Positions 1 through 54,791 of a DNA stretch of 54,791 bases are shown one piece after another (within the stretch, counting starts at the first letter, position 1; each line of letters begins with the position of its first letter). The DNA comes from Alphaproteobacteria bacterium. Its GTDB lineage: Bacteria > Pseudomonadota > Alphaproteobacteria > JAAXGF01. Where the stretch lies: the NCBI GenBank assembly GCA_046582565.1, contig JAYGED010000198.1:1-54791 (forward strand). Reading direction: 5' to 3'. The position numbers and the translations under genes are program-made. The notes under the pieces are model-generated. The model ran no database searches. It saw nothing but the letters and a program-made list of their open reading frames with translations, and was not told where the DNA came from.

Positions 1-955
1 CCTGGTGAAGGGCGGCGGCGTTGCGCCACAGGGTCTTGCGATGAACGTCGCTGGTGGCGATCAGGTCGAGCGCCGTTCTGACCGAGGCGACGTTGGACGG
101 CGACGGCGATGCGGTGAACATGTAGGGCCGGCTCGACAGGCGCAACAACTCGAACTCGGGATGATTCGAGGCGGCGAACCCGCCGATGGCGCCGAGACTC
201 TTGCTGAAGGTGCCGACCACGAAATCGACCGCCTCCTCGATGCCGTCGCTCTCGGCATTGCCACGGCCGTGCTCCCCGTAGATACCCAGCGAATGGGCTT
301 CATCGACCATCATATAGGCGCCGTGCTTGGTCTTGACCTCGGCGAAATCTGCGAGCGGCGCAACATCGCCCATCATGCTGTAGACCCCCTCGACAACGAT
401 CAAACATCTGGCCGCGCCGCCAGGCACCCGGCCCAGTCTGCGATCGAGATCGGCCGCATCGTTATGCTTGAAGCGGACGATGTCGGCGCCGCTGAGCCGG
501 CAGCCGTCATAGATGCTGGCGTGGTTGTCGGCATCGATCAGCACCGTATCACCGGGCCCAAGAAGCCCGGCCAGCACCCCGAGGTTGGCCTGATAGCCGG
601 TGCTGAACACAATCGCCGATGAGCGCTGGAAGAATTTGGCTATCGCGGCCTCAAGGTCCTGGTGGAGGGCGTAGCTGCCGTTTGCGATGCGCGAGCCTGT
701 TGTGCCGGTTCCCTCGGCGGCGACGGCGGCCCGCGCCGCTTCCATGCAAGCCGGATCGAAGGTCAGGCCGAGATAGTTGTTGGTGCCGAACAGGATGACG
801 TCGCGCCCGTCGATAACCGCCTCGGTGGCCGATTTGACCCGGTCCATGCGCACATGGAAGGGGTTGACGCCGTCGCCGAGCAATTGTTCGCGGGTCTCGT
901 CGAGCGCGTTGAATTTATCGAACAGATCGCCGGAATTGTTCACGTATTTGTTCAC
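1..955 (-). CDS. spt: Serine palmitoyltransferase-like PLP-dependent alpha-oxoamine synthase; 3' end runs off the window
   Basis: Absent from the ORF track because there is no in-window stop. My minus-strand translation from GTG (955-953) reads VNKYVNNSGDLFDKFNALDETREQLL..FGTNNYLGLT..FSTGYQANLG..MVDEAHSLG..GTFSKSLG (PLP-lysine motif). GTGA overlap with the upstream ACP stop. Confidence 0.85.
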   Translation of the reverse strand, partial: MNKYVNNSGDLFDKFNALDETREQLLGDGVNPFHVRMDRVKSATEAVIDGRDVILFGTNNYLGLTFDPACMEAARAAVAAEGTGTTGSRIANGSYALHQDLEAAIAKFFQRSSAIVFSTGYQANLGVLAGLLGPGDTVLIDADNHASIYDGCRLSGADIVRFKHNDAADLDRRLGRVPGGAARCLIVVEGVYSMMGDVAPLADFAEVKTKHGAYMMVDEAHSLGIYGEHGRGNAESDGIEEAVDFVVGTFSKSLGAIGGFAASNHPEFELLRLSSRPYMFTASPSPSNVASVRTALDLIATSDVHRKTLWRNAAALHQ

Positions 956-1233
956 GGGGCTCCGCCCTCAGCCTGCGCGTCAATCATCCGTCTAACGATG
1001 TCTGAAAGATCGCCCACGGTGCGCACATCGGCAAGAAGATTGATCGGGATAGAAATTTCATAGGCGTCCTCGATATTCATCAGCAAATCGAGTATGGCCA
1101 CGGAATCGATATTGAGATCGGCGTTGATATCGGTGGCCTCGGTCAACTCGATACCGTTCTTGTTATACGGCACAAGCTGCTCACGGATTTGCTCAAATAC
1201 CTTCGTGGGATCGCCGATTATCGCTTCTGTCAC
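952..1233 (-). CDS. Dedicated acyl carrier protein
   Basis: 93 aa, acidic, with a phosphopantetheine-attachment motif LNIDSVAILDL. Lies between spt and the SDR gene, as in known bacterial ceramide clusters. Confidence 0.85.
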   Translation of the reverse strand: MTEAIIGDPTKVFEQIREQLVPYNKNGIELTEATDINADLNIDSVAILDLLMNIEDAYEISIPINLLADVRTVGDLSDIVRRMIDAQAEGGAP

Positions 1234-1326
1234 GGTTGTCTCTTGAAATGCATGAAGATCAATTACGAGGTTGTAACAAGTTCAACGGGGCGGGTTCAAC
1301 TCACAATTTGCAACAATCAGGTTTCA

Positions 1327-2367
1327 TTAATTCAGCCAGCCCTCGCAGCGATACCAGGCGATGGTCTGGGCGAAGCCCGCATCGAGGCTTATGCCGGGCG
1401 TCCAGTCGGTCAGCTCGGCGAGTGGGTTTTGGGCGCAAAGCCAGTCGGTGTGATAAAGCTCCCTGATCTTGTCCCGGGTCAGGTTCGGGGTCGCGCCGAA
1501 CAGGGCGCAGAACCCCTGGTTGATCGCGGCCAGCCCTTCCATCAGGACGCGCGGCGGGGCAAAGCGGGTCATCGGCCGGTCGAAACCGCGCCCCGCGGCG
1601 GCGGCGATATCGGCCCAACTGTAGCCTTCGGCGCAGCCGTCGCGCAGCTCGTATGTCTCGCCGACGCCAATCTCCGCCGCCAGCAGCGCCACCACCGCCC
1701 CGGCCAGGTCGGCGCCATGGATCAGTGATAACCGCGCCGCCGCGCCGCCCGGCAGCGGCGCCAGCCCGCGCTGGTAGAGCCGGAAGAAATCCAGGGTCGC
1801 CCGGTCACCGGGGCCATAAACGGCGGGCGGCCGCAACACGGTCCAGGCGAGCCCGTCGCCATGGCGGGCGAGGGCGCGCTCGCCGGCCCGCTTGCTCGCC
1901 GCGTAACGGGACAAGCCCTCCTCCCGCGCGGCCAGAGACGACATCAGAATGAATCGGGGCGGGGCCGTACAATCCGCGGCGACAGCGGCCAGGCGCGCCA
2001 CGCCGGCCTCGTTGACCGCATTGAACGCGGCCGCCGAAGCGGCGCGCACCAGCCCGGCACAATGAACCACCGCATCGGCGCCTTCGAGAAGGCGCTCGAG
2101 GCTTGGCCTGTCTTCAAGGCTGCCTTGGATGAGGGTGGCGAAATCCGGGCCCCGGCCGGGGCCCCGAACCAGGGCGCGGACGCGCCAGCCGTCGGCGTTG
2201 AGAAGACGCGCCACATGACCGCCGACGAAGCCGGTCGCGCCGGTTACGGCGACAGTGCCGAGGTCGGGCCTGGGATCAGTCAGCCGCGGCGAGGGAGGCA
2301 GATGTAGTTCGGGGGTTGCTGGGCTGAGTAACCAGCTCCGGCGCACATTGGGCGGGAGGATCCGCAT
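1327..2367 (-). CDS. NAD(P)-dependent epimerase/dehydratase-family SDR, candidate ceramide reductase (CerR-like); start uncertain (ATG 2367 or GTG 2346)
   Basis: Rossmann motif VAVTGATGFVGGHV near the N-terminus. Extended-SDR C-terminus. Sits between the ACP and the acyl-AMP ligase. Both candidate starts overlap the upstream gene. Confidence 0.7.
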   Translation of the reverse strand: MRILPPNVRRSWLLSPATPELHLPPSPRLTDPRPDLGTVAVTGATGFVGGHVARLLNADGWRVRALVRGPGRGPDFATLIQGSLEDRPSLERLLEGADAVVHCAGLVRAASAAAFNAVNEAGVARLAAVAADCTAPPRFILMSSLAAREEGLSRYAASKRAGERALARHGDGLAWTVLRPPAVYGPGDRATLDFFRLYQRGLAPLPGGAAARLSLIHGADLAGAVVALLAAEIGVGETYELRDGCAEGYSWADIAAAAGRGFDRPMTRFAPPRVLMEGLAAINQGFCALFGATPNLTRDKIRELYHTDWLCAQNPLAELTDWTPGISLDAGFAQTIAWYRCEGWLN

Positions 2368-4099
2368 AGCCGCCTTCGAGATATTTCGCCTTGACGGCGG
2401 AGCGGCTGAGCTTGCCCGACGAGGTATGGGGCAGGCTACGCGGCAGCGCCAAAACCACCTCGCAAGCGACACCGGCGGCGGCATGAACCGTCGCGGTGAT
2501 GGTGCGAATCATTTCGCGGCGCAGATTGGGATCAATCAGTCGACGGCCAAGAACGATAACCACGCGCTCGGCGCCGTCCCATCCGGTAACCGAGAACGCC
2601 GCCACATCGCCGGTGCGCACACCGGACAATTGTTCGAGCGCCCATTCGATATCCTGGGGCCAAATATTGCGCCCATGGCAGATGATCAGGTCTTTGATGC
2701 GTCCGGTGATCACCAGACTACCGTCGATCAGATAGCCCATGTCGCCGGTATTGAGCCAGCCGTCCTTCGAGATCGCCTGAGACGACATTTCCTCATCCTG
2801 GAAATAGCCGGTCATCACGCTCGGGCCCTTGATATGAACGGTGCCGATTTCACGGTCGGCAAGGGCCGCGCCCTGATCGTCGCGAATGGCGATCTGATGG
2901 TCCGGCATGGCCTGGCCGCAGAGCGTGAAGGGCCGCGTTTTGGGCACGGAAGCAGCATCCCCGTCGCATCCATTACTCTTGGCGGGTACGGCGCGCTGGT
3001 TCAGGGTGTATTGCGCCCGATCGATGCGATCCACCTCGATACCCTTATCGAGCGGCGCGAAACAAACCGCCAGGGTCGATTCCGCAAGCCCATAGCTGGC
3101 AACGAATGCAGAGCGGCGGAAGCCGGTGCTGGCGAAGGTGTCGTGGAACCGCTCAAGCACATCCGGGCGGATCATATCGCCGCCGATGCCGGCCGCCCGC
3201 CAGGCGGAAAGATCGAAGCTTTTCGCCGAGCCGTTCAGCGCCCGGCGCGAACAGAGGTCATAGCCCAGGGTCGGCCCGAACGACAAGGTGCCGCCGTTTG
3301 CGGTCAACACCTTGGGCCAGAGCAGAGGCCGGCGCACGAAATCCGAGGTTGCGATGAAGTCCATGGACATCTGGCAAAGCATGGGCGACAGGGCAAAGCC
3401 GACAAGCCCCATATCGTGATAGAGCGGCAACCAGGAAACGCCGCGGTCGCCGGGCCGCACGACCAGGCCGTGGCGGATGATGCAGCCCATGTTGCTGAGC
3501 GCCGCATGCTGGGAGATGGTCACACCGCGCGGGAAGCGGGTGCTGCCCGAGGAATATTGAATATAGCAAATATCGTCCGGACCGAACGGCCTGAGCTCGA
3601 CACCGTCTTCGGGAAGGGCGTTGAAATCCTCCGGCGTTCCGGCCATTTGCACGGCAAGGCCCTCGACAGCCTCCTCAAGAAAGCCTGAGAATTCGACCGG
3701 CGCCACGGCCGCCACCGCGCCGGCGCTCTCAATCATGCGCGCGATGCGCTGCACATAGGGATCGTGCCCGCCCAGGTTCATCGGCAAGGGGAGCGGCACG
3801 GGCACGAGGGCGGCATATTGACAGGCGTAGAAGAAGCACAGGAAATCGGGGCTGGTGTCGGCAATGATGGCCACCCGCCCGCCGGCGGGCAATCGTGCGC
3901 GAATGAAGCGCCGGGCCAGGGCGACCGCGCGCTCGCGTATCTCGCCGTAACTCAGGCTGACACCAAGCTCGCCGGCTGCGGTATAAAAATTAGTGCCGGT
4001 TTGGCCCCGGGCCGCGTAATCGAGCCCTTCGGTCAAGGTGTCAAACGTTGCGGGCTTCAGAGCCAGACGCAGATTGCTTGTCGGTGTCACTCCCGACAT
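2276..4099 (-). CDS. Fatty acyl-AMP ligase / acyl-CoA (acyl-ACP) synthetase family
   Basis: AMP-binding motifs YIQYSSGSTRFPRGV, TGDMGY and GRIKDLIICHGRNIWPQDIE. ATG at 4099 is preceded by GGAGA with an 8-nt spacer; the track ORF extends to 4192. Confidence 0.85.
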   Translation of the reverse strand: MSGVTPTSNLRLALKPATFDTLTEGLDYAARGQTGTNFYTAAGELGVSLSYGEIRERAVALARRFIRARLPAGGRVAIIADTSPDFLCFFYACQYAALVPVPLPLPMNLGGHDPYVQRIARMIESAGAVAAVAPVEFSGFLEEAVEGLAVQMAGTPEDFNALPEDGVELRPFGPDDICYIQYSSGSTRFPRGVTISQHAALSNMGCIIRHGLVVRPGDRGVSWLPLYHDMGLVGFALSPMLCQMSMDFIATSDFVRRPLLWPKVLTANGGTLSFGPTLGYDLCSRRALNGSAKSFDLSAWRAAGIGGDMIRPDVLERFHDTFASTGFRRSAFVASYGLAESTLAVCFAPLDKGIEVDRIDRAQYTLNQRAVPAKSNGCDGDAASVPKTRPFTLCGQAMPDHQIAIRDDQGAALADREIGTVHIKGPSVMTGYFQDEEMSSQAISKDGWLNTGDMGYLIDGSLVITGRIKDLIICHGRNIWPQDIEWALEQLSGVRTGDVAAFSVTGWDGAERVVIVLGRRLIDPNLRREMIRTITATVHAAAGVACEVVLALPRSLPHTSSGKLSRSAVKAKYLEGGYADPPAQCAPELVTQPSNPRTTSASLAAAD

Positions 4100-4239
4100 C
4101 ACATCAGTCTCCGAAAATTTCGGCAATGAGCCTGAACTGGCAATTCGACAAACCCCATACTCTAACTCGCCTCTGTTACTCAGCGTTGCCACCGAAAAAC
4201 CAACTCGCCCCGCGCCTCAAAAAGCTGCATGACCCCCAT

Positions 4240-4560
4240 CATGCCATGGCCGCCTTCCACCATGTTTCCAACCCGGATGAGACGTGCTCAGGAGTAACCT
4301 ATATTAACGGCAGAGACGCCTTTACCCAATCCCTTAGTATTTACATTGGACTCACGTATAAACAGCAATTACTCATCTAGAATCCGTAGCTTACACCAAG
4401 TATCAATCCTATTACCCGATGTTTTGCTCAATAGCTACCGTTTTACAACAGTTTCATGGGGTTTTCACGATCACAAAATGTTACTAACTGTCATATTGCG
4501 GGGTTTATACTTTACTGAATACATGGATATTTAAAATCCTGGCGGTGTTTTGGTAGCAAC
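4240..4560. other. AT-rich non-coding spacer inside the sphingolipid locus
   Basis: Hand count of 4381-4560 gives 68/180 G+C (about 38 percent), against 43/60 in the adjacent coding block 4621-4680. No convincing ORF. Confidence 0.6.
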
Positions 4561-4570
4561 GGCTACAAAA

Positions 4571-5368
4571 TCAAATATCGCCGCGCGTCCGGATAATATT
4601 TTCCACGAGTTTCATATGGGCGGGCGTGTCCACATCGATGGCCGCATCGGCAAACGGCATCGCCACCGCGGCGGCGGTCAGGCCGAGCCGTCGGGATGCA
4701 GCGGCGAACCCGGCCTCAAGCGTCGCCCCACCCGCCAGAAAACGCATGATGGCCAGCGCGCCAAAGCCCTTGAAAAGCCGCCAGGGATGCTTCCGATCCT
4801 GCTCGATCCGCCGCCAAAACGCCACCGCGTCCAGCGACCGCGGCGTCATGGCGGCAAACAGATTGCATCCCGTATAGCGCCCGCCGCGAAACCGTAGAAA
4901 GGTGCGCTGAGCGTCGGGATAGGCCTCGAGCACGACCGTGTCCGAGGCCAGCCCGACAGCGATATCGGCTTTGCTCTGTCGTGCCTGGCTGCAGAAATGA
5001 TCGACCATCTCGGCGCGCAACAAGGGCACATCCGAGGTCGTCACCAAGACCGGCCAGGGCTGCGCCAATGAGTCGATAGCCTGGGCGACGCTGAGGCTCG
5101 GCGACTCGGCGCTGTCGATCAGGGCGATGTCGTGCGCCTCGATCAAGGCGGCGATGTCGGGCGCCGCCATAAGTGCTGCGGGATCATCGATGCTGATCGC
5201 CAGGGCGCCGACGCTGCGGCTCGCCACAAGCGCACTGAGCACCCGGGCCAGCATGGCCTGGCCGCCCATAGGGACCAGGCCCTTGTGGCTGCATTGCCCC
5301 GCCGCCGCGACCGGATCGACGCCGTCGCGCCGGGCCGCCAACACCAGCGCGGTAAACCTCTCCGTCAC
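4571..5368 (-). CDS. MobA-like NTP-transferase family protein (nucleotidyltransferase)
   Basis: 265 aa. N-terminus ALVLAARRDG..HKGLVPMGGQAMLARVL resembles NTP_transf_3-type proteins. 4-nt overlap with the upstream GNAT-like gene. Confidence 0.5.
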   Translation of the reverse strand: MTERFTALVLAARRDGVDPVAAAGQCSHKGLVPMGGQAMLARVLSALVASRSVGALAISIDDPAALMAAPDIAALIEAHDIALIDSAESPSLSVAQAIDSLAQPWPVLVTTSDVPLLRAEMVDHFCSQARQSKADIAVGLASDTVVLEAYPDAQRTFLRFRGGRYTGCNLFAAMTPRSLDAVAFWRRIEQDRKHPWRLFKGFGALAIMRFLAGGATLEAGFAAASRRLGLTAAAVAMPFADAAIDVDTPAHMKLVENIIRTRGDI

Positions 5369-6516
5369 GCCAGGGCTTTTTCATAGATGCGATAGGTTTT
5401 GTATTGGCGCGCCCCGCAGACGTCGATAATCCGGCGCATGGGCAGGTTGCTCTCGAGCACCCAGGACAGTTCCGCATAGTCGAAGCCGGCGGCGGTAAGA
5501 TCGCGATAGATAGCATCGATCGCCGTGAAGGCGAGCGCCGCACCCAGGGAGCTGTCGTGGTATTTCCTGCGCACTCCCATGAGCACAACGCGCGCGCTGC
5601 GCATGCGGCCGACCTTCAAGCGCCACAACAGCTTGGCCCAACCGAACGGCAACAGGCGCCCGTCGAGATCGGCAATCGCCTCGTTCAGGTTGGGCAGGTT
5701 GACCGCCATCGCCGCCGGCACGCCCTCGACCTCGACGATGCTGACCAGCTGCTCGGAGATCAGCGGCTTTATGCTCTTCGCCAAATGCTTGATCTCGGCG
5801 GCGGTGAAGGGAACAAAGCCCCAATTGCCGGACCAGGCGTCATTGAAGATATCGAGAATGATTTCGAGCTCCGCCTGATAGCGCGACTTGTCGAGATGGC
5901 GCAGTTTGATCGAGTTGCCGCGCTGGGCCCGCTTGATAATCGCCAGGGGACCGGACGGCAAGGCCTGGCTGCGGTCGAAGCGGTAGGCGAACAGATCATT
6001 CGCCTTGCTATAGCCCTCGGCCTCGATGCGGCTTGCATAATAGGGCGGCGCATGGCCCATCATCATCGACGGCGGGCTGTCGAAGCCGTCGATCAGCAGG
6101 CCGGATTCATCGTTGATAGACAGGCTGAACGGCCCGCGCGCCGTAACCATGCCCCTGTCACGGAGCCAGCCCTCGGCGGCAGCGAACAGGCCCTTGAAGA
6201 CCGCCCCATCGTCGATGCCCTCGATGAAGCCGAAATTCCCGCAACCATCGTTATAGCGTTCGAGATAGTTGTGATCGAGCTGCGCGCTGATGCGCCCGAC
6301 CGGCCGGCCATCGCTGATCGCCAGCCAATAGGCGACCTCGGCATGATCGAAATAGGGATTGGATTTCGGATTGAGATGGTCGCGCCTCTCAAGCATCAGC
6401 GGCGCGACCCAATGGGGGTCATCGGCGTAGATGTCGAAAGGGACTCTGATGAAGCGGTCTATACCGGCACTGTCGCCGACCTGCTCGATGCGGAGATCAG
6501 TCACCGCCAGAGGCAT
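5365..6516 (-). CDS. GNAT-fold N-acyltransferase, candidate bacterial ceramide synthase (bCerS-like)
   Basis: About 383 aa from ATG 6516 (MPLAVTDLRIEQV..). Belongs to the roughly 390-aa alphaproteobacterial family I recall being mis-annotated as dATP pyrophosphohydrolase. Sits in the same locus as spt/ACP/SDR. Confidence 0.55.
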   Translation of the reverse strand: MPLAVTDLRIEQVGDSAGIDRFIRVPFDIYADDPHWVAPLMLERRDHLNPKSNPYFDHAEVAYWLAISDGRPVGRISAQLDHNYLERYNDGCGNFGFIEGIDDGAVFKGLFAAAEGWLRDRGMVTARGPFSLSINDESGLLIDGFDSPPSMMMGHAPPYYASRIEAEGYSKANDLFAYRFDRSQALPSGPLAIIKRAQRGNSIKLRHLDKSRYQAELEIILDIFNDAWSGNWGFVPFTAAEIKHLAKSIKPLISEQLVSIVEVEGVPAAMAVNLPNLNEAIADLDGRLLPFGWAKLLWRLKVGRMRSARVVLMGVRRKYHDSSLGAALAFTAIDAIYRDLTAAGFDYAELSWVLESNLPMRRIIDVCGARQYKTYRIYEKALA

Positions 6517-7255
6517 CGCTCGTTGCGCCGGGCGCAGTCGACAGCTCTTTGACCCAGGGGTAGCGCTCGCCTTCGGCCTCGTCATAGCCCAGGTTGAAGT
6601 TGGTGGCGCTGCGCGGGATGGCCTGGGCGTCGCCATAGAAGGTCCCCAGCACCCGGTCCCAGAAGAAATTCGTAATGCCGTAATTGCCCTGTTCGTTGTG
6701 GAAATGGTGCATCAGGTGGAGCTTCTTGATGCGCCCGATGAAGCGCCATTTCGGGGCATAGGAGAGATGCTGCATGCAATGGCAGAATTCATAGAAACAG
6801 GTCACCGCCATGCCCGTGCCGAATGCCGCGGCACTGCCCGCCGGCCCGGCCAGAAGCCAGCCGATCGGCAGGGTGACGGCGGCGATGGTCGGCAGGGTGG
6901 TATACAGCGCGCCGAACAGCACGCCGAGATCGTTGGGGTCCTGGTGGTGGTCGTAATGCACACGCTTCCACAGGGGTGCCGTCTGCGCATTCTTGTAGAG
7001 ATAACGGCCATGCAGAACGTAGCGATGCAGGAGATACCAGACCAGGGGATAGGCCATCGCTGCGATCACCATGGCCGCCGCCACACCCAACGCGCGGCCG
7101 TCCCACAGCGCCGCCACCAGACCAGCGGAGACCACCGCGAGCAGGGCATAGGCGCGAATCGCCGGATAGGCCACATAAGCGCGCAGCAGATCGCTCAGGG
7201 TCATCTTGTCGAGATAATGCTTGCGACCGTCCCACAGCTCGTTGCTGAAAAACAC
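6497..7255 (-). CDS. Fatty acid hydroxylase / sterol desaturase superfamily membrane enzyme
   Basis: Histidine boxes HRYVLH, HYDHHQDP and HLMHHFH. GTG 7255 is preceded by GGAGG with a 5-nt spacer; the track ORF extends to 7441, across the upstream gene. Confidence 0.75.
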   Translation of the reverse strand: MFFSNELWDGRKHYLDKMTLSDLLRAYVAYPAIRAYALLAVVSAGLVAALWDGRALGVAAAMVIAAMAYPLVWYLLHRYVLHGRYLYKNAQTAPLWKRVHYDHHQDPNDLGVLFGALYTTLPTIAAVTLPIGWLLAGPAGSAAAFGTGMAVTCFYEFCHCMQHLSYAPKWRFIGRIKKLHLMHHFHNEQGNYGITNFFWDRVLGTFYGDAQAIPRSATNFNLGYDEAEGERYPWVKELSTAPGATSDASGGD

Positions 7256-7328
7256 ATCCGCCTCCAAATACGCTCTAATTTCGCCGCGACAATAGCTTTT
7301 CGCCCCCCCACAAGGCAAGCCTTTGAAC

Positions 7329-8428
7329 TTAGCTATCTGACCACTTAGCGTCGGGCACGATGACAAGCTTACCAATGAAGTTTTTCGCCATGAAATCGGC
7401 CTGCGCCCGATGCAGGTCCGATAGCTTATAGACTCCGCCAACCATGGCCTTGAGCGTGCCGGACACGATATATTCGACCAGTCGATCGAAGTCGCCGCGA
7501 GTGCCTTGTGACGAGCCCTCCAGCCGCAGATGTTTCAAATAGACGGTGCGGAGGTCCATCTCGACAATCGGGCCGGCGATTGCGCCGCAGACTATATAAC
7601 GACCTTCCGGCCTCAGGATACGCAACAGATCGTTGAACAGGGATCCGGCAACCACATCAACGATGACATCGACCGCATGTCCCGTCAGGGCGCTCTGCAC
7701 AGCGTCAACCATATCCTCCGCGTCTTTAGCGATCACCGCTTCGGCGCCGATTTCGAGCAGCGCGCGTTCCTTATCAAGGCTCGACAGGGCATAAGGGATG
7801 GCGCCCCGCGCGCGGCATAGCTGGATCACAGCAGAGCCGACACCGCCTGAAGCTCCCGTAACAAGGAAACGCTCACCGGCACTGAGCGCGGCTCCAGCAT
7901 ATGCTCGCCCGTCATATAGGCGCAGCAGAAGGTGGCGAGCTCGATATCGGTCTTGTCCGTATCAACCAATCGGGCCTGATCGGCCGGAACCGTCGTAAAT
8001 TCGGCAAAACCGCCGTCACGGCCATTGCCGATACAATCCAGGTTCGCGCAATTCAGGTCCGCGCGCGCCCCATCTTCGGTGCGACCATTGTAGATGCTGA
8101 AATCCACCATCACGCGCTCCCCTATTCTGGCCTCGGATACGCCCGATCCGACGGCGGCGATACGGCCGACAATGTCCGCCCCCTGGATGCGTGGAAACGT
8201 CAGGGTGGACTCCCCGCGTTGAAATGAAGTTACCGCTCCCTCATCATCTTCCGCACCGTAGGCTCCCTCGCGGGTCCAGATATCGGTGTTGTTCACGCCA
8301 CAGGCGGTGACTTCGATCAGAACCTCGTCGACCGCCGGCTCTGGTACGTCGAGATCGGTGCGGTAGACCAGCTTATCTGGGCCGCCGATGCCGGTGAGGA
8401 TCATCCCGCACATGCTGTTCGCTATCAT
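7329..8428 (-). pseudogene. Zinc-type/MDR alcohol dehydrogenase or quinone oxidoreductase split by a 1-nt frameshift (or a sequencing error)
   Basis: ORFs 7826-8428 and 7329-7829 are the N- and C-terminal halves of one MDR enzyme. The cofactor motif AGERFLVTGASGGVGSAV is readable only in the downstream frame, upstream of 7829. The frame switch lies near 7885-7897. Confidence 0.7.
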
Positions 8429-8547
8429 TTTGTGCCTCCACTACGATCATGCGCCTCTGCGCGAACAGTCACGCTGATTTTTATGCTTGTCTAATATAAG
8501 TTTGGTCGTTTTTAATGCCAAAATTGGTATTAATTGAGAAAATCATC

Positions 8548-9459
8548 ATGGCCATAAATTTTCGCAATGGCCGCCTGTTTCTCGCAGTCGCCGAGGACTT
8601 GCATTTTTCAAGCGCAGCGCGCCGCATGAACATAGCTCAGCCGGCGCTCAGCAGGGCGATCCGCGCCTTGGAACAGGAACTTGGCGCCGATCTGTTCAAA
8701 CGAAGTACGCGAAATGTCGAACTGACTCAGGCGGGGCGGCTGTTTCAGAAGGACATTCTCATAGCAATTGAACACCTGGATATTGCCACGCAAGCTGCGC
8801 GCAACGCGGTGGCTGGCGAAGCCGGTTCGTTGGTTGTCGGCTACATGGACTTCGCCATCGAGGGCAAGTTTCCGGCAATACTCCGAGACTTCAGGTCCCG
8901 CTATTCGGCCGTTTCGATCGACTCGAAGGCCTCGTTCACCGAGCTCATCATTGACGATCTAGCTAACGGGAAAATCGATGTCGGATTCGTCGTCGGAACC
9001 ATCGAGCATGCGGGCCTCGCAAGCTTCGCTGTTCAGAGCGACCGCTTCGTCGCCGTCATACCCGAGGCGCATCCGTTGGCGTCAAAATCCAGCATCCGGT
9101 TGCGCGAGCTTGCGGGCGAACCCATGATTCTCGGGCGTCGCGAGACATGGGCGCCCTTTGTTGAGCGGGTCGAAGCCTTGTGCAAAAAAGCCGGGTTTTC
9201 CCCCAGGCTGGTGCAGGAGGCGGATACCACGGAGAGCATCTTTGCTTTCGTCGCTTCCGGCATCGGCACGACCCTCTATGTTGAGCGGGCTTTTAATTAT
9301 AACCCGCCCGGCGTGCGGGTGATTCCCCTCGAAGACGTGCCCACGACGATCCGTACCGAGGTGGCCTGGCGCGTCGATGACCAAAGCCGCCTGGTCAAGA
9401 ACTTCATCTCACTTTGTCGGAATTCGGCCATCCCCCTTCAAGACCTTCAGATGAGTTAA
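8548..9459 (+). CDS. LysR-family transcriptional regulator
   Basis: HTH region MAINFRNGRLFLAVAEDLHFSSAARRMNIAQPALSRAIRALE. Divergent from the dehydrogenase gene. Confidence 0.9.
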   Translation: MAINFRNGRLFLAVAEDLHFSSAARRMNIAQPALSRAIRALEQELGADLFKRSTRNVELTQAGRLFQKDILIAIEHLDIATQAARNAVAGEAGSLVVGYMDFAIEGKFPAILRDFRSRYSAVSIDSKASFTELIIDDLANGKIDVGFVVGTIEHAGLASFAVQSDRFVAVIPEAHPLASKSSIRLRELAGEPMILGRRETWAPFVERVEALCKKAGFSPRLVQEADTTESIFAFVASGIGTTLYVERAFNYNPPGVRVIPLEDVPTTIRTEVAWRVDDQSRLVKNFISLCRNSAIPLQDLQMS

Positions 9460-9510
9460 GCCAACCCCTTCGCTTGTGCCGGGCGGGGTGGGTGCGCTAC
9501 ATAGGGCGCG

Positions 9511-10866
9511 ATGATCGAAGACAGCACAAGAACGCCTGCGGCCTTGCCGTTGCGGAAATGGTTTGCCGACGGTTTTCTCGGCCGCATCTTCCGCAACGCC
9601 GGTGCTCTGCTCGGCGGCAAGGCGGTCGCCGGCGCCCTGTCGCTCGGCACTCTGGCGGTGACCGCGCGCGGTCTCGGGCCCGAGCTGTTCGGCACGCTCA
9701 TCCTGATCCACAGCTACGTCAAGCTGGTCGGCGGGTTGACCAAGTTCCAATCCTGGCAGGCGGTGATCCATTTCGGCGCCACCTGCCTTGAAGAAAAACG
9801 ACCCGACGACCTGCAGCGGCTGATCAAATTCACCACCCTGCTCGATCTGGCGAGTGCGGTAATCGGCATGGCCCTGGCCATGGCCCTGGTCGGTCTGGTC
9901 GGCGAGACGCTCGGTTGGGACGCGAGCACGGTCGATCTGGTCATGGTCTATAGCCTGCTCATCGCGGTCACCATCAAGGCGACCCCGATCGGCGTGCTGC
10001 GCCTGTTCGACCGCTTCAAGCTGATCGCCCTGCAGACCCCTCTCGGTCCGACGGTCGGCCTGATCGGCGTGAGCCTGGCCTACGCATCGGACGGCGGGCT
10101 GGTCGCCTATCTCGCCGCCTGGTTCGCCGCCGGCGCGGTGGAGAGCGCAGCCCTGATTGCCCTCGGCTGGCGCGAACTGGGCCGCCAGGGTCTGTTGCGG
10201 AATCTGACTGTCTCCCTGCGCGGCCTGGTCAAGCCCCATCCCGGCCTGTGGCGCTTCGTCTGGGCGGCCAATATTTTCACCTCCCTGTCGGCGGCGGCGT
10301 CCCATCTGATTACCCTGCTGCTCGGCTGGCTGCTCGGGCCCACGGCGGCCGGCCTGTTCAAGATCGCCAATCAGTTCGCCAGCGTGCTGGTGGTGCCGGC
10401 GGCGATCCTGCGCCGCACGATCTACCCCGAATTCGCCAAACTGACCGCCAAGGGCGAGCCTCGTCTGGTGCGCAAGCTGATGCTGCGCGCCGGGCTGATC
10501 TCAGGCAGCGCCGCCGTGGTCGTGGTGCTGGTGCTGATGGTCATCGCCGAGCCGCTGATCAACCTGATCGTCGGTCCGGCCTATGGCGGCGCCGCCGACC
10601 TTCTGGTACTGATCGCCGCCGCCTCCGCCGTCATGCTCTATGGCTTCGCCATCGAGCCGGTGTTCTTCGCCCTCGGGCGGCCCGGCATCATGCTGCGGCT
10701 CAGCGTCATCACGGCGGCCCTCAATCTGGTGCTGATTTTCCTCCTGGTCGCCGAATACGGCCTGATCGGCGCCGGCATGGCGGCCCTGGCAAGCACCTTG
10801 GTCTCGGTCGGCCTGACAACCTTCATCGCGCTGAAAAAGCTCCGCAAGAAAGCAGCCCGCCCATGA
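9511..10866 (+). CDS. Polysaccharide/O-antigen flippase (MOP/Wzx-like)
   Basis: 451 aa, strongly hydrophobic multi-pass protein heading a sugar-nucleotide operon. ATGA overlap with rfbF. Confidence 0.6.
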   Translation: MIEDSTRTPAALPLRKWFADGFLGRIFRNAGALLGGKAVAGALSLGTLAVTARGLGPELFGTLILIHSYVKLVGGLTKFQSWQAVIHFGATCLEEKRPDDLQRLIKFTTLLDLASAVIGMALAMALVGLVGETLGWDASTVDLVMVYSLLIAVTIKATPIGVLRLFDRFKLIALQTPLGPTVGLIGVSLAYASDGGLVAYLAAWFAAGAVESAALIALGWRELGRQGLLRNLTVSLRGLVKPHPGLWRFVWAANIFTSLSAAASHLITLLLGWLLGPTAAGLFKIANQFASVLVVPAAILRRTIYPEFAKLTAKGEPRLVRKLMLRAGLISGSAAVVVVLVLMVIAEPLINLIVGPAYGGAADLLVLIAAASAVMLYGFAIEPVFFALGRPGIMLRLSVITAALNLVLIFLLVAEYGLIGAGMAALASTLVSVGLTTFIALKKLRKKAARP

Positions 10867-11648
10867 CAGACAGCATCAAGACAGTCATTCTCGCCGGCGG
10901 TATCGGCTCGCGATTGTCCGAGGAAACCGACGTGAAGCCCAAGCCCATGGTGGCCATCGGCGGCCGGCCGATCCTGTGGCATATCCTCAAGACCTACGGC
11001 CATCACGGGCTCACCGACTTCACCATCTGCCTTGGCTACAAGGGCTATATGATCAAGGAATATTTCGCCAACTACGTGTTGCATAATTCCGACGTCACCC
11101 TGGACCTGGCCGCGAACCGCATCGAATATCACGACCAGGCCGCCGAGCCCTGGCGCGTCACCCTGGTCGACACCGGTGACGCCACCATGACCGGCGGCCG
11201 CCTGGCCCGGGTGGCGGGCCATCTCGGCGAGGCGGATTGTTTCTGCATGACCTATGGCGACGGCCTGGCCGATGTGGATATCGCCGGCCTGGTGGCGTTC
11301 CACCAAAGCCACGGCAAGCTGGCCACCATGACCGTGGTGCAGCCGCCGGGCCGCTTCGGCGCGACCCTGCTGGACGGCGACCTGGTCACCGAGTTCGTCG
11401 AGAAGCCGCGCGGCGACGGCGGCATGATCAACGGCGGCTTCTTCGTGCTGTCGCCCGGGGTCCTCGATTATATCCGGGGCGACGACACCACCTGGGAACA
11501 GGAGCCGCTGAAGCGCCTCGCCGCCGAGGGCCAGCTTGCCGCCTGGCGCCATGACGGCTTCTGGCAGCCGATGGACACCCTGCGCGAGAAAAACCTGCTG
11601 GAGGCCCTGTGGGAGAGCGGCGAAGCCCCGTGGAAAACATGGCCGTGA
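10863..11648 (+). CDS. rfbF: Glucose-1-phosphate cytidylyltransferase
   Basis: MTDSIKTVILAGGIGSRLSEETDVKPKPMVAIGGRPILWHI..FWQPMDTLREKNLLEALW..APWKTW. The track ORF from 10248 is an upstream read-through. Confidence 0.9.
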   Translation: MTDSIKTVILAGGIGSRLSEETDVKPKPMVAIGGRPILWHILKTYGHHGLTDFTICLGYKGYMIKEYFANYVLHNSDVTLDLAANRIEYHDQAAEPWRVTLVDTGDATMTGGRLARVAGHLGEADCFCMTYGDGLADVDIAGLVAFHQSHGKLATMTVVQPPGRFGATLLDGDLVTEFVEKPRGDGGMINGGFFVLSPGVLDYIRGDDTTWEQEPLKRLAAEGQLAAWRHDGFWQPMDTLREKNLLEALWESGEAPWKTWP

Positions 11649-11652
11649 AAAC

Positions 11653-12699
11653 ATGGCCGTAAATGCGGATTTCTGGCCCGGCCGGCGGGTTCTGCTCACC
11701 GGCCATACGGGCTTCAAGGGCGCCTGGCTCGCCCTCATGCTGGAGGCCCTGGGCGCCGAGGTTCACGGCCTGGCCCTGGCGCCCGCGACCTCGCCCAACC
11801 TGTTCGATATAGCCGCGCCAAAAATAACCTCGACCCTCGGCGATCTTCGCGACCCCGCCGTATCGCAAAGCGTCGTCGCCGAAGCCGATCCTGAAATCGT
11901 CTTTCACCTGGCGGCGCAAGCCCTGGTGCGGCGCTCTTACGCGGCCCCGCTGGAAACCTTCGCGAGCAACGTCATGGGCACGGCGAACCTGCTCGAGGCG
12001 TTGCGCGAGGCAGCCTCCCTCAAAGCCATCATCACCATCACCAGCGACAAGGTCTATGCCAACGACGACAGCGGCAAGGCCTTCACCGAGGACGACCCGC
12101 TCGGCGGCGACGACCCCTACAGCGCCTCCAAGGCCTGCCAGGAAATGGTCTCGGCGGCCTACCGCAAAAGCTTCTTCGCCACGCGCCATGTCCGGCTGGT
12201 CAGCGCCCGCGCCGGCAATGTAATCGGCGGCGGCGACTGGTCGGCGGACCGGCTGGTGCCCGACTTCTTCCGCGCCGTCGCCAAGGGCGAGCCCCTCGCC
12301 CTGCGCTATCCGGACGCCATCCGGCCCTGGCAGCATGTGCTGGAGCCCCTGGCCGGCTATCTCGCCTATGGCGAAGCCCTATTCAGCGGCGCGGACCTGC
12401 CCGACGCCCTGAATTTCGCCCCCGACCCGGCGGACGCCCAGTCCGTCGGCTGGGTCGCCGACCGTCTTGCCGACGCCTGGGGGGACAATGCCTCCTGGAC
12501 TCACCAAGTGGCTGAACATCTCCACGAGGCCGGGCCCCTGTTCCTCGACGGCTCCCTGGCCAAGGCAAGCCTCGGCATCGAGCCGCGCCTGCCCCTGGCC
12601 GACGCTCTCAGCCAGACCGTCGGCTGGTTTCGCGCCCATGCTGAGGGCCGGGATATTCGAGAGCACAGCCTGGCGGAGATCGGACGCTACCTGAAATGA
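11653..12699 (+). CDS. rfbG: CDP-glucose 4,6-dehydratase
   Basis: FWPGRRVLLTGHTGFKGAWLALML..YSASKA.. extended-SDR motifs. Follows rfbF. Confidence 0.9.
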   Translation: MAVNADFWPGRRVLLTGHTGFKGAWLALMLEALGAEVHGLALAPATSPNLFDIAAPKITSTLGDLRDPAVSQSVVAEADPEIVFHLAAQALVRRSYAAPLETFASNVMGTANLLEALREAASLKAIITITSDKVYANDDSGKAFTEDDPLGGDDPYSASKACQEMVSAAYRKSFFATRHVRLVSARAGNVIGGGDWSADRLVPDFFRAVAKGEPLALRYPDAIRPWQHVLEPLAGYLAYGEALFSGADLPDALNFAPDPADAQSVGWVADRLADAWGDNASWTHQVAEHLHEAGPLFLDGSLAKASLGIEPRLPLADALSQTVGWFRAHAEGRDIREHSLAEIGRYLK

Positions 12700-13226
12700 A
12701 ATTCACCGCCACCAAGATTGCCGGCGTCATGGTCGTCGATATCGAGCCCATCGAGGACGAGCGCGGCTTCTTCGCCCGGGGTTTCTGCGCCGCGGAATTC
12801 GCCGCCCAGGGGCTGGCCGGCAGCTTCGTGCAGACCAACATCGCCTTCAACAAACAGCGCGGCACCCTGCGCGGGCTGCATTATCAGGCCGAGCCCAAAC
12901 CCGAGCCCAAGTTGGTGCGCTGCACCCGGGGGGTGATCTTCGATGTGGCCGTCGATCTGCGCCCCGGCTCGCCCACCCAGGGCCGCTGGAGTGGCCACGA
13001 GCTAAGCGCCGAAAACCATCGCGCCCTCTACATCCCCGAGGGCTGCGCCCACGGGTTGCTCACCCTGGCGGACGATACCGAGGTCTACTATCTGATGGGC
13101 GCCGCCTATGATGCGGCACTTACGCGCGGCGTGCGCTGGAACGATCCGGCCTTTGCCATCGACTGGCCCGCGGCCCCCGAAGTGATTTCCGAGCGTGACG
13201 CGGGCTTCCCCGATTACGCCCCATGA
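12696..13226 (+). CDS. Cupin-fold NDP-4-dehydro-6-deoxyhexose 3,5-epimerase (RfbC-like)
   Basis: DERGFFARGF..GTLRGLHYQ motifs. 4-nt overlaps on both sides. Confidence 0.8.
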   Translation: MKFTATKIAGVMVVDIEPIEDERGFFARGFCAAEFAAQGLAGSFVQTNIAFNKQRGTLRGLHYQAEPKPEPKLVRCTRGVIFDVAVDLRPGSPTQGRWSGHELSAENHRALYIPEGCAHGLLTLADDTEVYYLMGAAYDAALTRGVRWNDPAFAIDWPAAPEVISERDAGFPDYAP

Positions 13227-14077
13227 AAAAGCTGCTGGTCACCGGGGCCGGCGGCTTCATCGGCCGTCCTGCGGCCGCCGCCTGTGCGGCCCTGGGCTTC
13301 GAGGTTCATGGCGTGGGGCGCGAGTTCGATCTGACCGACGGGGGCGCGCGCCGAGCGCTGATTAACGACATTCGGCCGAGCCATCTGCTCCATCTTGCCT
13401 GGGAAACCCGCCACGGCTATTTCTGGACGGCGCCGGAAAACGAACTCTGGCTCGATGCCACGGTCGACCTTGCGCGATGCTTCCAGGAGGCGGGCGGCCA
13501 GCGGGCGGTGTTTGCCGGAAGCTGCGCCGAATATGACTGGACGGCCATGGACCAGGGGGTCTGCCGCGAGAATACCACCCCCTGCCGCCCGGCGACCCTA
13601 TACGGCCAAGCCAAGCAGGCCGCCCATGACCGCATCGCCGAGAGTGGCCTGAGCTACGCCTGGGGCCGCCTGTTCCTGCTCTATGGCCCGTATGAGGCCG
13701 AGGCCCGCCTGGCGCCCTCGATCATTCGCGCAAGCCTTAAGGGCGAGGCGGCAGAGCTTAAGGAGCCCGACGCCATACGAGACTTCCTCGATGCTCGTGA
13801 CGCGGGCGCCGCCCTGGCCGCCCTGCTCGCCGACGATGTAGCGGGGCCGGTCAATATCGCGAGCGGTACGGGCATCGCCATTGCGGACCTGGCCCAGCGC
13901 CTGAGCCGCCTGGCCGGCGGCCCCGATCCGATTGCGCCTGAGAAAGCGGTGCCCGATCCGCCGCGCCTGGTCGCCGACATCTCCCGCCTCAAGCAGGAGG
14001 TCGGCTTCACTCCGGCGCGCGATCTCGACCAGGGCCTGGCCGATGCTGTTAACTGGTGGATGAATCAGACAACGTGA
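13223..14077 (+). CDS. NAD-dependent epimerase/dehydratase-family 4-reductase
   Basis: MKKLLVTGAGGFIGR Rossmann motif. Translationally coupled to the epimerase. Confidence 0.75.
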   Translation: MKKLLVTGAGGFIGRPAAAACAALGFEVHGVGREFDLTDGGARRALINDIRPSHLLHLAWETRHGYFWTAPENELWLDATVDLARCFQEAGGQRAVFAGSCAEYDWTAMDQGVCRENTTPCRPATLYGQAKQAAHDRIAESGLSYAWGRLFLLYGPYEAEARLAPSIIRASLKGEAAELKEPDAIRDFLDARDAGAALAALLADDVAGPVNIASGTGIAIADLAQRLSRLAGGPDPIAPEKAVPDPPRLVADISRLKQEVGFTPARDLDQGLADAVNWWMNQTT

Positions 14078-14087
14078 AGAGACGACC

Positions 14088-14849
14088 ATGAAGATAACCA
14101 TCGATACGGACGCCAAGACCATCGAGAGCGGCGGCGAGCAAACCGCGCTCTACAGCAAGGCGGGTTTCGAGCTGATCTCCGATCTCTGGCTCACCACCGG
14201 CTGGGGCATGCGCTATTCCTATACTTTCTCCTGGCTTGGCCGGCCGATCATCCAGCTGCCCGAGGATATGCTGCGCATCCAGGAGGTCATCTATGCGATT
14301 GCGCCCGATGTGATCATCGAATGCGGCGTCGCCCACGGCGGCTCGCTGATCTTCTATGCCAGCCTGCTCAAGGTAATCGGCAGCGGTGCGGGCCGGGTGG
14401 TCGGTGTCGATATCGACATCCGCGCGCACAACCGCAAGGCCATCGAGGAACATGCCTTATCCCCGGCCATCACCCTGATCGAAGGCAGCTCGATTGAGCC
14501 CGCCACCGTGGCAGCGGTGGCGGCCTGCGTAAAGCCTGGCGACAAGGTCCTGGTGCTGCTCGATTCGAACCACACTCGCGATCATGTGCTCGCCGAGCTG
14601 CGCCTCTATGCGCCCCTGGTCAGCGTCGGCTCCTACCTGGTCGCCGCCGACGGGGTCATGGCGGCGCTCACGGACGTTCCCGGCGGCCAGCCGTCCTGGG
14701 GGTCGGACAACCCCACCGAGGCGGCCAAAGACTTCATCGCCGAGCGCGATGATTTCATCCTCGAGACGCCGGCCTTCGACTTCAACGAGAGCGAGCTGAC
14801 CGAGCAGATCACCTATTGGCCCGGCGGCTATTTGAAACGCATTGCCTAA
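14088..14849 (+). CDS. CmcI/cephalosporin-hydroxylase-family class I methyltransferase (sugar O-methyltransferase candidate)
   Basis: SWLGRPIIQLPEDMLRIQEVIYAIAPDVIIECGVAHGGSLIFYASLL matches the CmcI-family signature as I remember it. Confidence 0.7.
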   Translation: MKITIDTDAKTIESGGEQTALYSKAGFELISDLWLTTGWGMRYSYTFSWLGRPIIQLPEDMLRIQEVIYAIAPDVIIECGVAHGGSLIFYASLLKVIGSGAGRVVGVDIDIRAHNRKAIEEHALSPAITLIEGSSIEPATVAAVAACVKPGDKVLVLLDSNHTRDHVLAELRLYAPLVSVGSYLVAADGVMAALTDVPGGQPSWGSDNPTEAAKDFIAERDDFILETPAFDFNESELTEQITYWPGGYLKRIA

Positions 14850-15652
14850 TGACAGCCCGCGTCACTATCGGCGTGCCGGTCTATAACGGGGCGGCCTCTC
14901 TCGAGCGTGCGATCGCCTCGATCGAGGCTCAGAGCCTTAACGATTTCACCGTGATCGCCGCCGATAATGCTTCGACCGACGGCAGTTGGGATATCCTGCA
15001 GGCCTGGGCTAAGCGCGACAGCCGGGTCACAATCCACCGCCACGCAGACAACATCGGCGCCCAGGCCAACTTCCGCTATCTGCTCGATGCCGCCGAGACC
15101 AGGCGGTTCCTGTGGCATGCCTGCGATGATTGGGCGAGCCCAAATTATCTCGAATGCCTCGATGCCCTGCTCGACGCCTATCCCCACTGCGCCCTGGCCT
15201 GCGGCGATGTGGTCAAGCACACGGTCGAGGGCGCAGAGAAGCGCCGCCGCTTCCCCGGTCTGGCCGGGCTATCCCGCCTGGCCCGCGCCCTCACCCTGCT
15301 CAAACGGCCCCGCGCACCGTGGATTTATGGCCTGTTCCGCACCGATGATCTGCGCCGCGCCCAGGCGGCGGCGGATCGGTTCGGCTACGCCTGGGGCGGC
15401 GACTATGTCGCTCTCATGGGGCTCATCCTGGAAGGCCGGGTCTGCGGCACCAACGACGCCGAGTTCCATTACCGCATGTCCACCCCGGCCACTCAGCCCT
15501 ACCGGCCGGTGGACCGGGCCGCCCATTGGCGCTTCTTCAGAGCCTATCTGGCGGCCAACCTCCGCGTTTTGGCGAACGCCCGAATTCCGCTCTCCCACAA
15601 AGCACTTTGCCTGCCCGTCCTGCTACGCCACGTGCTGCGCGCCATCCGCTAG
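14849..15652 (+). CDS. Family 2 glycosyltransferase
   Basis: VTIGVPVYNGAASLERAIASIEAQS..VIAADNASTDGS. ATG 14849 overlaps the preceding TAA. Confidence 0.85.
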   Translation: MTARVTIGVPVYNGAASLERAIASIEAQSLNDFTVIAADNASTDGSWDILQAWAKRDSRVTIHRHADNIGAQANFRYLLDAAETRRFLWHACDDWASPNYLECLDALLDAYPHCALACGDVVKHTVEGAEKRRRFPGLAGLSRLARALTLLKRPRAPWIYGLFRTDDLRRAQAAADRFGYAWGGDYVALMGLILEGRVCGTNDAEFHYRMSTPATQPYRPVDRAAHWRFFRAYLAANLRVLANARIPLSHKALCLPVLLRHVLRAIR

Positions 15653-15659
15653 AGTATTG

Positions 15660-15822
15660 AACCACAGAGACACAGAGACACAGAGACACAGAGACACAGA
15701 GACACAGAGACACAGAGACACAGAGACACAGAGACACAGAGACACAGAGAAGTAAGGAAGAAAATCTCTTGGCGCTTCGCGCCTAAAAACTTTCTTCCTT
15801 ACTTCTCTGTGTCTCTGTGGTT
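15660..15822. repeat. Nested-palindrome intergenic element A (AACC-[CACAGAGA]n-arm-core-arm-[TCTCTGTG]n-GGTT)
   Basis: Arms agtaaggaagaaa / tttcttccttact flank the core TTGGCGCTTCGCGCCTAAAA (15769-15788). Sits between convergent stop codons (15652 and 15830). Confidence 0.9.
15663..15750. repeat. Perfect 8-bp microsatellite, CACAGAGA x 11
   Basis: 88 bp of exact 8-nt periodicity counted in the sequence. The opposing arm has only 2 units (TCTCTGTG x 2, 15805-15820). Confidence 0.95.
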
Positions 15823-15829
15823 AAACCTT

Positions 15830-16777
15830 TTACCCGCGCGTTATGCGCCGCCAGAGAGGGGGGATCGACTGGAGGGCGCCGAGGGGATGGCGCTTGGCGG
15901 CACGCAGCTCATCCTCGACGTGATCGAGCTGATTGAGCGCCCCTCTCATGGCGTCGAGGGCGCCCTCGATGCGCGCCCAATCCTGCCACAAAGTTTCATC
16001 GTCCCTGGTCAGGGCATCGCTCGCCAACCCGTGCAGCCAGCGATAGGCGTCATAGACCAGAGGGTCGGCTGCACCCTCCAGATCATCAGCGGTAAAGCGC
16101 GAATGCCGCATGCCGGGACGCAGGAACGCCTGGGCATAGGCGGCAATCTCAGCCGGATCGGCGGGCGGCAGGGCGAGCTGTTCGGTGATGCGCGCGAGCT
16201 GCACCTCGGGCGCCGCCAGCAGGGAATCAAAATCCACCGCCACCAGGGGCCGGGTCCGGGCGCGCCGGAAATAGGGCACGATATTGACCAGCCACTCGAG
16301 ATCGCTCTTTTGCTGGCGGCCCCGGCGGGAATCGAGCTTGCCCCGCGAGGCGGCAACGCTGAGCGGATTGCGCAGGGCCAGCAGATAGCGCACATCGAGA
16401 TCAAGCGCCTCATGCACCGCTTCCCAGAACGGCAGGAAGCGCAAGGTGCGGCCGTATTTATAGCCCCACAAGGGCGAGCCGCCGAACCGCCGTTTAAGGG
16501 TGTCCACCGCTTCGGCGCGGTGCGCCACGACTTCCGGCCTGTCCCATTCTTCGGGCTCGATCAGCCGTACGCTGTCGCCTCGCACGCCAAGGATGCGCTT
16601 GAGGCGCTGGTTGAGCGCCAAAATGTCGCGATCCTCGAAGAAGCCGGTCGGGTTCTTGCCCCAGCCGGCCCGCAAGCGGTCGCCGAGATCGACGCCGACG
16701 GCGGCCAGGCCCCGGGTCGCGGCGCTGGTACCGCTGCGCCCGGCGCCGAGGACCACCACCGCAATAGAGCGCGTCAT
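15830..16777 (-). CDS. Sulfotransferase-family protein
   Basis: PAPS-binding-like motifs VVVLGAGRSGTSA (5'-PSB) and LRNPLSVAASR (3'-PB). ATGA overlap with the upstream asnB-like gene. Confidence 0.6.
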   Translation of the reverse strand: MTRSIAVVVLGAGRSGTSAATRGLAAVGVDLGDRLRAGWGKNPTGFFEDRDILALNQRLKRILGVRGDSVRLIEPEEWDRPEVVAHRAEAVDTLKRRFGGSPLWGYKYGRTLRFLPFWEAVHEALDLDVRYLLALRNPLSVAASRGKLDSRRGRQQKSDLEWLVNIVPYFRRARTRPLVAVDFDSLLAAPEVQLARITEQLALPPADPAEIAAYAQAFLRPGMRHSRFTADDLEGAADPLVYDAYRWLHGLASDALTRDDETLWQDWARIEGALDAMRGALNQLDHVEDELRAAKRHPLGALQSIPPLWRRITRG

Positions 16778-18672
16778 GACGCCGCCCCTTCGCGCTCGAG
16801 CCAGGCCTGGAACATCAGCAGCCGCCACAGCACGCGCTGCCAATCGCCGGCGCCCGAGAGATGTTCCGCCCAGATGGCGCGTACTGTACCCACATCGAAA
16901 AACCCTTCATCAAACAGCCGCCGCGAATTGAGCTGGGCTTCCGCCCAATCTTTCAACGGCCCGCGCAGCCAGGCCGCAATCGGCACGCCGAAGCCGCGTT
17001 TGCGCCGATCGACCAGCGGGCGCGGCACGTAGTTATACAAAATTGCGCGCAACAGACGCTTGTTTTCGTCACGCCCGCTGTATTTGACCGAGGGCGCAAG
17101 CCGCCAGGCCAGCTCGACGACGCCATGATCGAGCAGCGGCACCCGCACCTCGAGGCCGCTCGCCATGCTCGCCCGGTCCACCTTGGCAAGCATCTGATCG
17201 GGCAGGGAGGTGACACTGTCGAAGAAACCGCAGCGCTCCATGAAATCGGGGATGTCGTGGGCAACGCTGCTGTCGAACAGCACCCCGCGCGGCTCCGTCG
17301 CCCCCAGCACCAGGGCGGCGGGATCGGCGACGTAGCTGACCAGGGAGCGATAGAGCGCCACCTCATCCGGGGCGGCGAGATGATCGGCGGCGCGGCCCCG
17401 CCGGTAGGCGCCGTAGCGCGAGCCCGAAGGCCAGGCGCGCAAGGCTGCGGCAGCGCCCCGCCTGAGGGCTGCCGGCGCCAGCCCTAAGCGGCGGCGGAGT
17501 ACATCGGCCCGGTAATAGCGCTTGTAGCCGCCGAAAATCTCGTCGCCGCCGTCGCCGGAGAGCGCCACGGTGACCGATTTGCGCGCCAGGCGGGAGACCA
17601 GCATGGTTGGCATGGCCGAGGAATCGGCGAACGGCTCGTCGTAGCAATCGGGCAAATCGGGCACCAGATCGAGGGCGTCCTGGGCGCTCACGTAAAGCTC
17701 CGTATGGTCGGTGCCGAGATGGCCCGCCACCGCCTTGGCGAAAGGTGCTTCGTCGAATTCCGCCTCGTCGAAGCCGACGCTGTAGGTCTGCACCGGCGAG
17801 GATGCGGCATCCTGCATAAGGGCGACGATGAGCGAGGAATCGATGCCGCCCGAGAGGAAGGCGCCGAGCGGCACGTCGGCCACCATGCGGCGGCGAACCG
17901 CGCCCTTCAGCGCCGCCTCGAGGCGGGCTGTGGCCTCGTCGTCATCCACGGTTTCGCGCGGCGTATCCCGCGCTATGCCACGCAAATCCCAATAGGCGGC
18001 GACCTTCGGCTCAGCCCCGGCGGCCAGGGTCACCGTCTGGCCCGGCGCGAGCTTGTGGATGCCGCGATAGATGCTGTGCGGCGACGGCACGTAGAGATGG
18101 CGGATATAGGCGGCCAGGGCGTCGCGGTCGACCTCGCCTTGCCAGGCCGGATGCGCGCGCAGGGCCTTGAGTTCGGAGCCGAACAGGTATGAATCCCCCA
18201 CCCGCCCCCAATAAAGCGGCTTGATGCCGAGGCGGTCGCGCGCCAGGGTCAGGCTGCGGGATTGCCGGTGCCACAGGGCGAAGGCGAACATGCCGTTGAG
18301 ACGCCCAAGCGCCGCATCGACGCCCCATTCCGCGCAAGCCTCGACCAGGACTTCGCTGTCGCAATGGCCCCGAAAGACGCGGCCCCGCTGTTCAAGCTCG
18401 CGGCGCAATTCAGGGGCATTGTAGATCTCGCCGTTGTAGACCAGGACGCAGGCGCCGCAGGACGAGACCAGCGGCTGGTGGCCGGCGGGGGACAGATCGA
18501 TAATCGCGAGGCGGCGAAAGGCAAGCCCGATCCCGGCCTCGCCATCGACCCAGACGCCGTCGTCGTCGGGCCCGCGATGGACCAGGGTCGCCGCCATGGC
18601 CGTGGCCGTCGCACTCAAAGCCTCGGTGCCGGAGCTGGGCGTCAGTTCAAGCAAACCAGCGATGCCGCACAT
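16774..18672 (-). CDS. Asparagine synthase (glutamine-hydrolysing)-family amidotransferase
   Basis: N-terminal MCGIAG nucleophile and the SGGIDSS PP-loop. 632 aa. Confidence 0.9.
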   Translation of the reverse strand: MCGIAGLLELTPSSGTEALSATATAMAATLVHRGPDDDGVWVDGEAGIGLAFRRLAIIDLSPAGHQPLVSSCGACVLVYNGEIYNAPELRRELEQRGRVFRGHCDSEVLVEACAEWGVDAALGRLNGMFAFALWHRQSRSLTLARDRLGIKPLYWGRVGDSYLFGSELKALRAHPAWQGEVDRDALAAYIRHLYVPSPHSIYRGIHKLAPGQTVTLAAGAEPKVAAYWDLRGIARDTPRETVDDDEATARLEAALKGAVRRRMVADVPLGAFLSGGIDSSLIVALMQDAASSPVQTYSVGFDEAEFDEAPFAKAVAGHLGTDHTELYVSAQDALDLVPDLPDCYDEPFADSSAMPTMLVSRLARKSVTVALSGDGGDEIFGGYKRYYRADVLRRRLGLAPAALRRGAAAALRAWPSGSRYGAYRRGRAADHLAAPDEVALYRSLVSYVADPAALVLGATEPRGVLFDSSVAHDIPDFMERCGFFDSVTSLPDQMLAKVDRASMASGLEVRVPLLDHGVVELAWRLAPSVKYSGRDENKRLLRAILYNYVPRPLVDRRKRGFGVPIAAWLRGPLKDWAEAQLNSRRLFDEGFFDVGTVRAIWAEHLSGAGDWQRVLWRLLMFQAWLEREGAAS

Positions 18673-18675
18673 GGC

Positions 18676-19686
18676 CTAACCGTGCCGCCCTTCGCGTCTG
18701 GCCAGCTTGAGCAATCCCGGCGCCGCCGCGAGGCTGAGCCTTGAGCCCAGGAACGGGCGCCAGCTCCGGGCCCAACCGGCCTGGCGGCAGGTCTTGGCCC
18801 AGAACACACCGAGGATCTGCGAGAACGCCGGTTCGGGATAGAGGCGGTTGGCCCGGTTGGCGTCGCGCAAGGCGGCCAGCCAGGTGCCGGCCCAGGCCAC
18901 ATAGGCGTCATCGGGGGTGAAACCGACCCGATGCATGCGGCGCAGCAGAAAATGCGCCTCGAGATCATCATCTGAAAACGCCACACCGAGGGCGTCCAGC
19001 TGAGTCCGATAGATACCGCAGCGCGTCTGCTTGACCAGATCGGCGCGCTGCTCGGTGACCCGCCCGCCGTGACGGCGGCAGCGCACCAGGCACTCGGGCA
19101 GGTTGGCGATCTTGTGGCTGGCAGCAAAGCGCGCCCACATTTCATAATCGCTGCCGACCACCATATGCTCGGCGTGGGGGAAGGCGCGCAGGCAGGCGGT
19201 GCGCGCCATGGCCGTCGAGTTGACTATACCGGGGCGGAACAACCGCTCGGCGGCGATGGTGTCGGCATCGGTGGCCAGGCGCTTGATCTTATGTTGCGCC
19301 CTGCCGTCGCTGTCCATCCAGGCAAGCCAGGAACCCACGGCGCCATGCTCGGGGTGCTGATCGAGAAAGGCCACCTGCTTGGCCAGGCGGTCGGCGCGGG
19401 CGATATCGTCGCTATCGAGAAAGGCGAGATACACACCGCGCGCGCGCGCCACCGCGGCATTACGGGTGGCGGCGATACCCAGATTGCGGCCGTTGCGGAT
19501 CAATCGGATACGCTCGTCATCATAGGCCAGCACGGCCTCGCAACTACCGTCGGACGAGCCATCATCGATGACCAGCAGTTCATAATCGGTGAAGCTCTGT
19601 GCGAGGATGCTGTCGATCGCCTCGCGGACATAAACCTCGCGGTTATAGTTCGGGATGACGACGCTGACTTTCGGGGTCTGGCTCAA
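18676..19686 (-). CDS. Family 2 glycosyltransferase
   Basis: VSVVIPNYNREVYVREAIDSILAQSF..LLVIDDGSSDGS..FLDSDD. Confidence 0.85.
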   Translation of the reverse strand: MSQTPKVSVVIPNYNREVYVREAIDSILAQSFTDYELLVIDDGSSDGSCEAVLAYDDERIRLIRNGRNLGIAATRNAAVARARGVYLAFLDSDDIARADRLAKQVAFLDQHPEHGAVGSWLAWMDSDGRAQHKIKRLATDADTIAAERLFRPGIVNSTAMARTACLRAFPHAEHMVVGSDYEMWARFAASHKIANLPECLVRCRRHGGRVTEQRADLVKQTRCGIYRTQLDALGVAFSDDDLEAHFLLRRMHRVGFTPDDAYVAWAGTWLAALRDANRANRLYPEPAFSQILGVFWAKTCRQAGWARSWRPFLGSRLSLAAAPGLLKLARREGRHG

Positions 19687-20417
19687 AGCGCCGCCGCGCG
19701 CCCCCCGATAAAGGACCCGCGCAAACGATTGACCAGCCGGCGGCGCAGGCCGAGCAAGCGATCCTCGACGACGATGATGAACACGCGCCGCAACTGGCCC
19801 TCGGGACAGTTCAGCTCGCGCACGCCGTGCCAGCTGTTGCCCTTGCGCGAAAATAGGAAACTGTGATTGCCCATGGTCTCGGCGCTGGTCACCTGGTCGA
19901 AATCCTCAAACCCCGGCGCCGAACCGCGTTTGAACCGGCCGCCGTCATCGAGCACCACGGTCTCGCCGCCCCAGGCCGGGTCCCAATCCGCATGATCGTT
20001 GAAATAGAAGATGTGGGAGCCGAGCTTGTCACGGGCGTCGCAATGGGGCGACACCGAACAGCCGCGCGGCGTGTAGTGCCAATGAGGCCGCAGACGAAAC
20101 ATGCCGCGCCCGAACATGCGTGCAATGAAGCGGCGATACTCGGGGCTTTCGAGCTCTGCGATGAAATCCCGCCAGCAGGCCGGCAAATCGAGACCGGAGC
20201 GGTATTCCAGGGTGTATCGGTCGTGGCTCGTCTGACCATGGGCGCGGGCCTTGCCGAAGACTTTTTCGAACTGGGCGATGTCGGGCATGTTTTCACTCAG
20301 GCGACGCTCACCCTCACCGCTCAACAGACCCTGGGGGTTGATCCAGGGATAGGGATGCTGGCCTTGAAATTCAGCCGCGTCGAGGCGGTCCAGCCGGTCG
20401 AAATCGAGATAGCTCAT
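19683..20417 (-). CDS. 2OG-Fe(II) oxygenase-fold protein
   Basis: HxD (SPHCDARD), distal His (NSWHGV) and a downstream Arg (LRRVFIIVV). ATGA overlap with the upstream gene. Confidence 0.55.
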   Translation of the reverse strand: MSYLDFDRLDRLDAAEFQGQHPYPWINPQGLLSGEGERRLSENMPDIAQFEKVFGKARAHGQTSHDRYTLEYRSGLDLPACWRDFIAELESPEYRRFIARMFGRGMFRLRPHWHYTPRGCSVSPHCDARDKLGSHIFYFNDHADWDPAWGGETVVLDDGGRFKRGSAPGFEDFDQVTSAETMGNHSFLFSRKGNSWHGVRELNCPEGQLRRVFIIVVEDRLLGLRRRLVNRLRGSFIGGRAAAL

Positions 20418-22711
20418 GGCGGGAAACCCCAAAGTGCTCGAATGTTGGCGGCGACCTCACTGCACTCGCGCAAGGGTTCCTGGTCGGCGATCGCCAGAGG
20501 CGCGCCGAAGGGATGGGCGAGGCCGCGGGCGATCAGGTCGGCGTGGAGAATATCCAAATTGCGCCGGGGCTGGACCAGGCCCCGGATGATCAACCGCGCG
20601 CAAAACCGTTGCAGGCCACGCTGGGGCCGCAGGGTGCCGCGCCGGTTGCGAAGGGTGGCATAGGCATAGCCGACGACCAGGTCTTCGACCCGTGTCCACA
20701 GGCCGGTCGGCTTTTCGGGCACGGGATAGATATAGACCGGCTTGCCGCAGGCGGCGGCCTCGGCAAGCATGGATTCACTCTCGCCGGTGACGATGATGAC
20801 GTCGGCAAGCGCCAGGGCCGCGAGAAAAGGATTGTTCTCACGTCCGTCGCGCCAGCGGTCGATGCGCGCCGCGCCGCCATCTTCCACGCCGAGACCTTCG
20901 CTGAGCGCGCGCGCCGCAGCCTCGCCGGTGCGCCGCGAGGTGACCGCGAAGACCGATCCGCCGGCCTGCTCGGCAAAGGCGCGCACGTCTCTGCCGATTC
21001 GCCGGGCCAGCTCGGGGCCGAGGCTGTGACGACGGCTCGAGCCGCCCATGAGCAGCGCCATGCGCGGCGCAGGCGCGCCTTCGAACAGGTCCGGCATTTG
21101 CGCGGCGGCGCCGGCCAGGCTTTCCGCCGAGACCCGATTGAGCGGCGCCGTGGTCTCGATACGGCGCGGGTGGGGCAGCAGGCGGAAATAATTGCAGGCG
21201 ATAACCGCGTCATAGACCTCGGCAATGCGACCGCCCTTGCGCCCGAGCTGGATGGTGCGGGTATGGCCCCGGCTTTGCTCGCCGATCCAGCGGGTCACCG
21301 GGGCCGGACGCCAGCCGGTGGCAATGGCGACATCGGGCCACGGGGCGCTGAGCCCGTCCGAGCGGGCGCGGTCGACGCCGAGCAGGGTGGCGCCCAGGCT
21401 AGAGCGCAGCACCGTGCCGAAGCCGGCGAGCGGCGTGAAGGCAAGCTTCTTGATTTCATAGGGCCAGCCCAAAGCCTCGGCCAGACCGACCGACTGGGTG
21501 GTGTGACCCGGCTTGCCGTCGTCGAGCACCCAGACGGTCTGAGGCGGACGGTTATCGCGACGAAAGACATCGCTGGGCCCCTGATCGATCACCAATCGCC
21601 AGCGCAGGCCCGCATGGCGCGCGCCGATAGCCTCGAACAGGCCATACCACCAGGACGGCTCGCGGCTCGACTTCGCGATGCGGGCGAGGATGAAACGCTC
21701 AGCCTTGGCGAACAGCGCCTCGACGATCCAGGCGATGTCGCTGTCGGGGAATTGATCGAGCCCGGCGCCGCAGATCACACCGTGGTAGGGCCCGCGCGGC
21801 GACGTATTACAGATGCAATATTCATGGATGGTTTCGGCCCCGGTCTCGGCGGTGAGTTCCTCCGCGTCACCATCCACCGTACTGCCAACCGTCGAAGGAT
21901 GGCGCGCCAGATCGATAAAGCGGGCGCTCGGATGGTCGAAATCGAACAGCTGGTAGCCGGCGGCATCGGCGCTACGCTCCAGATCGTGCCACACGGCGCC
22001 CACCGGATTGCGGAAATAGACGAAGCGCTGGGGCGACGGCCGCCAGGGCTGGGTGTGCAGGCCGGTGAAATGCAGCAGCTTGGAGACGCCGTCCCGATAC
22101 TCTCCATCGCGGGCATTCCACTCAGGGGCGAGCTGGCCGATCAGGCCGGGGACAGAGCTTGCGCGGCGGATCAGCCCGTTCTTGCGCCGCCGCTGCGCCG
22201 CCTCGAGCGGCCACAGGCTCGCCATGCGCGCGCAATCGATGAGCATCACCGACGTATCGATCTTGCCGCTCGGCGAGATCGAGAGCAGGCCGTGATCGCC
22301 CATCTCGGTGTCGAACAGTTCCGCCGGATCGGTGAGATAGACCTGATCCACGTCGTTATAGATCGCCCGCCCGGCGCCGCTGGCGAAATGGGGAATGGCG
22401 AAGCGGTAATTGGTGAAACCGGTGAGCCAGAACAGCCGCCGGAAATCGGCGAGATCGCTCATCAGATAAATCTCATAGACCCGCGAAGGGTCGCGGTGGC
22501 GCTCGATGGACCAGACGAACACCCGGGTTGCGCGGTAATGGGCCGGCTCGGTGCCGAGATAGATCCGCACCGGCGGCTTGGCGCTGGGTTCGACGCCAGG
22601 GCGCACGCCGAGCAGCACGCATTCCGGCGCAACCCGCACGCCGGGCGCCAACCCCGCCCGGTCAAGCCGCGGGGTCGCCAAATTTGCGCTTTCGCCTGTC
22701 AACACAGACAT
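20414..22711 (-). CDS. Multidomain glycosyltransferase: GT8-like N-terminus, linker domain, ELM1/DUF1022-like GT-B C-terminus
   Basis: N-terminus has the DxD-type motif IYNDVDQVY and LLHFTGLHTQPW. C-terminus (VWVLDDGKPGHTTQSVGLAEALG..ALLMGGSSRRH..IIVTGESESMLAEAAACGKPVYIY) resembles the ELM1-family proteins of alphaproteobacteria. Confidence 0.6.
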   Translation of the reverse strand: MSVLTGESANLATPRLDRAGLAPGVRVAPECVLLGVRPGVEPSAKPPVRIYLGTEPAHYRATRVFVWSIERHRDPSRVYEIYLMSDLADFRRLFWLTGFTNYRFAIPHFASGAGRAIYNDVDQVYLTDPAELFDTEMGDHGLLSISPSGKIDTSVMLIDCARMASLWPLEAAQRRRKNGLIRRASSVPGLIGQLAPEWNARDGEYRDGVSKLLHFTGLHTQPWRPSPQRFVYFRNPVGAVWHDLERSADAAGYQLFDFDHPSARFIDLARHPSTVGSTVDGDAEELTAETGAETIHEYCICNTSPRGPYHGVICGAGLDQFPDSDIAWIVEALFAKAERFILARIAKSSREPSWWYGLFEAIGARHAGLRWRLVIDQGPSDVFRRDNRPPQTVWVLDDGKPGHTTQSVGLAEALGWPYEIKKLAFTPLAGFGTVLRSSLGATLLGVDRARSDGLSAPWPDVAIATGWRPAPVTRWIGEQSRGHTRTIQLGRKGGRIAEVYDAVIACNYFRLLPHPRRIETTAPLNRVSAESLAGAAAQMPDLFEGAPAPRMALLMGGSSRRHSLGPELARRIGRDVRAFAEQAGGSVFAVTSRRTGEAAARALSEGLGVEDGGAARIDRWRDGRENNPFLAALALADVIIVTGESESMLAEAAACGKPVYIYPVPEKPTGLWTRVEDLVVGYAYATLRNRRGTLRPQRGLQRFCARLIIRGLVQPRRNLDILHADLIARGLAHPFGAPLAIADQEPLRECSEVAANIRALWGFPP

Positions 22712-22872
22712 GACAGCCCGTCACCTAATAATCATCCGCCTTGTTCCGCCGTTGTTACGTCAGGCGGCTGCCAAGGTCAAACCGCCATTCTACGCGGAGC
22801 GGGCGCGGCGGGATGCAACTTGGGTTAAGAACCGGCAATCTGGCGGACGGCGTCGCTGTCTAGAAAGATGAA

Positions 22873-22987
22873 AACCACAGAGACACAGAGACACAGAGAA
22901 GAAAGAGAGAGAAGAAGGATTGTTGGCGCTTCGCGCCTAAAACTTCCCCCCTTTCTTGCTCCTCTGTGTCTCTGTGCCTCTGTGGTT
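22873..22987. repeat. Nested-palindrome intergenic element B (same family as A)
   Basis: AACC-[CACAGAGA]x3 ... core TTGGCGCTTCGCGCCTAAAA (22923-22942) ... about 3 TCTCTGTG-like units-GGTT. Same core orientation as element A. Confidence 0.9.
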
Positions 22988-23004
22988 CAAACTGGCGATT
23001 GTTC

Positions 23005-23760
23005 CTAACGGGAGCGCAGGCGGCGGTCGAACAGGGCGAACAGGCGTTGCCAATGGCGCTCGGCGGCGGGTTTGTTGTAGGCCGGGCGCTGGGGGAAAGC
23101 GAAGCCATGGACGGTGCCGGGATAGAGTTCGATGCGGTGCGCCGCCCCCGATGCCTCCATGATGCCCGGCAGGCGGGCGAGCACTTCATCGGGCACATAG
23201 ATGTCCTCTTCGGCGAAGGCGAGATAGACCTCGCCCTTGATGGCGGCGGCGGTGAGATGGGGCGAATCATCCGCCTCGGTGACGATGCCGACGCCGTAAT
23301 AGGAGGCGATGGCGGCAAAATCATCGGCGAATGCGGCGCCGACGGCCATGACAAACTGGCCGCTCATGCAATAGCCGACGCAGCCGTGGGGTCCGGGCGT
23401 CGCCTGAGCATCAGCCTCGATAAAATCCAGCAGGGGCCTCGTGTCGGCAACCACAGCGGCGTTCGTGAGGCTGTTCATGGCGGCGAACATCTTTTGCAGC
23501 TCGCCGTCGTCCTCGCGGATACGCGCCAGATCGAAGCCGTAATCGCCTTCCCGGCCAAGCCGGTAATAGAGATTGGGCAGGGCGACATAATAGCCCACCG
23601 TGGCGATGCGCCGCGCCATGTCGCGCAGTTCCTCGCGAATGCCGGGGGCGTCCATATACAGGATCACGGCGGGATACGGTCCGCCCTCGTCGGGATGGCA
23701 GACGAACATATCCATCTCCCCATCGGCGGTCTTTATGGTTACCTCAGCTTCGCGCATCAC
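23005..23760 (-). CDS. Dienelactone hydrolase-family protein
   Basis: PAVILYMDAPGIREELRDMARRIATVGYYVALPNLYYR..GCVGYCMSG nucleophile elbow. Confidence 0.8.
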   Translation of the reverse strand: MMREAEVTIKTADGEMDMFVCHPDEGGPYPAVILYMDAPGIREELRDMARRIATVGYYVALPNLYYRLGREGDYGFDLARIREDDGELQKMFAAMNSLTNAAVVADTRPLLDFIEADAQATPGPHGCVGYCMSGQFVMAVGAAFADDFAAIASYYGVGIVTEADDSPHLTAAAIKGEVYLAFAEEDIYVPDEVLARLPGIMEASGAAHRIELYPGTVHGFAFPQRPAYNKPAAERHWQRLFALFDRRLRSR

Positions 23761-23882
23761 TCTCTCTCCTTCTGGCCAAATAGCATTCTACCTGCCCGGC
23801 GCTTCATCTCAATGGCTCTGGCGTTGACTTCGTGATAGGAGGCTTTGTCTGTTACGAAAACCCTGCGATCGAAGAGGAAACC

Positions 23883-24797
23883 ATGTCGCGCATCCTGCCG
23901 GCGCTGACCAACAATGCGCCTCTGCTTCTGGCGCTGACCGCCCTGTTCTGGGGCGGCAACGCCGTGGCGGGGAAATTCGCCGTCGGGCATATCTCGCCGT
24001 TGCTGCTCACGGCGGCGCGCTGGAGTCTGGCATCGGTGATCCTGATCGCGTTGGGACACAGACAGCTGCGCCGGGACTGGCCGCTGATCCGCCCCCGCCT
24101 GCCCTATCTCGTCGCCATGGGCGCCCTCGGCTTCGCCGTCTTCAACGGCCTGTTCTACACCTCCCTGCTCTACACCACGGCGATCAACGTCAGCATCATC
24201 CAGGCCGGCATGCCGATGTTCATCTTCATCTTGAGCTTTCTGATTTTCCGCGCCCGCACATCCCTGGCCCAGGCCGTGGGCTATTCCCTGACCCTCTGCG
24301 GCGTGACCGTGGCGGCGTTGCGCGGCGAATTCAGCGCGTTCTCGGATGTCCAGATCAACCGGGGCGATCTCATCATGCTCGTCGCCGCCTTCCTCTATGC
24401 CGGCTATACCGTGGCGCTGCATGCAAAACCGAAGATCCACTGGCTCAGCTTTCTCGCGGTTCTGATCACCTCGGCGGCCATGGCGGCGATCCCCTTAGCG
24501 CTTTACGAATCGACAACCGACGGCTTCATCTGGCCGGCCACGGTGACCGGCTGGTCGGTGGTCGCCTACACGGCGATCTTTCCCTCCATACTCTCCCAGG
24601 GCTTCTTTATTCGCGGCGTGGAATTGCTCGGCGGTAATAAATCGGCCCTGTTCCTCAATCTGGTGCCGATCTTCGGCTCCTTTCTGTCGGTTATGCTGCT
24701 GGGCGAGTCCTTCCGCCTGTTCCACGGCATCGCCCTCACCCTGGTGCTCGCCGGCATCATCCTCGCCCAGCGGCTCTCTAGAGCATCATCCGATTAG
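23883..24797 (+). CDS. EamA/DMT-superfamily transporter
   Basis: About 10 predicted TM helices. WGGNAVAGKFAVGHISP motif. GAGGAA lies upstream of ATG 23883. Confidence 0.8.
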   Translation: MSRILPALTNNAPLLLALTALFWGGNAVAGKFAVGHISPLLLTAARWSLASVILIALGHRQLRRDWPLIRPRLPYLVAMGALGFAVFNGLFYTSLLYTTAINVSIIQAGMPMFIFILSFLIFRARTSLAQAVGYSLTLCGVTVAALRGEFSAFSDVQINRGDLIMLVAAFLYAGYTVALHAKPKIHWLSFLAVLITSAAMAAIPLALYESTTDGFIWPATVTGWSVVAYTAIFPSILSQGFFIRGVELLGGNKSALFLNLVPIFGSFLSVMLLGESFRLFHGIALTLVLAGIILAQRLSRASSD

Positions 24798-24840
24798 ATT
24801 GAACAGGTTGGGTTCAAACTGATCGGGTAACCTTGCTCTA
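24779..24840. repeat. 62-bp palindromic element C (TAGAGCA...TTGAAC..GGTTCAAACT...TTGCTCTA)
   Basis: Inverted termini tagagca/tgctcta and inner dyad gattagattgaac/gttcaaactgatc. Contains both convergent stop codons (24795-24797 and 24838-24840). Confidence 0.85.
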
Positions 24841-25311
24841 GTAGCGAATCTCGACGGGAATGACGGTCGGCCCCAACAGGGCCTCGAACTTGGCTTCGTC
24901 GAAGGGTGGCGGGCCGAATAGCATCCCCGGGTTGTTGGAGACGCCGAAGCCCTCGGCGGGCAGGCCGATCCAGGTCTTGTCAAATTTTATGTTGGCGTTC
25001 TCGTCGTGATAGACGGCGACCGCATAGGTCCCCGGCTCCGGCGCGGTCAGGCAGACATCGACTGTGCCCTCCGCCACCGCCGGCTGGAAGGCCCTGCCAA
25101 TCCTCACCCTGCCTTTGAGGAAATTGGCCGGATCGTTGGGATAGAGCTCGGCGACCACATTGCCCATGCCGTTGCGCAGGTTGGATATGCGCACGACAAT
25201 ATCAGTGGGCGATTGGCCGCAGGCCGCCGCCATGGCGTCGGGACCGATGGTCATCGCCGCCAGGAACAGGACCAGGGCGGCGGCGCGGACGCTCTGAAAA
25301 TTATGCTGCAT
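24838..25311 (-). CDS. DUF2141-family secreted protein
   Basis: Signal peptide followed by NLRNGMGNVVAELY..VAVYHDENANIKFDKTWIGLPAEGFGVSNNP. Confidence 0.7.
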   Translation of the reverse strand: MQHNFQSVRAAALVLFLAAMTIGPDAMAAACGQSPTDIVVRISNLRNGMGNVVAELYPNDPANFLKGRVRIGRAFQPAVAEGTVDVCLTAPEPGTYAVAVYHDENANIKFDKTWIGLPAEGFGVSNNPGMLFGPPPFDEAKFEALLGPTVIPVEIRY

Positions 25312-25411
25312 GGGGTGAAACTCATCCAGCATGGGCTCAGGGTCAAGATATTTTTCCGCCTCGATCCTTGCTATAAGGCGCCATGAACCCTGAAACGCTG
25401 ATCAGCGGCAT

Positions 25412-26575
25412 ATGAGAATTTTCGGCCTTTATCTGCTGCGCCAGACGATCGTGCCACTGCTGGCGACCACCGCCATCGCCCTGGTCGCTCTGTTGCTCGA
25501 GCGTATGATTCGCTTGATGAATCTGACGGCGAATTCGGACATCTCGGTCTTTCAGGTGGTTGAGATGCTGGCCAACCTGATCCCCCATTATCTCGGCATC
25601 GCTTTGCCGGCGGCCTTCTTTATCGGCATCCTGCTCGCCTTCAACCGCATGAGCGGCGACAGCGAGCTGGTCGCCATCACCGCATCGGGGGCGTCCCTGC
25701 GCCGGCTGCTCTCACCGATCATGGGGCTCGCCCTGGCGCTGACTTTGCTGGCCCTGGCGATCTTCGGCTATCTGCAGCCTTACAGCCGCTATGGATACCG
25801 CTCCCTGGCCCATACCATCGGCCGCGCCGCCCTGACCTCGGCCCTGGAAGAAGGCGCCTTCATCGAAGCCGAGGGGCTGACCTTCATGGCCGAGCGCGTG
25901 TCCGCCGGGGGTCGTCACCTGACCCGGGTTTTCGTCTATGCGGAGAGCGACGACGGCGGCTCGATCACCACGACGGCCAAGAGCGGCGCCCTGGCGCCCT
26001 CGACGGAAGACAAGCGTTCGGTGCTGTATCTGGTCGACGGGGTGCAGGTAAATATAGCGGCGGGCGACCAGCAAGGCGGCCGGGTTCTCTCCTTCGATAA
26101 GCTGAGCCAGCCGATCGGCGACTCGATCTCGGTGTCGTTTCGCCCGCGCGGCAAGGACGCCGCGGAGATGACCCTGGATGAGCTTTTGGCGGCTCGCGAC
26201 GAGGGCGCGCTGTCTGGCGACGTGATCGCCGCTGAGTTCCACGGCCGCCTGGCCCGCGCCCTGACGGTGCTATTCCTGCCCCTGCTGGCCATCCCGTTGG
26301 GCCTGGGCGGCGGCCGGGCGCGGCGCGGCTACGGTATCGTGGTCGGGCTGGTGATTTTAGTGATCTATCAGAAGCTTCTCGAGTTCGGCGGCGCCTCTGC
26401 CTCGCTCGGATCGATTTCACCCTGGTTCGGGCTGTGGTTGCCCCTGGGCCTGTTCGGCGCGGGCAGCGTCGGGCTCTTCCTGATGACCGGCCCCAGCGGC
26501 CTGACCAACCCCATCGAGGGCCTCGTGGAACGGCTGGCGGCAGCGTGGCCCCGGCGCTGGGGAGCGCCCAGCTGA
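25412..26575 (+). CDS. lptF: LPS export ABC transporter permease LptF
   Basis: MRIFGLYLLRQTIVPLL.. YjgP/YjgQ-type permease with a periplasmic insert. Paired with lptG. Confidence 0.85.
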   Translation: MRIFGLYLLRQTIVPLLATTAIALVALLLERMIRLMNLTANSDISVFQVVEMLANLIPHYLGIALPAAFFIGILLAFNRMSGDSELVAITASGASLRRLLSPIMGLALALTLLALAIFGYLQPYSRYGYRSLAHTIGRAALTSALEEGAFIEAEGLTFMAERVSAGGRHLTRVFVYAESDDGGSITTTAKSGALAPSTEDKRSVLYLVDGVQVNIAAGDQQGGRVLSFDKLSQPIGDSISVSFRPRGKDAAEMTLDELLAARDEGALSGDVIAAEFHGRLARALTVLFLPLLAIPLGLGGGRARRGYGIVVGLVILVIYQKLLEFGGASASLGSISPWFGLWLPLGLFGAGSVGLFLMTGPSGLTNPIEGLVERLAAAWPRRWGAPS

Positions 26576-27666
26576 TGTCGGTTTTAATGGGCTATATGAG
26601 CCGCCTGTTCGCGGCCCGCTTCGCCCTCATCTTCGGCGGCCTCGTCCTGCTTGTGCTGTTGCTCGACGTAATGGCCCAGAGCAGCGAGATCATTGCCGGC
26701 GATGCGGGGATCATGGGCTTGTGGCGTTATAGCTGGCTGCGCCTGCCCCTGATCGCCTCCAGGCTGATCCCCTTTTCCGTTCTGATCGCGGCGCTTCTCA
26801 CCCTGATTTATCTTTCCCGCCACCAGGAGCTGGTGGTGATGACCGGAGCCGGGGTCTCGCAATTCAAGCTCCTCGCCATGTTCCTGCCTCTGGTGCTGGT
26901 CATTGTGATCGGCCATTTCTGGATCGACGACCGTGCGAGCCCGGCGTCGATCAAGGCGCTCGACGCCTGGGGGGTCGCCGGCTATTCGGCAAGCCGCCCA
27001 TCGGCCCAGGGCGCCGGCGGCGGCACCATACTCTGGGTACGCGCCGGCAATGACATCATCCGCCTGCGCCAGGATGGAACCATAGACGCCGACGATCACA
27101 ACCGGCTCGGCGCCTTGTCGATCTTTAGCCGGGATGCGGAAGGCAATTTAATCGAGCGCCTCGACGCGGCCTCGGCGATTAACGATTCCGGGGCCTGGAC
27201 CCTCTATGATGTGACCCAGTTCGATGTCGCCGCCAACCGCCTGTCAAAGGCAGCGAAAATGGCCTGGCCGGGCGACCTGCTGCCGTCGCAGATTTCCACC
27301 CTGTCGAGCCATCCCAAGGCGCTGCCGCTCAGCGCTGTCTGGCGCTTCGTCAGAGCGCCGGGCTACGGCAGCCGACCGCATTATGTCTATAAAACCTGGC
27401 TCAACCGCAAGCTCGCCGTGCCCCTAGCGAGCCTGATGATGATTCTCCTTGCGGTGCCCCTGACCCAGCGCTTCCAGCGTCATGGCGGCGCCGCCTCGAC
27501 CCTGGCCCTGGGCGTCGCCATCGGCTTTTGCTTTTTCGTCTTCGACGGCTTCACCCTGGCAGTCGGCGAATCCGGGTTGCTGCCGCCTTGGATTGCCGCC
27601 TGGTCGCCGACCCTGACCTTCGCCGCCATCGGCGCAGGACTCGGGTTTCATTGGGAGCGACGCTGA
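26575..27666 (+). CDS. lptG: LPS export ABC transporter permease LptG
   Basis: ATG 26575 overlaps the lptF TGA. YjgP/YjgQ-type topology. Confidence 0.85.
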   Translation: MSVLMGYMSRLFAARFALIFGGLVLLVLLLDVMAQSSEIIAGDAGIMGLWRYSWLRLPLIASRLIPFSVLIAALLTLIYLSRHQELVVMTGAGVSQFKLLAMFLPLVLVIVIGHFWIDDRASPASIKALDAWGVAGYSASRPSAQGAGGGTILWVRAGNDIIRLRQDGTIDADDHNRLGALSIFSRDAEGNLIERLDAASAINDSGAWTLYDVTQFDVAANRLSKAAKMAWPGDLLPSQISTLSSHPKALPLSAVWRFVRAPGYGSRPHYVYKTWLNRKLAVPLASLMMILLAVPLTQRFQRHGGAASTLALGVAIGFCFFVFDGFTLAVGESGLLPPWIAAWSPTLTFAAIGAGLGFHWERR

Positions 27667-27669
27667 GCC

Positions 27670-28653
27670 GTGCGCAAGATCGGCATCATCAGCAACCCTG
27701 GGAGCCACCACAATCTGCGCCATATGGTGGGGTTTCGCGAGATGATTACCAGCGAGCCGGACCTGCTGTACGTGGAGACCGACGATATGGTGGCCCTGCC
27801 CGAAATCTTCGCCGATTTCGCCCGCCGCGACGTCGGGCTGATCCTGATAAACGGCGGCGACGGCACCGCCCAGGCGACCATGACGGCGGTGCTGAACCAT
27901 GGTGACGCCAGCGAAAAACCACCAAGCCTCGCCGTGCTGCCCGCCGGGCGGACCAATTTGATCGCCCATAACATCGGCCTCGCGGGCAGCCCCGAGGTTG
28001 GCCTGGCGCGGCTGCTCGACCGCCGCCGCGCGGGCCTGCCTCTCGAGGAGATCAGCCACCCGGTGCTGAGCCTCGATCTGGGCGACGGCAGCCCGATAAC
28101 CCACGGCATGTTCATGGGCAGCGCCGCCTTTTATCGCGGCACCATGATGGGGCGCGATAGTTTCCACCCGGTCGGCGCGGCGGGCTCCGTCGTGGTCGGT
28201 CTGTCTCTCGGCCTGGCGGTCCTGCGCGCCCTGGTCGGGCGGCCCGGCGGGATTCTTCAAGGCCACCCTATGACATTAACCCCTGGGACATTAACCCCTG
28301 GCGGCGACTCGGAGGCGGCCCGTGAGCAAGACTATTTCCTGATCCTGGCAACCACCCTGGACCGTCTGATTATGGGTCTGTCGCCGTTCTGGAATGACGG
28401 CGATGGCGATGGACCCTTGCGCTTGACCACGGTGCGCTATCCCCCGCCCCGTCTGGCCAGCGCCCTGCTGCCCCTGGCGCGCGGGCGGCCGCGCCCCTGG
28501 ATGGCGGCCAGCGGCTACGCCAGCCGGCGCCTCGGAGAGTTCACCCTGCTGAGCGCCTGCCCGATCGTTTTCGACGGCCAGATTTTCACCCCGGACCCGG
28601 CGGTTCCGGTCACCATCAGCGGCGACCGCCGCTTGAGCTTTCTGCGCTGCTGA
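27670..28653 (+). CDS. Diacylglycerol-kinase-catalytic-domain lipid kinase (substrate unknown)
   Basis: GTG start. IGIISNPGS..LILINGGDGT..LAVLPAGRTN motifs of the DAGK_cat/YegS/sphingosine-kinase fold. Confidence 0.7.
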   Translation: MRKIGIISNPGSHHNLRHMVGFREMITSEPDLLYVETDDMVALPEIFADFARRDVGLILINGGDGTAQATMTAVLNHGDASEKPPSLAVLPAGRTNLIAHNIGLAGSPEVGLARLLDRRRAGLPLEEISHPVLSLDLGDGSPITHGMFMGSAAFYRGTMMGRDSFHPVGAAGSVVVGLSLGLAVLRALVGRPGGILQGHPMTLTPGTLTPGGDSEAAREQDYFLILATTLDRLIMGLSPFWNDGDGDGPLRLTTVRYPPPRLASALLPLARGRPRPWMAASGYASRRLGEFTLLSACPIVFDGQIFTPDPAVPVTISGDRRLSFLRC

Positions 28654-28657
28654 TCGC

Positions 28658-29425
28658 ATGGAGGCTTTGCGCAGTATCATCGCCGAGGAGACTGCCCGGC
28701 CGGTCCATGAGGCGGTCAACGCCGTGGCAGAGGCGATCGTTGAGCGCCATGGCGATGCGACCCGCGCCATGCTGTTCTACGGCGCCTGCCTGCGTGACGG
28801 CGCAGAAAGTCCACCCCAGGATGGGCTGCTCGATTTCTATCTGCTGGTGGAGCGCTACGGCGACATCCACGACGGCTGGTTTGCCGCCGCCGCCAATAGC
28901 CTGTTGCCGCCCAATGTGTATGTCATGGAGGTTCCCTGGCGGGGCCGGACCCTGCGCGCCAAATATGCGGTGATCAGCCTCGCCCAATTCGCCTATGGCG
29001 CCTCAAAACACTGTATCCAGCCGATGATCTGGGCGCGCTTTTGTCAGCCGGCCCGAATAGTCCATGCCCGCGACGACGGGGTGCGAAATGCCGTTATCGC
29101 GGCGCTTGCCGACGCGGTAACCACCATGCTTGGCAATGTCGGGCCTGCCGAAGAGCCCTGGGTGCGGGGCTTCACCGAAACCTATCGCTGCGAGCTGCGT
29201 CCCGAGGGTTCCGAGCGGGCGCGCCGCCTCTATCTCGCCGAGCCTGAGCGCTACGATCGCCTCGCCGCCCTGGCAAGCGGCGGCAACAGCGGCAATCGAA
29301 CGCCCTGGATCATCCGGCGTCTGGTCGGCAAGCTGCTCAACGGGGCGCGTCTGATCAAGGCTTTGTTCACCTACGACGGGGCGCTTGGATACGCCCTGTG
29401 GAAGATTAAACGCCATGTCAAATAA
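28658..29425 (+). CDS. Hypothetical protein with Tam41/Mmp37-like (phosphatidate cytidylyltransferase-like) features
   Basis: The motif order FYGACL..LDFYLLV..LPPNVYVMEV..GRTLRAKYAVISL..IWARFCQPARIV parallels the Tam41 pattern (YGSG..IDFIF.V..GVYFN....G..IKYGVIS..LY.AGR..KPV) as I recall it. 4 nt after the kinase stop. Confidence 0.4.
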   Translation: MEALRSIIAEETARPVHEAVNAVAEAIVERHGDATRAMLFYGACLRDGAESPPQDGLLDFYLLVERYGDIHDGWFAAAANSLLPPNVYVMEVPWRGRTLRAKYAVISLAQFAYGASKHCIQPMIWARFCQPARIVHARDDGVRNAVIAALADAVTTMLGNVGPAEEPWVRGFTETYRCELRPEGSERARRLYLAEPERYDRLAALASGGNSGNRTPWIIRRLVGKLLNGARLIKALFTYDGALGYALWKIKRHVK

Positions 29426-29608
29426 GGGCCAGGACGCTCATTGAGGCATGGTGAGGCGATAGGAATCCGCTGCCGGGCAGGCGGCAAATCTTCCCACCGC
29501 CTCGTGATTCGGCCCGATTAATTAAAACCAACCGATTGACAATAAACGATTTTCTCCATGGCATGAGGTTTGCTTATTAATTCATGTGAACAGCCTGAAG
29601 GAGGCACC

Positions 29609-30538
29609 GTGGCCGAAATCAACCCGACTGCCATCAATCCCTTTAATCGGAATGCCCAGGCACAGCCTACGGCGGCGTCCAGCACCATATCGGAAACGGT
29701 CATCAATTCCGCCCCTAATTTCTGGGGCGAAGATGGATTTACCTTCGGCGATATACTCGATTTGATCAATCCGCTTCAGCATATACTGATCGTCGGCACA
29801 ATTTATCGCGCCGTCACCGGCGATGATATATCGACCGGATCGCGTATTATCGGCGGCGGCTTGTTCGGTGGTGTCTTCGGTGTCCGCGCCGCCGTGGCGA
29901 GCGCCATTATCGAAGAGGTATCGGGCGAAGACGTGGACGAGCATATCATTGCCATGTTCGAGCGCGATGCAACGCCCGCGTCGGACGGCTCACCGGCCCC
30001 TGCCGTCCTGGCGAGCGCCGCCTATGGTCGCCAGGCCCAGGAAACGCCTGGAAGTGATTGGGCACCTCGCGAGCCGGCAACGGCAACAATGACCGTGGCC
30101 GCCCTGGCCGGCACCGAGCGCGACTATGCCTCCAATCCGGCTTTCAGCCGGGGCGCGCAGGAAGCCACGACAACGCCTCCGGTGGCAGATGTAGGGGCGG
30201 CTGATATCACGGACCCCGTGGTTGCAGCACTTCCGGTTGAGCCGCCCGTCGTACAGCTTTTGGCTGCGGTCGAAGAACCGCTCTCCCTCATACCCAGTCA
30301 AGCGGCATGGCTAGCGGCAGTGCCGCGCGTCGAGAGCGACTTCACCGCCACCGCCATTCGCTACGTAACGCCGCAAACCGGACTACAGATTGCCCAGGCG
30401 ATTACCGGTAATGGAGATTTAAAGCCGACGGGTGAGCTTAACCCCTTCACTCGCTTTGCCATCGACCGCTACAGCCAGCAGGCGCTGGCGGCGAAAATCA
30501 TGCGGGCCGAACCCGGCGTCGTCGATACTATATATTAG
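29609..30538 (+). CDS. Hypothetical protein (Ala/Pro-rich, no recognisable domain)
   Basis: GTG 29609 is preceded by GAAGGAGG. Glycine-rich hydrophobic patch IIGGGLFGGVFGVRAAVASAII. Confidence 0.5.
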   Translation: MAEINPTAINPFNRNAQAQPTAASSTISETVINSAPNFWGEDGFTFGDILDLINPLQHILIVGTIYRAVTGDDISTGSRIIGGGLFGGVFGVRAAVASAIIEEVSGEDVDEHIIAMFERDATPASDGSPAPAVLASAAYGRQAQETPGSDWAPREPATATMTVAALAGTERDYASNPAFSRGAQEATTTPPVADVGAADITDPVVAALPVEPPVVQLLAAVEEPLSLIPSQAAWLAAVPRVESDFTATAIRYVTPQTGLQIAQAITGNGDLKPTGELNPFTRFAIDRYSQQALAAKIMRAEPGVVDTIY

Positions 30539-30574
30539 TCTTGATCGAATTCTGAAAAGATACGCGTAGGGGCC

Positions 30575-31081
30575 ATGGACATCTTTGTCGACAGCAGCGG
30601 CACCGTCGAGTGGAACGGCAATATCATTCCCTGCGCCATCGGTGCGACCGGCGTCACCACGGATAAACGCGAGGGCGATCAGGCGACACCGGTAGGCTGC
30701 TTTCCCCTGCGCGTGGTTTATTACCGCGCCGACCGGTTTTCCCGGCCCGATACCCTGTTGCCCGTCGAGGCGATTGACCCGCTCGACGCCTGGTCCGACG
30801 AGTCCACCGATCCGGCTTACAACAGCCTGATACGCCAGCCCTATGAAACCAGCTTTGAGCTGATGTGGCGCGAGGACCATATCTACGACATTGTCGTCAC
30901 CATCGGCTATAACGACGATCCGGCGGTGCCCGGCATGGGCAGTGCGATTTTCCTGCATGTCGCGCGGGCCGATTATTCGCCGACCCAGGGATGCGTCGCG
31001 GTCAGCCTGGACAACCTGCTGCGCATCCTTGCCGACTGCGACGAAACCAGCCGTATCTGTATCGAGTCAGGAAGAGATTAA
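30575..31081 (+). CDS. L,D-transpeptidase (YkuD) family protein
   Basis: Catalytic motif GSAIFLHVARADYSPTQGCVAV (His..Gly-Cys). Confidence 0.75.
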   Translation: MDIFVDSSGTVEWNGNIIPCAIGATGVTTDKREGDQATPVGCFPLRVVYYRADRFSRPDTLLPVEAIDPLDAWSDESTDPAYNSLIRQPYETSFELMWREDHIYDIVVTIGYNDDPAVPGMGSAIFLHVARADYSPTQGCVAVSLDNLLRILADCDETSRICIESGRD

Positions 31082-31791
31082 GGCTGGTTGCTCCTTAAGG
31101 CGCCGCCTTCTTTCCCGTGGGGCGGTCTTTGACCGAAAATCGCTGTGCCGACCCGCACATGGCTGGCGCCGAGCGCTATGGCGACCCCGAAATCGGCGCT
31201 CATGCCCATGCTCAAGCGGTCGAGGCCATGGCGTTTTGCGATCTCGGCGAGCAGGGCAAAATGCAGCGCCGGTTCTTCGTCGATCGGCGGTATGCACATC
31301 AAGCCGACCACCGGCAGGGACAAGTCGTTGCGGCAGAGGTCAATGAAATCGTCGGCCTCGCCGGGCATGATACCGGCCTTGTTCGGCTCTTCCCCGGTAT
31401 TGATCTCAATGAAACAGGGGATTACGCGCGAAATTCGATCCATTTCAGCGGCCAGTGCGCGGGCCAGTTTCGGCCTGTCCAAGGTTTCAATCACATCGAA
31501 CAGAGCGAGGGCTTGGCGGACCTTGTTGGTCTGTAACGGCCCGACCAGGTGAAGTTCGATGTCGGGGAATTGCGCCTTGAGAGCGGGCCATTTTGCGGCG
31601 GCTTCCTGAACCCGGTTTTCACCGAATACCCGGTGGCCGCCTTCAAGCACCGGCAGGATTCGATCGCTCTGGTGGATCTTCGAAATGGCCACCAGGGTGA
31701 TATCGCCGGTGGCGCGGCCGGCCTTTTCCGCGGCGGCGCCGATTGACGCGCGGACCGCGGCGAGATTTGCCGCTACATCAACTTCCGTCAT
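31078..31791 (-). CDS. yggS: YggS-family pyridoxal-phosphate homeostasis protein
   Basis: VAISKIHQ..VFGENRVQEA..HLVGPLQTNK..LSMGMSADF. Confidence 0.9.
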   Translation of the reverse strand: MTEVDVAANLAAVRASIGAAAEKAGRATGDITLVAISKIHQSDRILPVLEGGHRVFGENRVQEAAAKWPALKAQFPDIELHLVGPLQTNKVRQALALFDVIETLDRPKLARALAAEMDRISRVIPCFIEINTGEEPNKAGIMPGEADDFIDLCRNDLSLPVVGLMCIPPIDEEPALHFALLAEIAKRHGLDRLSMGMSADFGVAIALGASHVRVGTAIFGQRPPHGKEGGALRSNQP

Positions 31792-33029
31792 GAACGAGCG
31801 AACTCGGCGACGATATAATCGACGATCGCCTGGGCGCATTCATCGACAGTGCCGCGATCCGTATCGACCACCATATCGGGGTTCTCGGGTGCCTCATAGG
31901 GCGCGGAAATGCCTGTAAAATCAGCAATTTCTCCGCTTCGGGCGCGTTTGTAGAGGCCCTTGGGATCGCGCCGCTCGCACACCGCCAGGTCGGCGTGAAT
32001 GTAGATCTCATGAAAGCGGCCCGCGCCCAGGTCGTCGGCCGCCGCACGGGCGCGGTTGCGGTCCGACAGATAGGGCGAGATGAAGGCGCTGATGATCAGA
32101 AAACCGGCGTCGGCAAATAGCGCCGCCACCTGACCGACCCGGCGAATATTCTCGGCGCGGTCGTCGGGCGAGAACCACAGATTGGCGTTCAGACCCCGGC
32201 GCATATTGTCGCCGTCGAGTACATAGGCCTGAAAATTCAGACGAAACAGCCGCTGCTCGACCTCGACGGCGAGGGTCGATTTACCCGATCCGGAAAGGCC
32301 GGTGAACCACACCACACCGCCGCGATGACCGTTGCGAGCGGCGCGCGTCTCGGCCGAGATACCGTGTTCAACGGCGGTAACATTGGTGCTTTTTACATCA
32401 ATCAGCCCGCGCTGATCCGGATAGCCCTCCATGTCGATGACGCCCACTGCAACGGTGACCTCCCCCTCAAGCAATGTGAAGTGGCCGGTGGCCGCCACGG
32501 TGGTAAATTCATCGAGAGCAAGCAGTTCGGACGCTCTGACGATCAGTTCTCCCGTCTCGTCCGGATGAATTTTGACGGGTATTTCGCGGCCCTGGAGGCA
32601 GAGCCCGAAGCTCCGGTTTTCGGGGCGCGTTGACCCGTTGAGCCAAACCACCCTGGCGCGGAACACATCGGTTTCCTGGGGAAGATCGTCGAGATGGCTG
32701 GCCAGGTCGCCGGCCCCGACGGCAAGGTGCTGATCGAGGGTGACAGCGACTGAGCCGCCCTGCTCCTCGAGATCGATCACCCTGGCAGTGAGGTGCGACG
32801 GGGAAAACATAATCTCATCGCCAACCGCCAGACGGCCACACAACAGCCGGCCCGTCACTTCTCGGCCGGTGGTTGACTCGATCGCCAAGCGAAACGGTAA
32901 ATCCGCCGCAATTTCCGCCATGGCGCCGGTGAACAGGGCTTCAAAGCGCGCCCTATCCTCCGGATCGCGAATGATCAGGCGATCAGGGAGAGACTCCAAC
33001 AGGTTCGGGCCGGCGACAACAGTTTTCAT
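31788..33029 (-). CDS. cysC: Adenylylsulfate (APS) kinase fused to CysN/NodQ-like beta-barrel domains II-III; no GTPase domain
   Basis: C-terminus VVWFTGLSGSGKSTLA..VLDGDNMRRGLN..ISPY.. is CysC. The N-terminal 200 aa (FRLAIES..GRLAVGDEIMFSPS..FRARVVWL..TGHFTLLE..TVAVGVI) resemble EF-Tu-type domains II/III of CysN. ATG 33029. Confidence 0.8.
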   Translation of the reverse strand: MKTVVAGPNLLESLPDRLIIRDPEDRARFEALFTGAMAEIAADLPFRLAIESTTGREVTGRLLCGRLAVGDEIMFSPSHLTARVIDLEEQGGSVAVTLDQHLAVGAGDLASHLDDLPQETDVFRARVVWLNGSTRPENRSFGLCLQGREIPVKIHPDETGELIVRASELLALDEFTTVAATGHFTLLEGEVTVAVGVIDMEGYPDQRGLIDVKSTNVTAVEHGISAETRAARNGHRGGVVWFTGLSGSGKSTLAVEVEQRLFRLNFQAYVLDGDNMRRGLNANLWFSPDDRAENIRRVGQVAALFADAGFLIISAFISPYLSDRNRARAAADDLGAGRFHEIYIHADLAVCERRDPKGLYKRARSGEIADFTGISAPYEAPENPDMVVDTDRGTVDECAQAIVDYIVAEFARS

Positions 33030-33146
33030 GGCTTGGACATGTGATGACAAGAATGGCGAGCACTGTACGGGATATCGTCCGCATTTATACGGTGACGTGC
33101 TATAGCTTGCCCATTGAAATCTGGTCAAATAGAGGGGAAAGCATCC

Positions 33147-33824
33147 GTGGATCAAGAGTTCGTCTATATCGGTCCGCGAAAAATTGCGGTCTGGCCTGAA
33201 AACCAGCCGATTAAACCCATCGTTACGCCGATAATGACCACCCGGTTCGGCGATGCCGATCAGTATCATGACGGGCTGATATCAAAAATTCTCAAGGTGG
33301 AACAAGAGCTTCGCATATCTTCTCCGCCCGCTACCCGCTGTCTCGGCGGGCAAAAAATCCACAAGGCCATCCATGAGAAATGGAACTGTCCCGAGCTTGA
33401 TCTGGTAAAAGCGCGGGCCATCGCCTTGTTCAAGCGGACTCTCAATGCCAAGCAGGCCCATATCGACGGCTTCTGGATAAACATCTACCGGCAATGGGAA
33501 TCCGTCGGTCCCCATTGTCATCGCCGCGCCATGGCGAGCATGGTCTATTGTGTCGATAACGGCGACGAGGACCCGGACTGCCCCTTGAGCGGCCGTTTCT
33601 CCTTCATCGATCCGCGTATCGAAGCCTGCTGCCAGCTTGAGCCCGGCCATATGACCCACCCACTGATGCCCGAATTGACGGCGGGCACCATGCTGATCTG
33701 GCCGGGCAATCTGCTGCATGCGGTGTCGGCCTACGCCGGCACCAAGCCGAGAATCACCATCGCCTGGAACATCAATGATCGTGAACTGCCCGGCTCTTTG
33801 GGCGACGCCTTCAAGTCAGCTTAA
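33147..33824 (+). CDS. 2OG-Fe(II) oxygenase-like protein (TIGR02466 / 2OG-FeII_Oxy_5-like); start uncertain (TTG 33114, GTG 33147)
   Basis: GPHCHRRAMASMVYC..GRFSFIDPR..GTMLIWPGNLLHAVS..RITIAWNI pattern. GAGGGG lies upstream of GTG 33147. Confidence 0.55.
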   Translation: MDQEFVYIGPRKIAVWPENQPIKPIVTPIMTTRFGDADQYHDGLISKILKVEQELRISSPPATRCLGGQKIHKAIHEKWNCPELDLVKARAIALFKRTLNAKQAHIDGFWINIYRQWESVGPHCHRRAMASMVYCVDNGDEDPDCPLSGRFSFIDPRIEACCQLEPGHMTHPLMPELTAGTMLIWPGNLLHAVSAYAGTKPRITIAWNINDRELPGSLGDAFKSA

Positions 33825-33836
33825 AATACCAGTGCG

Positions 33837-34688
33837 CTAGAATCTGGGGCCGCCCTTATCGTTGAGATAGCCGTGTTCGGCCATGACCTCGCTATGGCGT
33901 TCGATCATTCCCTCGACCTGCTCCGCCGTCAATTCCTTGCGCCAGGCGCCGGTCTTACCCTTACGAAAGAAAACCCGATTGTCGATCGGCACGGCCTCGA
34001 CGAAACCGTCTTCTTTCTCTTGATTGGCCAACACCTTGAATGAGCTAAATTTTATTGCTTTTTTCAATCGCGGTGTTTCCAGCGGCAGGCCGAGAAATTT
34101 GATCAGGGCGCGCCATGTCTTCTCGGGCTGGATGGTCATATCCTCATAGCGGATGGTATGGAGCTTGAGCCCTTCGGCCTGAGTCCAGCTTCGCACATGG
34201 GTGCTCCAGCTGCCGAGATATTGATACACCTGATTGCCGTGCAGCGGGGCTGTGGTTTCTTCGGAATCCATGGCGGCAATCGCTCGATCATAGGAAATAC
34301 CGTAGTGGTGCGCATAGGACACCGCCACATCCAAAGGATTTCTGACGACATATATGGCGCCCGCCGTCGCGTCAGGGGTGATTGTTGGAATATTGTCGAG
34401 GACGGATATGGCGTTATGGGTCTTGACGAATACCGTGTCCGGGCTTGATTGGGCGAACATCTCATGCACCTTGGGGCGCAGGGCCTGAATTTCTTCGGCG
34501 GTCATTGCGTCGACCGGCCCGCCGGCGACCTGCTCAAAGGGCGCCGCGATGCCGTCGCCGAGGATGAATTGCGGCAGATCATCGATCGGCATCGGCTCGG
34601 CGGGGTTTTTCAGATAGTTGGCGATAAACGCCCTAAGCCAGGTATTTCCTGACTTTGGATAAGACGCCATCCAGAGAATACCTGGCAT
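33837..34688 (-). CDS. Cytosolic-SULT-type (Sulfotransfer_1-like) sulfotransferase
   Basis: SYPKSGNTWLR (5'-PSB), VRNPLDVAVSY (3'-PB) and FRKGKTGAWRKELT closely mirror the animal SULT motifs YPKSGTTW / RNPKDVAVSYY / RKGxxGDWK. Confidence 0.8.
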   Translation of the reverse strand: MPGILWMASYPKSGNTWLRAFIANYLKNPAEPMPIDDLPQFILGDGIAAPFEQVAGGPVDAMTAEEIQALRPKVHEMFAQSSPDTVFVKTHNAISVLDNIPTITPDATAGAIYVVRNPLDVAVSYAHHYGISYDRAIAAMDSEETTAPLHGNQVYQYLGSWSTHVRSWTQAEGLKLHTIRYEDMTIQPEKTWRALIKFLGLPLETPRLKKAIKFSSFKVLANQEKEDGFVEAVPIDNRVFFRKGKTGAWRKELTAEQVEGMIERHSEVMAEHGYLNDKGGPRF

Positions 34689-34818
34689 TGCAAACCTCCG
34701 AGCTAACGGGACAAGGGCAACAAACGGCGATCCCGAGCCGTCGATTTAAGGCGCAAGATTCGTTTCATGCTTGTGAGAATTGCTTTTTATCCCAGCTTGG
34801 GACGGCCCGCAACAAAAT

Positions 34819-34844
34819 GGGGGCGGGAAATTAATCCCGCCCCC
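34819..34844 (-). terminator. Hairpin terminator downstream of porin 1
   Basis: GGGGGCGGGA-aattaa-TCCCGCCCCC stem-loop 33 nt after the porin stop. Only a weak T-tract follows. Confidence 0.55.
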
Positions 34845-34876
34845 AAATCGAAAACTTCTATTACGTGAAACGTACG

Positions 34877-36007
34877 TTAGAAGCCTGCATTGATGCCGAT
34901 GGCAACAGCAACACCGTCGGTGTCGCCGGCGCTGCCGGCAGTATCGTCTTCGCGGTCGATGGAGAGGAACGTAATGTGAGTCCTAAGCCCTGGCCCAAGC
35001 GTGTAGCTTGCGGCGACGGCGAAGTACTCGTTCTCTACATCACCTGCATTGGCCACTATGCCTTCTTCCTGACCATGGAAGTAGGTCATGCTGAAGCCAA
35101 AGGGTCCGGTCGAGTAGCTCGCACCGATGTTGTACGAAGAGCCTTCGCTGGACTGTAAGTTGCCGGCTTGCGCATGGCCCTCGGCGACATTGGCGAAACT
35201 AGCGCCGACACTGATGCCGCCGACGCCGACGCCGACACCACCGTTGAACGCCAGATAATCGTCGAACCCAGCCGTCTCGACCGTAGACGGCGCATTCGCA
35301 CCCGCCACACCGGCGGTGACTTCAACGCTGACGTCATTCCAACCACCGGAATAGCTGAGACCGAGGTCCCAAGCGTTGGTGTAGGTAGTGGACTCAGTAG
35401 CCAGACCGGGGTTCTCACCGCCCGTTGACGACGCCAGGGGAGACCAACTTACGGTCAGCTGGAAGCCCTCGAAGCGCGGCGTGAAGTAGGTCAGCTTCTG
35501 ATCGTCGTTCGAAGCGTCGAGGACCGTCGAGTTGGCCGGGCTGCGGAAGGCGCCGCCCACGCCCACGCCGCCGGCGCCGGCGTTGGCCACGAAGTTACTG
35601 GTCCAACCGGAGTTGATCCCCACGCCGACGTTCGGCGCGTCGGTGTTCCAGCCGTAGCTGTAACGACCGGAGTTGATAGCGCCGATGCGCAGCGAACCGA
35701 AACCACCGGCGAGAACCAGATAGGCTTGGTCAATCTGATCGCCCTGCTGCCCGCCTTCGAGCTCGATGCGGCCGCCAATCTTGAGGCCATTGTCGAGTTC
35801 GCCATTCATCTTGAAATAAACTTCGGCGTTATTATAGACAACCGCCTCATCGGTATCAGCAGTTAATGCGCCGTCGGAATCTGTGAAGCCGATAATCTGA
35901 TTGTAGTAGCCACCGAGCTCATAGTGGAGAGGCTCGGCTGCCTGTACTGCGCCTGCGGCAAGCCCCACAGCTGCCAAGGCCGTCGTACCGTAAAGATACT
36001 TTTTCAT
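34877..36007 (-). CDS. Outer-membrane porin, paralogue 1
   Basis: Signal peptide MKKYLYGTTALAAVGLAAGAVQA, alternating beta-strand pattern and C-terminal ..GINAGF. Highly similar to the 37953-39080 product. Confidence 0.85.
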   Translation of the reverse strand: MKKYLYGTTALAAVGLAAGAVQAAEPLHYELGGYYNQIIGFTDSDGALTADTDEAVVYNNAEVYFKMNGELDNGLKIGGRIELEGGQQGDQIDQAYLVLAGGFGSLRIGAINSGRYSYGWNTDAPNVGVGINSGWTSNFVANAGAGGVGVGGAFRSPANSTVLDASNDDQKLTYFTPRFEGFQLTVSWSPLASSTGGENPGLATESTTYTNAWDLGLSYSGGWNDVSVEVTAGVAGANAPSTVETAGFDDYLAFNGGVGVGVGGISVGASFANVAEGHAQAGNLQSSEGSSYNIGASYSTGPFGFSMTYFHGQEEGIVANAGDVENEYFAVAASYTLGPGLRTHITFLSIDREDDTAGSAGDTDGVAVAIGINAGF

Positions 36008-36170
36008 GTGATCACCCAAACTATAGTTGGTTCCTAAACTTAGTGAAGCCATGACCCGTTATCGCCTTAGATATCGAGACTGACCCCCATCCCCATCCTC
36101 ATGACAGAGCGTGGAGGAAATAAAACCGCCCAAATCCATCAGCGTCAAGGGAATACCGGCCTTTAATGTC

Positions 36171-36205
36171 GCAAAAAATATACACTGTGGCTTTTTAACC
36201 ACAGG
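36171..36205 (-). terminator. Rho-independent terminator after the TPR-oxygenase gene
   Basis: On the minus strand, cctgtggtt-aaaaag-ccacagtg is followed by tatatttttt. Confidence 0.6.
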
Positions 36206-36237
36206 CCCTGATAGCAACGGTCAGGGTGGGTTTTGCT

Positions 36238-37827
36238 TCAACCGCCCCGTTGGCCGAACAACATGGTGACATTCATGCGCCGATTTGCAAAGCCGTCCTT
36301 AAACTTCACCGGATGCGATTTGTGGTACAGATTCGAGTGAAACAGCACGGCGCGATTATCGCCGTACGGAATGGTCACGGTTTTGGCGTCGCTGAGAAAC
36401 TCAGCAACCTCCCGTTGGATCTCCGGGCTGTATTTTTGATTGTTGTAGCGCTCCCAATCCAAATCCATGGGTTGTTCCTTGACATAGACCACCAGGCCGC
36501 CGGCATCCGCGCTCAGGTTGGCGTCGTCGGGGGTTATCCAGAAATTGAAGGTCACCGCCCCGTCGTCCGTATGCTCGGCTACACCCTCGGAATGGTTGTT
36601 GTAGCGGTAGACCCACATGTTACGCAAGGCGTGGCCGCCGAGCACCCGGGGCAGGGATTGCTGGAGTTCCTCGGCCATCTGATAGAGCAGATCGCAGTTG
36701 AAGCCCAGCTTGTTGCTGGAGCTTACATAGCGATCACCGGTGAAATTGAAGAAGATCGTCGATTCCAGACAAAATTCGCGCAAAGAGCGCAGGGCTTCCG
36801 GGGTGAGAAAATCGTCGAAGGCGGTCACCGACACCGCAGACGACAGATACTCGTCCTCGATGGCGGGGAAGTCGAGTCCCTGGTTGATCGCCCGGCCCGC
36901 CAGGCGCGGCGCTTCGGAGTAATGCACGACTCGGTCGTAGAAAGCGCCGATGCGCTGCGCCTGACCGGGGGTCAGCAGCACGGCGGTCTCGGGCGTCGGG
37001 TTTTCGTACAGCTCGATCAGGACCGACTGGTACCGCTCCGTCATGGCCTCGAAGGACGGGTCGATACGGCCTTTATCGATGAGATACTGGAGCTGATCGA
37101 TGCAGTCGCCGAGCTTGAAGATCGAGGCCCTGAGCGGTTCGCCGGCTGGCGCGGCTGAGACGCCCTCGGCGGCGTCGAACGACTCGGCGTTCCACCAGGG
37201 TCCGCCGTGTCGCAGGCGCAAATGCCCCTCGAAGACAGCCTGAGCCTCCTCATATCGGCCGAGGTAACGCAATAGACTGCCCAGATTATTCATTGCCTCG
37301 CCATAGTCGGGGCGAAGCTCAAGGGCCTTCTCGAAGGCCGTGACCGCCTCATCCAGACGGCCCAGCGGCCGCAGCACATTGCCCAGGTTGTAATGCACCT
37401 CGGCGTAATCGGGCTTGAGGTCGAGCGCGCGGCCATAGCTCGCCGCGGCTTCATCCAGCCTGCCCAGGCTTTGGAATACGGCGCCGAGGTTGCTGTGGGC
37501 GTCGACATAGTCGGGGGCGATGACGAGGGCCTTGGAAATGTATTTCACGGCAAGATCGTTATTGCCCGTTTGATGAGCGACCAGACCGAGCAGCTGCAAG
37601 GCGATGGGCTGGTTGGGCTGGGATTGCAATATTTGCTTGTAGAGGCCCTCCGCCTCGGACAAACGGCCCGCCGCATGGAGCCGCAGCGCCTGGTCCATGG
37701 CTTGCTGGATATGCGGCGGAGGCTGCCCTGAAGAGGATTGTTCAGGCTTCTTATTCCTGGCTGCCTTCTCGGATAATTTCCGCTCACGCCGCTTTTCGGC
37801 CCGGTTCATAACTGCACTCAACCCCAC
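36238..37827 (-). CDS. TPR-repeat protein fused to a 2OG-Fe(II) oxygenase-like (P4H-type) C-terminal domain
   Basis: N-terminal half carries tandem TPRs (..AEGLYKQILQSQPNQPIALQLLGL.., ..AAASYGRALDLKPDYAEVHYNLGNVL..). C-terminus has HxD (AEHTDDG), GGLVVY, LFHSNLYHKSHPV and RRMNVTMLF. Confidence 0.65.
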   Translation of the reverse strand: MGLSAVMNRAEKRRERKLSEKAARNKKPEQSSSGQPPPHIQQAMDQALRLHAAGRLSEAEGLYKQILQSQPNQPIALQLLGLVAHQTGNNDLAVKYISKALVIAPDYVDAHSNLGAVFQSLGRLDEAAASYGRALDLKPDYAEVHYNLGNVLRPLGRLDEAVTAFEKALELRPDYGEAMNNLGSLLRYLGRYEEAQAVFEGHLRLRHGGPWWNAESFDAAEGVSAAPAGEPLRASIFKLGDCIDQLQYLIDKGRIDPSFEAMTERYQSVLIELYENPTPETAVLLTPGQAQRIGAFYDRVVHYSEAPRLAGRAINQGLDFPAIEDEYLSSAVSVTAFDDFLTPEALRSLREFCLESTIFFNFTGDRYVSSSNKLGFNCDLLYQMAEELQQSLPRVLGGHALRNMWVYRYNNHSEGVAEHTDDGAVTFNFWITPDDANLSADAGGLVVYVKEQPMDLDWERYNNQKYSPEIQREVAEFLSDAKTVTIPYGDNRAVLFHSNLYHKSHPVKFKDGFANRRMNVTMLFGQRGG

Positions 37828-37891
37828 CCATTAAACATATTCGGTGCGGCCGCATAATAGCCTTAGCTTGGTTGGCGCGGGGGCAAAAAAA

Positions 37892-37913
37892 GGGCGGGAA
37901 ATAAATCCCGCCC
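37892..37913 (-). terminator. Rho-independent terminator after porin 2
   Basis: On the minus strand, GGGCGGGA-tttatt-TCCCGCCC is followed by TTTTTTT. Confidence 0.75.
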
Positions 37914-37952
37914 CAATCAGTTCAGGAACCTTACTATTCGTGCATAACGACC

Positions 37953-39080
37953 TTAGAAGCCGGCATGGATACCGAGGAGAACGGCTCTCGCATCGGTGTC
38001 GCCGGCGCCGCCGGCAAGATCGTCTTCGCGGTCGCCGGCAAAGAATGTCAGGCTGGTCTTAAGCCCTGGCCCTAACGTGTAGGCCGCGGCGGCGGCGAAG
38101 TACTGGTTCTCTTCATCGCCTGTGTTGGCCTTCGGGCCTTCTTCCCGGCCGTTGAAGTAGGTCAGGCTGAAACCCCAGGGTCCGGTCGAGTAGCTGGCGC
38201 CGATGTTGTACGATGCCCCTTCGCTGGACTCTGTGAAGGCGCCGTTCGCATGGCCCTCGGTGACATTGGCGAAGGAAGCGGCGACACTGATGCCGCCGAA
38301 GCCGAAGCCGACTCCGCCGTTGAACGCCAAGTAATCGTCAAACCCATCCCTCTCGGCCGCGGTCGGTGCCTCCGCACCGGCCACACCGGCCGTGACTTCG
38401 ACGCTGACGTCATTCCAGCCACCTGAATAGCTGAGACCGAGATCCCAGGCGTTGGTGTAGGAAAGGGCCTCGGCCACCAGACCGGTGTTCTCGCCACCGG
38501 TGGAGATCGCCAACGGTGACCAGCTCGCGGTCAACTGGAAGCCGTTGAAGCGCGGCGTGAAGTAGGTCAGCTTCTGATCGTCGTTGGACGCATCGATGAC
38601 CGTTGAGTTGGCCGGGCTACGGAAGGAGTCGCCAACACCGCCGGGGGCGTTGGTCATCCAGTTACTGGTCCAGCCGGAGTTGATCGGCACGCCGACATTC
38701 GGCGCGTCGGTGTTCCAGCCGTAGCTGTAACGGCCGGAGTTGATGGCGCCGATGCGCAGCTCACCGAAACCACCGGCGAGACTGAGATAGACCTGATCGA
38801 GCTGATCGCCCTGGTTCTGGCCTTCAAGCTCAAAGCGGCCGCCAATCTTGAGGCCGTTGTCGAGTTCGCCCTTCATTTTGAAGTAAACTTCGGAGTTCTG
38901 ATAAACGACAGCCTCATCAGTGCCGGCCGCAGCCGCGCCCTCATTATCGGTGAAACCGAAGAACTGTGTGTAGAATCCGCCAATATCCAAATGTATCGCC
39001 GAACCACCGGACGCGGCTGCGGGACCGGCGGCAAGCCCTACAGCCGCTAGGGCCGTGGTGCCGAGAAGATATTTTTTCAT
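37953..39080 (-). CDS. Outer-membrane porin, paralogue 2
   Basis: MKKYLLGTTALAAVGLAAGPAAA signal peptide and C-terminal ..GIHAGF. Long identical blocks shared with paralogue 1 (FKMxGELDNGLKIGGR, GAINSGRYSYGWNTDAPNVG). Confidence 0.85.
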   Translation of the reverse strand: MKKYLLGTTALAAVGLAAGPAAASGGSAIHLDIGGFYTQFFGFTDNEGAAAAGTDEAVVYQNSEVYFKMKGELDNGLKIGGRFELEGQNQGDQLDQVYLSLAGGFGELRIGAINSGRYSYGWNTDAPNVGVPINSGWTSNWMTNAPGGVGDSFRSPANSTVIDASNDDQKLTYFTPRFNGFQLTASWSPLAISTGGENTGLVAEALSYTNAWDLGLSYSGGWNDVSVEVTAGVAGAEAPTAAERDGFDDYLAFNGGVGFGFGGISVAASFANVTEGHANGAFTESSEGASYNIGASYSTGPWGFSLTYFNGREEGPKANTGDEENQYFAAAAAYTLGPGLKTSLTFFAGDREDDLAGGAGDTDARAVLLGIHAGF

Positions 39081-39136
39081 GCGATCACCCAATCTCATTA
39101 AGGGGCTGTCCTAGATCTCTATCTCTTGTTAGCCAG

Positions 39137-39274
39137 TTAGACCCATCGTTTCAGTTGTCTCAAGAGCTGCTTTGGCGAGCCTTCGTGGAAGCGCCATTCA
39201 CACTCTTTGAGGAACAACTGGAAGTGGTGCTTGGGAACGCCGTTGAACTTTCGCAAATGCCGTTTCGCCCAGCT
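39137..39274 (-). mobile_element. IS1595-family (ISXO2-like) transposase C-terminal remnant
   Basis: SWAKRHLRKFNGVPKHHFQLFLKECEWRFHEGSPKQLLRQL matches the conserved C-terminus (FWSxAKRRLxKFxGxxxxxFxLxLKECEFRFN). No N-terminal part and no inverted repeats are visible. Confidence 0.65.
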
Positions 39275-39465
39275 GCATGATAGCCTTTGCTTGGTTGGCG
39301 CGGGGGCAAAAAAGGGGCGGGAAATAAATCCCGCCCCAACCAGTTTAGGAACCGTACTGTTAGTGTAAAACCACCTTAGAAACCGGCGTGGATACCGAGG
39401 AGAACGGCTCTCGCGTCGATGTCGCCGGCGCCGCCGGCAAGATCGTCTTCGCGGCCGCTGGCAAA
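39275..39465. repeat. 191-bp duplicate of 37852-38042 (porin 3' end plus terminator)
   Basis: My by-eye alignment shows high identity across the terminator hairpin (39314-39336) and the last 29 porin codons. Confidence 0.85.
39376..39465 (-). pseudogene. Porin C-terminal fragment (29 codons plus stop)
   Basis: Minus-strand translation FASGREDDLAGGAGDIDARAVLLGIHAGF*, compared with the porin 2 end FAGDREDDLAGGAGDTDARAVLLGIHAGF*. Confidence 0.8.
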
Positions 39466-39528
39466 TTGCCATTCCCGCGGCGGCTGAATCGAAGTAGGAT
39501 TTCTCTACACTGGGAGCTTATCTGGGAC

Positions 39529-41412
39529 ATGTCGGATCGAGTGACCGCCGACCTTAGGGCGGCGATGGCGGAGGGCCACGCGCATCATATAGCCGGCCGG
39601 TTTCAAGAGGCCGAAGCGATTTACCGTAAGGTGCTCGCGGTCGAGCCTAACCACCCGGATGCCCTGCATCTGCTCGGTATGATCGCCATGCCGTCGGGAA
39701 ATTATGCGCTCGTGGCGGAGCTTATCGGCAAGGCCATCGTCGCGAATCCGCGCGTCCCGGCCTATCATAATAACCTGGGCGTTGCCCTCAAGGAACTGGG
39801 CAGGCTGAAGGAGGCGGTGGCGGCCTATCGTCAGGCGCTTTCGTTGAACCCGGACTATGCCGAGGCCTACAACAACCTCGGTAATGCGCTCAGCGGCCTG
39901 GGCCGGAGGGAAGACGCGGTGGAGGCCTACAACAAAACCCTGGCGTTGCGGCCCGACTATGCCGAAGCGCATAACAACCTGGGAAACGCCCTCAAGGAAC
40001 TGGGACTCACGGAAGAAGCCGCCGCCAGCTATGGCAGGGCCCTGGTCATTGCACCCAACTATGTGGCGGCGTACAGCAATTTGGGTGTCGCCCTTAAGGA
40101 ACAGGGCAAGCTGGAGGAGGCGGTAGCGGCCTATCGCCAAGCCCTGGCTATCGCGCCCGATTATGCCGAGGCGCTGTATAACCTTTGTGAGCTGTTTGAG
40201 AAAACCAACCGCACCGAAGATCTCCGCGAGGCGGTCAACAGCGCCCGGCAACACTGCCCCGGGGATCCACGCTTCGCGCTCAGAGAAGCGCAGCTCCTGG
40301 CGCGGGATAGCGATTACGCGGCGGCACGGGCAGTGCTTGAGGCTGCCGGAGACGATCTCGCCGACGACGGCTATCTTGCCGCCCGGACGACTCTGCTCGG
40401 GGAGCTGTGCGACAGGCTGGGTGATGCCCAGGCGGCATTCGACTACTTCACCCAGGGCAACCGCCGGGCCGCACTCACCGCCGAGGCAAAACGCAGCGAC
40501 GGGCGGGCTTACCAGGCGCGAATCGATGCCTTGGCAACGCATTTCACGGCGGACTGGGTCGCCGGGTGGTCAAAGGCTGCCGGGTGGTCAAAAACTGATA
40601 GCGAAGACGACCGGGCCGATCCGGTGTTTCTGGTGGGCTTCCCGCGCTCCGGCACCACCTTGCTGGACACTATACTGAGCAGCCACCGCGCGATTACCGT
40701 GGTCGAGGAAATACCCGCCGTGCGAAATTTGCGCGTTGCCGTCGAGCAGCTTCCCGGAGGCTATCCGGACGCCTTGTCGGCGCTCGGCGCGGCCGAACTG
40801 GCGGCCCTGCGCAAGGTCTATTTCGCAGCGTTGGACAAGCATCTCGAACCGCAGGACCCATCCACCATCATCGTCGACAAACTGCCGCTGAACAGCATTG
40901 AAGCGGGCCTGATTCAGCGCATTTTCCCCAGCGCCCGCTTTCTGTTCGCCCAGCGCCATCCCTGTGACTGCGTGCTGAGCTGCTTCATGCAGAGCTTTGA
41001 GATCAATGACGCCATGGTCAATTTCCTCGACCTCGAGGACGCGGCGCGCCTGTATGACAAGGTCATGGCCCTGTGGCTGCAGTATCAGGCGGTTCTGCCC
41101 CTGGCGGTCCATACTCTGCGCTACGAAAGCCTCATCGAAGGGCTCGAGGAAACCCTCACGCCGCTGCTTGACTTCCTCGGCCTGGACTGGGACGACGGCA
41201 TCAAGAGCTACGCCGAGACCGCACAAGCCCGAAACATTATCAACACGCCGAGCTACAATCAGGTGACGCAGCCTCTCTACACCCGGTCTCGGGGCCGCTG
41301 GGAACGCTACCGCGAGCCGATGCAGCCGGCTCTGCCGCTTCTGCTGCCCTGGGCCCGGCGTTTCGGTTATGATGACCCGCAGCAATCATCGTCCTTTGGC
41401 ATAAGCCTATGA
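39529..41412 (+). CDS. TPR-repeat / sulfotransferase (Sulfotransfer_3-like) fusion protein
   Basis: About 7 TPRs (AYNNLGNAL.., AHNNLGNALKELG..), then VFLVGFPRSGTTLLDTIL (5'-PSB) and QRHPCDCVLSCF (3'-PB). The track ORF from 39388 reads through the porin fragment. Confidence 0.8.
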   Translation: MSDRVTADLRAAMAEGHAHHIAGRFQEAEAIYRKVLAVEPNHPDALHLLGMIAMPSGNYALVAELIGKAIVANPRVPAYHNNLGVALKELGRLKEAVAAYRQALSLNPDYAEAYNNLGNALSGLGRREDAVEAYNKTLALRPDYAEAHNNLGNALKELGLTEEAAASYGRALVIAPNYVAAYSNLGVALKEQGKLEEAVAAYRQALAIAPDYAEALYNLCELFEKTNRTEDLREAVNSARQHCPGDPRFALREAQLLARDSDYAAARAVLEAAGDDLADDGYLAARTTLLGELCDRLGDAQAAFDYFTQGNRRAALTAEAKRSDGRAYQARIDALATHFTADWVAGWSKAAGWSKTDSEDDRADPVFLVGFPRSGTTLLDTILSSHRAITVVEEIPAVRNLRVAVEQLPGGYPDALSALGAAELAALRKVYFAALDKHLEPQDPSTIIVDKLPLNSIEAGLIQRIFPSARFLFAQRHPCDCVLSCFMQSFEINDAMVNFLDLEDAARLYDKVMALWLQYQAVLPLAVHTLRYESLIEGLEETLTPLLDFLGLDWDDGIKSYAETAQARNIINTPSYNQVTQPLYTRSRGRWERYREPMQPALPLLLPWARRFGYDDPQQSSSFGISL

Positions 41413-41431
41413 CCTTTAAGAAAGAAACACC

Positions 41432-42547
41432 GTGGCATCGCCCGCCGCGTTGAACTTCAACCAGGCGATGGACGAAGCGCGCCGCCGGCAATTGGCCGGC
41501 GATCTCGCGGGCGCCGGGACGCTCTATCGACAACTGCTGAGCGCCGAGCCTAACCAGCCCGACGCCCTCACCCTGCTGGCCTCGATCGCCTATCAATCCG
41601 ATGAAGCGGGGCAAGCGGACCAAATGGTCGAGCAGGCGATCGCCGAATACCGCCGCCGGCTGTCGATAACCCCCAACCACGACACCATGCGCGCCGCCCT
41701 GGCCAATCTTCTTCTGGCGCGGGACCGTAGCGCCGTGGCCGAAGCGGTGATCGGCAAGGCAGCCCTTGGGTTACGCCCGATTCGCAGCTCCGCGGACGAG
41801 TTCGAAGCGCGCCGCCGCCACGGCCAGGACAAGGCTCTGCCGCCGATCCTGATCAACGCCCTGCCCAAATCGGCAAGCGAAAGTATCTGGAACAAGCTGG
41901 CCAATGGCCTGAATATAGCCCAAGCTCATGTTTCGATTGGACTGTTCCCCGATTGCATGGCCGTCCCCGCGCGGCTGCGGGCGCTTGGCCAGGGCGGCGT
42001 CAGCGCCAAGGAACATATGCCGGCAACCAGCCATAACCTGAACAGCCTCGCCGAGTCGGGGGTCGAGCGGGTGGTGGTCCATATACGCGACCCACGCCAG
42101 TCTCTGCTGTCCTGGGCGCATTTCCTGGAGAGCGACGTGAGCAAGCGCCTGCTGGCGCCGATCTGGCGCAAAACCACGCCGAGCGCCGGGTTTTTCCGCG
42201 AACCCTTCCCTACTCAGATCGATTGGCATATCGATAATTATCTGCCCATCGTCATCCGGTTCATCGAACAATGGGTGGCGGTTCGCGATGATGAGTCTGC
42301 AAGAGTTTCAGTGTGTTTCATGACGTTCGAAGAATTCCGAACCGATCCGTCCGCTTACTTTGAGCGGTTTTTAGAGTTTTACACCATCGACCGCGGGCTG
42401 TTCGCCCCGGAGGCCGAGGCCGAGGTGGTGCATCTCCGCAAGGGCGCCCTCGACGAGTGGCGCGAGTCCTTTACGGCGGCGCAATCCGAACGCGCTTGGA
42501 GCCTGATTCCCGCTGCCCTGGCTGATGAATTCGGATGGCAATCCTAG
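41432..42547 (+). CDS. TPR / divergent sulfotransferase-like fusion protein; start GTG 41432 or ATG 41468
   Basis: N-terminal TPRs (AGTLYRQLLSAEPNQPDALTLLASIAY), then INALPKSASESIW and HIRDPRQSLLSW, which resemble the PSB/PB motifs. Confidence 0.6.
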   Translation: MASPAALNFNQAMDEARRRQLAGDLAGAGTLYRQLLSAEPNQPDALTLLASIAYQSDEAGQADQMVEQAIAEYRRRLSITPNHDTMRAALANLLLARDRSAVAEAVIGKAALGLRPIRSSADEFEARRRHGQDKALPPILINALPKSASESIWNKLANGLNIAQAHVSIGLFPDCMAVPARLRALGQGGVSAKEHMPATSHNLNSLAESGVERVVVHIRDPRQSLLSWAHFLESDVSKRLLAPIWRKTTPSAGFFREPFPTQIDWHIDNYLPIVIRFIEQWVAVRDDESARVSVCFMTFEEFRTDPSAYFERFLEFYTIDRGLFAPEAEAEVVHLRKGALDEWRESFTAAQSERAWSLIPAALADEFGWQS

Positions 42548-42650
42548 AGCTGGCCGTCTGGACGAAATAGGCCGAATATTCTATACTGACCGCCTTCTCT
42601 TTCAGATCATACCAGTCCCGGTTGTGGCAGACCGGGAAAGGGGGGACGCG

Positions 42651-43232
42651 ATGCAAGGATTTTCTCGGATATTTTCCAGGCGCCGGACCGGCAGATTGAC
42701 GGTTAACCGGGCGGTGGTGGTGGCTGGCGCGGCTGTGATGCTGCTTGCTTCCTGCGCCCCCATTGAGGGCCTCGAATACGATAGCCCGATGACCAAAAGC
42801 GAGTATCGTCGGAGTAAAACGGTCGGCGCGGAGGGCGGAATTTTCTCCGGCTCGGGTCTGTCTTTCTTCGATGACGGTGAACAGAACAAAAACGCGTCGG
42901 GCTCGCCGATCCCGGTCAATAGTTTCCTGTGGCGGGCCACCCTGGACACCCTGTCCTTCATGCCGCTGGCATCAGCGGACCCGTTCGGCGGCGTCATCAT
43001 CACTGATTGGTTCGCGCCGCCTGAGACGATCGACGAGCGCTTTAAGATGACGGTCTATATTTTGAGCCGCAGCCTGCGTTCTGATGGGTTGAAAGTGGCG
43101 GTTTTCCGCCAGACCCGCGATGAATTCGGAAACTGGGTCGACGGCGAGGTGACCGAGGGAACGGCGCGCCAGCTTGAAGACGGTATCCTGTCACGCGCCC
43201 GCGAACTTCGCGTCGCCGGCCTGGCGGAATAA
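42651..43232 (+). CDS. DUF3576-family lipoprotein
   Basis: Lipobox LLASC. FLWRATLDTLSFMPLASADPFGGVIITDW. Confidence 0.65.
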   Translation: MQGFSRIFSRRRTGRLTVNRAVVVAGAAVMLLASCAPIEGLEYDSPMTKSEYRRSKTVGAEGGIFSGSGLSFFDDGEQNKNASGSPIPVNSFLWRATLDTLSFMPLASADPFGGVIITDWFAPPETIDERFKMTVYILSRSLRSDGLKVAVFRQTRDEFGNWVDGEVTEGTARQLEDGILSRARELRVAGLAE

Positions 43233-43386
43233 CGCCGCATCCGCCTTCCCGCGGCCGGCGAAACGCTCAAACCGATCAAACCCAAACGCCGTGACGGCGT
43301 ATCGGTGTGAGGCCCATCACTTGCCGCAATCCCGGGGAATGCTATCTTTATGAATGGAGGGGCAACCAGGTTAAGGAGACGACGGC

Positions 43387-43938
43387 ATGAAACTTTTTGA
43401 CATGGCGCGGCTTGCGGCGCTCTCTCTCGTGGTTAGCGGCTGTGTTGGCGTGACCACCACCAAGGTCTCTTACGATAAAGTCGGCGTGCCCAACATCTTC
43501 CAATATGCCGCCTTGGACCGCGATTTCCTCACCGTAATCCACGGCAACCCGAGCAGCGGCTCCAAAGCGGCGTTCGATGCATCGGTTATCGCCGCCACCC
43601 ACGGCAACGCCCGGGGACGGCCGTCCAACTTCACCACCACACCATCCTCAAACGCCCGCGAAGGCTATCGCATGGTCCTGGTGTTCAGCGGCGATCCCTA
43701 TATGAGCGGCGAGGCGGCCTGCCGGGACGTCGATGCCGACGCCCTGCCGCCCGTCACCGGCCGGGTTGAGATGCAAGCGGCGTTCTGTTACCGCGACGAT
43801 GTGCTGTCCCAGGCTCATATCGCCTATCCGCAAGGCTCGGCGCCTGACAGTGCGGTGACCCAGGCTGTTCTGGCTCTCTTCCCGATTCACGACCCGGCGA
43901 TCGACCCCAGCAGCAACAACGACAACCTGTTTCCGTAA
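43387..43938 (+). CDS. Hypothetical lipoprotein
   Basis: Signal peptide plus lipobox LVVSGC. AGGAG lies upstream of the ATG. Confidence 0.6.
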   Translation: MKLFDMARLAALSLVVSGCVGVTTTKVSYDKVGVPNIFQYAALDRDFLTVIHGNPSSGSKAAFDASVIAATHGNARGRPSNFTTTPSSNAREGYRMVLVFSGDPYMSGEAACRDVDADALPPVTGRVEMQAAFCYRDDVLSQAHIAYPQGSAPDSAVTQAVLALFPIHDPAIDPSSNNDNLFP

Positions 43939-44067
43939 ATCTAACGCGCCGACTCGTCCAAATTGCCGCACCGTTAGCGCCTGGCGCCTATGGCAAGGTG
44001 TTACGGAGCATGCTAGCTTTGCGCCCGCGAATCCATGTGATTGAGGCGGGGTCGATAAAGTTTAAGC

Positions 44068-46671
44068 ATGGCAAGGTATAACGCCAAAACGGTTGAGCGG
44101 AAGTGGCAGGAAGCCTGGGAAACCCAGCAATGTTTCCGGGTCGATACCGAGTCCGAGCGCGAAAAATTTTATGTGCTGGAGATGTTTCCCTATCCGTCGG
44201 GGCGCATCCATATGGGGCATGTGCGCAATTACACCCTGGGCGATGTCGTCGCGCGCTACAAAAAAGCAAGAGGATTCAATGTTTTGCATCCAATGGGCTG
44301 GGATGCATTCGGAATGCCGGCGGAAAATGCGGCAATCGAAAACAAGGTCCATCCGGCGCAATGGACCAAAAACAACATCGCCACCATGAAAAGCGGCCTG
44401 AAATCCATGGGCCTGAGCTACGACTGGTCGCGGGAGCTCGCGACCTGTGATCCCTCCTATTTCCGCCACGAACAAAAGATGTTTCTCGATTTCTTCGCCA
44501 AGGGCTTGGCCTACCGCCGCGAATCATGGGTCAATTGGGATCCGGTCGACAACACCGTCCTGGCCAACGAGCAGGTCATCGACGGCTGCGGCTGGCGCTC
44601 GGGCGCGGTGATCGAAAAACGCAAGCTGCCCCAGTGGATGCTGCGCATCACCGCCTATTCGGATGATCTGCTCGACAGCCTCAAGCGCCTCGATCGCTGG
44701 CCCGACCGGGTGCGGCTCATGCAGGAGAACTGGATCGGACGCTCAGAGGGTTTGCGCATGTGGTTTGACCTGGCTGACAGCCGGGACGACCAGGGGGGCG
44801 GCCGCGACGACCGCCTCGAAGTTTTCACCACGCGTCACGATACGATCTTCGGCGCCACCTTCTGCGCCCTGGCGGCCAACCATCCCCTGGCCGAGGAAAT
44901 CGCCGCCGATGACCCGGAGCTGGCGGCTTTCATCGCCGAATGCAACAGCATGGGGACCAGCGAGGAAGCCATTGAGCGGGCGGAGAAGAAGGGCTACAAG
45001 ACCCCGCTGGTCGCCAAGCACCCCTTCATCGAGGGCTGTAACCTGCCCGTTTTTGTGGCCAATTTCGTGCTTATGGAATACGGCGCCGGGGCGATCTTCG
45101 GCTGTCCGGGCCATGATCAGCGCGATCTGGACTTTGCCCGCAAATACGATCTCGACGTGATCCCGGTGATCGCACCGGCCTCAATTGCGGCGTCCTTAGG
45201 CTCGACATCCGACTTCACGATTGCCGACGAGGCCTATCTTGGCGACGGGGTGGCGATCAATTCGCAATTCCTCGACGGCATGACCATCGCAGACGCCAAA
45301 CAGGAAATAGCCGAGCGCGTGACCGCCAGCGGCAACGGCGAGGTCACCCTGACCTACCGGTTGCGCGACTGGGGTATTTCCCGGCAACGCTATTGGGGTT
45401 GCCCGATTCCGATCATCTACTGCGACGAGTGCGGAGCCAAACCGGTGCCGGACGATCAACTGCCGGTCACCCTGCCCGAAGATGTCGTGCTCGACACGCC
45501 GGGCAATCCGCTTGAGCACCACCCCACATGGAAGCACGTGTCTTGCCCGCAATGCGGGGGCAAGGCGGTGCGGGAAACCGACACCTTCGATACTTTCATT
45601 GAATCTTCTTGGTATTTCATACGCTTCGCCTGTCCCCATGCGGACGGCCCGATCGACTACGACGCCGCACGCTATTGGCTGCCGGTGGATCAATATATCG
45701 GCGGTATCGAGCATGCGGTGTTGCATCTGCTCTATTCGCGTTTCTTCACCCGGGCCATGCGCGACTGTGGATATGTTGATTTCGACGAGCCCTTTTCCGG
45801 TCTTTTGACCCAGGGCATGGTGTGCCACCAAACCTATCGCGACGAGGCCGGCAACTGGCTTTTCCCCCAACAGGTGCGCGAGGCCGAGGACGGTAGCTTC
45901 ATCCATGCCGAAAGCGGCGCATCTGTCACCGTCGGGCGCTCGGAGAAAATGAGCAAATCGCGCAAGAACGTGGTCGATCCCGAGGCGATAATTGATGCTT
46001 TTGGCGCTGATACGGCACGTCTTTTCATGCTATCCGACAGCCCGCCCGAGCGCGATCTGGAATGGAGCGAGACCGGCATTGAAGGCGCCTGGCGATACCT
46101 CAATCGCCTGTGGCGCATGGTCGCCGAACCGGCCCTCACCCTGCCGCCAGTCGACGCCGCCCAGCCAGATTCCTTCAGCGATGCGGCCACCGCTTCGCGC
46201 CGGGCTATCCATCGCACGATCAGCGATACCACCGGCGATCTCGACCGCTTCCATTTCAACCGCGCCGTGGCCCGGGTTCGTGAGCTTTCCAACGATCTTA
46301 CCAGCCTTGATAACGGTAGCGACGACGAAGCCTGGGTTCTGCGCGAGGGTCTTGAGACCCTGGTCCGGCTTATCGGGCCGATGACACCGCATATTGCCGA
46401 AGAGCTCTGGCACCTGCTCGGCCATCAAACCCTGTTGGTGAACTCGCCCTGGCCGGAGGCCGATCCCGCCTGGCTCGGGGACGATACGGTGACCTTTGCC
46501 CTGCAGGTCAACGGCAAGCTTCGCGGCACCGTGGAACTCGCCAAGGATACCGACAAACAAGCCGCGGAAAACGCCGCCCTGGCCGATCCCGCCATGATCA
46601 GGGCGATTGACGGCAAGACCATACGCCGGGTCATCGTGGTGCCCAACCGCATCGTCAATGTTGTGATTTGA
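44068..46671 (+). CDS. leuS: Leucine--tRNA ligase
   Basis: 867 aa. HMGH (HIGH-type) and KMSKS motifs. Confidence 0.97.
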
Positions 46672-46675
46672 TATC

Positions 46676-47254
46676 ATGGCGGCTGCGAAACAACAGCGCC
46701 GAGGATATGGCTTCATAATCGAGTCTAAACCACTGACACAAAATAAACTTTTACAATTTATTGGGCTTTTATCAGCGGTTGTTTTGCTCGCAAACTGTGG
46801 GTTTCGCCCTCTATATGACACGCAAGGCACTGATTCTGCAGCCTATGGGCTGTCTGCAATCGCTATTGTCGGCGTTTCAGACCGCTTGGACCAGAATTTA
46901 CGAAACGATCTCATTCAAAGACTTACGCCATTTGGTGAACCGGCCCTGCCAACATACAATCTAATCATAAAAGCCGACAAATTCATTAGCGCCTTAGCGA
47001 TTCAGTCTAACAGCACCATCACCCGCTATAATCTGCTGGTCACGGCTAGCTTCGTGCTTGTGGACCGCGAGAACGACCTGCCGATATTTCGTGGCGGCGC
47101 CAGCGCCGTTGGCAGTTACGATGCGGTTCGCTCTGATTTCGCGACCCTGACCGCCGAACAGGATTCCGCGCGCCGCACGGTTCGCGAGGTTGCCGAAGAG
47201 ATCCGCGCCCAGCTCGGAGCCTTTTTCTCCCGCCGCCAGGCCAATACTGAGTAA
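46676..47254 (+). CDS. lptE: LPS-assembly lipoprotein LptE
   Basis: Lipobox LLANCGF. Conserved leuS-lptE-holA order. Confidence 0.75.
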   Translation: MAAAKQQRRGYGFIIESKPLTQNKLLQFIGLLSAVVLLANCGFRPLYDTQGTDSAAYGLSAIAIVGVSDRLDQNLRNDLIQRLTPFGEPALPTYNLIIKADKFISALAIQSNSTITRYNLLVTASFVLVDRENDLPIFRGGASAVGSYDAVRSDFATLTAEQDSARRTVREVAEEIRAQLGAFFSRRQANTE

Positions 47255-47267
47255 CATGCTGTAGCTA

Positions 47268-48296
47268 ATGAAATTATCTGCAGGTAAAATCGACGCTTTC
47301 ATCCGTTCTCCAGATCAGAATATCCGGGCCATGCTGGTTTACGGTCCCGACAGCGGCCTCATCCGAGAGCGCGCCGATTCCCTGGCCCGCCAGATTGTCG
47401 ACGACCTCGACGATCCCTTTCGGGTTTCCGAGCTCGATCCGGCTATGCTCAAAGATGATCCCGCCCGACTCGCCGACGAGGCCGCCGCCCTCTCCATGAC
47501 CGGGGGCCGCCGCGTGGTTCGACTGCGACCGACAAGCGACCAGCAAGCCGATGTTATCGCATCCTTTTTAGCCGATCCCATGGGTGATGCGCTGATTATT
47601 GTGGAGGCCGGTGAGCTACAGGCGCGATCGAAACTGCGCAAGGCCTTCGAATTTTCGAAAATTGCCGCGGCACTGCCCTGTTATCCCGATGAAGGCAGTA
47701 ATTTGGGCCGGATCATCGAGCAGACGGCCACATCTCTGGGCCTGACCTGCGAGCCGGCCGCTCTGCGCTATCTTGTTACGGCCTTGGGCGGGGACCGTCT
47801 GATGACCCGGTCGGAAATCGAAAAACTCGCCCTCTATATGGGCGATGAAAAGCTTATCACCCTGGCCCATGCGGAAGCCTGTATCGGCGACAGCTCTATC
47901 CTCACCCTCGATGGCATTGCCATGGCCGCGGCGAGCGGTGACATGGCGGGGGTTGAACGGGGTCTTGCGCGGGCCTATCTCGAAGGCGCCGTTACGGTCT
48001 CCGTGCTGCGGGCGGCGGCGCGCCATCTGCAACGGCTGCATCTCATGGCGGGAGTCCGCGAACGCGGCGATTCGGTCGATCAGGCGCTTCGGTCCATGCG
48101 ACCGCCTATACACTTTAAAATAGAAAAAGCATTAAGCACCCAGACTCGTAACTGGCCGAGCGGCCGGGTTAGCCGAGCCATGGAAATTATCCTCGAAGCG
48201 GAGCGCGCCTGCAAAACCACGGGGCTGCCGGCGGAAGCGATCTGCAGCCGCGCATTGATGCGATTGACCTGGGCGGCCAGGTCGGCGCGGGGCTAG
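47268..48296 (+). CDS. holA: DNA polymerase III subunit delta
   Basis: 342 aa. Position after lptE. N-terminus ..LVYGPDSGLIRERA... Confidence 0.8.
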   Translation: MKLSAGKIDAFIRSPDQNIRAMLVYGPDSGLIRERADSLARQIVDDLDDPFRVSELDPAMLKDDPARLADEAAALSMTGGRRVVRLRPTSDQQADVIASFLADPMGDALIIVEAGELQARSKLRKAFEFSKIAAALPCYPDEGSNLGRIIEQTATSLGLTCEPAALRYLVTALGGDRLMTRSEIEKLALYMGDEKLITLAHAEACIGDSSILTLDGIAMAAASGDMAGVERGLARAYLEGAVTVSVLRAAARHLQRLHLMAGVRERGDSVDQALRSMRPPIHFKIEKALSTQTRNWPSGRVSRAMEIILEAERACKTTGLPAEAICSRALMRLTWAARSARG

Positions 48297-48355
48297 AGCA
48301 ATATACAATTATCTTGAACCTTATTGGTTCAAACTAATTGGGTAAAATTGCTCTA
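48294..48355. repeat. 62-bp palindromic element D (same family and same length as C)
   Basis: tagagcaa..cttgaacc-ttatt-ggttcaaact..ttgctcta. Begins on the holA TAG stop. Confidence 0.85.
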
Positions 48356-48367
48356 CTTTTTAAGAAG

Positions 48368-48432
48368 TTAGATCATCTTTATCCGTAGGTTGAATCGCGT
48401 AAGCGATTCAAGCTAATCGGATGATGATCTAA
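48368..48432. repeat. 65-bp palindromic element E (related to C)
   Basis: ttagatcatc..ccgtaggttgaatcgc-gtaa-gcgattcaagctaatcggatgatgatctaa. The right arm resembles the reverse complement of the left arm of C. Covers the parB stop. Confidence 0.8.
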
Positions 48433-49322
48433 TCCTTAGCACCGAGGCGTCGCAGAAGATCGTCGAGTTCATTCAGCGACCGGTAATGGATGGCGACCGT
48501 TCCGCCGGGATCGCGATGCTTGATATCCACGGACAGATCGAGGCAGTCGCTTAAGGACCGCTCTATGGCCCGGGTGTTGGCGTCCTTATGATCAGGCGCT
48601 TTGTCGCTGTCGAACCGGGCCGCCGGCTTGCGCAGCAGGGCCTCGGTCTGGCGCACATTGAGGCCGCGCAAGATGACCATTTCCGCCAATGTTGTCTGAT
48701 TTTCGGCATCGGCCGCGAGCAGCGCCCGGGCATGCCCGGCGCTCAGGCGACCGTCGCCGACCATTTCCTTGACCGCCTCGGGCAGGCCCAGCAACCGCAT
48801 GCTGTTGGCCACATGGCTGCGGCTTTTACCGATGATGGTCGCCAGTTCCGCCTGGCTGTGACCGAATTCGTCGATTAGCCTGCGGTACCCTGCGGCCTCT
48901 TCAATCGGCGTCAGATCGGTGCGCTGAATATTCTCTACCAGACCGACTTCCAGAGCCTCGCGATCCGACAGATCATGGATCACGATAGGCAGCTCGTGAA
49001 GCTTGGCAATCTGGGCGGCACGCCAGCGGCGCTCACCGGCGATAATCTCGTAGGAGCCAGGATACTGGCTATCCTGACGGACGACTAAAGGTTGTAATAT
49101 ACCTTTCGCCTTAATCGATGCAGCCAGGGCTTCGAGAGCCTCTTCGTCAAAACGTCGGCGGGGCTGCAAAGGGCTGGGTTTGAGGAATTCGATTGGCGCG
49201 GTGGTGGGATCGGCGCCAATTTTCGACTTATATTCCTCAGAGTCCACATCGGCAAGCAGAGCCGACAAACCCTTGGCCAGACCTCGGCGTGGCGGTGAGC
49301 CGCTTGAGCTTTTATTCATCAA
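48429..49322 (-). CDS. parB: Chromosome partitioning protein ParB
   Basis: LQPRRRFDEEALEALAASI..GILQPLVV..IIAGERRWRAA..HTH. Confidence 0.95.
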   Translation of the reverse strand: MMNKSSSGSPPRRGLAKGLSALLADVDSEEYKSKIGADPTTAPIEFLKPSPLQPRRRFDEEALEALAASIKAKGILQPLVVRQDSQYPGSYEIIAGERRWRAAQIAKLHELPIVIHDLSDREALEVGLVENIQRTDLTPIEEAAGYRRLIDEFGHSQAELATIIGKSRSHVANSMRLLGLPEAVKEMVGDGRLSAGHARALLAADAENQTTLAEMVILRGLNVRQTEALLRKPAARFDSDKAPDHKDANTRAIERSLSDCLDLSVDIKHRDPGGTVAIHYRSLNELDDLLRRLGAKD

Positions 49323-50173
49323 TGGACTCCTTTTACCTGACCGCTTCCGCTTTCGCGGCGTAAAACTTCACTCGCCAGATGCAGATAGGCTCGCGAACCG
49401 GCGCAATCCACGTCATAGATCAGGGCGGGCTTGCCGTGAGACGGCGCCTCGGAGATCCGGACGTTGCGCGGAATGACCGTGTCATAGACCATCTCACCCA
49501 TATGATCGCGCACATCGGCGGCCACCTGGGCGGACAAGTTGTTGCGGTTATCGAACATGGTCAACACAATACCCAGTAGGCTTAGGGTCGGATTGAGGTT
49601 CGCTTTGACCCGTTTAACCGTGTCCAGAAGCTGGCTAAGCCCTTCGAGGGCAAAAAACTCGCATTGCAGGGGAACCAGCAGGGAATCGACAGCAACCAGG
49701 GCGTTTACCGTGAGCAGCCCCAGCGCCGGCGGGCAATCGATGATAACATAGTCATAGGCGGACATTTCACCGGTAAGCGCCGTTTTCAGCCGGTATTCAC
49801 GGCGCTCGGCATGGGCCAGCTCGATTTCGGCGCCGGACAGATCGACCACAGAGGGCACCAGATCGAGCCCCGGCACCGCGGTCGCCATCGCCGCTTGAGC
49901 CAGCGTTGCATCGCCCATCAAAAGATCGTAGGAGGTAACCGGGCGATGATGGCGATCGAAGCCGAGACCAGTGCTGGCGTTGCCCTGGGGATCGAGATCG
50001 ATCAGCAGAGTGCGGCATTTCACCGCGGCCAGGGCCGTCGCCAGATTGATCGCCGTGGTGGTCTTGCCAACACCGCCCTTCTGATTGGCGACGGCGAGTA
50101 CGCGCTTAGGCCTGCTGTCGGCTAATTCGGAGGAATTAGCGTCATCAAGCGGTTTGTCCTGAATTTTTGTCAT
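49319..50173 (-). CDS. parA: Chromosome partitioning ATPase ParA
   Basis: Deviant Walker A VANQKGGVGKTT. Confidence 0.95.
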   Translation of the reverse strand: MTKIQDKPLDDANSSELADSRPKRVLAVANQKGGVGKTTTAINLATALAAVKCRTLLIDLDPQGNASTGLGFDRHHRPVTSYDLLMGDATLAQAAMATAVPGLDLVPSVVDLSGAEIELAHAERREYRLKTALTGEMSAYDYVIIDCPPALGLLTVNALVAVDSLLVPLQCEFFALEGLSQLLDTVKRVKANLNPTLSLLGIVLTMFDNRNNLSAQVAADVRDHMGEMVYDTVIPRNVRISEAPSHGKPALIYDVDCAGSRAYLHLASEVLRRESGSGQVKGVH

Positions 50174-50819
50174 TATGAAGCTGCCGAATGCAAATGACCG
50201 TTGCTTTGGGGTCGGTTAAACTGGGATGTCTTTCGGCCTGCATACTCCAACATTTTGTGGCTTCGGTCAATTCTTCATCTATATGTGCCCCCTTCAGCGC
50301 AATCAGGCAGGTATGCGGCGCCCAAAACCGTGCGGCATAGTGGCACAGCTTTTCCAGGCTTGCGCAGGCGCGCGCGGTGATCACATCGGCGGGTGACGGC
50401 GCCATTTCCTCGATTCGCTGGTTGTGTATGATCACCGAAACCCCGGCTAACCGGGCGGCTTCGGCCAGAAAAGCGCATTTCCGGCCGTCGCTCTCGATCA
50501 GCTCGACCCCCTCAACCCCAAGGATGGCCAACACCAGGCCGGGAAAGCCCGCGCCGCTGCCGAGATCCACCAATCGCTTGCTGCCCGCGGGTATAAGGTC
50601 GAGAATCTGAGCCGAATCAAGCATATGACGACACCACAAATCGGCCATCCCGGCTCGACTCACCAGATTAATGCTCCGGTTCCATTTTTCGAGCAGGGCG
50701 CCATAGGCCTCGAGGCGCGCGGCTGTTTCACGTGAAACATCTGTGGCACGGACGAATCCTGCCAGGGTCAGCGGCCTGTTGTCCGTATCTGCCGGCGGCG
50801 GCACCATAGTGTTTCTCAC
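50145..50819 (-). CDS. rsmG: 16S rRNA (guanine527-N7)-methyltransferase RsmG
   Basis: [34 protein letters not shown]. Confidence 0.9.
50724..50739. promoter_or_regulatory. parS: parS centromere site (perfect TGTTTCACGTGAAACA) inside the rsmG 5' coding region
   Basis: Exact match to the ParB-binding consensus TGTTNCACGTGAAACA. Encodes the DVSRET segment. Confidence 0.85.
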
Positions 50820-52726
50820 GCCGCCTGAGTTTTGTCTTTATGACCTGATGCTTGGCCCGATTTGGCGCGCCGCCGCACATGGCCGAGCAAGGCCGTCAGG
50901 GCGGCCGGCGTCACCCCGGAGATACGCCCCGCGGCGCCTAAAGTCGCCGGTCGTGCCGCATCGAGCTTCTCGCGGGCCTCGTTCGAAAGGCCACCGATGG
51001 TGCTGTAATCCAGATCAGCCGGTAGCGCCAGGGCTTCGTCACGGCGGAACGCCGCCACATCGGCCTCCTGGCGTGCCAAATAGGCGTCGTATCGCGCCTC
51101 GATTTCGATCTGCTCGGCCACATCCCGAGGGAAACCGTTGAGCTCGGGCCAAATCGCCCCGAGTCGCGCGAGATCGATGTCCGGATAGGCGAGCAGAGCC
51201 CTAGCGCTGCGGGCAACGCCGTCAAGATTGACCGCCAGCCCCTCCCGGCGCAACCGGTTGGGACTGAGGCTGAGTGCCGTCACCAGCTTGCGCGCGACAA
51301 CCAAACCCGTTGCCTTGGCCTGATAATGGGCGCCGCGCCGGGCCGAGACACAGCCGACCTCCAGACCCCGTGGCGTCAGGCGCAGATCGGCGTTATCAGC
51401 GCGCAGGCTAAGCCTGAATTCGGCCCGCGAGGTAAACATGCGATAGGGCTCGGCAACCCCCAGGGTAACCAGATCGTCGATCATCACGCCGATATAAGCC
51501 TCCGCCCGATCCAGAATGAGCGGCTCGCCCCCGCCCGCGGCCAGAGCGGCATTGAGGCCGGCCATCAGGCCCTGAGCCGCGGCTTCTTCATAACCGGTGG
51601 TGCCGTTGATCTGTCCAGCGAGATAAAGTCCGGCCAGCCGGCGCGTCTCCAGGCTGGGGCGCAGCTCCCGGGGATCGATGTAATCATATTCGATGGCATA
51701 GCCGGGACGCAGCATTTCCGCCCGCTCGAGCCCTGGAATGGTGGCCAGCATGGCGGTTTGTACAGCGCGGGGCAGCGAGCTGGATATGCCGTTGGGATAG
51801 ACCGTCGTATCGTCGAGGCCCTCGGGCTCCAGAAAGATCTGATGACTGTCGCGATCGGCGAATCGCACCACCTTATCTTCGATTGAGGGGCAATAGCGCG
51901 GCCCGGTGCCTTCGATGCGCCCCGTATAGAGCGGCGATTGGTCAAGATTGGCGCTGATCACCGCATGGGTCGCCGGCGTGGTGCCGGTAATGGCGCAGGC
52001 AATCTGGGGCAGGGTGATCCGATCGGTCATAAACGATAAGGGGACCGGCGGATTGTCGCCCGCCTGGCTCTCAAGGCTCTGCCAATCGATGCTGTCACGG
52101 TGCAGACGCGGCGGTGTGCCGGTCTTCAGCCGCCCCATGGCAAATCCAGCTTTTTCGAGGGTTTCCGCCAATCCCACGGCAGGCGCATCGCCATCCCGCC
52201 CCGCCGCCCAGGTCTCCTGTCCGATATGTATCATGCCCCGCAGGAAGGTGCCGCTGGTCAACACCACCCGCCCGGCTTCAAAGATCTCGCCGGAAGCGGT
52301 GACAACGCCGGTGACAGTGTTTTTACGATCAAGCTGCAAATCTTCAACCGACTCGGCGCGAATCTCCAGATTTTCCTGGGCGGCCAGGGCGGCCTGCATG
52401 GCCTGGCGATAAAGTTTGCGGTCGGCCTGGGCGCGCGGGCCGCGCACCGCCGGGCCCTTGGATCGATTGAGCATGCGATATTGAATGCCAGCCTGATCGA
52501 TGATGCGGCCCATGAGACCGTCGAGCGCATCGACCTCGCGCACCAGAGTCCCCTTGGCCAGACCGCCGATGGCCGGATTGCAGGACATTTCTCCGATGGT
52601 CTCCAGCTTATGGGTCAACATCAGGGTGCGGGCGCCGAGCCGAGCCGCCGCCGCCGCCGCCTCGCAGCCGGCGTGGCCGCCACCGATGACGATAACGTCA
52701 TAAAGAGAGGGATGCTTGTTCGCCAT
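50816..52726 (-). CDS. mnmG: tRNA uridine 5-carboxymethylaminomethyl modification enzyme MnmG
   Basis: [19 protein letters not shown] motif. 636 aa. Confidence 0.97.
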
Positions 52727-52792
52727 GGGCGCGCACTCTACGCAGCGGGCCCGGTCCTGTCAAAAACCTTTTCCAGCAACCATGACCCCGGA

Positions 52793-52808
52793 TGTTTCAC
52801 GTGAAACA
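52793..52808. promoter_or_regulatory. parS: parS centromere site (perfect TGTTTCACGTGAAACA) in the mnmE-mnmG intergenic region
   Basis: Second exact copy. The 19-nt context ctgtttcacgtgaaacatc is shared with the rsmG copy (read as the reverse complement). Confidence 0.85.
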
Positions 52809-52840
52809 GGGACCCACCAGTCACTTATGGAGAGAGCGGA

Positions 52841-54235
52841 TCACTTTCCGATACAGAATTCCGCGAAGATGACGTCGAGCAAGTCTTCCACATCGATGCG
52901 GCCGACAATCCGCCCCAGGGCGCGGGCGGCCAGGCGCAGGTCTTCGATGGCCAGCTCCGGCGCCGCCAATTCCTCTTCCCCGGTCGCTAAAAACCGCTCC
53001 AGGGCGGCAGCGCAGTCCTCCAGGGCGGCGCGATGGCGCGCCCGGGTCAAGGCGACCGACATACCGGGCACAAGCCGCGCGGTCACCGCCGCCTCCAGCG
53101 CTTCAAGAAACCCTTCCAAGCCCCTGCCATCACGGCAAGATAAAGGCCAGACCGTACGGTCCAGTATTTTCGCCCCGGCTCCCCGTAAAGCCTCATCGCC
53201 TTGATCTATCTCATTGTTATTATTGATAAGATCAAGCTTATTGACAATCACCATGGTGTTTTTATCCACCAGCATACGGGTCTTCTCGTCGGTCGTGGGC
53301 CAAATCGTTGCGTCGAACACGGCGATCTTCAAATCAGCAGTCGTGGCGCGGGCCAAGGCCCGGGCGATACCCTCCTGTTCGACCTCGTCTACCCGGTGGT
53401 CCTCGCTCTCAACGCTGGCTCTGAGACCCGCTGTATCGGCCAGAATCACCGGCAATCCGGCGATATCCATATGCACTTCGACCACATCGCGGGTAGTGCC
53501 GGCATGATGGGAGACGATGGCCGCTTCGCGCCGCGCCAAGCGGTTTAAAAGGCTAGATTTACCCACATTCGGCGCGCCGACGATGGTGACGAATAGGCCT
53601 TCACGCAGGCGTTCGCCACGGTGATCATCTTCAAGGTGTAGTGTTAAACCCTGAAGTATCCCCCTGATTTCGTGGTGAACTGACGAAATCATGTCCTCCG
53701 GCAGATCTTCATCGGAAAAATCGATGGCGGCTTCCATCATGGCCAGGGCATGCAGCAGCTCATCGCGCCAGCTGTCGTAGAGTTTGCTCAGGGCGCCGTC
53801 GAGCTGGCGCAGGGCCTGGCGGCGCTGGGCCTCGCTCTCCGCTGCCACCAGATCGGCGAGACCCTCGATGGCGGTGAGGTCGAGCTTGCCGTTTTCGAAG
53901 GCGCGCCGGGTGAATTCACCGGGCTCGGCGGGCCGCAGGCCGGGCAGGGCGGCGAGCGCCTCGAGCACCGCGGCAACCACGGCACGGCCGCCATGCAGAT
54001 GAAGCTCGGCGGCATCCTCGCCGCTGTAGCTCGCCGGGCCGGGAAACCACAGCACCAAAGCGTCATCCAGCGCCTCGCCGTCGGCCGCCGTCAGCCTGCG
54101 CCGCGACGCTTGACGCGGCGGTGGCAAGTCGCCGGCCAGGGCCTGCAAGGCATCGCCGGCATTGGGCCCCGAAATTCGCAGCACGGCAATGGCCGCACGT
54201 CCCGACGCCGTTGCCGGCGCGAATATGGTGCTCAT
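52841..54235 (-). CDS. mnmE: tRNA modification GTPase MnmE
   Basis: G-domain [16 protein letters not shown] and the C-terminal FCIGK. Confidence 0.95.
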
Positions 54236-54275
54236 GGATGTAACTGTGGATATAGCATTATCTTATTGTTATTGC

Positions 54276-54506
54276 TTATTTTTTCGTAGCACCCCCGCTC
54301 CACATTTTTTGCCATTGTTCCAAACCCGCCATGCCGTCGGGCATCCAGGCCTTCATCATGGCGTCGCCATCCATGGCGGAGATGGTCTCACTCATACGCT
54401 CTGTGAGCGCCTCGACAAAAAGCTCCTGGACCGGGGTCACATCGGGCAGGCCAAGAAAGCTTCGCGCCTCCTCGGGCGTACAATCGATATCGACGGTGAT
54501 TTTCAT
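54276..54506 (-). CDS. Small conserved hypothetical protein (76 aa)
   Basis: Clean ORF with GGAGA upstream. Coding-like composition. No motif recognised. Confidence 0.45.
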
Positions 54507-54644
54507 AATTTATCTCCCCTTATTGCGAGCGATTGGTCTTGCCCCTGGCGCCGTTTCGCCCCAGGTTACCTCACGTTAAGTCAAGCCCGGCGCGGCGGCA
54601 ACGCCTGTCGAACATCTCACCCCCATGACGAGCGCCGAACAGCC

Positions 54645-54791
54645 ATGTCCGCCAACCGCCTCGCCCAGGAAACCAGCCCCTATCTGCTCCAGCACCGGGA
54701 CAATCCGGTCGATTGGCGGCCCTGGGGCCAGGCGGCGCTCGATCAGGCGCGGATCGAAAACAAGCCTATTTTGCTGTCGGTCGGTTATTCG
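54645..54791 (+). CDS. Thioredoxin-domain (DUF255/YyaL-like) protein, 5' fragment
   Basis: My translation [48 protein letters not shown] is the typical N-terminus of this family. Runs off the window. Confidence 0.8.

Follow-up and report, generated by a model that had tools for sequence, protein, structure and literature searches.

The window (the whole 54,791-nt stretch of DNA that was analysed) carries, on the minus strand and in the order of transcription, porin 1, a gene encoding a TPR protein and porin 2 (Table 1). The single-strand arrangement porin 2, TPR-oxygenase, porin 1, with the enzyme gene between two porin copies, had been proposed in a sequence-only reading and was borne out by the ORF coordinates. 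An alternative GTG start at 37827 would lengthen the oxygenase to 529 aa; at 523 aa, the near-identical database protein P0001 has the length of the ORF from the ATG. The region was tiled at even depth by contigs from 8 marine metagenomes, and metagenome contig L090 was colinear with the window over 9.5 kb at 99.2% identity; an assembly artefact is ruled out for the porin-oxygenase-porin order. Elsewhere this exact order was found only in L090, from the same species, with looser orders in L087 (oxygenase then porin) and in L105, L037 and L023 (porin then oxygenase).

Table 1. Features of the porin-oxygenase locus and neighbouring genes, in coordinates of the window.
Feature	Position	Strand	Details
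Porin 1	37953..39080	-	375 aa from MKKYL; Porin_4 (PF13609) E 1.4e-40
TPR-fused Fe(II)/2OG oxygenase gene	36238..37809	-	523 aa from ATG 37809
TPR array	37213..37710	-	residues 32-201; about five repeats, ten helices (H32 to H201)
Catalytic domain	36241..37212	-	helical N-terminal part and double-stranded beta-helix core, ~36903-36247
H413 codon	36573-36571	-	conserved residue of predicted triad
D415 codon	36567-36565	-	conserved residue of predicted triad
H496 codon	36324-36322	-	conserved residue of predicted triad
R511 codon	36279-36277	-	predicted 2OG-binding Arg
Porin 2	34877..36007	-	376 aa; Porin_4 E 1.2e-39
Porin 1 intrinsic terminator	37891..37914	-	-19.3 kcal/mol, z -3.8; GGGGCGGGATTTATTTCCCGCCCT then T run
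Oxygenase-gene terminator-like hairpin	36185..36204	-	-13.4 kcal/mol, z -2.5; U-rich tail
Porin 2 intrinsic terminator	34818..34845	-	-29.2 kcal/mol, z -4.8
Porin 2 putative sigma-70-type promoter	36120..36148	-	TTGACG, 17-nt spacer, TTTTAT; read from sequence
IS1595-family transposase remnant	39137..39270	-	C-terminal ~44 codons only
Third porin copy, remnant	39272..39465	-	last 29 codons, terminator, ~40 nt downstream
TPR-fused sulfotransferase	39529..41412	+	Sulfotransfer_3 E 2.7e-34 plus TPRs
Second, shorter TPR protein	41432..42547	+	TPR_19 E 8e-7; weak sulfotransferase-like C-terminus
DUF3576 protein	42525..43232	+	PF12100 E 7e-41; conserved anchor gene facing porin locus
Stand-alone cytosolic-type sulfotransferase	33837..34688	-	Sulfotransfer_1 E 2e-31; directly downstream of porin 2
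Small putative 2OG-Fe(II) oxygenase	33114..33824	+	2OG-FeII_Oxy_5 / TIGR02466 type; PF13759 E 2.4e-10
APS kinase (PAPS supply) with CysN-like beta-barrel domains	31788..33269	-	APS_kinase E 4e-61; GTP-eEF1A_C E 3e-5

The TPR-oxygenase has a basic, disordered N-terminus and no signal peptide, in contrast to the Sec-exported porins (porin 1 has the Sec signal MKKYLLGTTALAAVGLAAGPAAA and a C-terminal Phe); the product of the middle gene is presumably a cytoplasmic enzyme. Its TPR array matched TPR_1/TPR_2 (E 1e-28 to 1e-30) and resembled the TPRs of OGT, SPINDLY and MamA (rmsd 1.5-2.6 A, 26-30% identity). AF2 gave a pLDDT of 94.1 and pTM of 0.92 for the catalytic domain and 92.7 and 0.90 for the full-length protein. 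Foldseek returned 439 PDB matches to the catalytic domain at E<=1e-3, many of them 2OG oxygenases at probability 1.00, led by BesD/Hal, P. putida P4H, Tpa1 and PHD2. The top PDB match of the full-length model was human AspH, which joins TPRs to an oxygenase and is the nearest solved two-domain analogue. The proposed fusion of TPRs to a 2OG oxygenase is upheld by the confident model and its matches to P4H/PHD-type and other 2OG oxygenases. The HxD of the model occupies the loop that follows strand 395-403; strand 494-498 carries the distal His, and the Arg immediately precedes strand 512-518. Among 64 relatives H413, H496 and R511 were invariant and D415 was present in 60, and all four residues were kept in 64/64 viral relatives; a check for the 2-His-1-carboxylate facial triad thus found H413/D415/H496 conserved, which speaks against its absence.

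The earlier description "P4H-like" is correct for the fold only, the Pfam P4H-type model scoring 18.7 bits against a cut-off of 27. Pfam matches to the catalytic domain were sub-threshold only (2OG-FeII_Oxy_3, E 0.0035; PhyH, E 0.0042), and searches of NCBIfam and of PDB sequences gave no match. The family comprises 631 clusters (50% identity) at E<=1e-30 and 1,920 at E<=1e-3, the oxygenase domain is always C-terminal across these clusters, and database names for the members read "TPR protein" only. This is a large, new TPR-oxygenase family annotated by no current domain library.

Each of the three genes has its own hairpin terminator, as had been noticed previously, that of the oxygenase gene being weaker than both porin terminators; the motif GGGCGGGATTTATTTCCCGCCC occurred 3 times in the window versus 0 expected. 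No sigma-70-like site was predicted in the only ~57 nt between the IS remnant and the porin 1 ATG. RNA contigs of porin 2 were present in 8/8 marine metatranscriptomes at depths up to ~300. This abundant RNA spanned ~34845-36101 only, stopping at 34845, the porin 2 terminator, with contig ends at 36101, 36086 and 36085 (one contig runs directly into adaptor sequence); contig L089 spanned 36072-34865. In the same 8 metatranscriptomes the oxygenase gene was represented by one shallow contig (depth 3) and porin 1 by none, contig depth being a poor measure of expression and missing contigs no proof of silence. Judged by these RNA contigs, porin 2 is the major porin in the sea and the oxygenase gene is weakly expressed. 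Each of the three genes appears to be transcribed as its own unit. With a terminator after each gene and RNA over porin 2 alone, no operon link between the oxygenase and the porins is apparent. The functional pairing with porins suggested by the sequence-only reading is likewise unsupported: porin 2 RNA forms a unit by itself, and its 5' limit, near 36101, comes after the promoter-like site.

Porins 1 and 2 were 75% identical in protein and 79% identical in DNA over 1227 nt (37883-39095 versus 34809-36022), with a longest identical DNA stretch of 39 nt and a dS of 0.51. Homology begins ~15 nt 5' of each ATG, which bears out the shared leader ttgggtgatcNcATG, and stops just beyond the terminator hairpin, so the terminator belongs to the duplicated unit; both had been anticipated. 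The duplication had also been called recent, which is contradicted by the protein identity, by dS ~0.5 and by L087, where a porin-2-like gene already occupies the same place in collinear DNA (82% aa identity to porin 2, 78% to porin 1). The L087 gene suggests, short of proof, that the split of the two porin copies is older than the species split from L087. Directly tandem porins without an insert were found in L092 and L118. Porin 1 differed from same-species contig L090 by 0.27 per 100 nt and porin 2 from same-species contigs by 2.5-4.8 per 100 nt; porin 2 is the strain-variable copy.

A third, truncated porin copy, absent from the earlier reading, was 91% identical, ungapped over 194 nt, to the porin 1 region 37849-38042, retained a hairpin (39337-39314, -21.7 kcal/mol) and was also found in L090. 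The IS1595 remnant was identified by tblastn against plasmid records, with 67-80% identity to the C-termini of annotated IS1595/ISEc75 transposases (E down to 9e-14); the window contained no further copy.

The catalytic domain of the TPR-sulfotransferase resembles protein-tyrosine sulfotransferases (best PDB sequence matches human TPST2 and TPST1, E 6e-11), and its TPR array is collinear with that of the oxygenase (49% identity over 160 aa). The listed ORF start of this gene at 39388 was rejected as an artefact that overlaps the porin remnant. The second TPR protein matched Sulfotransfer_1 under the cut-off (E 3e-4), was 41% identical in its first TPR to the oxygenase TPR and had a 57%-identical homologue in L141. 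Best PDB matches of the stand-alone sulfotransferase were SULT1 enzymes, Teg12/14 and StaL; homologues with 40-69% identity lay 1-2 genes from a porin in L107, L110, L112, L092, L120 and L105, and another within that range in the same locus of L093. The small 2OG-Fe(II) oxygenase matched TIGR02466 under the cut-off and had homologues near TPR-oxygenase genes in L021, L025, L028, L031 and L106. The APS kinase fusion lacks a GTPase domain, its gene probably starts near 33029, and homologues follow the porin and sulfotransferase in L110 and L112. The DUF3576 gene probably starts later than listed.

These genes form an islet bounded by DUF3576/leuS on one side and yggS on the other, which in many marine Alphaproteobacteria houses the porin gene of the lineage together with at least one sulfotransferase and, frequently, an APS kinase. 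Among 24 porin-seeded loci, DUF3576 was adjacent in 14, a sulfotransferase was present in 11 and APS kinase in 3. At least 11 loci have the porin-DUF3576 pair but no oxygenase, so the porin is native to this spot. A porin lay near the family gene in only 8 of 92 family loci, which gives no support to a functional pairing; porin-bearing family loci with enough flank all fell in one syntenic region. In different lineages, this porin-bearing islet harbours members of three separate family clades, which could reflect a real functional tie to something there, possibly the porin. As raw locus counts that ignore kinship, sulfotransferases were found in 9/92 family loci, 2OG-FeII_Oxy_5 proteins in 6/92 and AspH-like proteins in 5/92; more than 80 of the 92 held none of the proposed partner genes, and the association with a partner "toolkit" is weak in frequency. 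The order TPR-oxygenase, AspH-like, sulfotransferase recurred in L105, L023 and L035, a TPR-GT41 adjoined the family gene in L013, L028 and L031, and a TPR-sulfotransferase came next after it in L053. Sulfotransferases and small oxygenases recurred both in the islet and in Gammaproteobacteria and are more likely functional partners of the TPR-oxygenase than the porins are.

Given three apparently separate transcription units, the layout most likely arose by duplication and rearrangement within a conserved porin/sulfotransferase islet. We favour, with a probability of roughly 0.6, a TPR/2OG-oxygenase enzyme that acts on a captured protein substrate and was placed between the porins by the history of the islet, not by an operon. 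The OGT-like TPR superhelix would capture an extended protein or peptide segment and present it to the iron centre, which with O2 and 2OG would hydroxylate a side chain of that segment in the manner of AspH; the enzyme is probably a protein hydroxylase. The islet porin has been copied three or more times, with one copy truncated beside the IS1595 remnant and porin 1 deprived of its upstream region by that remnant, and the oxygenase gene would have been left between two surviving, long-diverged copies. Its position would then record history and not an enzyme servicing porins.

Since the top structural matches include free-amino-acid hydroxylases and halogenases, a protein substrate is something we infer. 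A free amino acid, small peptide or other small molecule as substrate in place of a folded protein, with the TPRs as a scaffold or for oligomerisation, is unlikely, although in structure the catalytic domain matched best to the free-lysine/ornithine enzymes BesD and HalA/B/D and their hydroxylase homologue, phage relatives lack TPRs and the adjacent stand-alone sulfotransferase resembles the small-molecule SULT, Teg and StaL enzymes. Amino-acid and peptide enzymes are also frequent neighbours elsewhere (arginase, M20-like proteins, S15 X-Pro dipeptidyl-peptidase, formylglutamate amidohydrolase and glutamine-synthetase-like genes). However, the TPRs belong to the OGT/SPINDLY type, a binder of extended polypeptides, and are homologous to the array on the TPST-like, protein-type sulfotransferase; the pTM of the full-length model suggests a fixed arrangement of TPR and catalytic domains, as in AspH, and P4H/PHD-type protein hydroxylases scored structural E-values as good as those of BesD.

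If instead the gene order were an enzyme-substrate linkage, the oxygenase, alone or with the islet sulfotransferases, would modify the porins or the DUF3576 protein, hydroxylating loop residues while the precursor was still unfolded in the cytoplasm, ahead of Sec export. Such cytoplasmic modification has a precedent in Haemophilus, where HMW1C (GT41) glycosylates an exported adhesin. Porin and TPR-oxygenase occur together in the window/L090, L087, L105, L037, L022, L023 and L106, paralogues of the three clades occupy the porin-bearing islet in different lineages, sulfotransferase genes lie near the porin in many loci, and strain variability in the islet falls on porin 2 and DUF3576, as expected of surface proteins under selection. 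We nevertheless regard this linkage as improbable: porin 2 RNA is a separate unit and expression levels are far apart, no porin lies near the family gene in 84/92 loci, and the closest relatives (L086, L001, L002-4, L088 and L005), L087 excepted, have other neighbours. Gammaproteobacterial L028, L031 and L053 have the same partner enzymes but lack a porin across flanks of up to 10 kb, the islet keeps its porin-DUF3576 pair where the oxygenase is absent, and a literature search for hydroxylated bacterial porins found no report.

The reading of the oxygenase gene as a passenger that is decaying or non-catalytic, its TPR scaffold and dead oxygenase fold carried along by porin rearrangements, is very improbable. 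Although environmental samples gave very little RNA signal for the gene and it sits among IS and gene remnants, its ORF is undisrupted and shares 98.8% identity with that of a second population, dN/dS against the L086 orthologue is ~0.3 (dN 0.16, dS 0.535), the AF2 model is confident and the metal and 2OG ligands are conserved in cellular and viral relatives alike.

The minus-strand gene between porin 1 and porin 2 probably encodes a TPR-guided Fe(II)/2OG hydroxylase of a new, unannotated family that acts on a protein or peptide substrate, and would be an accessory gene of the islet (the variable stretch from yggS to DUF3576/leuS) situated between old porin copies; we place the probability of this reading at about 0.6. 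The analysis shows the fold, the catalytic residues, the gene anatomy, the RNA boundaries and the genomic context; catalysis, substrate class, cellular location and the sequence of rearrangements are deduced from these.

Table. Features of the porin islet, in forward-strand coordinates of the contig
Feature	Position	Strand	Remarks
TPR-oxygenase	37809-36238	-	523 aa from ATG; ORF-list start is GTG 37827
Porin 1	39080-37953	-	Porin_4 match
Porin 2	36007-34877	-	Porin_4 match
Third porin copy, remnant	39465-39272	-	last 29 codons, terminator and about 40 nt
IS1595-family transposase, remnant	about 39270-39137	-	last ~44 codons, abutting the third porin remnant
Putative porin 2 promoter-like site, TTGACG-N17-TTTTAT	36148-36120	-	read from the sequence
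TPR-fused sulfotransferase	39529-41412	+	TPST-like catalytic domain
APS kinase fusion	31788-33269	-	CysN-like beta-barrel domains, no GTPase domain

A near-identical database protein, P0001, is also 523 aa long. Residues 32–201 of the oxygenase form ten helices, corresponding to five TPRs that match those of the OGT/SPINDLY/MamA type (rmsd 1.5–2.6 Å, 26–30% identity; profile E 1e-103 to human OGT). The design principle, a TPR superhelix that leads into a catalytic domain, is common to the enzyme and to OGT, SPINDLY and the TPR-GT41 proteins; the catalytic domain is an oxygenase here and a glycosyltransferase there. Because the N-terminus is basic and carries no hydrophobic signal, we infer a cytoplasmic enzyme. 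Between 37214 and 37514, metagenome contig depth rises more than 10-fold (130–670 versus 11–40); the TPRs here are consensus-like, so reads of other TPR genes most likely cross-map to this stretch, and additional copies are not needed to account for the rise.

For the C-terminal 324 residues, Pfam returned only sub-threshold matches (2OG-FeII_Oxy_3, E 0.0035; PhyH, E 0.0042). Against the P4H-type model 2OG-FeII_Oxy_3 (PF13640) the isolated domain scored 18.7 bits, below the 27-bit cut-off, and the AspH family Asp_Arg_Hydrox (PF05118) did not match the oxygenase domain at E up to 10. No NCBIfam model was found for the catalytic domain, and PDB sequence searches with this domain, as a single sequence or a 40-sequence profile, yielded nothing meaningful, while a profile including the TPRs was swamped by TPR proteins. 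The catalytic domain was modeled with AF2 using a 64-sequence alignment (pLDDT 94.1, pTM 0.92) and searched using Foldseek, which matched 439 PDB chains at E ≤ 1e-3. The top 50, all at probability 1.00, are 2OG oxygenases except for two chains of the trypanosomal RNA-editing complex; the best are the BesD/Hal halogenases and hydroxylases, P. putida prolyl hydroxylase, Tpa1 and PHD2 (E about 1e-7, TM to target 0.55–0.67, 10–17% identity). Viral matches numbered 229, largely annotated as 2OG oxygenases. The predicted fold has the double-stranded beta-helix (jelly-roll) core of the Fe(II)/2OG oxygenase superfamily. The earlier description of the domain as P4H-like thus held at the level of fold, by Foldseek, and not at that of the Pfam family.

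In the model, the HxD motif lies in the loop after strand 395–403, the distal His inside strand 494–498, and R511 just ahead of strand 512–518, 15 residues beyond the distal His. In PHD2, PhyH and AspH, the distal His and the Arg are about 9–11 residues apart. H413, D415, H496 and R511 (numbered from ATG 37809) occupy the HxD, distal-His and 2OG-Arg places of the modeled fold, which puts a predicted 2-His-1-carboxylate triad and a 2OG-binding basic residue at the canonical strand positions. Among relatives, H413 and H496 are conserved in 64/64 sequences and D415 in 60/64, while R511 is invariant in alignments of both 64 and 40 sequences (64/64, 40/40). The sequence-only reading was to be abandoned if the C-terminal domain lacked such a triad; structural model and conservation indicate that it is present.

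The enzyme shares with the PHD/P4H type (PHD2, P. putida PPHD, Tpa1/OGFOD1, collagen P4H) the beta-helix, the HxD...H ligands and the last-strand Arg (Foldseek E about 1e-7, TM to target 0.58–0.67, 13–17% identity), and differs in an additional helical N-terminal region of about 100–130 aa that these enzymes do not have (TM to query 0.39–0.47). P. putida PPHD acts on EF-Tu. In collagen P4H and P3H, too, the catalytic domain is accompanied by a TPR-like domain that binds peptides (PMC9676403). When the full-length protein was modeled (pLDDT 92.7, pTM 0.90), the best PDB match was human AspH (E 1e-10 over about 525 columns, 11–12% identity, rmsd about 17 Å). Both proteins have an N-terminal TPR array followed by a C-terminal 2OG oxygenase; with a TM of only 0.29/0.35, the architecture is shared and the domain packing is different. 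In AspH, the TPRs help hold the protein substrate and the iron site is an unusual two-ligand one, whereas the window oxygenase has a classical HxD...H. AspH resides in the ER lumen, whereas the window oxygenase would be a cytoplasmic bacterial enzyme.

The best single structural match of the catalytic domain is the BesD/HalA/HalB/HalD group (E 1e-7, TM to target 0.61, 10–14% identity), the substrates of which are free amino acids. A small-molecule substrate for the window oxygenase would agree with this match and is in our view unlikely. BesD/Hal enzymes have no TPR, whereas the window enzyme is TPR-fused, and it has H-T-D, the hydroxylase type, where a halogenase would have HxG/A in place of the carboxylate. 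HxG is a mark of Fe/2OG halogenases. A sub-clade comprising 9 of 141 motif-bearing sequences (P0063, P0064, P0065, P0116, P0128, P0130, P0137, P0143, P0210) carries H-[TN]-G-D-G instead of the H-T-D-D-G of the window oxygenase, with the Asp one position later, three residues after the His; one such locus is in a Nostoc MAG (L017).

To size the family, 1.84 billion representatives (clusters at 50% identity) were scanned using HMMER, giving 1,920 matches at E ≤ 1e-3 and 631 at E ≤ 1e-30. The oxygenase domain is always C-terminal, behind 150–370 residues. The family is represented in Alpha- and Gammaproteobacteria, cyanobacteria and other phyla, with two copies in several MAGs, and its members are named at source 'tetratricopeptide repeat protein', 'PilF' or 'TadD', nothing else. 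Many genomes have two paralogues, as at L069/L070, L032/L061, L034/L065, L025/L074, L033/L080 and L073/L075; the pair at locus L023 (9134–10933 and about 13100–15061) lies in the same islet, flanking DUF3576 and a porin gene. TPR-less relatives of 290–330 aa were found on 69 low-GC marine viral contigs from IMG/VR (L142–L210); these stand-alone enzymes are 35–42% identical to the catalytic core and retain H, D, H and R. One (L203, 4797–5798) is part of a T7-like replication module, where its gene is flanked by those for phage endonuclease I and a class II ribonucleotide reductase. Cultured phages gave a single match (31% identity). A TPR-fused classical 2OG dioxygenase family has been mentioned for cyanophage Syn9 (Iyer et al., 2010, PMC2938197), and no paper on the present TPR-oxygenase family was found in the literature searched. 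The family is large, with 631 or more clusters at 50% identity, and sequence searches of Pfam, NCBIfam and the PDB all miss its oxygenase domain. Recognizing it offers a specific candidate for a new protein hydroxylase that brings its own module for substrate capture and would be the AspH counterpart of bacteria. To our knowledge, few cases of bacterial protein hydroxylation have been described (EF-Tu, ribosomal proteins and little else).

Neighbor clustering of 85 loci gave no dominant partner, and a family-wide operon partner was rejected; neighbors include GS-like, ABC ATPase, LysR, S15 peptidase, FGase, MscS, redoxin, PPK2 and AspRS genes. In the closest relatives, the neighbors are arginase, an M20-like gene, sat/apr genes, an opp transporter and bipA; the M20-like gene precedes the oxygenase there and is absent from the window. 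Flagellin was rejected as a nearby substrate, as no flagellin-like sequence was detected in the window or in 141 cellular loci.

A porin was found near family members at 8/92 loci, and those of the eight with enough flank all belong to one syntenic region. That a porin, or the DUF3576 protein, is the substrate is what the gene order would suggest, and given this distribution we regard it as improbable; gene order in a rearranged islet is no basis for reading an enzyme-substrate pairing, a lesson for annotation. No paper on porin hydroxylation was found in the literature searched.

Both porin genes match Porin_4 (PF13609) at 137 and 140 bits (cut-off 27 bits; E about 1e-40), and the signal-like N-termini and terminal Phe, as read from the sequence, are those expected of general porins. 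The arrangement porin, TPR gene, porin on one strand with a hairpin after each, described previously, was confirmed; predicted hairpin energies are -19.3 (porin 1), -29.2 (porin 2) and, for a weaker one after the TPR gene, -13.4 kcal/mol. Porin homology begins about 15 nt 5′ of each ATG, giving the common leader ttgggtgatcNcATG, and stops just beyond the G+C-rich hairpin and T run, so both the similar leader and the inclusion of the terminator in the duplicated unit, as proposed from sequence, are borne out. Three copies of the hairpin motif are present in the window, where none is expected. The third belongs to the remnant of a third porin copy, overlooked in the sequence-only reading, which is 91% identical, ungapped, to the 3′ end of porin 1. 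The adjacent IS fragment is 67–80% identical to the C-termini of IS1595/ISEc75 transposases; Pfam models did not match it, and a complete IS1595-family element was rejected, since only the end of the transposase is left. The fragment is a remnant and not an active element. Contigs from eight marine metagenomes tile the porin-oxygenase-porin layout at even depth, and an independent 9.5-kb metagenome contig of the same species (L090) is colinear with the window at 99.2%; the layout is therefore no assembly artefact.

The sequence-only reading took the porin duplication to be recent, which does not agree with the divergence of the copies. Porin 1 and porin 2 are 75% identical in protein and 79% in DNA (across 1227 nt), with 52% to 93% identity per 60-nt window, a longest identical run of 39 nt and a dS of 0.51. 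For comparison, dS is 0.58 between porin 2 and the porin of a relative's locus (L087) and 0.5–0.6 between the TPR genes of these organisms. At L087, a TPR gene is followed by a porin, the DNA being collinear with the window at 80%; this porin is 82% identical (aa) to porin 2 and 78% to porin 1, and the margin is small, since by dN it is almost as far from one copy as from the other (0.113 and 0.127). These values point to the copies having split at or before divergence from the L087 species. Directly tandem porins with no gene inserted are present at the same locus in L092 and L118. Duplication, together with rearrangement associated with the IS, would have left the oxygenase between the old porin copies. 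The oxygenase gene being a dead passenger of such events would fit its place in this rearranged array, and is very improbable given a dN/dS of about 0.3 versus a relative's locus (L086), which argues for a functional gene.

In one metagenome run (X1), a low-depth contig (3.8 versus about 11) joins 38316 to 35218, which would delete the oxygenase. Natural loss by porin-porin recombination was rejected, as the contig was seen in that run and no other; the junction may be an assembly path through shared words.

RNA contigs (95–97% likeness) were recovered from 8/8 marine metatranscriptomes and cover about 34845–36101 only, at depths to about 300; these are assembled contigs, not mapped transcript ends, and contig depth is a poor measure of expression. 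The 5′ boundaries for porin 2 RNA are 36101, 36086 and 36085, one of which runs straight into adaptor sequence, and L089 is a 1.2-kb contig covering 36072–34865. Across the same eight metatranscriptomes, TPR-oxygenase RNA is represented by one depth-3 contig and porin 1 RNA by none. Porin 1 has just about 57 nt from the IS remnant to its ATG, with a strong terminator upstream, and no promoter was predicted in this interval. Co-transcription of the oxygenase with the porins in an operon is not supported, with a hairpin after each gene and RNA contigs on porin 2 alone; the RNA gives no sign of the oxygenase being transcribed with the porins. Scanning the leaders and intergenic regions against Rfam gave no structured RNA at E ≤ 0.1. 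The locus is an old tandem porin array, in which one copy is RNA-dominant and strain-variable, one intact and RNA-undetected, and one truncated.

Comparing the window with same-species contigs (L089, L090, L091), porin 2 shows 2.5–4.8 differing sites per 100 nt; the corresponding values are 0.27 for porin 1, 0.45 for the oxygenase and 3.1 for DUF3576. As a raw share, 29–39% of the variant bases in porin 2 are those that porin 1 has at the site. This is suggestive, and the RNA-silent porin 1 might serve as a gene-conversion donor to porin 2.

The window belongs to the origin-proximal core chromosome: lptFG and yggS are followed, beyond the islet, by DUF3576, leuS, lptE, holA, parBA, gidBA and mnmE. 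The G+C content of the islet (31800–42500) is 0.55–0.62, versus 0.63–0.68 for the flanking core genes, which fits a variable region that was possibly supplied horizontally. In a metagenome scan seeded with the porins, 24 porin loci were compared; DUF3576 adjoins the porin homologue in 14 of them, 11 have a sulfotransferase and 3 an APS kinase. The order at L110 is leuS, DUF3576, TPR-sulfotransferase, porin, sulfotransferase, APS kinase, yggS, and the window adds to this backbone extra porin copies, the TPR-oxygenase, another TPR-sulfotransferase-like gene, a small Oxy_5 oxygenase and the IS remnant. Since the porin-islet layout is widespread with DUF3576, the porin is indigenous to this position, with enzyme genes gained and lost around it. 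In a rough neighbor-joining tree, islet-resident oxygenases fall in three clades, and the clade of the window oxygenase is mostly located elsewhere in the genome. The islet may be a sink for modification-enzyme genes, or the enzymes may have a functional tie to something in it. The DUF3576-porin pairing (L095, L099, L103, L105, L106, L107, L110, L112, L114, L120, L132, L135, L136, L139, L141) is widely conserved in marine Alphaproteobacteria; a cytosolic-type sulfotransferase often follows the porin, sometimes with APS kinase. No description of a porin-sulfotransferase linkage was found in the literature searched.

Other modification-enzyme genes recur beside family members. The order TPR-oxygenase, AspH-like (PF05118), sulfotransferase is found at L105, L023 (second paralogue) and L035, and separate small PF05118 proteins are encoded beside family members at L031 and L105. 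The TPR-oxygenase is followed by a TPR-sulfotransferase at L053 and by a sulfotransferase at L031; Oxy_5 genes lie beside it at L021, L025, L028, L031 and L106, and TPR-GT41 genes at L013, L028 and L031. L028 and L031 are gammaproteobacterial and have no porin. Recurrence next to TPST-like or SULT-like sulfotransferases, AspH-like, Oxy_5 and TPR-GT41 genes points to a set of TPR-guided modification enzymes sharing a TPR module, which could be investigated as a group. Detection of GT41 domains at the loci using jackhmmer was rejected as contaminated by TPR similarity.

The best PDB sequence matches of the TPR-sulfotransferase in the window are human TPST2 and TPST1 (E 6e-11 to 5e-9), ahead of CurM ST, and its TPR array aligns collinearly with the oxygenase array at 49% identity; it may be a TPR-guided protein sulfotransferase. 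The likeness to TPST1/2 and RaxST (TPST-like, E 6e-11) concerns this protein and not the oxygenase, and TPST and RaxST have no TPR, whereas the islet enzyme is TPR-fused. raxST is accompanied by raxPQ, and the APS kinase near the TPR-sulfotransferase resembles this arrangement for PAPS supply. Sulfation of RaxX by Xanthomonas RaxST has been reported (PMC4646787). The islet showed neither a RaxX-like peptide nor genes for type I secretion, and the literature searched held no paper on TPR-sulfotransferases in Alphaproteobacteria.

The islet might encode a two-step protein modification, which we hold to be a long shot, in which hydroxylation primes O-sulfation of a shared, possibly envelope, substrate. 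The TPR-oxygenase (elsewhere AspH-like or Oxy_5 enzymes) would install a side-chain hydroxyl, and a TPR-guided or stand-alone sulfotransferase would O-sulfate it using PAPS that the APS kinase next to it supplies. Through their homologous TPR modules the two enzymes would bind one substrate; this could be an envelope protein of the same islet (the DUF3576 protein or the major porin) that is modified ahead of its export. Members of the HxG side branch would then be TPR-guided protein halogenases. If true, such a pathway would let the cell tune its surface charge, which would vary between strains. A substrate among the porins or DUF3576 is itself doubtful, and the TPR-guided hydroxylase of a protein or peptide remains our preferred reading.

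The listed plus-strand ORF of the TPR-sulfotransferase begins at 39388 and reads through the reverse complement of the third porin remnant, so ATG 39529 is probably the real start. The first ~80 codons of the listed APS kinase ORF, which run into the Oxy_5 gene on the opposite strand, do not look genuine.
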